From Neoechinorhynchus agilis (lineage: Eukaryota > Animalia > Acanthocephala): DNA of 64,000 bases. Below, piece after piece: positions 1 to 64,000 of this stretch. The translations under genes and the position numbers were made by a program. How positions within the stretch are numbered: position 1 is the stretch's first letter; every line of letters starts with the position of its first letter. Below the pieces are notes generated by a model. That model had not been told where the DNA came from. It saw nothing but the letters and a program-made list of their open reading frames with translations, and searched no databases. Location: contig CM121341.1 of NCBI GenBank assembly GCA_051530055.1, positions 4,876,784 through 4,940,783 of the forward strand. Reading direction: 5' to 3'.

Positions 1-3000
1 GCTTGAAATGATGACCATTATCCATGTTACGATGTATGGAATGGCTGTTAGGACACCGTTCTAGACCGCAGAGACTTAGTTTTATCCAAAGAAATCATTA
101 CAGACCTGCTTAATATCGTAGTTTAGTACACTTTTCATATAGGAAGGCGTTTCTGTAAGTAGAGTAAACAACCCGTAATTTGATCCCCAATGACAAACAA
201 ACAATGCCCAACAACGACGAGAAGTGAGCATGTTTTTCCACGGGATTTTCGCGCTTTTTGCATGCTTATGATCTAGCATTTTAGCCTTAATGTATCCGAT
301 TTCCTTATTTGATATTATCCATGAATTCTCAGGCTTGTCTCGGTAAATAATCAGCCATAGTATCAACCACACGGTTTCAAGTATACCTTAAAGATTTCAA
401 AAAAAAATTAAACGACAAAGATTTACTACCTATTAGATAAAATAAACTCGGCCAACCGTCAGGGTGAAAGCCGTTGGTACATAAGTATCCGGCAATTGGA
501 AGGATTATCATCGGTGCCAATTGTGAACCTTTATGAAAAGCTTTAATCTTATTGAAATCACACTTTTCACTCACCAGTCATCGCTATCCCAATCAAAAAA
601 CTACGCTCATTTGTAGGAGCCCACGTTGTCCATACGTGAGAAATCGCTGGTAATATACCACCCTTAAAGACTTTAGTCATTCTAACCAATCTAATGATTT
701 TGAACTTACACATCCGATTCCAATAATAATTCTTAGAACAAACAGCCATACGTGACTGCTTCGAGCAGCGGATGCGAGGTGCAATGATCCAATTATGTTC
801 AATAGCATCAATACAGCAAGTACTTTCTTTGATCCGTATTTCGAAGCCAACAATCCTCCTGGGATTTGTGAAATTATGTAACCGTAGAAAAAGGCGGCCA
901 ATATATTCGATTGAATCCCTTTACTCCATATAAAAGGACCATCCTAGGCAAGGTACATCAATGGAGGTTTTATTACTAAACGACTCGGATATTCATTTTA
1001 TACTTTAGTTTTTTGAAATTTATAAAAATATCTTTGATTTTAATGAAGCGTTAAAAACCGGCCAAAGACACAGCAACAAATTGACTTGTGCTTTCCCCCC
1101 CACCCGCTGAAATTATCTGCTTTTTTATACAAAAACCTAAAAAGACATTGAACATAAAAAAACGGTAACCAAAAACCGATTGAAACGGTTAGAAATTGCA
1201 ACAAAGTTGTTCATTTCCCCGATGAAATTATCTGCTTTTTATACAAAGACTCGAAAAGACATTGAACATAAAAAAACGGCAACCAAAAACTGAGATCCGA
1301 GGTTCAAAACTCTTTTTTTTTCATGTGAATTTTTTGGAAACGTTTAGAATTTGCAACAAATTTGTTCTTTTCCCCGCAGGAATTTTCGCTTTTTACATAC
1401 AAAGACTCAAAAAGACATTGAACATAAAAACGGCAACCAAAAACCGAGATCCAAAGTTCCAAACTCTCATTTTTCATGTGAATTTTTTGAAACGTTTAGA
1501 ATTTGCAACAAATTTGTGCTTTTCCCCGCAGGAATTTTCGCTTTTTATACAAAGACTCAAAAGACATTGAACATAAAAAACGGCAACCAAAAACCGAGAT
1601 CCAAAGTTCCAAACTCTAATTTTTCATGTGAATTTTTTTGAAACGTTTAAAATTTGCAACAAATTGTCTTTTCCCCGCTGGAATTTTCGCTTTTTATACA
1701 AAGACTCGAAAAGACATTGAACATAAAAACGGCAACCAAAAACCGAGATCCAAAGTTCCAACTCTCATTTTTCATGTGAATTTTTAAACCGAGATCCAAA
1801 GTTCCAAACTCTTAATTTTTCATGTGAATTTTTTTAAACGTTTAGAATTTGCAATGAAAAACCGAGATCCAAAGTTCCAAACTCTCATTTTTCACGTGAG
1901 TTTTTTTAAAACGTTTAGAATTTGCAACAAAGTTGTTGATTTCCCCCTGAAATTTTCGCTTTTTATACAAAGACTCGAAAAGACATTAAACATAAAAAAC
2001 GGCAACCAAAAACCGAGATCCAAAGTTCCAAGCTCTCATTTTTTCATGTGAATTTTTTTAAAACGTTTAAAATTTGCAACAAAGTTGTACTTTTCCCCGC
2101 TGGAATTTTCGCTTTTTACATACAAAGACTCGAAAAGACATTGAACATAAAAAAACGGCAACCAAAAACCGAGATCCAAAGTTCCAAACTCTCATTTTTT
2201 CATGTGAATTTTTTGAAACGTTTAGAATTTGCAATAAAAAACCGAGATCCAAAGTTCCAAACTCTAATTTTTCATGTGAATTTTTTTAAAACGTTTAGAA
2301 TTTGCAACAAATTTGTCTTTTTCCCGCTGGAATTTTCGCTTTTTACATACAAAGACTCGAAAAGACATTAAACATAAAAAACGGCAACCAAAAACCGAGA
2401 TCCAAAGTTCCAAACTCTTAATTTTTCATGTGAATTTTTTTTAAACGTTTAGAATTTGCAATGAAAAACCGAGATCCAAAGTTCCAAACTCTTAATTTTT
2501 CATGTGAATCTTTTTAAACGTTTAGAATTTGCAATGAAAAACCGAGATCAAAGTTCCAAACTCTCATTTTTTCATGTGAATTTTTTAAACGTTTAGAATT
2601 TGCAATGAAAAACCGAGATCCAAAGTTCCAAACTCTCATTTTTTCACGTGAGTTTTTTTAAAACGTTTAGAATTTGCAACAAATTTGTGCTTTCCCCGCA
2701 GGAATTTTCGCTTTTTACATACAAAGACTCGAAAAGACATTGAACATAAAAAACGGCAACCAAAAATCGAGATCCAAAGTTCCAAACTCTAATTTTTCAT
2801 GTGAATTTTTTTGAAACGTTTAAAATTTGCAACAAAGTTGTACTTTTCCCCGCTGGAATTTTCGCTTTTTACATACAGACTCGAAAAGACATTGAACATA
2901 AAAAAACGGCAACCAAAAACCGAGATGCAAAGTGCAAAACTCTCACTTTTTCATGCGAAAAACTTGAATCGCTTTCAAAATTCCTGCGAAATGAGTTCGT

Positions 3001-3250
3001 TACCGACCTTTCCAGTAGAATTAAATCCGGGACATGAATGATTGAACGTTTTATTCATGTTGACTGCTGTGTGATTGATCATACAAACAATATTGATGCT
3101 TATATCAATCTTTCCGGCGAATTGACAAAACACACAGAACATTAGCAACAAGGTCATTAGAAATCTCGCACTAAAGATAATTTGCAGAGTCGATGCATTG
3201 TCCAGGTCGTTGGAACTTATCGATTCTTTAATCTTACTGTTGACTTTCAT
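1..3250 (-). CDS. SLC17 / sialin-like MFS anion transporter, multi-exon, 3' end runs off the window
   Basis: Spliced reading: exon 3250-3008 (FSARFLMTLLLMFCVFCQFAGKIDISINIVCM), GT-AG intron 3007-944, then DGPFIWSKGIQSNILAAFFYGYIISQIPGGLLASKYG, GGILPAISHVWTTWAPTNERS, GWPSLFY and IPWKNMLTSRRCWAL. These are typical SLC17 motifs. The other introns are 43-47 nt. Confidence 0.9.
1060..2960. repeat. Satellite A: ~150-bp tandem repeat with ~65-bp sub-repeat expansions, inside SLC17 intron 1
   Basis: aaaccgagatccaaagttccaaactc recurs at about 1441, 1590 and 1740. A shorter ...gaatttgcaatgaaaaaccgagatcc sub-unit is tandem at about 2460-2640. Confidence 0.95.
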
Positions 3251-3409
3251 TTTGTCGAGTAAATGTCAGCTTTGTTCATTTTTAAATGTGTACGATGACT
3301 CGAGTCGCATTTTGTCTTTTCCGCATTTACTCACACTGACGACTATTCCCTTTTTCCATGGATTAATGATCGAAAAGATCGCGATTCCCTTAATAAATAA
3401 ACCAAAAAA

Positions 3410-4030
3410 TGATATTGAAAAATTTCGCCGATGTATACAAAAAAATTCACGTAATTAAAGATTCCCAAAATGATGAAAATTTTCACACTGGAAAGTAAGA
3501 CATCAATTTTTCTTAAAGATTAAAATTAAAATTTCGCCGATTTATACAAAAAATCCACGTAATTAAAGATTCCGAAAATGATGAAAATTTTTAGATTGGA
3601 AAGTAAGACATCCATTTTTTCTAAAAGATTAAAATTAAAATTTCGCCGATTTATACAAAAAATCCACGTAATTAAAGATTCCGAAAATGATGAAAATTTT
3701 TAGATTGGAAAGTAAGACATCCATTTTTTCTAAAAAATTAAAATTAAAATTTCGCCGATTTATACAAAAAATCCACGTAATTAAAGATTCCGAAAATGAT
3801 GAAAATTTTTAGATTGGAAAGTAAGACATCCATTTTTTCTAAAAGATTAAAATAAAAATTTCGCCGATTTATACAAAAAATCTACGTAATTAAAGATTCC
3901 CAAAATGATGAAAATTTTTTGACAGGAAAGTAAGACATCCATTTTTCTTCAAGATTAAAATTTCGCCGATGTATAAAAAAATCCACGTAATTAAAGATTC
4001 CTAAAATGACGATCATTTTTGGATTGGAAA
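3410..4030. repeat. Satellite B: ~109-bp tandem repeat, 5-6 copies
   Basis: tttcgccgatttatacaaaaaatccacgtaattaaagattcc repeats with a period of about 109 bp. Confidence 0.95.
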
Positions 4031-4496
4031 GTAAGATATCCATTTCTTCTTATCGATATTTTTATATTTAATATTCCATATTTAGCACATATCTATAATT
4101 TCATCAAAAATATTTCCGCTTCAATGTTGAACCCGAATCATTAATAACAAAATATAGCAGAAGGTCTTTTATACGCGAATTAATTGCGATCGGACACCAT
4201 TTTGATAAGAGATTTTTTGTTTTTGACTAAAAATATCAAAGTTCCGGTAGCAAAATCTTGTTAGAATTACATAATTTGAGCTCTTCTTTTTTGTCGTTAT
4301 TGAAAATAATTTAACAAAATAAATTAAAACGAAGACGATCCAAGATATACATTTTAATTACTTTAGGATATCGGCGAAACGATCAATTGCTCAAAATAAA
4401 TTTATATTTGAGTTGAATATAAACGAAAACGTCTGGAATGCGTGCTCAAATCATTGATTCGAATTTACATAAACGGATCGGTGAAACATCGAAGTT

Positions 4497-4679
4497 TCAC
4501 AAAAGGTCTAATAAAGTAATATAAAACGACGCCGGAGATGCAAATCTTTGGCCATCGTACAATCCATAAGTCCTTAGTCCGAAGACGAGGAAATAAAGAG
4601 TATAAAGAAGCTGGTACTTGCCAAACCCACAAATCGTTAAAATTCCGGAAAATTCCATCGATTTTTCCGCCATAAACAA
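4497..4679 (-). pseudogene. Possible N-terminal fragment of an SLC22/SV2-like MFS transporter
   Basis: MEFSGILTICGFGKYQLLY resembles the GFG(K/R)(F/Y)Q N-terminal motif of SLC22/SVOP proteins. It stops after 60 aa with no downstream exons found. Confidence 0.3.
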
Positions 4680-6131
4680 ACGTCAATAATTCAACCTTAA
4701 AATATGTCAATTATTTTGTTAACGAATAGTAATTTTTTTCATTGCGCCGACGAAATAAAAATCGACATTCTAAATAAGTTTGCATTTTAACAACTCGTTT
4801 TCGCAACTTAAACAAGAAAAGATGTCTTCACTTTTCACTTTATTGTCTCCTTTGTTTTAGTCGCCTGGTTTTAGATTTTAATTAAAGGATTTTCGAAGGT
4901 CAGGTTGTTTTTTCGAGCCTTTATTAGAAAAATACAATGCCGGATTATTATTGACTAATTTATTATAATTCTGTTATCCGTTATCCGTCTAAATATTCGT
5001 AATAAAGTAGTCAATTTAAATCTGAGGTGTTATAACTACCAAAACCAAGTTTTTTTTCTCCGAAGAAAATAAGCCAAAACATCAAATCAAACCCTTTTTG
5101 AATTTGCCATTTACTTCAGCCTTGTCGAGTTCAGCCGTTTTATTGAATGATTGCTGTCTAAAAGTGAACTTCTATGATTATTTCCATTTTATTTCAAATT
5201 AATCGACGAATGTTTCGTAAATTAATAGTTTTGTTTTCTTAGCTTCTGTTGTTGGAAAAAATTATAACGAAATGGACATAATAGATAAAAAAAAATGATT
5301 TACTTTGCAATCTGTGAAGATTTCGCGGAGGCTTTAAATCCTTGGTATGGAGATTTAGGCAGCGAGCATGTATCCGTCAATGGTTGCAAACAATCCCTCT
5401 TGTTTCTCATTTTTAGTTGTGAGAATTCATAACTGTTTAATTTCAGAATCTCGTGAGCTGGTGAACCGAACTCGATTGTCGGCATCTCCCAATCGCCTTT
5501 TTTATGTGCCGTCCGACGAAACAGTAAAGATCGCAGTGCCCAACTGAAACTTAAGATGCGGTCTTGGAACAATCGGGACGATTTAGCCTCGTCCGTCGGT
5601 AATCAGCTGGAAGGCACGAGACGCCGAAGTGAGCGCAATTCTCTAGTCGTGTTCTTAATACTGGGAATGCTCAACTTCGCCGACTCGATGGCCGTATACC
5701 GGATGATTTTCTCAAATGCTCTAAATCATTATATCGTTTCCTTTGGGTTCGAGACATTCCGATCGTTTGGTAATTCGGGGTAGGACTTAGACGAATCACT
5801 TATCATCCGAGGGCATTATCATTGGTGGAACGCTGAATTCGCCCTTTTGACCATCCACGAATTCAGTTTAGTGGTCCAGAGCGATAATGTGAATGTTTTT
5901 CGAATTCTACTTGTTGGAAAAGTTAGTCATGATAATTTTTACTATATAGAAAATACGAGTGGTTTCATGAGTTTCTTTAAGTAAAAATTCTAAACTGCTA
6001 GAATAATTCACGTAATTATTTGAAAAGCTTGTCTACAGCAAATTGGGAAAGGCTTTTACAATTTAGTTACCATGGATTCGCTAAACTAATTCATAAGATC
6101 TAAAAACATTTTAGTGCTTTTAAGTTCGGGC

Positions 6132-8172
6132 ATGGACGAAGAAAATCTTGTCATGAAAAATGAAGCCGAACTCCGGAGCTATTCTGGTGTAGATTCTCAA
6201 ACATTTGAACCGGTCCAATCGAGAGTGATAGTCGTTAACGCGAGTGATCCTACTTTGCCGGAATCAAACTTTGAATGCATAGAGGAAAATCCGTTTTTTG
6301 GCCGAATCCAAGGGCAACTCGACACTGGAGAAGTGAGTACTGATTGTCGTCCCTGAGGCATACTTTGCGAGAATCAGTAGATAAACTTTATTGGTTCTCT
6401 TCGTGCTTTTGGCGAAATATACACCGATCACCTTCTGGGCCAAGATTTACCGGTTGATAAACTGAACGCTGATATTGATGCAGCAATACGCCAAAGCTCA
6501 GATTTTCTTAAACTGCCACTGTATTATCTTTTCAAAGGACTTGGTTTGTTTGATAAACTTAAAGATAAACGAAACGACGTTGAGAGTAACATCACTCAGT
6601 TAATCAGCTTCATTCTTGAACATGGGAACATCTCCGATCTCGATCGAATCATGACAATATGTTCCAGGATTTACGACAACGAACTCATCAGACGTTTATT
6701 ATATCTGATAAAAAAGTTTGAAGTTTCACAGGAACTGGGAGATGCTGCTAAACATACTTTAGATCCAAGTGAACTGGAGCATCTTGATCAAGTTTGTCAA
6801 GTGTTGAACACTTCAAAGCTCAATAGTCTCAAAGAATTGTTTAATCATCTTTATCGAAGTATAACTCCGTACACCTCGCAGTTTTCCATTGACGATCCCA
6901 TTCAAGTAAAGGAATATATAAAACATTCCTTTAAACAGAGACTGGAATCCGACTCTTACTTTGGTCTTCAGCAAACTCTTAATTTCTTTAAACACAAACT
7001 TGGTAATAGTCTTCGAAAAGAGTTCAATCAAATGGAATCCTCTATTCTATTGATGAGAAACCTCAATAATGATGACTACAACGTGTATTTGGATTTACTT
7101 AGGAAACGGCTAATTGCAATGCCCTTAAAAGGACGCATTAAGTTGTTCGATGAGCTTGTCAGTCGAGAGGTAGTTCGACGAAGATTCGGGAAGGAGAATT
7201 TAGAAGCGTCGTTAAGTGCAATGAGTTTCACTTTTGAAATTAAGAAAATTCCTGCTCGAATTTTTGTTGGTTTTTATTGCTAGGTTTGCTTATTTTTCTC
7301 AAAACAATTCAATGTCTGGAGGTTTGGTGCTTTAAGACAATCAATTGAAATACGTTTTAGCCTGCAGTCAAACCCATTGCAGCATAGAGGATCTCTCACG
7401 CATTCTGAAAAATAAAGGAGTTTATATCGTAAAACAGAGATTGAAGCGATCAAAGATCCGCGGAGTTTCTCTAATTTTGAAATGGATGCAGGAACTATCC
7501 GATTATGGAAAATCTAAGACGAAATTAGACATGGATGTATCGGTACTGAAAGGCGTCCTGAAGAGCTGGGTTGAAACAGAAGTAAAGAAACTAGAATTGT
7601 TTGAAATCGACATGATGATAGAAAAGTGCATTTTCTTCGGTTATATAACAGCTAAATCCGTGACATCGAAGCCACACGACGAAATCTTATCCAATGTTAT
7701 TATTAGTATTCTTTGGCAAGATCCGGTGAAGTTGATGAGAGATGCGAATTTAATTCCTCGAGAGGCTGAGCGGATTTTCACTATGTTTAAGGAACCAAAC
7801 GATCAAGAGTTAATTAAAGCAGTCATTGGGTTAATAAAGAAAGAAGCTCAGGACGAGAGAAAATTTGGCATCGTTGTACCGTTTTTAAAACAGTTCTTAC
7901 CAGTACCCAAAGATGTGCATAATTCAAAAAAACGAGCAACTTATCTAAACAAATCTCTAGGTATACTTTCTAGAGATCCAAATATTAAGGTATTAAATGG
8001 TCTAATAGATTCCCTTGCGTTGGAAGTTCCAGACTTTGTGGACGAATGGCTTCAAAGTTCACTGGAATTGAGCTCAGTTCATGGTAGCATTTTTGGAATG
8101 GATGAAACACTTGATGCCGCACCAAAGACATTCTTTGATGGTGAATTAAAAGATTATGGTATAGACGATTAA
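6132..8172 (+). CDS. Multi-exon hypothetical protein, helical and leucine-rich
   Basis: ATG at 6132, a 48-nt GT-AG intron (gtgagt...cagtag) in phase with a long ORF to about 7280, then a 275-aa ORF ending at 8172. The second junction is unresolved and no family was recognised. Confidence 0.65.
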
Positions 8173-8821
8173 GTGTGTTATCTCGAATTTAAATTTTAAA
8201 TTTGTCGACATTTACGGACACATCATTTTTTAGCGCAAAATATCATTTGCTTCAACGTTATAATTTTCGCATTGCACTCATAAAATATTAAATTGTTGAG
8301 ATTTTAAAGTACACACGATAAGAAATTGAATATTTCTACTGTATCTCTAAAGAATGAATATAAATTGTGACCTTGATTGACCTTTTCCATCTTATTTTGA
8401 GTGAAGGAAACAGCATTATTTATCTGCCAATTACTTTAATTTCTAATGAGATTTCGCAGTATTAAATCTCAACGCAATTTAATCGGTTTTAAATGCAAAG
8501 CAAATTTTAGCGTTTCATTGCGTTTTCCCAAAAAAAATTTCTTTTTTTCCTCCATTTCGTCCAATTCTGCAACTATGGTCATAATTGTTCGGCAGCTTCC
8601 TCGATGGCCACGGCATTGCCGCGCTGATTCGCTGCAACAGGAAGCTGATGGAGCGCATGTCTCTACCAGCATTTTTATTGGTCACTCGTGTAATTAAGTT
8701 TGTTTCATCATTTCCGGAATCAATTTCACGATCATTATAAAACTGCTCACGTGACCAAATAATTATCACGGTCTCTGTGCATTAGAAAAAGTCATAGAAA
8801 TCTTAATCTACTCACTTCGCA

Positions 8822-9448
8822 ATGACAGCTAAACTATTGATTTTTATTCTTCTCGCCTCGCTGGACTGTTCTATGACTTTACGAGTTTGGAAAACAGTAC
8901 GAATCAAATCACGAACTGCGGCTTTACCGAGAACATCTGAAAAGTGTTCATCCGATAACAAAGATAATGCTGGTAATTGTATTTTAGCAAATGATCAAGT
9001 ATCTCCGGATTATGTATTTAATCGTTCTTCAATAATCCAAAGAGTGAAAGCAACGATCTTAAATTTTTCCCGCTCAAATGAAACAACGGAACAGTCGTCT
9101 TCGAAAGGAAAAGAAGCCGTAAATCCAAGCAAAATTATGCTTGTAAAATTCTCGAACATAACGTCGGAAAACTACAATTTATCATCATTAACAGCTAATC
9201 AAATTCTTAACTTAACGGAAAGTTCTAAAACAAACGACTCAAAAAGTTTTGTTTTCATATATTTCAAATACAAAATGACTCCTGAGCGAATCAAAGGTTT
9301 CTATGCTGTGCTCGGAGTGGCCTGTTTCCTAATTGTTTGTAATATTATAGCGGTTCCTTTGTGTTTGTATAAGATGAGACTGCAACGCTTGGAAAAAGAA
9401 GAGCAAATAAGGCAGTTTTATATAAGAAAACTCAAACGAGGATATTAA
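8822..9448 (+). CDS. Predicted single-pass type I membrane glycoprotein
   Basis: Hydrophobic signal peptide (MTAKLLIFILLASLDCS), several N-x-S/T sequons, TM segment FYAVLGVACFLIVCNIIAVPLCLY and a basic tail. Confidence 0.7.
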   Translation: MTAKLLIFILLASLDCSMTLRVWKTVRIKSRTAALPRTSEKCSSDNKDNAGNCILANDQVSPDYVFNRSSIIQRVKATILNFSRSNETTEQSSSKGKEAVNPSKIMLVKFSNITSENYNLSSLTANQILNLTESSKTNDSKSFVFIYFKYKMTPERIKGFYAVLGVACFLIVCNIIAVPLCLYKMRLQRLEKEEQIRQFYIRKLKRGY

Positions 9449-9893
9449 TTAGTTAATAAATTTGTGTAGCCAATCACAGTGTGCAAATTCTTCCCTTACG
9501 TGCACAATGTTACCGTTATTTAGGGTTTGAAATTTAACCAATGAAAGACGTAATATTTCATTCGACGATGAATTGGAATATTTAACAAACATCATAAATG
9601 GAATTGATTTGTTCAAGTAAATACTCAAAACCGTCATTAAATGTAAGAAAAAACCAATATTATAAAAAAATCAGATTGACATGAATTGTAGTTTAAAACA
9701 AAAGTTCACGTCTTGTAACAAGGCGGATTCTTCCTTCGATGTGGATCTTTGTCTTAAATACAAAGTAGAATTCGGCAGGATATTTGCCAATGCCCGGATT
9801 CAAGCTGCTGATTTCAGTCCTAAACTCATTTCGTTTAGACAAATCTATTAAACAGTAAATGGATTTCACTAGACGGCGGTCTGAATCTGCCAT
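9449..9893 (-). CDS. Hypothetical two-exon small protein
   Basis: Two adjacent same-strand ORFs (9893-9693 and 9637-9449) with protein-like composition, divergent from BCCIP. No family recognised. Confidence 0.3.
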
Positions 9894-10397
9894 TTGGCAC
9901 TGGTAAAGAGCTCATTTGTAAAATACCATTAAATTTGTTAATTAACAGGCATCCGTCATAAAGTTCAATTTCTTTTAAGTAATTCGCTGAAAAACAAACT
10001 CGCCTTTTCGACTAAAATTTCTTAGTAGATCCGCATATTATTCGAAAAAACAGAATCTATTGTTTCGAATTATAAATTAATTGTTTGAAATAAAATTAGA
10101 AAGCAATTTTACGAAGAATTTCCTTCAAGAACCTGACGATGATCTTCACCTTGATTGCAACTATCAATCTAAGTAGTTATTTTCATGTCCACGGGACTCC
10201 CGAGTTGTTTAGGATGAAAAGTATATGAGTTCTTTGATATTCGTCCGGCAGTTCAATAGAAATATTCATGGTTATTTGAATAAATCTCAAGTTTTTCTTT
10301 TTTGTCGCTTATTTACTGAAGCTCTTAATACTTTAGGCCCAAGCGCCAAAATTTCCGTTTGACCAATAAGCGAAGAACGCAGAGCTTTTCATTTAAG

Positions 10398-11031
10398 ATG
10401 TCTAAGAAAGCAAAAGTAGAGGAAGAAGTGAATTCTAGCGAATTGATTGACATTGAGTTCGACGCATATCCTCCTTCGGAACGATTTCGTAATGGAATTC
10501 AATTTCTTCTTAAGCAATTCGATTTCATAAAATCCCTTAAGAGCGAAAGTGAGGATGTGGTAGAAAAGCTTACGGATTTAATGATCGAACAGCATCCAAT
10601 TGGTAGTGTGATAATCGAAGCGGACGACGACGATGCAGACCAAAATATCGACGAAGACATTTCAGTATTTGCGCTTTTGACCGTTGTTCCTTTAGAAGAT
10701 ACTCGGCTCGACTCGGTATTTAATCTTTTTTGTGTGAATAAATCAGCACCCAGAAGCGATTGTTGTCTTTTGATAAACCTTCGAGTTCCAGGTCTTCCTG
10801 TGGACTATATGCTGCTTTCTCTTAAAGACCTCCTTTCCGATCTCAATGATAGACCTTTCAAATATTGGATCCTTTTTGAAGATCAATGTGGACTTTTCTG
10901 AAGACAATTTTGAAAACGTTTGCTATGATCGTTGGACTATTAAAGGATCGACATCGCGAGTGATGGTCTTTGAAGCGAGTACAGTTGAGAATCGTCTAGT
11001 GAAGTCTTTGGAAAAGTCTATAAAGAAATGA
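10398..11031 (+). CDS. BCCIP: BCCIP/BCP1 family protein with an apparent +1 frameshift in a T run at about 10873-10877
   Basis: IEFDAYPP..GIQFLLKQ, LTDLMIEQHPIGSVI, acidic stretch, VFALLTVVPL, CLLINLRVPGLP and FKYWIL. The C-terminus (..SRVMVFEA..KSLEKSIKK) is in the overlapping frame. AATAAA follows at about 11061. Confidence 0.8.
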
Positions 11032-12138
11032 TTAAAATGTAACAATCAATGAATCGATGAAATAAATTGAAATTTCTCTTTTTATGAGTTTAGATGTAAA
11101 AAGCGCGTTTGTTATAAACTCATTCTAAGAAAAAAATATATTAACGCTGATTAATTGCCGTTAACCGATATCCTGATTCCTCCCGCAAATGTAGAAAAAG
11201 AGTGATTTATTGACGTTCTTTGGAGAATTTAAAGCTTGAATTAAATGAATTAACAAACTTTTTAAGCATTATTTCTGCTTTAGGCCAAAAAAATCAAAAG
11301 AATGCCGTTATTTTTAGTGGTTTAAATTCAGAATTAATAAGTATTTTAGTATATTGTTTATTTGATACAACAGACAAGAAAACACAATCGGAATTCATTT
11401 AAAAGTCAAAAAATTATTTGAACCTGAATTTTGCGGCTTTATCTTCGATGCGGTTTTCTTATATCATAAAACAAAGCATAAAACGATTTTTAATTCTTTA
11501 CGAATGACTCTTAAAAGTTTTTTAGGACAAAGATTTTTTAGAAGAGTATCATATAAAATTGATTTTTAATACCTTTCATCGAATATATTGATTTCCTTCA
11601 CAGCATCGAGCACACAATAAACGCAATAAAATAATTAAGAAAGTTTATCGTTGAAAATGGCAGCTCAAATCGATTCGTGATTTTGTGGAGACAGAAAGAG
11701 CGATAAAAACGCGATTAAGAAAAGAACACTTCGAAAAGTTTTATTTACTTGTTCTCATTTCCTTCGTTCACTTTTATAATCTTAACGAAGGTCCGGCGCA
11801 CCTATTGAACGAGGCCGTTGATAAACACAAAATTAAATACTGATTTTATTCATTAATAGATTAATAAGAGTCATTGTTTCAATGTCAAAAAAGTTAGAAC
11901 GCTGATTAATCAGTGGATCTACGGCGATCTGCCAAGAAACCAAGCTTGGTAAGCTCATTTTAAGTCAACAAAACAAAAAAACGCTAACAAAATGGTATCC
12001 AAAACATCAACCTCGATGCTGATAAATATTTGTCCATTTATTTACCATTGTTTGTTCATGGCGATTTACGGATAAAGCGGAACGATTCGAACTTGTTCAA
12101 TGTGAACTCTCTCTTGGTGTTGTTCTGACCTCGATCAA

Positions 12139-12609
12139 ATGCATTCCTCTGCAGAAATAGTGAACGGCGCAATCAGTGAATGGGACCACGCAAGTTATGC
12201 GGATTTAATAGAAGCAGCGCTCGAGCACAGTTTGACCGGCAGATTGCGGGTCAATGAAATCTACGAATGGATTCAGGACAATATCCCATATTTCCAACAA
12301 AGAACAGATAGCAAGTCGTGGAAAGGATCGATCAGGAATACACTGTCTTATTGTCAAAGATTCAGGAAAATTCCGGTTCGAGGAAGACCGAGGAAATCGT
12401 TTTGGGCGATCAATGATAACAGGACGAGTGGTCGACTGTGGCGACCAAAAGGACGACAACAAATTGTCGAGGAATCAAGGATTCAGCGTCCTCATCTGAA
12501 TGGAAATGCATCTCAAATACTTCAGCAGGACAATTCAAGAATCTGCGAACAGGAGAACTTAGCGGTTTCCGATCAAGTGATGCCAAACGGCCACCGAGAA
12601 TCAGAGTGA
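12139..12609 (+). CDS. Intronless forkhead (FoxO-like, divergent) protein, paralogue 1
   Basis: WDHASYADLIEAAL..RLRVNEIYEWIQDNIPYF..SWKGSIRNTLS..F.K.P..KSFWAIN matches the forkhead fold. SYADLI and IYEW..NIPYF are most like FoxO. Confidence 0.88.
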   Translation: MHSSAEIVNGAISEWDHASYADLIEAALEHSLTGRLRVNEIYEWIQDNIPYFQQRTDSKSWKGSIRNTLSYCQRFRKIPVRGRPRKSFWAINDNRTSGRLWRPKGRQQIVEESRIQRPHLNGNASQILQQDNSRICEQENLAVSDQVMPNGHRESE

Positions 12610-23537: not shown

Positions 23538-25568
23538 CTGTCGACGGTAGTTCGACAGTAGAAGCGAATAGCAACTTGAATACCGTTTCTCTGAAGCTCC
23601 CCCAGTTTTGGTCACAACAACCACGAATCTGGTTCGTCCAAGCTGAGGCTCAATATTTCAACAGATCAAACAAAATATCACTACGTTATTGCTTCACTTG
23701 ATCAAGAAACTGCTATAAGGATTATCGACATTCTGGAATCGTCGCCAAAGTCAGGAAAGTACGTCCGGCTCAAAGAGCGCTTGCTGGAAACGTATAGTTT
23801 GTCACAGAAAGGGCAAATCGAATCCTTCACACAAGGTCGCATGGAGACGAAAAGCCTTCAGCGTTAATGGATGAGATGCTGGAGTACCTCGAAAGCAACC
23901 TGTCATGTTTCTTATTCCGCGAAATATTTCTTGAGCGCATGCCTGGGGAGATCCGATCTATTCTAGTTCATTCGAAAATAACCGAACCTCGTGAGCTTGC
24001 ACGCGCTGCCGACAACATTTTGCAATCACGGCAACCTTTAGGGTCCTCAATAAAAAAAAAAATTGCGACCAAGCAAATCCCAGTAACAGTATCAGATTTA
24101 TGCTATTACCACCGTAAATTTGGAGATAGAGCAAGGAAATGTAGATCACTTTGTAAGCGATCAGCGGATTTCAAATTGAAAGCCAACCCAAAAAACGAAT
24201 TGACCGATCAATAGTAGAGGCAATGATGATCGGTCCCTCTGTCAACCTAAACGAACGCCAAAGTGGACGACGGTTCCTAGTCGATACTGGTGCCGAAATC
24301 AGCGTCCTTCCAGCCACAACACTCGATAAACAGACCAAACACCCTGGCAGAGCACTTACAGCTGCGAACGGTTCAACAATCCCAAGATTCGGCAACAAGC
24401 TACTGCAGTTGAATTTCGGTAAAACTCAGACGGAATGGATGTTCACTATTGCCGCGGTTAAACACCCTATCCTAGGCGCTGATTTCCTTCGACACTCAGG
24501 TTTACTGGTCGACTTAAGGAATAAGCAGTTGGTTAGTTCAGAAACTTTCGCAATGATACCATTAGCCTCCACTCGTGTATCGATCGAAGCCCTCAGTGTC
24601 GATTTCCTCGGATCGAAGAACGACGAATTTAGTAAAATTCTCGCAGATTTCCCCGATATAACGAGACCTACCTTTTCGGACGTTTCGACCAAACATGCAG
24701 TGGAGCACATTATTGAGACACAAGGACAACCACTCCATGCTAGACCGCGAGGCCTCCCATTCGATAAATTCGCTATTACTAAATCCGAATTCAAAAATAT
24801 GGAGGATCTTGGAATCATTAGACGCTCAAATAGCCAGTGGTCGTCTCCGTTGCATCTCGTACCCAAATCAGGCCGTGGATGGCGTCCTTGTGGCGATTAC
24901 CGCAGGCTAAAGATATCCGATTCCTCGAGTACAAGATTTTTCAGCTAAACTCGCTGGAACAACGATTTTCTCGAAAACAGACCTTGTCCGAGGGTACCAT
25001 CAAATTCGGGTGGCGGAACTGGACATACCAAAAACTGCGATTTTTACGCCTTTTAGCCTTTCTGAATTTCTTCGTATGCCTTTCGGGTTGAAAAATGCTG
25101 CATAAACATTCCAGCGGTTAATGGTAACAGTTTTTCAGGTATGGATTTTACTTTCGTCTACTTAGATGATATACTGATCGCGAGTTCAAATCGATCCGAG
25201 CACAGGAAACACCTACGAACATTGTTCGATCGACTCTCAGAGTACGGCCTCGTTTTGAACCCAGATAAGTGTGAGTTCGGGGTAGAACAGATCGATTTCC
25301 TAGAACACCGGGTGAGTGGACGAGGTGCAGTACAATTGCCAGATAAAGTTAGCGCGATTCGCAGTTTCCCTCCTCCAACATCCACCAAAGCTTTGCAAGG
25401 ATTTGTTGGTATGGTAAATTATTATCATCATTTCATCCCTTCGGCAGTTTCTTCGGATGCGTCCGGTCTACCAAGCGCTTTCTGGTAAAACAAATCTACG
25501 AAGTTTTTCTTGGACAGTTGAAATGGCTTCAGCATTCGAAAAAACTAAAGCCGCTCTAGCAAACGCAA

Positions 25569-25972
25569 TATTCACTACTAAAAGAACTATGAAGCGAAAA
25601 ATTGGTTATTGTAAAGAGGTAGTTTCGACATGATGATGGTCTCCGTTGGCGCCGGCGTTGTTATCACAGCTGTAAATCTAAGACGATTCGGTTGAAAGGT
25701 TTCTCTATGATAGTTCGCTAGTGCAGAATCCTTCTTAGAGAACTTTAGTTTCGTTAACCACCAAGTAAATATTCTCTCTTCCGATTCGAATCGATTATGA
25801 ACCGATGAGCCCAATGATTTGCGTTTCATTAAGAAATTTTCGTTTTCTGGATTATCCGAAACACAATTCATTTGATTATGTCTGTCAGTGTAACTTACGT
25901 TCGTATTGAACTTTTTTAGCTGAAAAAACAATATTCCCCGATCCTTCCATTGCTTTGTGCAAATAAAGACTT
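25569..25972. other. 404-bp foreign insertion between RT and RNase H, flanked by a 12-bp direct repeat
   Basis: TAGCAAACGCAA at 25557-25568 and 25973-25984. Removing the insert and one repeat restores AFEKTKAALANATML. Confidence 0.9.
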
Positions 25973-27644
25973 TAGCAAACGCAACGATGCTTTGACATTC
26001 AGTGACCCACGCACCAATCTCTATCAGTACAGATGTATTCGAGTTTACTATTGGCGTTGTTCTACAGCAGAAAGTGTCCGATTCATGGCAGTTGCTGGCA
26101 TTCTTCAACAAACAACTGCGTAAACCTGAACAACGGTACAGCACCTTCGATCGCGAGCTTCGGGCCATGTATCTCGCTGTCCGACATTTTCGATATTACG
26201 TCGAGGGCCGATCGTTTACGATTTACACTGATCATCGATCTTTAGTTTATGCGATGTCAAAAGTTTCGGATCCTTGGTCCGCCCGTCAACAACGACATTT
26301 GAATTATATATCTGAGTTCACGACCAATATCGAACTCATTAGTGGACAAGAGAACCAAGTTGCCGATGCATTGTCCCGCGTTGATTATTTAGCCAGTATT
26401 TCCGAAGGAATATCGTTTGAAGCGATGACAGAAGATCAAAAGTCTGATCAACACATCCATACATATCGTTCAGCGAATACCTCGCTACAGTTGAAATAAA
26501 TTCCTTTCAATAGCACAGGACAAACTATTTTGTGTGGCATTTCGACTGGCCGTTATAGACCGTTGGTACCATCATCTTGGACGAAACGAGTTTTCGAGGC
26601 TGTACACCAGCTACCCCACCCTGGAATTAAAGCAACCCGAAAATTGGTTAAAACAAAATACGTTTGGCCTGGTTTAACAAAGGATGTTGGTGCCAGGGTT
26701 CAGTCATGCATCGGATGTCAAAAGGCTAAGGTTCAAAGACGCATACGAGCACGGCTTTCTCTTTTCGAACCTCCGCAACGTCGATTTGATCACATCCGTA
26801 AAGATTTAGTAGGTCCGCTACTGGGATCACAAGGTTTCACTCATTTATTAACCGTGGTAGACCGATATACTCGATGGCCCGAGGCAATTTCTTTAAATAA
26901 TACCAACGCCGTAACGTGTGCAAAAGCACTTATCAGCCAATGGATGGCTCGTTTTGGTATTCGTAACGACATCTCCTCCGATCGAGGACCACAGTTCATA
27001 TCAGAGCTGTGGAGAGCAATCGCCGAACATTTATGAATGAAGCTCCACCGCATAACCGCGTATCATCCTCAATCCAATGATATGGTAGAAAGATTCCACA
27101 GGCATCTGAAATCGGCTTTGAAAGCTCGTCTCTGCGGGAACAATTGGATCGACGAACTGCCTTGGATTTTGTTAGGAATTCGCACGGCGCCCAAAGCCGA
27201 CCTTGATTCCTCGGCAGCAGAGCATGAATATGGAAGTGCCATCAACATACCTGCCGATTTTCTTAATTCCTCACTTAGCCGAGTCGATTCTCACACTGAT
27301 CTACAACGGCGACGTAATAAAGTTAAATCTCTTGCTCCCACGCTCGTTGTGAACCGTGTTAAATTGACGACGTTTGTACCAAATACTCTCAGAAGAGCAC
27401 CGCTCGTTTTTGTCAGACGCGGTCAGCATGGGAATCCTACACAGGTGCCGAATACCGGACCTTACAAAGTACTTGATCGCAACGAAAAGTTTTTCATGAT
27501 CGATCTCGGTGGAAAACCAGAGAACGTATCGATAGACCTCCTCAAACAAGCGTATATCGATCCAGCATCACCCGTCATTCTCGCTCAACTTACTAAACGA
27601 GGCAGACCTCGCAAAAAAACGGAAGAACATTCTTGAGGGGGCTA

Positions 27645-27767
27645 TGTAGTGACCATTAACGACGCCACAAGGTTCATGTTAACGTTTTCGGTGTTATGTT
27701 GAATAAAAACCAATTTCTGTGCGGCGAAAGTAGATTTTTCGATCTACTGATGCCAACTACAACAACA
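27645..27767 (+). repeat. 3' LTR of about 123 bp (TG...CA), preceded by a short PPT
   Basis: gaggggg precedes TGTAGT. The last ~48 bp match 23474-23521. Confidence 0.85.
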
Positions 27768-28419
27768 CATTGTTATTTGAATAAATCGCAAGTTTTTCAT
27801 TTTTATCGCTTCACATTTCCATTCAAAGCACTGAGTAATCTCCAGTTTTCCTGGAAAAAATGTGCCTTCGACTGAATAGACCAGCGGCGATCGACGATCA
27901 CCGATTCGCCCGTCTTTCATCTCCTTAGAAAAGCGATTCCTTTTAACTTACTGATAAACTTCGAGTTTCATCGCCATCTCTAATCGATATCGGGCATTTT
28001 CTTTTAATAAAAATCACATTCGTAAAGCGTTAAGAATTTGTATTAAGTACAAAAGAGAAAAATTATTAAGACGTTATTTAATGAAGTTTTAATAGAGTTC
28101 ATGTTTTTCATTGTTCGTAAATGTCTTTTTTCTATGGAATGAAATTTTTCTGTGTTTAGAGAGTAGATTTTTTATTATTTATACTGGTTTTGTACTTTCA
28201 CGATCATTGTAAGAATTTATACAAATTTAACCCACGAGGATTAACTCTCAAAATTTTTTGAAAACTTCTTTGTTCGCAAAAGAAATAAATAGTCCATGGG
28301 TTTTTTTCCATTTTTGCCTTACTTTTCGCCTTTTTTCCTTTCATGATAGAAGTGTCGACAAAACAATTTATTAAAATGCGATGCTCTTAGTATTTGGTTT
28401 AAATAAGAGTCCGTATCCT

Positions 28420-29219
28420 TCAAAAATCTTTACTCAAATGATTGTCGTCAAAATACGGACAAGGATTGTTCCGGAACAAAACGATCTCCTGCGGCATCGT
28501 CTTCTTCAATAAATGAGGCCACTTATATTTGACCAATTTATCAATTTGGTAGTAAGTTCGAAAGAGCAGGTAGTAGAACGGATAGCTTAACCGATCGATA
28601 GTTAATATTACTGGTCTCTGATTCAAATCTACTGAGTAGACTGTGTGATTTCGACATTCTCGGGAAATTATATAGTCCACTGAAAAGCAAACTTCCACGA
28701 GTATTTGAATGCACTGTTTAAGAAATAATCGTAAAGCATAGCCGCACAAATCAAAATTTTTAGACGTATCGGTCACACTTTCCACCACCACCGTAAAATC
28801 CATCTTAAACCTTCGATAAGTTCGAATTGCGACTGTCTTATTTCCGTCTGTCTAGTTGAAATTATAAATGGCACAAATATTACAAGGGCATAAAACATAT
28901 CGTTTTTTCTCTTTTACAATGCACTGGGATAGAACGCTCAGGTAATAGAAACGCATTTAGGACACGTTGACAGATTTTACTTTTATCTACTAAAATACTT
29001 TTGAGAAGCTTCACATTTCAATCCAAAGCTCTGAGCAATCTTAACCTTTCCCTTTAAAAAATTAACCTTCGATTGAATAGATAATCGGCTATCGATGATC
29101 ACCAATCCGTCCGTCTGTGATCCCTCATTGCTTCGTTTGTCAATCTTAGTTTGAGACGCCAAGCGAAACGCTCGACAATATAAGTACGTTTTGTTCCAGC
29201 ATTCATCTTGGTTAAGCAA
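28420..29219 (-). CDS. Hypothetical protein (two ORFs, possibly one gene)
   Basis: 127-aa and 78-aa same-strand ORFs in AT-rich DNA. No motif recognised. Confidence 0.35.
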
Positions 29220-29489
29220 ATTGAAAGTAATTTTGTTTCAGTCCACTGATGGTATAAACAGAAATATTCTAAAAGGTTTTACCTTCTGTATTCATAAGCA
29301 TTAAAGCTCATAAAAATGGATCGTAAAATACTAATTGTTTCGAATTGATTCGAAAGTTGATTTTGTTTTCAAAATGAAATAAAGAATCAAATGCACGATA
29401 CTAAAAAACCGCAAATTGGTGCAAAGCACCACAAAGAATTATCTTTTTAGTATAATAACGTTCTTTTATAAAATTGACGGAAATCTTAA

Positions 29490-31970
29490 AGAATTGAAGC
29501 CAAATTGCCACCTCCACCACCGACTGCACCGATGCCGCCTCGCGATCCCTGACTGAACGTGTTTCTTCGAAGCTTGCGGACGGAGATGTTCGGGGGCTGT
29601 TCGGTTATTGTCATCCTCCGACAGTTTTGCAGAAGGAGACAACGCGACACTGTAAATACTCCAGCAGCGATCGAGAACAGTTTGACCAGAAGATTGCGGG
29701 TCAATGAAATCTACGAATGGATTCAGGAGAATATCCCATATTTCCAACGAAGAACAGATACCAAGTCATGGAAAGGATCAATCAGGAATACACTATCTTA
29801 TTGTCGAAGATTCAGGAAAATTCCTGTTCGAGAAAGACCCAGGAAATCTTTTTGGACGATCAATGATAGCAGGACGAGTGGTCGACTGTGGCGACCAAAA
29901 GGACGACGGCAAATTGTCGAGGAATTAAGGATTCAGCGTCCTCATCTGAATGGAAATGTATCTCAAGTAGTTCAACCGAACAATTCAAGAATCTACGAAC
30001 AGGAGAACATAGCGGTTTCCGATCAAGTGATGGCAAACGGCCACCGAGAATCAGAGTGAGTTTCCGTTGATCACAGAGAAAACCGGGCAGGAACTTCGCC
30101 CAGTCCAACTGGGCTGCTGCACATCCTGCGGGGCAGAAGCTATTGTCCACTCGCTCCGAAACTTTGCTACGAGAAGCTCAGAGCCGTGCGTGATTTTTAA
30201 GTGCGATTTTCGGAACGCCTTTAACTCTCTCAATAGAGAAATCATGTTTTGCGCTATTAGGGATCACGCACCATAAGCCTTCCAGTATTTTCTCAATGCC
30301 TACAAACCGGGACTCCTTTGCTTTTCGAAAACCACCTGATGAATACCAACAAGTATCAAAATAATATCGCGTGATCAAATACTCCTCGCTCGATGGGCAT
30401 CAATATATTTTCATCCCGATCGCGGTGCTCGCTCGATGGGCATCAAGATCCATCATCCACGTCCGAAAGAGGAGTGCAGCAAGGATATCCGCTCGGTCCA
30501 ATCACATTCTCCCTAACAGTAAATCCAATAGCGCATTCTCTCCATTTCAGCTTCAACGCTTGGTACTTGGTTGACGCTACGATCGAAGGTGAACCCTCCT
30601 TTGAACTGCGCGATTTGGAGACGCTGATTAGCGAGACCTCGAGAATGGGCATTGAGCTCAATGCTGGAAAGCTTGAGCTGCTAGTATTAAATATCGAAGA
30701 CGCCGCCAAAGTCAAGGAGCTAATGGATGGGTTCGAGGCCGTAGCTCCAGGCCTGAAACTCGTGACTCCAGAGCAACTCAGCCTCCTTGGTAGTTGCGTC
30801 TTTGATTCAAATGTAAAAGCTGAGATCGGTCATATCATACCGAAACTTTCGTTGCTGTGCGATAGGATGAGCGCTCGCTCGGCTCACGAAGCGTTATTTC
30901 TGCTAACGAACGCATTCTTTATCCCGAAATTGTTATATAAGGTCCGCACAGCAACATTCTTCAAACATAAGGAAGGATTGGCTAAGCACGACAACAAGGT
31001 GAGGGCTTGCCTCGAGCTAATTTTAAATGTCCAGCTCTCAGATGAGACATGGCGACAAGCTTCATTGCCTGTGTCATCTGGGGGATTGGACATTCGGGTG
31101 CTAGTAGAACTTGCCAGCCTTTCTTGGATCGTATGAGGGGAATCAGCCGATAGCGAAAATAATTCTGAGGGGAAAGTTTTGTCTTGACCAAGACTTTGTG
31201 GTGGCAGTTGAAGAATGGTGCCAGAAGACAGGCGCTAACCATACTCCCGTGAATGGCCTCAGACACTCGATCTGGGACAGACCTCTCGTCGCGAGAGCTC
31301 ACAGCTCTCTACTTTCCGGTTCTCGCGATGGGGTAGTTTCGACACGAGAATCGGGAGGCGAGGTTGGAGACTGTTCCTGTGGCATCCGTGGGAACTCTTC
31401 TCATTGATGAGGTAACGAGGATCGCAGTGTCCTTAAGGCTTGGTCTTTGGTTGATGCTTTCGGGCGGCACGGTCTCGTTTGCCGAAAGTCAGGAGGAAGG
31501 TTCTCACGCCATTCTGAAATCAACAGCGTAATTTCTCGGGCGTTGAGAACGGCGAACTTCCCCAACATCTTGGAACCCGCAAATCTTTGTCGACCTGGCG
31601 GAATTTTTGTCTTTCCGTGACTGGAGGGCAAATGCCTCCTCTGGGACGCCAGGTCCCTTGCCGTAAGCAACATTCCCTACTCTCTCGAAATCGCTGGAGG
31701 TGCAGCGGAAGGGAGGAAGGTACGAAAATATAGTTATTTAGCAAGGACCAACTATTTTGTCGTCTTCGGAGTAAAGTATGGAGCGCTTGGCAGCTCGGCA
31801 CTCACTCTGTTCCAAGATCTCTTCAAAAAATTGATAGAAACGACCGGCGACGCACGAGCAAGTTTATTCATGCGACAAAATATCTCGCTCGCAGTACAAC
31901 GAGGCAATGCTGCCAGCGTAGCCGAGGAAGGAGAGAAGCTAGATTTTGCGGACGGTGGTGATTGTACGTT
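29490..31970 (+). mobile_element. Decayed CRE-like (REL-type) non-LTR retrotransposon, interrupted by a forkhead fragment
   Basis: Pre-RT RVSSKLADGDVRG(A)VRLLSS at about 29555-29620. RT LRPVQLG..GAEAIVH, DFRNAFNS, GVQQGYPLGP and WYLVDATI. LPVSSGGL. REL region [25 protein letters not shown] ending RQNISLAVQRGNA. Confidence 0.88.
29586..30059 (+). CDS. Chimeric ORF: retrotransposon-derived N-terminus fused to a 5'-truncated FoxO-like domain (paralogue 3)
   Basis: Fox homology spans 29663-30072 and lacks the SYADLIE start of helix 1. The in-frame ATG at 29586 lies in CRE sequence. Confidence 0.65.
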   Translation: MFGGCSVIVILRQFCRRRQRDTVNTPAAIENSLTRRLRVNEIYEWIQENIPYFQRRTDTKSWKGSIRNTLSYCRRFRKIPVRERPRKSFWTINDSRTSGRLWRPKGRRQIVEELRIQRPHLNGNVSQVVQPNNSRIYEQENIAVSDQVMANGHRESE

Positions 31971-32299
31971 TTGTACTTTTAATTGCGTAGAATAAAAGTT
32001 TGATAACTAAAAAATATATGGAATATTCATAGAGAATTTTGTGATCAACAAACATTTATTAAAAATGATGACTATAAATATTATACTTTTGTTTGATTAT
32101 AAAATTAATTCATAAGAGTAATTTTCAAATTAGTACACAATTATAACCTGTTTACAATTTCGGTTAATTTCTTCAACAAATGTTAAAAATATTACTACAC
32201 AATCTTTGAATATTTACATCGGTTTGCTAGTTTCTCGAACTCACTTAAAGCTGTCGCAGTCAACGATAAAATGAGTAGTAGAACAATCGAACAGAAAAA

Positions 32300-33784
32300 A
32301 TGATAAGTAAAATAACGTACAATGAAGCAGCGTTTGGAACTGCTTCAATGGGTGAACTGCTAGCTACTTTGAGGATTAATGTGATTAATGATTACGAATT
32401 CAAAGATGCAAGGATTGTTGCGAAACTCCTTAAAGAGATGATTAAACGCGACATTTCTGAGTGTGATGTGAGTGTGTTCAAGATGCTGCAGTACTTAAAA
32501 GTCTTGGTTGGTAATACGGAAAATAACACAATCCGACGATTACTTCGAGAACTGGTGGAGAAACTCCAAGATGAAAAGGATGGGGTAAAGAGTACTACTA
32601 AGTGGATAATCGGTGCAGACAAGCCAGGGGGCGTGTCGATCAAAACAAGGGCACAGGTGGACGCTGAACGAAAATTGAAAGCGGCTCTAGAAGTTCCGCT
32701 TCCTGATGAGGGCGGAGCTTCAAAATCTAAGAAACGAGCTACAGCTCCTGCGCCAAAACAATATAAAATCGATGAATCAATCAGACAAGCACTCAGGTGT
32801 CCGATTCCTTCCAATAAGGAATCTACAGTGTTCTGTTGTACCAGATCCACAAATGAATTTCCAGTCAACTTTCAACGTAATGCTGTCGAGCAAAAACCAA
32901 TTCCTGTTAATCACAATATGCGAACCATACAGCCCGCTTCGATGGTACCGAACTCTGGATTCGTTCGACCAAATGAGCCGATCAATTCAATGAAGCGATC
33001 GAACTACGAAAATGCTGCACGATGTGGGACTTTGATGGCGAAACGTCCACATATTGAAGCTGGTACCGCATCAAGAATACCGAACATCGAGGTCATTGGT
33101 AATCCCAGAAATGGGTCCGACAGCCATTATAGAAGACAATTCGCTCCCAATATTCAATATCCAGTAGCTCAGACCACTCCTGCATTCACATCGGTAATGG
33201 CTGATAGCCAATTCGTTGAACCGGTACGAATACCAAATCCATCAGGACCGATTTTGACGCGATATCCACCAAGTACGCATGAGCCTGATCGCCAATTACG
33301 ATCTCCTCCACCCGATCGCCATTATCCCAATTCAAAGATCATCGAATCCTCTACGACCTCGACCATTACGAAGAGACCAATAACTGCCGAACTTAGTGGA
33401 AATCTAGATACTGATCAGCACCTTGAACAATCTCTTGCCAAGAATAATCAAGATCCACCAGATCCAGTGACTTTGACTACAGAGCAACTTCAAAGCGATC
33501 CAGCTAAATTAGCCCAAACGTTGAGAAAAATTGCTAGATACCTTTTAGGACGAGAGATTTTCAACAAGAACTCGTATCGATTCCCTCCATATCGGTGGTC
33601 TCGTGGTAACGTTCCGGCCACAGTTCCCACAAACCAATCAGATTTAAGAGCTACGATATCCAATCAAACATCGCAACTAAATACTGACTCAAGTGTCCAG
33701 GAAACAACACAAGAAAAGAAGCGTCCACTACCAAGCGACGATCGTCCTTCTAAAATAGCAAAGCGCGAACCACAGAGTGATTAA
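32300..33784 (+). CDS. 494-aa intronless protein with a possible TFIIS-N/LW-like helical N-terminus and a disordered P/S/T-rich tail
   Basis: KLLKEMIKRDISECDVSVFKMLQYLKVLVGNTENNTIRRLLRELVEKLQ follows the spacing of TFIIS-N helices. The ORF itself is robust, but the domain call is tentative. Confidence 0.6.
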   Translation: MISKITYNEAAFGTASMGELLATLRINVINDYEFKDARIVAKLLKEMIKRDISECDVSVFKMLQYLKVLVGNTENNTIRRLLRELVEKLQDEKDGVKSTTKWIIGADKPGGVSIKTRAQVDAERKLKAALEVPLPDEGGASKSKKRATAPAPKQYKIDESIRQALRCPIPSNKESTVFCCTRSTNEFPVNFQRNAVEQKPIPVNHNMRTIQPASMVPNSGFVRPNEPINSMKRSNYENAARCGTLMAKRPHIEAGTASRIPNIEVIGNPRNGSDSHYRRQFAPNIQYPVAQTTPAFTSVMADSQFVEPVRIPNPSGPILTRYPPSTHEPDRQLRSPPPDRHYPNSKIIESSTTSTITKRPITAELSGNLDTDQHLEQSLAKNNQDPPDPVTLTTEQLQSDPAKLAQTLRKIARYLLGREIFNKNSYRFPPYRWSRGNVPATVPTNQSDLRATISNQTSQLNTDSSVQETTQEKKRPLPSDDRPSKIAKREPQSD

Positions 33785-34537
33785 TAGCCTTTCCGAGATG
33801 ATTGACAACTGAATCAAAATTGAATAAGTTTTCCGTCCAAGCTGATTCATTACGTGGGAATAATCCGTTGATAAGCACCATTACACTTGACGAAAAACTT
33901 AAAACTAGGTGCGACATTTGCCCATTCAGCAATATATGAAAAATAAAAAGTTTTTGTGTTAATGCAAATTTTTGTGAAAGTACTTTTGCGATCTTAGTAT
34001 ATCAAAAAGTTCAGCGAATAATTTTTTCCAAACAAAAAGAATATTGTAAGCCAATAGCTGTTTCGAATTTAAATTTTAAGATCATCTCAAGGTCCAACTG
34101 GTATATTGTTGATTTAGAAATAAAAATGTATACTATTACCACCGTTCATTCCATTTCAACTGCGTAGCTGTAATTATATTGTATTTTTATAAACATTTTA
34201 CGTTAAACAACTGAGAATATGAATTTACGTTAACAAATTGAGTATATAAGAACGTTTGAATTCGTGAAAAGAAGTTTGAGTAATTGGCAAAGACAAAATC
34301 GGATCAATAATTCGACCTTCCAAAAATTAAATCTTTTTTTGATTTTCGGACAGCCGACGCCAGGACAAAAATATTAATTTCTAACAAAATTAAGTCCTAT
34401 AGATTCTTACTTGAGTAAAAAAGGTACAAAGATTTCAATATAAATATCACGATTCAACAATCCACTAGATCCAATGTGTAGTTCGTAATATTTTAAATCA
34501 GACTAAAATTTAAAATCATTGAATTTTTTGAACAAAA

Positions 34538-35023
34538 TCACAGATCATTTTCCGGGACGATATGGACTTCGTAATCCGCATAATGTAGTGGTGGTCGTAG
34601 AAATCGTTGTTCCAACGGAACATCAATCTGCTTGGCTATCGATTTGGAATATATCTCGCTTTCTAATTCATTGTCGAAATCAAATGGTTCCTTATATAGT
34701 CTCTTTTGAGGCCTCGAGTGAATACGACAATCGTACGTTTGTTTATTCCTCGTATAATCAAGTTCACTGAATGGAATATAATCCGATTGGTAATAAATCC
34801 ATGCAATCGAACGATATTTTAATATATTATCAACGGAATGGTTATTTGGAGTAGGTTTAAACATGAGACCATCTTCGTCTTCAATGAAGCAATTTAAAAA
34901 ATTTATACAAGACATTTTAAGAAAAACGATCAACGATGCTAAAGTTAACATTCGCCGTCCTAACTGTGTTCTTGAATGCATCGATGGGGTCGTCACCATG
35001 ACGATTTTGATCCGAATTGACAA
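34538..35023 (-). CDS. Hypothetical protein
   Basis: 161-aa ORF downstream of the dynein stop. No family recognised. Confidence 0.4.
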   Translation of the reverse strand: MSIRIKIVMVTTPSMHSRTQLGRRMLTLASLIVFLKMSCINFLNCFIEDEDGLMFKPTPNNHSVDNILKYRSIAWIYYQSDYIPFSELDYTRNKQTYDCRIHSRPQKRLYKEPFDFDNELESEIYSKSIAKQIDVPLEQRFLRPPLHYADYEVHIVPENDL

Positions 35024-35135
35024 TTTACTAATGAAATTTTAGAAATATCCTTTAAGCCCGATGACTCTCTGATTTTCTCAAACACTGAGATTAGGAGCAG
35101 ATCGTTCAACCGAAAACTAAAAATTAACAAATATT

Positions 35136-38100
35136 TTACTCAAATAAACTCAAGTGAACATTCCAATTAGAAGTTCGGTTAAACTCAAAGTCACACGGAA
35201 CATTCATTTTCAACAGGATCTCATTATCTATTGGGAAATTGTGATAGATCACGTTAAAGAATTTTAATGGCTTACCTACAAACTCATCATTATGAAAAAA
35301 TGGTTGTCTTGTTCGGAACAAATTCAATGGAATTGCGATCTGTCTCTTCTTAGCTTTTAAGAAATCGAAAAGTAAAACAGGTTTTATGTATAACTTCGGT
35401 ATTTTGACATTTATCAATCTTCCTTGTCGGTTCAAAAGCCCTGATTGAGTTTCAAACCCGGCATTCTGAACATAAAGGTCGACTATTTCAAAATCTAATA
35501 AGTTTCTTTAAGTAGAATTAAGAAATTTAATGACAAAATACGTACATTGTCCATTGTCATCGACGGAATCCATGAATACCAAATCGCATTTGCTATTTCT
35601 ATCTTCAAATTGGGATATTTCTTTAAACTCTTCGGAATCCATATTCAATTCCTTGCTCAATAAATCTCCAAGACTTAATTTTTCTGTCAATGATACATTG
35701 TCGTTTATTTCATTTATAGATTTCCACGCTGATTGGTTATTATTGGCATGTTTAATTAATTTAAAACTGTACGCAATGTGTGATTGAGGGACTTGGTGTC
35801 TTAGCCAGTTAAAGAAATCTCGGACATTCAATAGAAATTTCATTTGGAGACACCTTTTATTTTTTCCATTTATTGAATCCAACAAATAATGCGATCGCTG
35901 TTTTAAATGCGAACGAAATTCCGAAATTTCCATGTTGGGAATTTTAAGTGCTCGACTCCATGATGATTCGAATCCGAGAATTTTCTCAATATTGGACTTA
36001 TTCAATGCATCAAAGAGTTGTTTTCTGATAACGCTAAGTACGCCGTTGAACACTAGAAGTTCTTTAAAAAACAATTGTCGAATTCCTTTAACGTCCATAG
36101 TATTCGATTCCATTCCTTTTACGATTTCTGACTGATGTACGATTATTGAATCAATGTCCAGAAGCAGCTGATTCATATCGATTTCGGCGTTACGTCCAAT
36201 TTTAGAAATTGTCTCCGCATTTTGAAATCGATGCGACTAAAGATACGAATGATGGTGTTGAAATGTTCATTGAAGACTCGGTGAAAAAAAGTAAAAATTT
36301 ACGACGCTCGCTCTTTTCTGATTTTTTAAATAGTAATATAAATTTACCATTAGCTGTCTCATGTTTTTTCGGTAAAGTACACATTTCTTGAAGTTCAGCT
36401 CGTTCTTATGATTAGCGGGTAAATCTATAAGAAGATTTTCAACCGATTTACTTTCAGCCATCACTATCAACTTCAATAATAGCGTCCTTATCACATTTTG
36501 AACCTCACTTCTCTGTAAGCAATTTACGAATTTCATTAAATTCTCTTCTAGTTTGGATAAAAGAAATTTGTCTTGAACATCATGCATGTTCGACAATATT
36601 GCCTTAAAGTGAATTTCAGAATAATTAAGATCGAACCATTGAGAATGAAGTAAATTATCCAAATAGCGTATATTTAAGTATAGCGCAAAATAAAGCATTT
36701 TTCGTTTGCTATCATTGGTCTAAATTTTCTATATTATTTCCAGAGACAAAAAAACAACAACTTTAAATACATGCGAAGTAATCATTTGGTGAATGTTCTT
36801 CTCAATAGCATCCATAATGAGAAATTCTTCGTTTTGATCATCTTCGAATCTTTTGGGAATTTTGTTTAATGCACTCAAATAAGGTTCGACGTCTTTGAAC
36901 AATACTATGATTTTTATTGGATCAGGAAAGGATAAGGCAGTTATAAGAATCATCTGGAAAGATATTTGAGCTGAAGACTTTTGGATTTACGAACTAACTT
37001 TTTCCAGTAATCGGACTATTGAACACATAAATTCCGTTTTACTAACATATATTTCAATTCTGTAATTTCTTAAGAAACAAAAATTCAGTACACTTGCGAT
37101 CCAAAGCATTGGCTTTTTTCGCATAGTATTCAGCATTGTCCATTCATCTTGAATTATTAAGAACTTAATTTCCCCCTTTCGTTTACTTTTGGTTAATTCA
37201 TTACAACTCGTTTGTAATTCTTTTAAATCTTCATTGGTCCCCAACCGAAATCGCACGAGTTTTCTCCCATGCAAATCTTCAGAAATAATTCGTTTATCTG
37301 GCGTTCTCAAGCTACTTCGAACTACGAGCAATAGGTTGTTTCTAGGCACTGAGTAATCTTTAAGACATCTTTGAAGATGATCTGGCGTTTTAAAAAATTT
37401 GTTTAAGCAAAAAGAAATATTTTCATGTAATTGAGATGGCCTTGATTTCTGTAGGTTAAGAAGCATCTCCAATATATGCATGTGTTCGAATTCTTCATCA
37501 ATAGCCATTTCAATGCGCTCTGGCGCGCTTGATTGCTCTGATAATATCGAAAGGTAGTAATTCCAATTGTTCACTTTCGAATTCGATTGATCATTTCCAT
37601 CCGACGAAAAATCACTGAGAATATAATTTAAAATACTATCATAATCGCCTCCATCGTATGTAAGGATCTTCATCATGAGAGCAAATCCAAACGGTACCTG
37701 AGAACCAAAACCTATTTTAAGAAATTATTGATATTTTGTACTGACCTTGTGATCGATTGTCAATTCTTGAGATATTTCTCTGTAAACTGAAATTGTCAGA
37801 AATAGTTTATAGCTATCAAAATCGCCTTTAATCTGATTAGAATATTTTACTATTTCTAATGCATGCCAGTGAATTTGAAGAAAACGTGATAGCGTGAAAT
37901 AAAGATATGGAAATAGTTCTCTTGTTTTTTCTATAAGTTCATAAAGTTCGATTCCGAATCCTATAATTTCGTCGAATTTGTTGTCATTTCTTGACGCTGA
38001 GACAAAATCGAGTACATTCTGGTTAAGATTATTAAGACGCCATTTAACAATGATTTAACCGACCTCAACGTTAGTTCTGTAATTGTCAATTATATTTTGC

Positions 38101-38681
38101 AAATTTTCAACTACTGATAAGCATGCGCTCATTTGAGAAAGATCATAGTCCATCACTAAAGCTACAATCTCTTGAATATAACGATCTCGATCCCTATTTC
38201 AAAGGATAGTTTTCCAAAAAAAATAAAAACTTCTTTACGTTTGAATATTTTTCAACACTAAATCCATCATCGCATTTTCGTCTACAGAATTTCTTTTAAA
38301 TACAGACAAGGCTTTTGTTTTTAGTAATGCTCTCAGACATTCCTTATTTAATCCATAATTTAGAATCGAGCAATAGTTTTTTATTTTTGACGGAAAATGT
38401 GGATTCCTTGTGGATATTAAGAATATTAACTTTGGATAGACTTTTATGTCAGTCCATGGATCGACTTTAGTTTCCTTAAACATTTCTATAAGATTAAAAA
38501 CGAGATCGATTGTCGTATTAGCCTCAAGAGCAATAATTATCTTAAAGTAAGATAAAAGATAAGAATTTTAAAAATGAGTCAAAAAATACCTGATCATGTG
38601 TCGCCATAAGTGAACCAATGTGAGAGCAGCTTAAGTCATCAAATTCAGACAAACTCAATGCATTAGAATATTGGCAATGGA
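35136..38681 (-). pseudogene. 3' portion (AAA5 to C-terminal domain) of a highly divergent dynein heavy chain, 5'-truncated by the duplication junction
   Basis: LIFLISTRNPHFPSKIKNYCSILNYGLNKECLRALL (AAA5 region), LFFKELLVFNGVLSVIRKQL, LKQRSHYL..FLLNVRDFF and IPKLYIKPV..IPLNLFRTR (C-terminal domain). Short GT-AG introns. Confidence 0.7.
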
Positions 38682-38822
38682 GACTTTTCTGAAGACAATT
38701 TTGAAAACGTTTGCTATGATCGTTGGACTATTAAAGGATCGACATCGCGAGTGATGGTCTTTGAAGCGAGTACAGTTGAGAATCGTCTAGTGAAGTCTTT
38801 GGAAAAGTCTATAAAGAAATGA
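38682..38822 (+). pseudogene. BCCIP: Orphaned 3' fragment of BCCIP
   Basis: Copy of 10891-11031 without the 5' part. Confidence 0.8.
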
Positions 38823-39929
38823 TTAAAATGTAACAATCAATGAATCGATGAAATAAATTGAAATTTCTCTTTTTATGAGTTTAGATGTAAAAAGCGCGTT
38901 TGTTATAAACTCATTCTAAGAAAAAAATATATTAACGCTGATTAATTGCCGTTAACCGATATCCTGATTCCTCCCGCAAATGTAGAAAAAGAGTGATTTA
39001 TTGACGTTCTTTGGAGAATTTAAAGCTTGAATTAAATGAATTAACAAACTTTTTAAGCATTATTTCTGCTTTAGGCCAAAAAAATCAAAAGAATGCCGTT
39101 ATTTTTAGTGGTTTAAATTCAGAATTAATAAGTATTTTAGTATATTGTTTATTTGATACAACAGACAAGAAAACACAATCGGAATTCATTTAAAAGTCAA
39201 AAAATTATTTGAACCTGAATTTTGCGGCTTTATCTTCGATGCGGTTTTCTTATATCATAAAACAAAGCATAAAACGATTTTTAATTCTTTACGAATGACT
39301 CTTAAAAGTTTTTTAGGACAAAGATTTTTTAGAAGAGTATCATATAAAATTGATTTTTAATACCTTTCATCGAATATATTGATTTCCTTCACAGCATCGA
39401 GCACACAATAAACGCAATAAAATAATTAAGAAAGTTTATCGTTGAAAATGGCAGCTCAAATCGATTCGTGATTTTGTGGAGACAGAAAGAGCGATAAAAA
39501 CGCGATTAAGAAAAGAACACTTCGAAAAGTTTTATTTACTTGTTCTCATTTCCTTCGTTCACTTTTATAATCTTAACGAAGGTCCGGCGCACCTATTGAA
39601 CGAGGCCGTTGATAAACACAAAATTAAATACTGATTTTATTCATTAATAGATTAATAAGAGTCATTGTTTCAATGTCAAAAAAGTTAGAACGCTGATTAA
39701 TCAGTGGATCTACGGCGATCTGCCAAGAAACCAAGCTTGGTAAGCTCATTTTAAGTCAACAAAACAAAAAAACGCTAACAAAATGGTATCCAAAACATCA
39801 ACCTCGATGCTGATAAATATTTGTCCATTTATTTACCATTGTTTGTTCATGGCGATTTACGGATAAAGCGGAACGATTCGAACTTGTTCAATGTGAACTC
39901 TCTCTTGGTGTTGTTCTGACCTCGATCAA

Positions 39930-40400
39930 ATGCATTCCTCTGCAGAAATAGTGAACGGCGCAATCAGTGAATGGGACCACGCAAGTTATGCGGATTTAAT
40001 AGAAGCAGCGCTCGAGCACAGTTTGACCGGCAGATTGCGGGTCAATGAAATCTACGAATGGATTCAGGACAATATCCCATATTTCCAACAAAGAACAGAT
40101 AGCAAGTCGTGGAAAGGATCGATCAGGAATACACTGTCTTATTGTCAAAGATTCAGGAAAATTCCGGTTCGAGGAAGACCGAGGAAATCGTTTTGGGCGA
40201 TCAATGATAACAGGACGAGTGGTCGACTGTGGCGACCAAAAGGACGACAACAAATTGTCGAGGAATCAAGGATTCAGCGTCCTCATCTGAATGGAAATGC
40301 ATCTCAAATACTTCAGCAGGACAATTCAAGAATCTGCGAACAGGAGAACTTAGCGGTTTCCGATCAAGTGATGCCAAACGGCCACCGAGAATCAGAGTGA
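39930..40400 (+). CDS. FoxO-like paralogue 1, unit 2 copy
   Basis: Translation identical to 12139-12609. Confidence 0.88.
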   Translation: MHSSAEIVNGAISEWDHASYADLIEAALEHSLTGRLRVNEIYEWIQDNIPYFQQRTDSKSWKGSIRNTLSYCQRFRKIPVRGRPRKSFWAINDNRTSGRLWRPKGRQQIVEESRIQRPHLNGNASQILQQDNSRICEQENLAVSDQVMPNGHRESE

Positions 40401-40941
40401 GTTTCCGTTGATCGGAAATGGTGATCTCAATACTTAAATAAGACGGATAGATGGAAGCCATCAGGGAGTTCAAGTTGAGGATCAAGACGTCTTTTTTTAA
40501 TAAAGAAGGTGTCTATAATTTCTAATACAATTTCATTGAAAAACAAACTTGCCTTTGGGACTAAATTTTCTTAGTAGATCGGCAAATCATTCGCAAAAAC
40601 AGAATCTATTGTTTCGTACTAAAATTAATTGCTTTAAATAAAATTAAAAAACAATTTTACGAAGAATTTCCTTCAGGAACATGACGATGATCTTCAGTTT
40701 AATCGCCATCTCTAATCGATATCAGGCATTTTCTTTTAATAAAAGTTGCATTCGTAAAGCGTTAAGAATTTGTATTAAGTACAAAAGAAGAAATTATTAA
40801 GACGTTATTTACCGAAGTTTTAATCGAGTTCATGTTTTTTATTGTTCTTTAAGGTCTTTTTTTCTAAAGAAAGAAGTTTTTCTGTGTTTAGAGAGTAGAT
40901 CTTTTATTATTTATACTGGTTTTGTACTTTCACGATCATCC

Positions 40942-41051
40942 TGCGACAAAATATCTCGCTCGCAGTACAACGAGGCGATGCCGCTGGCGTGATAGCGACA
41001 GCCGAGGAAGGAGAGAAGCTAAGATTTTACGAACGGTGGTGATTGTACGTT
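40942..41051 (+). mobile_element. CRE-like 3' fragment, unit 2 copy
   Basis: Copy of 13151-13260. Confidence 0.85.
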
Positions 41052-41510
41052 CTGAAATAACATTTTTGTCCTAAGCTACGTGAATCCTTCGAATTTTTAA
41101 TCTTAACTCGCAATGGCAAATTTAGATTCAATCATCGCTACGTAGTTTTTGTATCTTAATAAAAATAAAATCTTCACATTTTTCTGCTGTTTCACAGGTC
41201 GTTTTTAATAAATAATGAAATAAACAGAAAATCGTTTTTCATACACTTTCAAACATTCCATTCCAGATCTTTTGCTGATATTATGATTTGAATATTTAAA
41301 AAGATGTGGACGGATTCAGGGGTGCAATAAAGCATCAAACGAAGGAATTTTAGACCTTTAGAACAATCTCCTTTTTTATGAATTAGTATCGACGTTTTTT
41401 TCCGCAACGTTAATGAAAATATATTTCTGAGCGATCTCAAGAACAATTTCACCGATCAAAGGAATTTAAAGAAATTTTGAATAAATAAGAAAACATTATT
41501 TTAAAGACGC

Positions 41511-43891
41511 AGTACAGAAAGATCAAGTGTCTAAATAATTTTTTCAAAATATTTTACCTTTTGCCTTTGTGTCGATGGATTTTGATGAGGAAACTCCAGA
41601 ATATGTAAAACTTCCTCTACTGTAGTTTCCTTCCATGGAGTGCCCTGAGGAATTTTACTGGGTCCCCTTCCATGATGGCCTTTAGCTTTATGCCGTTCAC
41701 CTTTATTTTAGATTCGCCGTCCACCATGAGCCTCGAGATTTTATAACTATGATGGTATGTCTGACACTTATTAGGGCTCAAGAAAAGCTTGCATTCTTTG
41801 AGCTTAGTCTGAAGAGTGTCTATCATTGCTTGGAGGTCCGGACAATTGTCAGCCAATAATAGCACGTAATCTGCATACAACAGATGCGACAAGCGATGAT
41901 TTTTCTTTAGCTGGCACCCCGTATCAAGTTTCCGGACTTCATACAGTGCCTCGTCTACACACAGCGCGAAAAGCAAAAGAGAGAGGGGATCTCCTTGCTT
42001 TACTCCTCTCAGGAAATTAATGGTTTCTGAAGATCTGGCGTTTGATATACGGATCCTCGTAGTATTTCCTCGGTATGTGCTGATCACGTATCTTTACAGA
42101 TACTCAGGGCATCAATTTCTGCGAAGTGCTTCCTTTACAGCATTGTGCGAAACAATATCGAAAGCACTCTTGATGTCAAGGACAGCAACTGCAAGAGGTT
42201 GCTTGTTTTTCCGCTTTTCTCTTACTACACTACGAGGAGTGAGAAGATTAGCCAAAGAGGCCGATCGGTCAAACGCCGTTTGTCCTTCGTCCAGACAGAA
42301 CACTCTACGAAGCCGCCGCAATAAAACGGAAGAGATCGTTATTGGTCCCCAATCCGCCTGAGTTCGCAGCTTATCAGGTGACGATCTTGATTTGGGCAAC
42401 GGGATTGTTTTAGACTCGCTCCACGATTGTGGGGGCCTCCGTATTGCATGACGAAGTTGAAGAGCAACGTCATGCCCAGAAGTAACGAATCGAATGATCG
42501 AACATCTTGAACCGTTATCTTATCCGGACTCGGTGAGCTCGAAGTTTCGAAACTTTTAACTTCAACTTCCACCGTTGGGATTACCGGCCACCGCATTTGA
42601 AGCGATTGCTTTTGATCTGCAACACTACTTTCTTGCAAACTCTCAGTTTCAGCGTTCCCTTCGTATAAACGACAATAGTGATCAACTGTTTCTTGATGAC
42701 TCAGTAGACACTCTCTTCGCTCAGTACTTTTATATACTTCAGCTGCCTAATTTGAAGTGTTTGCGTAGTACAGAGCTCGATTGTGTCTCGTCTTGAGTAG
42801 ACGGTCTTGGAACTTCGTAATCCCGCGACACCCAACACACGGATATGTGGCTGTTTCGTCCGTCCACACGTTGTACGCGTGAGTTCCAATCCCAGGGCAA
42901 AAAATACGACGAACTTCTCTTTCATATGGCGAATGAACGGTAAAGTCACAAGAATATGCGGCAGTGAACAAGACAAACACTGGAGATACTAAACTGTTCT
43001 TAAGAACTCCATCAAGGTGAACATCTTAAGAAACATTAGCACCCGAGACGCTTTGGGCAACTTGCTCATTGTACTCCTTTGTGTGTTGAACCTCCATTGT
43101 TATTTTCGTCACTACATTTTTCCACAATGAAGGATTGGTCATCACGTGGTAAGAGCCTGTCTCGGACCTTTCTTCAACTTGATGATTTTAAACCGAAGCT
43201 GTCGCAGCCGGGAAACTTCCGGCACCTCAACACTACTGCCACACCGAAGATACTGTGCCTATCGCGTGGCAGCAGCGTCAACAAAGTTCCCATTAATGGA
43301 TCCATCCAATCGACGGAGGATTTCTCTCTCAGTCTCAAGAAAACTCCTGCACCTTGAATAGGGGCCAGTACTCTCTCATACGTCTCGACCACTGTAAAAA
43401 CAGTCGACTCGATTGAGCAGTTTGCCTTTGTTGTGTCCCCTTAACACTGGCGTAACGACTGTGGCATATGCTTTACACGGAAGAACTGGCTTTGAACTTC
43501 CATGTCACCCACGAGAGTTGGTGAACAGACAGAAGATGGGATTTCTTCTGGTAGGACTTCCGAAGGTTCGCGCTCCTCCTCGACAGCTTAATGACCGATT
43601 GCTCAATTGATGGATTTGTTATTTCCTTTCTTTTCTTTAAATACATGGATACAGCGGCCTCCCATCGACGCTTGCAAGCATTCATACGACTACGCAATGA
43701 ATCGTAGTTTTCCGACTTATATGCCGGACACCGAAACAACACCGAGGTTGTTCCATGATCGAGCATAAAGTGTTCTTTCAATATTTTGGTCCGATTACTT
43801 CCGTGGAACGTGGCGTTACATTCTGGGCATTCCACTGGTCCCTCTGCTTCTGAGCTTGCTGTTATTAAGCCACCTTTTGCCTGCTAAAAGG
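41511..43891 (-). mobile_element. Decayed R2 element, unit 2 copy
   Basis: Copy of 13720-16100. Confidence 0.9.
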
Positions 43892-45481
43892 AAGTCATAG
43901 TTACGTCCGCCGTTTACCCGCGGTTAAATGAGTTTCTTCACTTTAACATTCAGAGCACTGGGCAGAAATCACAGTGCATCAACACCAATTACAGCCTTCG
44001 CAATGCTTTGTTTTAATTAAACAGTTTTATTCCCCTTGTCCATACCAGTTCTAGGCCAGCATTTTAACGTTGATCGGATCCTCGCGCTTAAAAAGTGAGT
44101 GTGTCCATTTGGAAACGAAGAAAAAACGCGGAGCATAGCTTTCGCTGCCCACCGAACGCAGCGCCATGCTCCGTCCTCGAAATCGACACTATCGCAAGAG
44201 CAAACAAATGAGACAGATCCAAGAGTCGGCAACATACCGCTTCTCGTGATAGCCCGGTCAACTTAGTTTATAGAGCCAATCCTTTTTCCGAAGTTGCGGA
44301 TCTAATTTACCTACGTCCGTTTCCTACGTTTCCCTATCGACTAGGGGCTACTTACGTTGGCGAACTACTGCGGAAATCAATACGAACAGTCTGAATATTC
44401 TCGCACCCAGATTTTCAAGGACAATACGAAGCGCTCGGTACATCGCAGGAATCGCGCTGCATTACGGAACGTGTACCCTATCAACAGACGATCTAATTCC
44501 AGGGATAAAAAGTTCCTAACAAAGAAGAGAAAACTCTTCCCCAGACTTCGTATAGTTATTCTCTGGGATTGCTCGTGTCACCACTTATGCTGAACACCAT
44601 CTGCCCAAGAATAACATCTGAATAGATCAAGCATAAACCGCATCCTGGCTCGGGAATATTAACCCGATTCCCTTTCGATTGTATTGCGCAATGCAACACG
44701 CTTAATCACGAATTTGCACGTTTTCTTAGGATCGGCTGATCCATGTCAAAATGTTGTTCACATGGAACCTTTCTCCACTTCAGTCTTCAATGCTCTCATT
44801 TAAATACTTGCTACTACCACCAAGATCTTCACAAGCGGCGGCTCCACCTCACGGTGCAAGTTTCAACACCACCACCGCATACGCCCTTCTAAACGTCAAG
44901 CCATTTGTATATTTCTGTCCGGCATTGAAGGTCAAGCATCGATATACGTCTCCAGCGCCATCCATTTTCAGGGCCGGTCGATTCAGCAGGTGAGTTTTTA
45001 CACATTCCTTGCGGATTCCTACTTCTGCGGCCACCGCCCTGCTGTCAATATCGACTGACACCTTTCATGGTATCTCATGAGATGCACTGTTGGCACTTCA
45101 GCTCAACGTTTGGTTCATCCCACATCGTCAGTTCTGCTCATGGAAAACGACCTACTTGATGCCATTGCATTTGCACCCGACACTCAGCAGCAGCATAAGC
45201 AACTGTTAAGGCGTGACCGAGCTTATTACTCATTTAAAGTTTAAGAATATGTCGAGGACAATTCGTCCACAATTCCGCTAATCATTCGCTTTACTAGATA
45301 AAACTGTATTATGCAAACTGGCTTTTCTGGGGGAAACTTCGAAGGGAAACAGCTAAAAGATGGTTCGATTAGTCTTTCGCCCCTATACCCAAATCTGACG
45401 ATTGATTTACACGTCAAAAACGCTACGGACCTCCACAGAGTTTCATCCTACTCAGGCATAGTTCACCATCTCTCGGGTCCC
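43892..45481 (-). rRNA. 28S rRNA: 28S rDNA fragment, unit 2 copy
   Basis: Copy of 16101-17690. Confidence 0.93.
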
Positions 45482-45781
45482 GTTTCTTAGAGGAGCTATG
45501 AAATGGACGGCGATGAATTCTAGATTGGGGTTTTGTAGAGAGCCTGTGAGAGATGAAGAATATCGTGGCGATTGCCGTACGAAAATTGAGATCCCTGATT
45601 CATGGACGGTCCTCGCGGTCTGAATGGAATGAAGAGTGCCCGAGAAGGATGGCTGAATGGTTGTTGTTGACTGGGGAGCTGAGCCGTGTTTCTGTTAAGA
45701 TGACTACGTCGACTTTTGATTTAGATGAAATGAGTGAAATTTAATTTAATTTAAGGAAGGAGGCTACGAATATTGGAGTGT
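45482..45781 (-). mobile_element. APE endonuclease fragment, unit 2 copy
   Basis: Copy of 17691-17990. Confidence 0.7.
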
Positions 45782-46276
45782 TTATTTGTGTGTACATTCA
45801 TTTATTCTCAATAAGAATACACAATCTCTCGCTTCCATGGGCGCATCTAATCTTTATTCTCATCGTGTTCCAATTTTGAGAGGAATGCGTGACCTTGGTT
45901 CTTCTCCGATAAATTTGGCAAGTCTGCCCAGGTCAGTCAACATTTGGCGCCGCATTTGGGCACTATGGTGGGACCGCAGGAATGCGTTCTTGGCGCAATA
46001 TCGGCTCATTAGGACGGTATCGGCAGGCAATCGCCCGGATATAAATGGAGCGAGGTTTCGCCTGTTGACAAGCTTCATTATGAACCCGATAAAGAGTTCT
46101 GTATGGTCCTCGTTAGGTTCGAGATAACAAAAAAAATTAATTTAAAAAAAGATGCAAAAGAGAACACTCATTTGGCTCACAAAAGGTATGTCGGTTATAA
46201 TGAGAGATCTCCATAATAAAAAAACATTCGTAATACCTATCAATTCCGGATATTTCGACGAACTTTTTCTTCAGCA

Positions 46277-46675
46277 ATGCGACTTACAGTAGCAGCTCTA
46301 CTAACATTTATATTTGTGGTTAGCCGAAGTAAACGTCCAGAGCCATGGGACCTCGGCATGTTGACCGGACAAATATTGGGCGAAGGAGAGATTCCACCCT
46401 ACGCAATAGTCAAAATCGAATTGGAAGATGCAAGTTTAGCAAAATCGGTTATAGTAGCACGATCAGCCATCCATACACCGGGCAAATTTCCAATACCTTT
46501 CCGCATTAATTACGACCGAGGGATTATTGAACACAACAAGAGTTTTAGTGTAAGTGTCAGAATCGAAGACCCGAAGCAGAATGATCGCATTCTTTATAAA
46601 AGCGAAATGCCGGTTTACGTTTTGACTAAAGGAAATCCAGCAGACAAGATAGTTGTTCGTTTAGTGAAAACTTGA
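46277..46675 (+). CDS. YbaY/YscW-like protein, unit 2 copy
   Basis: Identical to 18486-18884. Confidence 0.75.
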   Translation: MRLTVAALLTFIFVVSRSKRPEPWDLGMLTGQILGEGEIPPYAIVKIELEDASLAKSVIVARSAIHTPGKFPIPFRINYDRGIIEHNKSFSVSVRIEDPKQNDRILYKSEMPVYVLTKGNPADKIVVRLVKT

Positions 46676-46777
46676 TAATTGTGTCATTTTATTTGTGTTA
46701 GAGTAATTTTAGTTGGTCAATAAAGACAAACTTGCAATCTTTATGTTAAGAAATCTTATTTTCCAGGAAATCGTCGA

Positions 46778-47560
46778 TCAAATCCATCGCTTAGAGCAAA
46801 CGGCACTTGGCAACGAATCAGTGCTGCTTTCACTGTAATCGTCGTAATCATCATCGTTTCGAATTTCTTCTCTTCGATATCGCCGAGGTGATTGTAAAGC
46901 GTCCAACTCATCAGCGACCTGAATAAGCGAATCCATCCTTTGACGATCAAACGTGGCGAAGGATTCATCACTATCGCTCGAATCAATGTCGGGATAACCT
47001 AAACCATCGTCCATAATGTAAGTTCCATTTATCGGACCACCACTGTCTATCTGAGACCTCAATTCCTGAAGAGCCATTGAACTTAAGTCTTCATAGATGT
47101 TTTCAAGACTTGCACTAATTTCAGCGGCTTTATCTAGATCGGCAGGATAGAATCGGTCAGACCGATCGATCTCCAGCGGTTGCTCATCGCCTAAATGACC
47201 AATTGATTTTAGTATTCCTTTATGACTACGTGGCTCACGGGACCGCTTGGTTACAAAATGTTCAAGAAAAGATACATCGCTTTTTGTTCTGCGAGGTGGT
47301 CCAAGGGGAACATGGTCCAAACTGGTACGAACGCTATCACCACCAGAATCTTTCCGCAATTTTCCTTTTTGTATATCTTTAAAAAAATTATAGGAAATAT
47401 CGACCGTTTTAGAAATGAAAAATTGCGCTTATCGATATTTCTGATTAACATCCCCTTCAATGGATGAAACGCTCTCCTTCTGCGGTACAAGTTGGATTTG
47501 GTTGATTTTAATTGCCCTTTAGGATGATTTCCTCTCTTATAGCGGTGGTAAATGTGCACT
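46778..47560 (-). CDS. Hypothetical acidic protein, unit 2 copy
   Basis: Copy of 18987-19769. Confidence 0.5.
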
Positions 47561-48291
47561 GAACAAAAACTCAAAAAGACATTAAAAATAAAAAACGGCA
47601 ACTAAAAACCGAGATCCGAGGTTCCAAGCTCTCATTTTTTCATGTGAAAATCTTGAAACGCTTAGAATTTGCAACAAAGTTGTTGATTTCCCCCCTGAAA
47701 TTTTCGCTTTTTATATACAAAGAATCGAAAAGACATTAAACATAAAAAAACGGCAACCAAAAACCGAGATCCAAAGTTCCAAACTCTCATTTTTTCATGT
47801 GAATTTTTTTAAAACGTTTAAAATTTGCAACAAAGTTGTACTTTTCCCCGCTGGAATTTTCGCTTTTTATACAAAGACTCAAAAAGACAATGAAGATGAA
47901 AAACGGCAACAAAAAGCTGAGATCCGAGGTTCCAAACTCTCATTTTTTTCATGTGAAAATCCTACAAAAAGTCTACGTATTTAATGATTCCACAAATGAT
48001 GAAAATTTTTAGATAGGAAAGTAAGGCATCCATTTTTTCTTAAAGATTAAGATTTCGCCGATGTATACAAAAAATCCACGTAATTGAAGATTCCCAAAAT
48101 GATGAACATTTTTGGATTGGAAAGTAAGACATCCATTTTTTCTTAAAAATTCAAATTTCGCCTATTTATACAAAAAATCGACGTAATTTAAGATTCCGAA
48201 AATGATGACATTTTTTCTTAAAGATTAAAATTTCGCCGATTAATACAAAAATCCACGTTATTAAAGATTCCCAAGATGATGAAAATTCGAA
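47561..48291. repeat. Satellite A+B arrays, unit 2 copy
   Basis: Copy of 19770-20500. Confidence 0.92.
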
Positions 48292-50404
48292 TCAAAATAT
48301 AGGAAATGCATTTCTTCATCAGTGTTTAATATTAAAAAATCTCTGATGTAAAAAATCTAGTTTTTCTCTGCGCGTAGATCCAAATTTCTGACAACGATTT
48401 TAGGCCTTTCTCCTTTTTACACTCAAATTTTGGTAAATACGGAGGAATGTTTAAAAACCAAGACTTCTAAACAATAATTCCAATCACATTCCCCACCCTC
48501 GGTACCTAGTCACATATCGATATTTTTATATTTAATATTCCACATTTAGCACATATCTATAATTTCATCAAAAATATTTCCGCTTCAATGTTGAACCCGA
48601 ATCATTAATAACAAAATATAGCAGAAGGTCTTTTATACGCGAATTAATTGCGATCGGACACGATTTTGATAAGAGATTTTTTGTTTTTGACTAAAAATAT
48701 CAAAGTTCCGGTAGCAAAATCTTGTTAGAATTACATAATTTGAGCTCTTCTTTTTTGTCGTTATTGAAAATAATTTAACAAAATAAATTAAAACGAAGAC
48801 GATCCAAGATATACATTTTAATTACTTTAGGATATCGGCGAAACGATCAATTGCTCAAAATAAATTTATATTTGAGTTGAATATAAACGAAAACGTCTGG
48901 AATGCGTGCTCAAATCATTGATTCGAATTTACATAAACGGATCGGTGAAACATCGAAGTTTCACAAAAGGTCTAATAAAGTAATATAAAACGACGCCGGA
49001 GATGCAAATCTTTGGCCATCGTACAATCCATAAGTCCTTAGTCCGAAGACGAGGAAATAAAGAGTATAAAGAAGCTGGTACTTGCCAAACCCACAACTCG
49101 TTAAAATTCCGGAAAATTCCATCGATTTTTCCGCCATAAACAAACGTCAATAATTCAACCTTAAAATATGTCAATTATTTTGTTAACGAATAGTAATTTT
49201 TTTCATTGCGCCGACGAAATAAAAATAGACATTCTAAATAAGTTCGAATTTTAACAACTCGTTTTCGCAACTTAAACAAGAAAAGATGTCTTCACTTTTC
49301 ACTTTATTGTCTCCTTTGTTTTAGTCACCTGATTTTAGATTTTAATTAAAGGATTTTCGAAGGTCAGGTTGTTTTTTCGAGCCTTTATTAGAAAAATACC
49401 ATGCCGGATTATTATTGACTAATTTATTATAATTCTGTTATCCGTTGTCCGTCTAAATATTCGAAGCCAAAACATCAAATCAAACCCTTTTTGAATTTGC
49501 CATTTACTTCAGCCTTGTCGAGTTCAGCCGTTTTATTGAATGATTGCTGTCTAAAAGTGAACTTCCATGATTATTTCCATTTTATTTCAAATTAATCGAC
49601 GAATGTTTCGGAAATTCATAGTTTTGTTTTCTTAGCTTCTGTTGTTGGAAAAAATTATAACGAAATGGACATAATAGATAAAAAATGATTTACTTTGCAA
49701 TCTGTGAAGATTTCGCGGAGGCTTTAAATCCTTGGTATGGAGATTTAGGCAGCGAGCATGTATCCGTCAATGGTTGCAAACAATCCCTTTTGTTTCTCAT
49801 TTTTAGTAGTCAGAATTCATAACTGTTTAATTTCAGATTCTCGTGACCTGGTGAACCGAACTCGATTGTCGGCATCTCCCAATCGCCTTTTTTATGTGCC
49901 GTCCGACGAAACAGTAAAGATCGCAGTGCCCAACTGAAACTTAAGATGCGGTCTTGGAACAATCGGGACGATGTAGCCTCATCCGTCGGTAATCAGCTGG
50001 AAGGCACGAGACGCCGAAGTGAGCGCAATTCAGTCCACTTTTATAATCTTAACGAAGGTACGGCGCACCCATTGATCGAGGCCGTTTATAAACACAAAAT
50101 TAAATATTGATTTTGTTTATTAGTCGATTTATAAGAATCATTATTTCAATGTCAAATAAGTTAGAACGATGATTAATCAGTTGATCTACGGCGACCTGTC
50201 AAGAAACGAAGTTTAATAAGAACATTTTAAGTCAACAAAACAAAAAACGCTAACAAAATGGTATCCAAAACACCATCCTCGATGCTGACAAATATTTGTC
50301 CATTTATTTACCATTGTTTGTTCATGGCGATTTACGGATAAAGCGGAACGATTCGAACCTGTTCAATGTGAACTCTCTCTTGGTGTTGTTCTGACCTCGA
50401 TCAA

Positions 50405-50875
50405 ATGCATTCCTCTGCAGAAATAGTGAACGGCGCAATCAGTGAATGGGACCACGCAAGTTATGCGGATTTAATAGAAGCAGCGCTCGAAAACAGTTTG
50501 ATCGGCATACTGCGGGTCAATGAAATCTACGAATGGATTCAGGACAATATCCCATATTTCCAACAAAGAACAGATAGCAAGTCGTGGAAAGGATCGATCA
50601 GGAATACACTGTCCTATTGTCAAAGATTCAGGAAAATTCCGGTTCGAGGGAGACCGAGGAAATCGTTTTGGGCGATCAATGATAACAGGACGAGTGGTCG
50701 ACTGTGGCGACCAAAAGGACGACAACAAATTGCCGAGGAATTAAGGATTCAGCGTCCTCATCTGAATGGAAATGTTTCTCAAGTAGTTCAACCGGACAAT
50801 TCAAGAATCGGCGAACAGGAGAACTTGGCGGTTACAGATCAAGTGATGCCAAACGGCCACCGAAATTCAGAGTGA
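50405..50875 (+). CDS. FoxO-like paralogue 2, unit 2 copy
   Basis: Identical to 22614-23084. Confidence 0.88.
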   Translation: MHSSAEIVNGAISEWDHASYADLIEAALENSLIGILRVNEIYEWIQDNIPYFQQRTDSKSWKGSIRNTLSYCQRFRKIPVRGRPRKSFWAINDNRTSGRLWRPKGRQQIAEELRIQRPHLNGNVSQVVQPDNSRIGEQENLAVTDQVMPNGHRNSE

Positions 50876-51264
50876 GTTTCCGTTGATCGGAAATGGTGAC
50901 CTCAATACTTAAAAAAGATGGATAAATGGAAGCCATCAGTGAGTTTAAGTTGAGGATCAAGACGTCTTTTGTTAATAAAGAACGTGTCTATAATTTCTAA
51001 TCAAATTTCATTGAAAAACAAATTCGCCTTTTCAACTAAAATTTCTTAGTAGATTCGCTTTCGTACTAAAATTAATTGCTTTAAATAAAATTAGAAAGCA
51101 ATTTTACGAATAATTTCCTTCAGGAAGATGACGATGATCTTCACCTTGATTGCAATTATCAATTTTAGTAGTTATTTTCTTGTCCATGGGACTCCCGAGT
51201 TGTTTAGGATGAAAAGTTTATGAGTTCTTTGATATTCGTCGCGCAGTTCAATAGAAACATCCAT

Positions 51265-54200
51265 TGCGGCGACAGTAGATTTTTGGATCTACTGATGCCA
51301 GCTACCACAACAATTGGTGAGCCCGACGCTGTCGACGGTAGTTCGACAGTAGAAGCGAATAGCAACTTGAATACCGTTTCTCTGAAGCTCCCCCAGTTTT
51401 GGTCACAACAACCACGAATCTGGTTCGTCCAAGCTGAGGCTCAATATTTCAACAGATCAAACAAAATATCACTACGTTATTGCTTCACTTGATCAAGAAA
51501 CTGCTATAAGGATTATCGACATTCTGGAATCGTCGCCAAAGTCAGGAAAGTACGTCCGGCTCAAAGAGCGCTTGCTGGAAACGTATAGTTTGTCACAGAA
51601 AGGGCAAATCGAATCCTTCACACAAGGTCGCATGGAGACGAAAAGCCTTCAGCGTTAATGGATGAGATGCTGGAGTACCTCGAAAGCAACCTGTCATGTT
51701 TCTTATTCCGCGAAATATTTCTTGAGCGCATGCCTGGGGAGATCCGATCTATTCTAGTTCATTCGAAAATAACCGAACCTCGTGAGCTTGCACGCGCTGC
51801 CGACAACATTTTGCAATCACGGCAACCTTTAGGGTCCTCAATAAAAAAAAAAATTGCGACCAAGCAAATCCCAGTAACAGTATCAGATTTATGCTATTAC
51901 CACCGTAAATTTGGAGATAGAGCAAGGAAATGTAGATCACTTTGTAAGCGATCAGCGGATTTCAAATTGAAAGCCAACCCAAAAAACGAATTGACCGATC
52001 AATAGTAGAGGCAATGATGATCGGTCCCTCTGTCAACCTAAACGAACGCCAAAGTGGACGACGGTTCCTAGTCGATACTGGTGCCGAAATCAGCGTCCTT
52101 CCAGCCACAACACTCGATAAACAGACCAAACACCCTGGCAGAGCACTTACAGCTGCGAACGGTTCAACAATCCCAAGATTCGGCAACAAGCTACTGCAGT
52201 TGAATTTCGGTAAAACTCAGACGGAATGGATGTTCACTATTGCCGCGGTTAAACACCCTATCCTAGGCGCTGATTTCCTTCGACACTCAGGTTTACTGGT
52301 CGACTTAAGGAATAAGCAGTTGGTTAGTTCAGAAACTTTCGCAATGATACCATTAGCCTCCACTCGTGTATCGATCGAAGCCCTCAGTGTCGATTTCCTC
52401 GGATCGAAGAACGACGAATTTAGTAAAATTCTCGCAGATTTCCCCGATATAACGAGACCTACCTTTTCGGACGTTTCGACCAAACATGCAGTGGAGCACA
52501 TTATTGAGACACAAGGACAACCACTCCATGCTAGACCGCGAGGCCTCCCATTCGATAAATTCGCTATTACTAAATCCGAATTCAAAAATATGGAGGATCT
52601 TGGAATCATTAGACGCTCAAATAGCCAGTGGTCGTCTCCGTTGCATCTCGTACCCAAATCAGGCCGTGGATGGCGTCCTTGTGGCGATTACCGCAGGCTA
52701 AAGATATCCGATTCCTCGAGTACAAGATTTTTCAGCTAAACTCGCTGGAACAACGATTTTCTCGAAAACAGACCTTGTCCGAGGGTACCATCAAATTCGG
52801 GTGGCGGAACTGGACATACCAAAAACTGCGATTTTTACGCCTTTTAGCCTTTCTGAATTTCTTCGTATGCCTTTCGGGTTGAAAAATGCTGCATAAACAT
52901 TCCAGCGGTTAATGGTAACAGTTTTTCAGGTATGGATTTTACTTTCGTCTACTTAGATGATATACTGATCGCGAGTTCAAATCGATCCGAGCACAGGAAA
53001 CACCTACGAACATTGTTCGATCGACTCTCAGAGTACGGCCTCGTTTTGAACCCAGATAAGTGTGAGTTCGGGGTAGAACAGATCGATTTCCTAGAACACC
53101 GGGTGAGTGGACGAGGTGCAGTACAATTGCCAGATAAAGTTAGCGCGATTCGCAGTTTCCCTCCTCCAACATCCACCAAAGCTTTGCAAGGATTTGTTGG
53201 TATGGTAAATTATTATCATCATTTCATCCCTTCGGCAGTTTCTTCGGATGCGTCCGGTCTACCAAGCGCTTTCTGGTAAAACAAATCTACGAAGTTTTTC
53301 TTGGACAGTTGAAATGGCTTCAGCATTCGAAAAAACTAAAGCCGCTCTAGCAAACGCAATATTCACTACTAAAAGAACTATGAAGCGAAAAATTGGTTAT
53401 TGTAAAGAGGTAGTTTCGACATGATGATGGTCTCCGTTGGCGCCGGCGTTGTTATCACAGCTGTAAATCTAAGACGATTCGGTTGAAAGGTTTCTCTATG
53501 ATAGTTCGCTAGTGCAGAATCCTTCTTAGAGAACTTTAGTTTCGTTAACCACCAAGTAAATATTCTCTCTTCCGATTCGAATCGATTATGAACCGATGAG
53601 CCCAATGATTTGCGTTTCATTAAGAAATTTTCGTTTTCTGGATTATCCGAAACACAATTCATTTGATTATGTCTGTCAGTGTAACTTACGTTCGTATTGA
53701 ACTTTTTTAGCTGAAAAAACAATATTCCCCGATCCTTCCATTGCTTTGTGCAAATAAAGACTTTAGCAAACGCAACGATGCTTTGACATTCAGTGACCCA
53801 CGCACCAATCTCTATCAGTACAGATGTATTCGAGTTTACTATTGGCGTTGTTCTACAGCAGAAAGTGTCCGATTCATGGCAGTTGCTGGCATTCTTCAAC
53901 AAACAACTGCGTAAACCTGAACAACGGTACAGCACCTTCGATCGCGAGCTTCGGGCCATGTATCTCGCTGTCCGACATTTTCGATATTACGTCGAGGGCC
54001 GATCGTTTACGATTTACACTGATCATCGATCTTTAGTTTATGCGATGTCAAAAGTTTCGGATCCTTGGTCCGCCCGTCAACAACGACATTTGAATTATAT
54101 ATCTGAGTTCACGACCAATATCGAACTCATTAGTGGACAAGAGAACCAAGTTGCCGATGCATTGTCCCGCGTTGATTATTTAGCCAGTATTTCCGAAGGA

Positions 54201-55558
54201 ATATCGTTTGAAGCGATGACAGAAGATCAAAAGTCTGATCAACACATCCATACATATCGTTCAGCGAATACCTCGCTACAGTTGAAATAAATTCCTTTCA
54301 ATAGCACAGGACAAACTATTTTGTGTGGCATTTCGACTGGCCGTTATAGACCGTTGGTACCATCATCTTGGACGAAACGAGTTTTCGAGGCTGTACACCA
54401 GCTACCCCACCCTGGAATTAAAGCAACCCGAAAATTGGTTAAAACAAAATACGTTTGGCCTGGTTTAACAAAGGATGTTGGTGCCAGGGTTCAGTCATGC
54501 ATCGGATGTCAAAAGGCTAAGGTTCAAAGACGCATACGAGCACGGCTTTCTCTTTTCGAACCTCCGCAACGTCGATTTGATCACATCCGTAAAGATTTAG
54601 TAGGTCCGCTACTGGGATCACAAGGTTTCACTCATTTATTAACCGTGGTAGACCGATATACTCGATGGCCCGAGGCAATTTCTTTAAATAATACCAACGC
54701 CGTAACGTGTGCAAAAGCACTTATCAGCCAATGGATGGCTCGTTTTGGTATTCGTAACGACATCTCCTCCGATCGAGGACCACAGTTCATATCAGAGCTG
54801 TGGAGAGCAATCGCCGAACATTTATGAATGAAGCTCCACCGCATAACCGCGTATCATCCTCAATCCAATGATATGGTAGAAAGATTCCACAGGCATCTGA
54901 AATCGGCTTTGAAAGCTCGTCTCTGCGGGAACAATTGGATCGACGAACTGCCTTGGATTTTGTTAGGAATTCGCACGGCGCCCAAAGCCGACCTTGATTC
55001 CTCGGCAGCAGAGCATGAATATGGAAGTGCCATCAACATACCTGCCGATTTTCTTAATTCCTCACTTAGCCGAGTCGATTCTCACACTGATCTACAACGG
55101 CGACGTAATAAAGTTAAATCTCTTGCTCCCACGCTCGTTGTGAACCGTGTTAAATTGACGACGTTTGTACCAAATACTCTCAGAAGAGCACCGCTCGTTT
55201 TTGTCAGACGCGGTCAGCATGGGAATCCTACACAGGTGCCGAATACCGGACCTTACAAAGTACTTGATCGCAACGAAAAGTTTTTCATGATCGATCTCGG
55301 TGGAAAACCAGAGAACGTATCGATAGACCTCCTCAAACAAGCGTATATCGATCCAGCATCACCCGTCATTCTCGCTCAACTTACTAAACGAGGCAGACCT
55401 CGCAAAAAAACGGAAGAACATTCTTGAGGGGGCTATGTAGTGACCATTAACGACGCCACAAGGTTCATGTTAACGTTTTCGGTGTTATGTTGAATAAAAA
55501 CCAATTTCTGTGCGGCGAAAGTAGATTTTTCGATCTACTGATGCCAACTACAACAACA
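51265..55558 (+). mobile_element. Decayed Ty3/Gypsy element including the 404-bp insert (53360-53763), unit 2 copy
   Basis: Copy of 23474-27767. Confidence 0.95.
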
Positions 55559-56210
55559 CATTGTTATTTGAATAAATCGCAAGTTTTTCATTTTTATCGC
55601 TTCACATTTCCATTCAAAGCACTGAGTAATCTCCAGTTTTCCTGGAAAAAATGTGCCTTCGACTGAATAGACCAGCGGCGATCGACGATCACCGATTCGC
55701 CCGTCTTTCATCTCCTTAGAAAAGCGATTCCTTTTAACTTACTGATAAACTTCGAGTTTCATCGCCATCTCTAATCGATATCGGGCATTTTCTTTTAATA
55801 AAAATCACATTCGTAAAGCGTTAAGAATTTGTATTAAGTACAAAAGAGAAAAATTATTAAGACGTTATTTAATGAAGTTTTAATAGAGTTCATGTTTTTC
55901 ATTGTTCGTAAATGTCTTTTTTCTATGGAATGAAATTTTTCTGTGTTTAGAGAGTAGATTTTTTATTATTTATACTGGTTTTGTACTTTCACGATCATTG
56001 TAAGAATTTATACAAATTTAACCCACGAGGATTAACTCTCAAAATTTTTTGAAAACTTCTTTGTTCGCAAAAGAAATAAATAGTCCATGGGTTTTTTTCC
56101 ATTTTTGCCTTACTTTTCGCCTTTTTTCCTTTCATGATAGAAGTGTCGACAAAACAATTTATTAAAATGCGATGCTCTTAGTATTTGGTTTAAATAAGAG
56201 TCCGTATCCT

Positions 56211-57010
56211 TCAAAAATCTTTACTCAAATGATTGTCGTCAAAATACGGACAAGGATTGTTCCGGAACAAAACGATCTCCTGCGGCATCGTCTTCTTCAA
56301 TAAATGAGGCCACTTATATTTGACCAATTTATCAATTTGGTAGTAAGTTCGAAAGAGCAGGTAGTAGAACGGATAGCTTAACCGATCGATAGTTAATATT
56401 ACTGGTCTCTGATTCAAATCTACTGAGTAGACTGTGTGATTTCGACATTCTCGGGAAATTATATAGTCCACTGAAAAGCAAACTTCCACGAGTATTTGAA
56501 TGCACTGTTTAAGAAATAATCGTAAAGCATAGCCGCACAAATCAAAATTTTTAGACGTATCGGTCACACTTTCCACCACCACCGTAAAATCCATCTTAAA
56601 CCTTCGATAAGTTCGAATTGCGACTGTCTTATTTCCGTCTGTCTAGTTGAAATTATAAATGGCACAAATATTACAAGGGCATAAAACATATCGTTTTTTC
56701 TCTTTTACAATGCACTGGGATAGAACGCTCAGGTAATAGAAACGCATTTAGGACACGTTGACAGATTTTACTTTTATCTACTAAAATACTTTTGAGAAGC
56801 TTCACATTTCAATCCAAAGCTCTGAGCAATCTTAACCTTTCCCTTTAAAAAATTAACCTTCGATTGAATAGATAATCGGCTATCGATGATCACCAATCCG
56901 TCCGTCTGTGATCCCTCATTGCTTCGTTTGTCAATCTTAGTTTGAGACGCCAAGCGAAACGCTCGACAATATAAGTACGTTTTGTTCCAGCATTCATCTT
57001 GGTTAAGCAA
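56211..57010 (-). CDS. Hypothetical protein, unit 2 copy
   Basis: Copy of 28420-29219. Confidence 0.35.
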
Positions 57011-57280
57011 ATTGAAAGTAATTTTGTTTCAGTCCACTGATGGTATAAACAGAAATATTCTAAAAGGTTTTACCTTCTGTATTCATAAGCATTAAAGCTC
57101 ATAAAAATGGATCGTAAAATACTAATTGTTTCGAATTGATTCGAAAGTTGATTTTGTTTTCAAAATGAAATAAAGAATCAAATGCACGATACTAAAAAAC
57201 CGCAAATTGGTGCAAAGCACCACAAAGAATTATCTTTTTAGTATAATAACGTTCTTTTATAAAATTGACGGAAATCTTAA

Positions 57281-59761
57281 AGAATTGAAGCCAAATTGCC
57301 ACCTCCACCACCGACTGCACCGATGCCGCCTCGCGATCCCTGACTGAACGTGTTTCTTCGAAGCTTGCGGACGGAGATGTTCGGGGGCTGTTCGGTTATT
57401 GTCATCCTCCGACAGTTTTGCAGAAGGAGACAACGCGACACTGTAAATACTCCAGCAGCGATCGAGAACAGTTTGACCAGAAGATTGCGGGTCAATGAAA
57501 TCTACGAATGGATTCAGGAGAATATCCCATATTTCCAACGAAGAACAGATACCAAGTCATGGAAAGGATCAATCAGGAATACACTATCTTATTGTCGAAG
57601 ATTCAGGAAAATTCCTGTTCGAGAAAGACCCAGGAAATCTTTTTGGACGATCAATGATAGCAGGACGAGTGGTCGACTGTGGCGACCAAAAGGACGACGG
57701 CAAATTGTCGAGGAATTAAGGATTCAGCGTCCTCATCTGAATGGAAATGTATCTCAAGTAGTTCAACCGAACAATTCAAGAATCTACGAACAGGAGAACA
57801 TAGCGGTTTCCGATCAAGTGATGGCAAACGGCCACCGAGAATCAGAGTGAGTTTCCGTTGATCACAGAGAAAACCGGGCAGGAACTTCGCCCAGTCCAAC
57901 TGGGCTGCTGCACATCCTGCGGGGCAGAAGCTATTGTCCACTCGCTCCGAAACTTTGCTACGAGAAGCTCAGAGCCGTGCGTGATTTTTAAGTGCGATTT
58001 TCGGAACGCCTTTAACTCTCTCAATAGAGAAATCATGTTTTGCGCTATTAGGGATCACGCACCATAAGCCTTCCAGTATTTTCTCAATGCCTACAAACCG
58101 GGACTCCTTTGCTTTTCGAAAACCACCTGATGAATACCAACAAGTATCAAAATAATATCGCGTGATCAAATACTCCTCGCTCGATGGGCATCAATATATT
58201 TTCATCCCGATCGCGGTGCTCGCTCGATGGGCATCAAGATCCATCATCCACGTCCGAAAGAGGAGTGCAGCAAGGATATCCGCTCGGTCCAATCACATTC
58301 TCCCTAACAGTAAATCCAATAGCGCATTCTCTCCATTTCAGCTTCAACGCTTGGTACTTGGTTGACGCTACGATCGAAGGTGAACCCTCCTTTGAACTGC
58401 GCGATTTGGAGACGCTGATTAGCGAGACCTCGAGAATGGGCATTGAGCTCAATGCTGGAAAGCTTGAGCTGCTAGTATTAAATATCGAAGACGCCGCCAA
58501 AGTCAAGGAGCTAATGGATGGGTTCGAGGCCGTAGCTCCAGGCCTGAAACTCGTGACTCCAGAGCAACTCAGCCTCCTTGGTAGTTGCGTCTTTGATTCA
58601 AATGTAAAAGCTGAGATCGGTCATATCATACCGAAACTTTCGTTGCTGTGCGATAGGATGAGCGCTCGCTCGGCTCACGAAGCGTTATTTCTGCTAACGA
58701 ACGCATTCTTTATCCCGAAATTGTTATATAAGGTCCGCACAGCAACATTCTTCAAACATAAGGAAGGATTGGCTAAGCACGACAACAAGGTGAGGGCTTG
58801 CCTCGAGCTAATTTTAAATGTCCAGCTCTCAGATGAGACATGGCGACAAGCTTCATTGCCTGTGTCATCTGGGGGATTGGACATTCGGGTGCTAGTAGAA
58901 CTTGCCAGCCTTTCTTGGATCGTATGAGGGGAATCAGCCGATAGCGAAAATAATTCTGAGGGGAAAGTTTTGTCTTGACCAAGACTTTGTGGTGGCAGTT
59001 GAAGAATGGTGCCAGAAGACAGGCGCTAACCATACTCCCGTGAATGGCCTCAGACACTCGATCTGGGACAGACCTCTCGTCGCGAGAGCTCACAGCTCTC
59101 TACTTTCCGGTTCTCGCGATGGGGTAGTTTCGACACGAGAATCGGGAGGCGAGGTTGGAGACTGTTCCTGTGGCATCCGTGGGAACTCTTCTCATTGATG
59201 AGGTAACGAGGATCGCAGTGTCCTTAAGGCTTGGTCTTTGGTTGATGCTTTCGGGCGGCACGGTCTCGTTTGCCGAAAGTCAGGAGGAAGGTTCTCACGC
59301 CATTCTGAAATCAACAGCGTAATTTCTCGGGCGTTGAGAACGGCGAACTTCCCCAACATCTTGGAACCCGCAAATCTTTGTCGACCTGGCGGAATTTTTG
59401 TCTTTCCGTGACTGGAGGGCAAATGCCTCCTCTGGGACGCCAGGTCCCTTGCCGTAAGCAACATTCCCTACTCTCTCGAAATCGCTGGAGGTGCAGCGGA
59501 AGGGAGGAAGGTACGAAAATATAGTTATTTAGCAAGGACCAACTATTTTGTCGTCTTCGGAGTAAAGTATGGAGCGCTTGGCAGCTCGGCACTCACTCTG
59601 TTCCAAGATCTCTTCAAAAAATTGATAGAAACGACCGGCGACGCACGAGCAAGTTTATTCATGCGACAAAATATCTCGCTCGCAGTACAACGAGGCAATG
59701 CTGCCAGCGTAGCCGAGGAAGGAGAGAAGCTAGATTTTGCGGACGGTGGTGATTGTACGTT
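57281..59761 (+). mobile_element. CRE-like retrotransposon with forkhead insert (57454-57863), unit 2 copy
   Basis: Copy of 29490-31970. Confidence 0.88.
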
Positions 59762-60090
59762 TTGTACTTTTAATTGCGTAGAATAAAAGTTTGATAACTA
59801 AAAAATATATGGAATATTCATAGAGAATTTTGTGATCAACAAACATTTATTAAAAATGATGACTATAAATATTATACTTTTGTTTGATTATAAAATTAAT
59901 TCATAAGAGTAATTTTCAAATTAGTACACAATTATAACCTGTTTACAATTTCGGTTAATTTCTTCAACAAATGTTAAAAATATTACTACACAATCTTTGA
60001 ATATTTACATCGGTTTGCTAGTTTCTCGAACTCACTTAAAGCTGTCGCAGTCAACGATAAAATGAGTAGTAGAACAATCGAACAGAAAAA

Positions 60091-61575
60091 ATGATAAGTA
60101 AAATAACGTACAATGAAGCAGCGTTTGGAACTGCTTCAATGGGTGAACTGCTAGCTACTTTGAGGATTAATGTGATTAATGATTACGAATTCAAAGATGC
60201 AAGGATTGTTGCGAAACTCCTTAAAGAGATGATTAAACGCGACATTTCTGAGTGTGATGTGAGTGTGTTCAAGATGCTGCAGTACTTAAAAGTCTTGGTT
60301 GGTAATACGGAAAATAACACAATCCGACGATTACTTCGAGAACTGGTGGAGAAACTCCAAGATGAAAAGGATGGGGTAAAGAGTACTACTAAGTGGATAA
60401 TCGGTGCAGACAAGCCAGGGGGCGTGTCGATCAAAACAAGGGCACAGGTGGACGCTGAACGAAAATTGAAAGCGGCTCTAGAAGTTCCGCTTCCTGATGA
60501 GGGCGGAGCTTCAAAATCTAAGAAACGAGCTACAGCTCCTGCGCCAAAACAATATAAAATCGATGAATCAATCAGACAAGCACTCAGGTGTCCGATTCCT
60601 TCCAATAAGGAATCTACAGTGTTCTGTTGTACCAGATCCACAAATGAATTTCCAGTCAACTTTCAACGTAATGCTGTCGAGCAAAAACCAATTCCTGTTA
60701 ATCACAATATGCGAACCATACAGCCCGCTTCGATGGTACCGAACTCTGGATTCGTTCGACCAAATGAGCCGATCAATTCAATGAAGCGATCGAACTACGA
60801 AAATGCTGCACGATGTGGGACTTTGATGGCGAAACGTCCACATATTGAAGCTGGTACCGCATCAAGAATACCGAACATCGAGGTCATTGGTAATCCCAGA
60901 AATGGGTCCGACAGCCATTATAGAAGACAATTCGCTCCCAATATTCAATATCCAGTAGCTCAGACCACTCCTGCATTCACATCGGTAATGGCTGATAGCC
61001 AATTCGTTGAACCGGTACGAATACCAAATCCATCAGGACCGATTTTGACGCGATATCCACCAAGTACGCATGAGCCTGATCGCCAATTACGATCTCCTCC
61101 ACCCGATCGCCATTATCCCAATTCAAAGATCATCGAATCCTCTACGACCTCGACCATTACGAAGAGACCAATAACTGCCGAACTTAGTGGAAATCTAGAT
61201 ACTGATCAGCACCTTGAACAATCTCTTGCCAAGAATAATCAAGATCCACCAGATCCAGTGACTTTGACTACAGAGCAACTTCAAAGCGATCCAGCTAAAT
61301 TAGCCCAAACGTTGAGAAAAATTGCTAGATACCTTTTAGGACGAGAGATTTTCAACAAGAACTCGTATCGATTCCCTCCATATCGGTGGTCTCGTGGTAA
61401 CGTTCCGGCCACAGTTCCCACAAACCAATCAGATTTAAGAGCTACGATATCCAATCAAACATCGCAACTAAATACTGACTCAAGTGTCCAGGAAACAACA
61501 CAAGAAAAGAAGCGTCCACTACCAAGCGACGATCGTCCTTCTAAAATAGCAAAGCGCGAACCACAGAGTGATTAA
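60091..61575 (+). CDS. 494-aa protein, unit 2 copy
   Basis: Identical to 32300-33784. Confidence 0.6.
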   Translation: MISKITYNEAAFGTASMGELLATLRINVINDYEFKDARIVAKLLKEMIKRDISECDVSVFKMLQYLKVLVGNTENNTIRRLLRELVEKLQDEKDGVKSTTKWIIGADKPGGVSIKTRAQVDAERKLKAALEVPLPDEGGASKSKKRATAPAPKQYKIDESIRQALRCPIPSNKESTVFCCTRSTNEFPVNFQRNAVEQKPIPVNHNMRTIQPASMVPNSGFVRPNEPINSMKRSNYENAARCGTLMAKRPHIEAGTASRIPNIEVIGNPRNGSDSHYRRQFAPNIQYPVAQTTPAFTSVMADSQFVEPVRIPNPSGPILTRYPPSTHEPDRQLRSPPPDRHYPNSKIIESSTTSTITKRPITAELSGNLDTDQHLEQSLAKNNQDPPDPVTLTTEQLQSDPAKLAQTLRKIARYLLGREIFNKNSYRFPPYRWSRGNVPATVPTNQSDLRATISNQTSQLNTDSSVQETTQEKKRPLPSDDRPSKIAKREPQSD

Positions 61576-62328
61576 TAGCCTTTCCGAGATGATTGACAAC
61601 TGAATCAAAATTGAATAAGTTTTCCGTCCAAGCTGATTCATTACGTGGGAATAATCCGTTGATAAGCACCATTACACTTGACGAAAAACTTAAAACTAGG
61701 TGCGACATTTGCCCATTCAGCAATATATGAAAAATAAAAAGTTTTTGTGTTAATGCAAATTTTTGTGAAAGTACTTTTGCGATCTTAGTATATCAAAAAG
61801 TTCAGCGAATAATTTTTTCCAAACAAAAAGAATATTGTAAGCCAATAGCTGTTTCGAATTTAAATTTTAAGATCATCTCAAGGTCCAACTGGTATATTGT
61901 TGATTTAGAAATAAAAATGTATACTATTACCACCGTTCATTCCATTTCAACTGCGTAGCTGTAATTATATTGTATTTTTATAAACATTTTACGTTAAACA
62001 ACTGAGAATATGAATTTACGTTAACAAATTGAGTATATAAGAACGTTTGAATTCGTGAAAAGAAGTTTGAGTAATTGGCAAAGACAAAATCGGATCAATA
62101 ATTCGACCTTCCAAAAATTAAATCTTTTTTTGATTTTCGGACAGCCGACGCCAGGACAAAAATATTAATTTCTAACAAAATTAAGTCCTATAGATTCTTA
62201 CTTGAGTAAAAAAGGTACAAAGATTTCAATATAAATATCACGATTCAACAATCCACTAGATCCAATGTGTAGTTCGTAATATTTTAAATCAGACTAAAAT
62301 TTAAAATCATTGAATTTTTTGAACAAAA

Positions 62329-62814
62329 TCACAGATCATTTTCCGGGACGATATGGACTTCGTAATCCGCATAATGTAGTGGTGGTCGTAGAAATCGTTG
62401 TTCCAACGGAACATCAATCTGCTTGGCTATCGATTTGGAATATATCTCGCTTTCTAATTCATTGTCGAAATCAAATGGTTCCTTATATAGTCTCTTTTGA
62501 GGCCTCGAGTGAATACGACAATCGTACGTTTGTTTATTCCTCGTATAATCAAGTTCACTGAATGGAATATAATCCGATTGGTAATAAATCCATGCAATCG
62601 AACGATATTTTAATATATTATCAACGGAATGGTTATTTGGAGTAGGTTTAAACATGAGACCATCTTCGTCTTCAATGAAGCAATTTAAAAAATTTATACA
62701 AGACATTTTAAGAAAAACGATCAACGATGCTAAAGTTAACATTCGCCGTCCTAACTGTGTTCTTGAATGCATCGATGGGGTCGTCACCATGACGATTTTG
62801 ATCCGAATTGACAA
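62329..62814 (-). CDS. Hypothetical protein, unit 2 copy
   Basis: Identical to 34538-35023. Confidence 0.4.
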   Translation of the reverse strand: MSIRIKIVMVTTPSMHSRTQLGRRMLTLASLIVFLKMSCINFLNCFIEDEDGLMFKPTPNNHSVDNILKYRSIAWIYYQSDYIPFSELDYTRNKQTYDCRIHSRPQKRLYKEPFDFDNELESEIYSKSIAKQIDVPLEQRFLRPPLHYADYEVHIVPENDL

Positions 62815-62926
62815 TTTACTAATGAAATTTTAGAAATATCCTTTAAGCCCGATGACTCTCTGATTTTCTCAAACACTGAGATTAGGAGCAGATCGTTCAA
62901 CCGAAAACTAAAAATTAACAAATATT

Positions 62927-64000: not shown

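Follow-up and report, generated by a model that had tools for sequence, protein, structure and literature searches.

A FoxO-like forkhead segment within a decayed CRE-type retrotransposon of Neoechinorhynchus agilis: probable origin by deletions and recombination in a repeated gene cluster

A decayed CRE/R2-type non-LTR retrotransposon in the genome of the fish parasite Neoechinorhynchus agilis was found to carry a segment of a FoxO-like forkhead (Fox) gene in place of its N-terminal reverse transcriptase (RT) motifs. We consider it probable, though by no means assured, that this chimera arose within an array of Fox-CRE units, through illegitimate recombination or a series of deletions. The analyzed stretch of 64,000 nucleotides (the window) starts at approximately base 4,876,784 of chromosome CM121341.1 in the assembly GCA_051530055.1, and the sequence compared beyond it amounted to ~230 kb of the N. 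agilis genome.

Anatomy of the CRE-like element

The element occupies positions 29484-31966 on the plus strand, as do all its parts described below. Its 5' end was retained, since the 5' UTR and the inferred start ATG at 29532 (29484-29537) were homologous to positions 13871-13924 of the paralogous locus L003, which there lead into an open CRE N-terminal ORF (MPSPHF...LKRIPKGAR) matching residues 93-221 of the relatives; the 5' boundary would lie at ~29484, where the flank duplication ends in L003. At 29537-29542 follows the junction of a 730-bp internal deletion, by which most of the N-terminal ORF was lost (L003 13925-14654 had no counterpart in the window) and which was also found in the loci L004 and L009. 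A simple 5' truncation of the element was ruled out, because the 5' end and the inferred ATG precede this internal deletion. The CRE-like pre-RT segment (RVSSKLADGDVRG/AVRLLSSSDSFAEGDNATL; 29542-29662) was 91.6% identical to L003 14655-14773 and aligned to the pre-RT motif of P0001-P0009, the CRE/SLACS-like relatives used in the RT alignment. The pre-RT peptide that the earlier note had placed ahead of the Fox sequence was present at ~29560-29620 (RVSSKLADGDVRG/AVRLLSS), readable only via a 1-nt frameshift within a run of G; the segment also carries a TAA stop at 29655, and the frameshift was common to the unreplaced paralog L003b.

Downstream of the Fox segment, the CRE-like RT restarts just before motif 2a (LRPVQLG...AEAIVHS...KCDFRNAFNS; 30073-30340, by alignment to the relatives), the resumption previously read at LITEKTGQELRPVQLG being traceable in the same alignment from 30067. 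Positions 30081-30113 were 97% identical to L003 15137-15169, and the resumed RT showed zero differences from the L004 copy as far as 30195 and ~10% divergence beyond. A gap in the L004 alignment marked a 120-bp filler (30341-30460), which includes a 19-bp stutter repeat and 51 bp (30377-30427) of another CRE-like family, 94% identical to the C-terminal coding region of family L003a (L003 6115-6165). The remaining part (30461-31966) comprises the decayed RT (GVQQGYPLGP, YLVD), a thumb, a CCHC motif, a degenerate restriction-like endonuclease region and the element 3' end, as set by comparison with both 13148-13263 and L003 9267-9325. Its tblastn match to P0001 residues 465-985 required a frame change, and its DNA identity to L004, which retains an intact 544-aa ORF, was only 80.9%.

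RT motifs 2a-7 aligned to P0001-P0009, whereas motifs 0-2 were gone from the window copy and kept in L003b. As the earlier note had observed, GSxGxDG and RPIAVG..RRL were missing between the two CRE pieces, leaving a gap of ~130 aligned residues; the paralog still encodes these motifs at L003 14776-15134 (GSGLGLDGLRPQHLKD and GGIRPIAVSS). Against an RVT_1 cut-off of 29.6 bits, the window copy scored 19.7 bits and the L004 copy 31.1 bits. In the L004 ORF, CCHC is followed by RRPDG...WD...AEGRKVRKY in alignment with the relatives, whereas RPDG was lost from the window copy by deletion; nothing APE-like appeared in the alignment of the relatives. With RT motifs 0-2 gone, YxDD changed to YLVD and the endonuclease motif deleted, the window element is predicted to be unable to transpose.

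Placement of the family and its insertion sites

The closest named relative of the CRE family was a barnacle 'SLACS' protein (30% identity), and the family profile matched solved R2 proteins at 3.7e-16 and LINE-1 ORF2 at 3e-6; the putative placement among CRE elements is thus one by best matches. A phmmer search of the PDB with the L004 ORF gave no match, R2 being reached with the family profile only. Like CRE1, CRE2, SLACS, CZAR and R2, the family apparently has one ORF, in which a zinc-finger-like region at the N-terminus and a central RT are followed by CCHC and a restriction-like endonuclease (RPDG...D...E.K), which is intact in the L004 copy; unlike those elements, the copy in the window has been rearranged and is dead. 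Trypanosomatid CRE elements target spliced-leader genes, whereas the N. agilis family showed no sign of such targeting, its three independent 3' ends lying in unrelated AT-rich flanks; in the window, Rfam detected 28S fragments only, and an SL RNA gene was not among its matches. Flanks on the 3' side proved unrelated between the copies in the window, L004 and L006 and the remnants, so that repeated insertion at one site is unlikely, and independent site-specific insertions at paralogous sites were ruled out by the differing 3' flanks together with the shared frameshift. With the stitched CRE translation as query, zero N. agilis proteins were among the matches, presumably as a result of repeat masking ahead of annotation (PMC12690905).

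The inserted Fox segment and its junctions

The Fox-homologous DNA reported earlier at 29663-30072 (plus strand) proved exact by identity to the neighboring genes FoxA and FoxB and by BLAST and Pfam: it comprises codons 26-156, the stop codon and 13 nt downstream of a FoxO-like gene. The 410-bp segment was 92.9% identical to FoxA (12213-12622) and 91.2% to FoxB (22688-23097). Against every sampled Fox gene, BLAST gave 90-93.4% with constant end points, the closest intact gene standing at 93.4%. The segment grouped with a Fox lineage 2.1 Mb off (P0023; nearest relatives at 2.72-2.76 Mb) and not with the neighboring FoxB, which, being among the sampled Fox genes most distant from it, was ruled out as the donor. 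The segment carries a G→E substitution in the otherwise invariant wing-1 motif VRGRPRK. Its dN/dS values (0.42-0.76) were similar to those of Fox-Fox pairs (0.38-1.0) and thus did not separate a gene from a pseudogene.

The 40-mers across the left (CRE-Fox) and right (Fox-CRE) junctions were CGCGACACTGTAAATACTCCAGCAGCGATCGAGAACAGTT and AGAGTGAGTTTCCGTTGATCACAGAGAAAACCGGGCAGGA, respectively. At the left breakpoint, the unreplaced paralog continues with TCGGTCAAAGCAC instead of agcagc, giving a microhomology of 0 nt, while the right junction offered at most 2-3 ambiguous nt; the microhomologies agcagc and gatc proposed earlier for the two ends were therefore not borne out. A replaced RT segment of similar size had also been surmised, and this held roughly, as 355-359 bp (~357 bp) of CRE were lost versus 410 bp of Fox gained. 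The Fox segment terminates 13 nt past the stop codon, with the nearest AATAAA ~110 nt further on, and neither an mRNA 3' end nor an A tail was found at its right edge.

The duplicated Fox cluster

The cluster contains at least 14 short FoxO-like genes, most units of which are followed by copies or remnants of the CRE family; the repeated units lie in both orientations across ~330 kb, and identity within one element is a mosaic of 81-100%. In the window, the intact 156-aa gene FoxA (12139-12609, plus strand) precedes a 116-bp 3'-end remnant of this CRE family (13148-13263), and the equally intact 156-aa FoxB (22614-23084, plus strand) heads the unit of the chimera. Between FoxB and the chimera lies a 4.3-kb integrase-bearing retroelement (23474-27768, plus strand; Pfam rve and Integrase_H2C2), which was present in L004 at 98.7-99.2% identity and absent from the empty L003 site near 10889, and which marks the duplicated block. 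An identical twin of the whole chimera (57275-59757, plus strand) belongs to the second copy of a 27,791-bp duplication, whose copies were 99.99% identical (two mismatches between 10884-36209 and 38675-64000, none of them within the chimera). Kilobase-scale deletions have fused parts of units, as at 13148, where the spacer abuts the final 116 bp of CRE, and hybrid elements occur at block ends; the 730-bp deletion is another nearby case.

Three full chimeras were found, two in the 27.8-kb direct duplication of the window and one in L004, ~160 kb off. All three have common upstream flanks, including one retroelement insertion, and have thus been spread by segmental duplication. Within the sampled sequence, the suggestion of the earlier note that the element may be the vehicle that spread the Fox copies was refuted: the chimeras share flanks, and intact Fox genes have, unlike the chimera, 25 codons at the N-terminus and common upstream DNA of at least 370 bp, at least 12 sampled Fox genes sitting outside any CRE with their own upstream DNA and N-termini. 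Moreover, the chimera lacks RT motifs 0-2, and the window copy has a degenerate endonuclease region. That Fox was carried along in read-through transcripts of CRE, as a 5' transduction, was likewise rejected, since FoxA-type units share DNA past the CRE 3' end; the 19% difference between the 3' parts of L004 and the window also counts against it.

Paralogous loci and the origin of the chimera

In L003 14655-15169, the left CRE piece, ~357 bp encoding RT motifs 0-2 and the right piece form one uninterrupted stretch, which established that the two pieces flanking the Fox segment are collinear. The upstream flank (window 28400-29537) was 89.5% identical to L003 12739-13924 (the shared flank ranging over 89.5-92%), and the 5' end and the G-run frameshift were common to the window copy and L003b, with the CRE parts 91.6% identical. 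Because flank, 5' end and frameshift are shared with an unreplaced paralog, the host was most likely an already damaged, integrated copy before Fox arrived, and it was probably a dead chromosomal copy by then, to judge from its sequence. The upstream flank and 5' end were common to the window, L003b, L004 and L009, and no new insertion site of the chimera was found in the sequence sampled.

The search for further CRE-Fox junctions suggested in the earlier note succeeded in part, in that both junctions were found in L004 and the left one alone in L009, with no dispersed copies in the sampled sequence. At L004 (~5.066 Mb, about 160 kb from the window), both junctions were exact, and FoxB, the retroelement insertion and the flank were 96.5-99.2% identical; among the sequence sampled, the right junction was confined to the window (twice) and L004. 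L009 12202-12789 was 96.1% identical to window 29485-30072, with an identical left junction, the 730-bp deletion and the six substitutions that separate the window Fox segment from the sampled intact Fox genes; beyond this, the DNA downstream of its Fox segment is that of an ordinary Fox gene, which shows the two junctions to be separable.

These recurrences bear directly on an assembly artefact. The assembly was built from long error-prone reads with Flye and Hi-C (PMC12690905), by which misjoins could arise in a region so rich in repeats; the 99.99% identity of the 27.8-kb duplication and the position of the frameshift within a homopolymer would fit such an origin. Yet L004, at 1-19% divergence, has both junctions, and L009, at 3.9%, has the left one; as artefacts gather no substitutions, we regard a misjoin as highly improbable.

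From the anatomy, the paralogs, the common upstream flanks and the separability of the junctions, we infer the following order of events and deletion mechanism. The CRE-Fox-CRE order would have formed at the DNA level, once the element had integrated and started decaying, most simply by two consecutive deletions or illegitimate joins between adjacent units. The first would have joined the 5' part of a CRE copy (to 29662) onto codon 26 of the next Fox gene, a state that L009 may preserve; the second would have joined Fox, 13 nt beyond its stop codon, onto the next CRE copy just before motif 2a (30073). The block would then have been segmentally duplicated, once to ~5.066 Mb (L004), where the 3' part may since have been replaced by a younger CRE copy, and once as the 27.8-kb direct duplication of the window. 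That no donor exceeds 93.4% identity fits the truncated Fox gene itself as the donor. Against this two-deletion path, the CRE breakpoints in two copies must fall ~357 bp apart and in the correct order, for which we estimate a chance of about one in four, and no extant locus in the sequence sampled has a second CRE downstream of an L009-type Fox. The affinity of the inserted Fox to the P0023 lineage would be explained equally well by a donor in trans, and L009 could be either the precursor or a later recombinant of the complete chimera with an ordinary Fox gene.

The latter possibility belongs to a one-step patch repair, to which we assign a minor share of the likelihood: a break or deletion in the dead CRE would have been mended with 410 bp of Fox from elsewhere, by ectopic templated synthesis or fragment capture, and L009 would have recombined later. 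The similar lengths of the lost (355-359 bp) and gained (410 bp) DNA and the location of the insert's nearest relatives at 2.72-2.76 Mb, not adjacent, agree with it. On the other hand, to yield L009 a Fox partner from outside the sampled sequence would be required, together with a crossover late in the 410 bp (with which the L009 markers beyond 29849 are compatible), donor identity is nowhere above 93.4%, and templated insertions at end joining are mostly far shorter than 410 bp. In its favor again, the filler at 30341-30460 of the same element, ectopic and in sense orientation, includes a stutter repeat and was copied from another CRE family; scars of this kind are left by error-prone repair (reviewed in PMC7407515).

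Capture at the RNA level, in which a CRE-type RT would have switched templates twice, from CRE RNA to Fox mRNA and then to CRE RNA again, with direct integration or cDNA-mediated conversion, appears improbable. Every piece is sense-oriented, including the third-party CRE RNA-like piece at 30377-30427, the Fox sequence holds only transcribed parts, a younger subfamily with the intact 544-aa ORF speaks for recent family activity, and double template jumps of LINE reverse transcriptases are on record (PMC2104539). Nevertheless, the one-step capture by template switching or microhomology repair put forward in the earlier note accorded poorly with the damaged host copy, whose flank, 5' end and frameshift are those of the unreplaced paralog and hence not of a new insertion, and with the weak microhomology, as two internal-to-internal switches without homology would be required. 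Nor does it account readily for a Fox piece that ends 13 nt after the stop without a natural 3' end or A tail, or for the left junction occurring without the right in L009, and a retrotransposed chimera copy was not found in the sampled sequence.

Like the U6-L1 and MGL/WEIRD/Mg-SINE chimeras (PMC2104539), the present one has sense pieces of different transcripts head to tail, with the LINE 3' end last. Those template-switch chimeras are new insertions with target-site duplications, the acceptor RNA being copied from its own 3' end (PMC2104539), whereas the N. agilis chimera lies at the same locus as the unreplaced paralog, its Fox piece is internal at both ends, and one of its junctions occurs elsewhere without the other. 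Repeated units, mosaic identity and deletions fusing unit parts are shared with chimeric pseudogenes and fusion ORFs of segmental duplications; unlike these, the N. agilis fusion mimics a neat domain swap in a transposon and yields an annotated ORF.

The chimeric ORF

The ATG at 29586 indeed opens an ORF to 30059 (plus strand; 157 aa), as the earlier note had stated, and its product is the deposited protein P0024; exact-protein look-ups returned nothing for the GTG-started form or for FoxA. The forkhead genes and gene identifiers are unmentioned in the N. agilis genome paper (PMC12690905). P0024 consists of 26 residues of out-of-frame CRE, followed by a forkhead domain without the first half of helix 1; Fox and CRE are read in different frames, so that RT and Fox are not fused. 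Against Pfam Forkhead (PF00250, gathering score 27 bits), the chimeric ORF scored 61.6 bits (E = 7.9e-17) and FoxA 70.8 bits, with matches beginning at profile positions 13 and 5 of 88, respectively. Instead of EWDHASYADLIE of helix 1, the chimeric ORF has unrelated residues ending in proline, and by the match start and the missing residues its forkhead domain falls short of the full fold with helix 1; for P0024, AF2 gave a model with a mean pLDDT of 44, too low to judge folding. The Fox family best matched 2mbf and the DNA-binding domains of FOXO1/3/4 (1e-19 to 1e-13), including W..SYADLI of helix 1. Unlike FoxO, the family proteins have just 156 aa, a near-bare domain plus tail, and the chimeric version further departs from FoxO by the loss in helix 1 and the G→E change in wing 1.

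The ORF was identical across all three full chimera copies, and across the 697 bp of its region the window and L004 did not differ at all, with flanks ~1% different, which could reflect either constraint or recent gene conversion; in its L009 relative, the frame is cut short by a stop at the PYF motif. That the Fox sequence came from RNA into a resident copy by RT template switching or cDNA repair and, in addition, that the 157-aa ORF is an expressed, remodelled FoxO-like gene strikes us as quite doubtful. Judged from its sequence, the ORF appears to be an accidental reading of out-of-frame CRE into the forkhead domain, and P0024, deposited as two identical gene models, is probably a pseudogene fusion.

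Implications

If the capture reading were true, a LINE of the restriction-endonuclease type would have taken up and spread a transcription-factor domain, a rare event. We favor instead an ordinary course, in which a gene cluster both young and rich in repeats would have undergone deletions and recombination whose product mimics a domain swap. For annotation, the lesson is that the N. agilis gene set holds a 'forkhead' protein that is probably such a fusion. The more interesting object is the cluster of short FoxO-like genes itself, a lineage-specific expansion in a parasite otherwise noted for gene loss.

Structure and sequence context of the chimera

The Fox-homologous DNA within the CRE-like retrotransposon copy at 29484-31966 was shown by self-BLAST to extend exactly over 29663-30072 (410 bp), as the earlier note had described, and to be 92.9% identical to FoxA (12139-12609) and 91.2% to FoxB (22614-23084), both intact forkhead genes of 156 aa. 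It runs from codon 26 through codon 156 and the stop codon to 13 bases beyond. The stitched translation of the CRE flanks found reverse transcriptase (RT) proteins with 30-36% identity, including one named after SLACS. Solved R2 proteins matched the CRE family profile at 3.7e-16, far more strongly than LINE-1 ORF2 did. Alignment with RT relatives confirmed that the left piece carries the conserved pre-RT motif and that the expected RT motifs are absent: the right piece begins just before motif 2a (LRPVQLG), and approximately 130 residues, including GSxGxDG and RPIAVG..RRL, are gone between the pieces. The window copy also has a 120-bp filler, which includes 51 bp (30377-30427) of a different CRE-like family. 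This second family, unrelated at the DNA level, has a near-full-length copy on the minus strand of one paralogous unit (5896-9039 of the sampled locus L003), and the site of that insertion is empty in the window (13430/13432).

Self-BLAST further identified a 27,791-bp direct duplication in the window (10884-36209 = 38675-64000) with two adjacent mismatches only (10889-10890), which may have arisen very recently or else during assembly. Every feature of the chimera is doubled by it, and an identical twin lies at 57275-59757. Besides FoxA and FoxB, the first duplication copy contains an integrase-bearing retroelement (23474-27768) with a gag zinc knuckle and terminal repeats of only ~53 bp (23474-25 vs 27720-72). 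At 13826-17734 on the minus strand (also L003 16299-20471), an R2-like non-LTR element (RVT_1 5e-14, N-terminal zinc-finger ORF) directly adjoins a 28S rRNA fragment (positions 665-2342 of the Rfam LSU model); both lie outside any rDNA array and were copied together with the Fox units (93-94% identity). A 132-aa ORF (18486-18884; paralogs at L003 698-1099 and L011 16348-16746) has a signal-peptide-like start and a Pfam match to YscW (9.6e-11), a domain of bacterial lipoprotein type, here on an animal chromosome; it could reflect horizontal acquisition or a family wider than annotated. Satellite-like arrays with periods of 73/150 bp and 103-109 bp occur at two places in the window (1180-2959, 3419-4050, 19772-20491), and an annotated 494-aa ORF without a Pfam match (32300-33784) lies just 3' of the chimera.

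An unreplaced paralog and a separable junction

The comparison loci were DNA around other Fox genes on the same chromosome (~230 kb sampled). In L003 (record ~4.769 Mb), one contiguous CRE fragment holds, in order, the left piece (14655-14773, 91.6% identical to that of the window), ~357 bp encoding GSGLGLDGLRPQHLKD...GGIRPIAVSS, and the start of the right piece (15137-15169, 97% identical). The two CRE pieces are thus collinear, a point fixed beforehand as a test of the chimera, and the supposed swap of similar size held, 355-359 bp of CRE being replaced by 410 bp of Fox. The proposed microhomologies did not: with L003 as the reference, CRE past the left breakpoint reads TCGGTCAAAGCAC and shares none with AGCAGCG, and the right junction allows no more than 2-3 ambiguous bases.

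L003 and the window copy have in common the flank upstream of the element (window 28400-29537; 89.5-92% identical), the element 5' end with its inferred start ATG (window 29532), and the same G-run frameshift; the window copy has an extra 730-bp internal deletion. Since the 3' ends of the CRE family are independent and lie in unrelated flanks, the same target is unlikely to have been hit repeatedly; judged from these sequences, the most likely origin of the two copies is one old insertion, which was duplicated together with its Fox neighbour. If so, the Fox segment most likely arrived in a CRE copy already integrated and damaged.

Another locus, L009 (record ~4.959 Mb), matches window 29485-30072 at 96.1% (L009 12202-12789), with the left junction and the 730-bp deletion both as in the window. 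It carries all six of the six substitutions marking the window Fox segment off from the intact Fox genes sampled. Past the point where the window returns from Fox to CRE, L009 has instead ordinary Fox downstream sequence and spacer; its Fox is interrupted by a premature stop at the PYF motif, and the normal stop codon is gone. With only the left junction present in L009, the two junctions need not have arisen together.

These observations conflict with the capture by template switching or microhomology repair that the earlier note had proposed. Although RNA-level template switching has been documented for other LINEs (PMC2104539) and would fit the sense orientation of the Fox segment, the insertion site and frameshift are shared with the unreplaced paralog, the Fox piece has internal ends and lacks an A tail, and the L009 state stands against it. 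A one-step repair patch in the CRE copy, from which L009 was made later by recombination, is a less probable alternative: CRE loss and Fox gain are of similar size, the nearest relatives of the Fox segment are 2.1 Mb off, and the same element has a second ectopic filler, but an unsampled partner and a late crossover would be required.

The simplest history would instead start with a deletion in an array of Fox-spacer-CRE units, fusing the CRE 5' part to codon 26 of the next Fox (the L009 state). Following the separation of the lineages (3.9% divergence), Fox would have been joined, 13 bases past its stop codon, to the next CRE copy ahead of motif 2a by a second deletion. The retroelement insertion would have come next, then duplication of the block to a further locus, L004 (~1% divergence), and lastly the 27.8-kb duplication. 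A comparable deletion is found nearby, in FoxA-type units, where spacer runs at 13148 straight into the final 116 bp of CRE. This path would also account for the finding that no intact Fox sampled comes closer than 93.4% to the inserted segment, since the donor would be the truncated gene itself. We give this specific two-deletion path roughly even odds.

Spread of the chimera

The search for other CRE-Fox junctions, covering the window and the ~230 kb sampled, found four instances of the left junction and three of the right. Both are unchanged in L004 (record ~5.066 Mb, opposite orientation), whose upstream block also matches the window (FoxB 96.5%, the same retroelement insertion 98.7-99.2%, and flank), indicating segmental duplication, not transposition. 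L003 and L009 lack this retroelement, which the units of the window and of L004 carry. An assembly error, which would make the chimera an artifact, is unlikely, as the junctions recur in copies diverged since.

From 30196 on, L004 and the window are only about 81-90% identical. An ORF of 544 aa (GVQQGDPLGP, YLDD, CCHC, RPDG) is intact in L004, whereas its window counterpart is decayed. This 3' stretch of L004 can be assigned to a younger CRE subfamily, other copies of which lie in L006 (95.7% identity) and L007. L004 is thus a hybrid in which a young 3' part follows an old 5' part, and it probably formed through recombination or by new cDNA annealing to the old copy. The copies of the younger subfamily (L004 16847-18481, L006 14769-15696, L007 5916-6032) are 94-96% identical, which together with the intact ORF suggests recent activity. 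Two long CRE-like copies in L008 showed ~41-46% tblastn identity to the related CRE-like protein P0001.

Coding potential of the chimeric ORF

The continuous ORF from the ATG at 29586 into Fox (29586-30059) is real and equals the deposited 157-aa protein P0024, with a forkhead domain (Pfam, 61.6 bits). Its first 26 residues, however, are out-of-frame CRE; because the Fox and CRE frames differ, the ORF is not an RT-Fox fusion. The pre-RT peptide can be read through only with a 1-nt frameshift. Forkhead similarity in the ORF begins only at position 13 of the profile, which means that half of helix 1 (EWDHASYADLIE) is lost, and a glutamate replaces the otherwise invariant glycine of VRGRPRK. For this ORF, dN/dS gave no discrimination and the structure model was too weak for use. 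N. agilis gene models were produced by BRAKER2 on the RepeatMasked assembly with RNA-seq hints (PMC12690905); no gene is called at the identical ORF copy in L004. Around the ORF, the window and L004 show 0 differences over 697 bp, with ~1% in the flanks, which is mild sequence evidence for either recent gene conversion or constraint. The chimeric ORF is probably incidental.

Relation to the Fox family

At least 14 short (~156 aa) FoxO-like forkhead genes, a lineage-specific family, lie in both orientations over 2.72-5.08 Mb of CM121341.1 (window, L003-L011), often beside BCCIP-like fragments (e.g., window 10359-10901), with pairwise dN/dS of 0.4-1.0. Common to the intact genes, but missing from the chimera, are 25 N-terminal codons and a stretch of upstream DNA of at least 370 bp. 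The intact genes occur in several unit types, most with a CRE copy or remnant downstream, which is a passenger. As the chimera also has no working RT, the idea that it was the vehicle spreading the Fox copies is refuted within the sampled sequence.

The feature is therefore real and was accurately described; its origin by capture gives way to what is likely mundane rearrangement, and we consider it quite probable that the chimera arose at the DNA level after integration and spread by segmental duplication. It is likely a chimeric pseudogene of a known kind, produced by rearrangement in segmental duplications.
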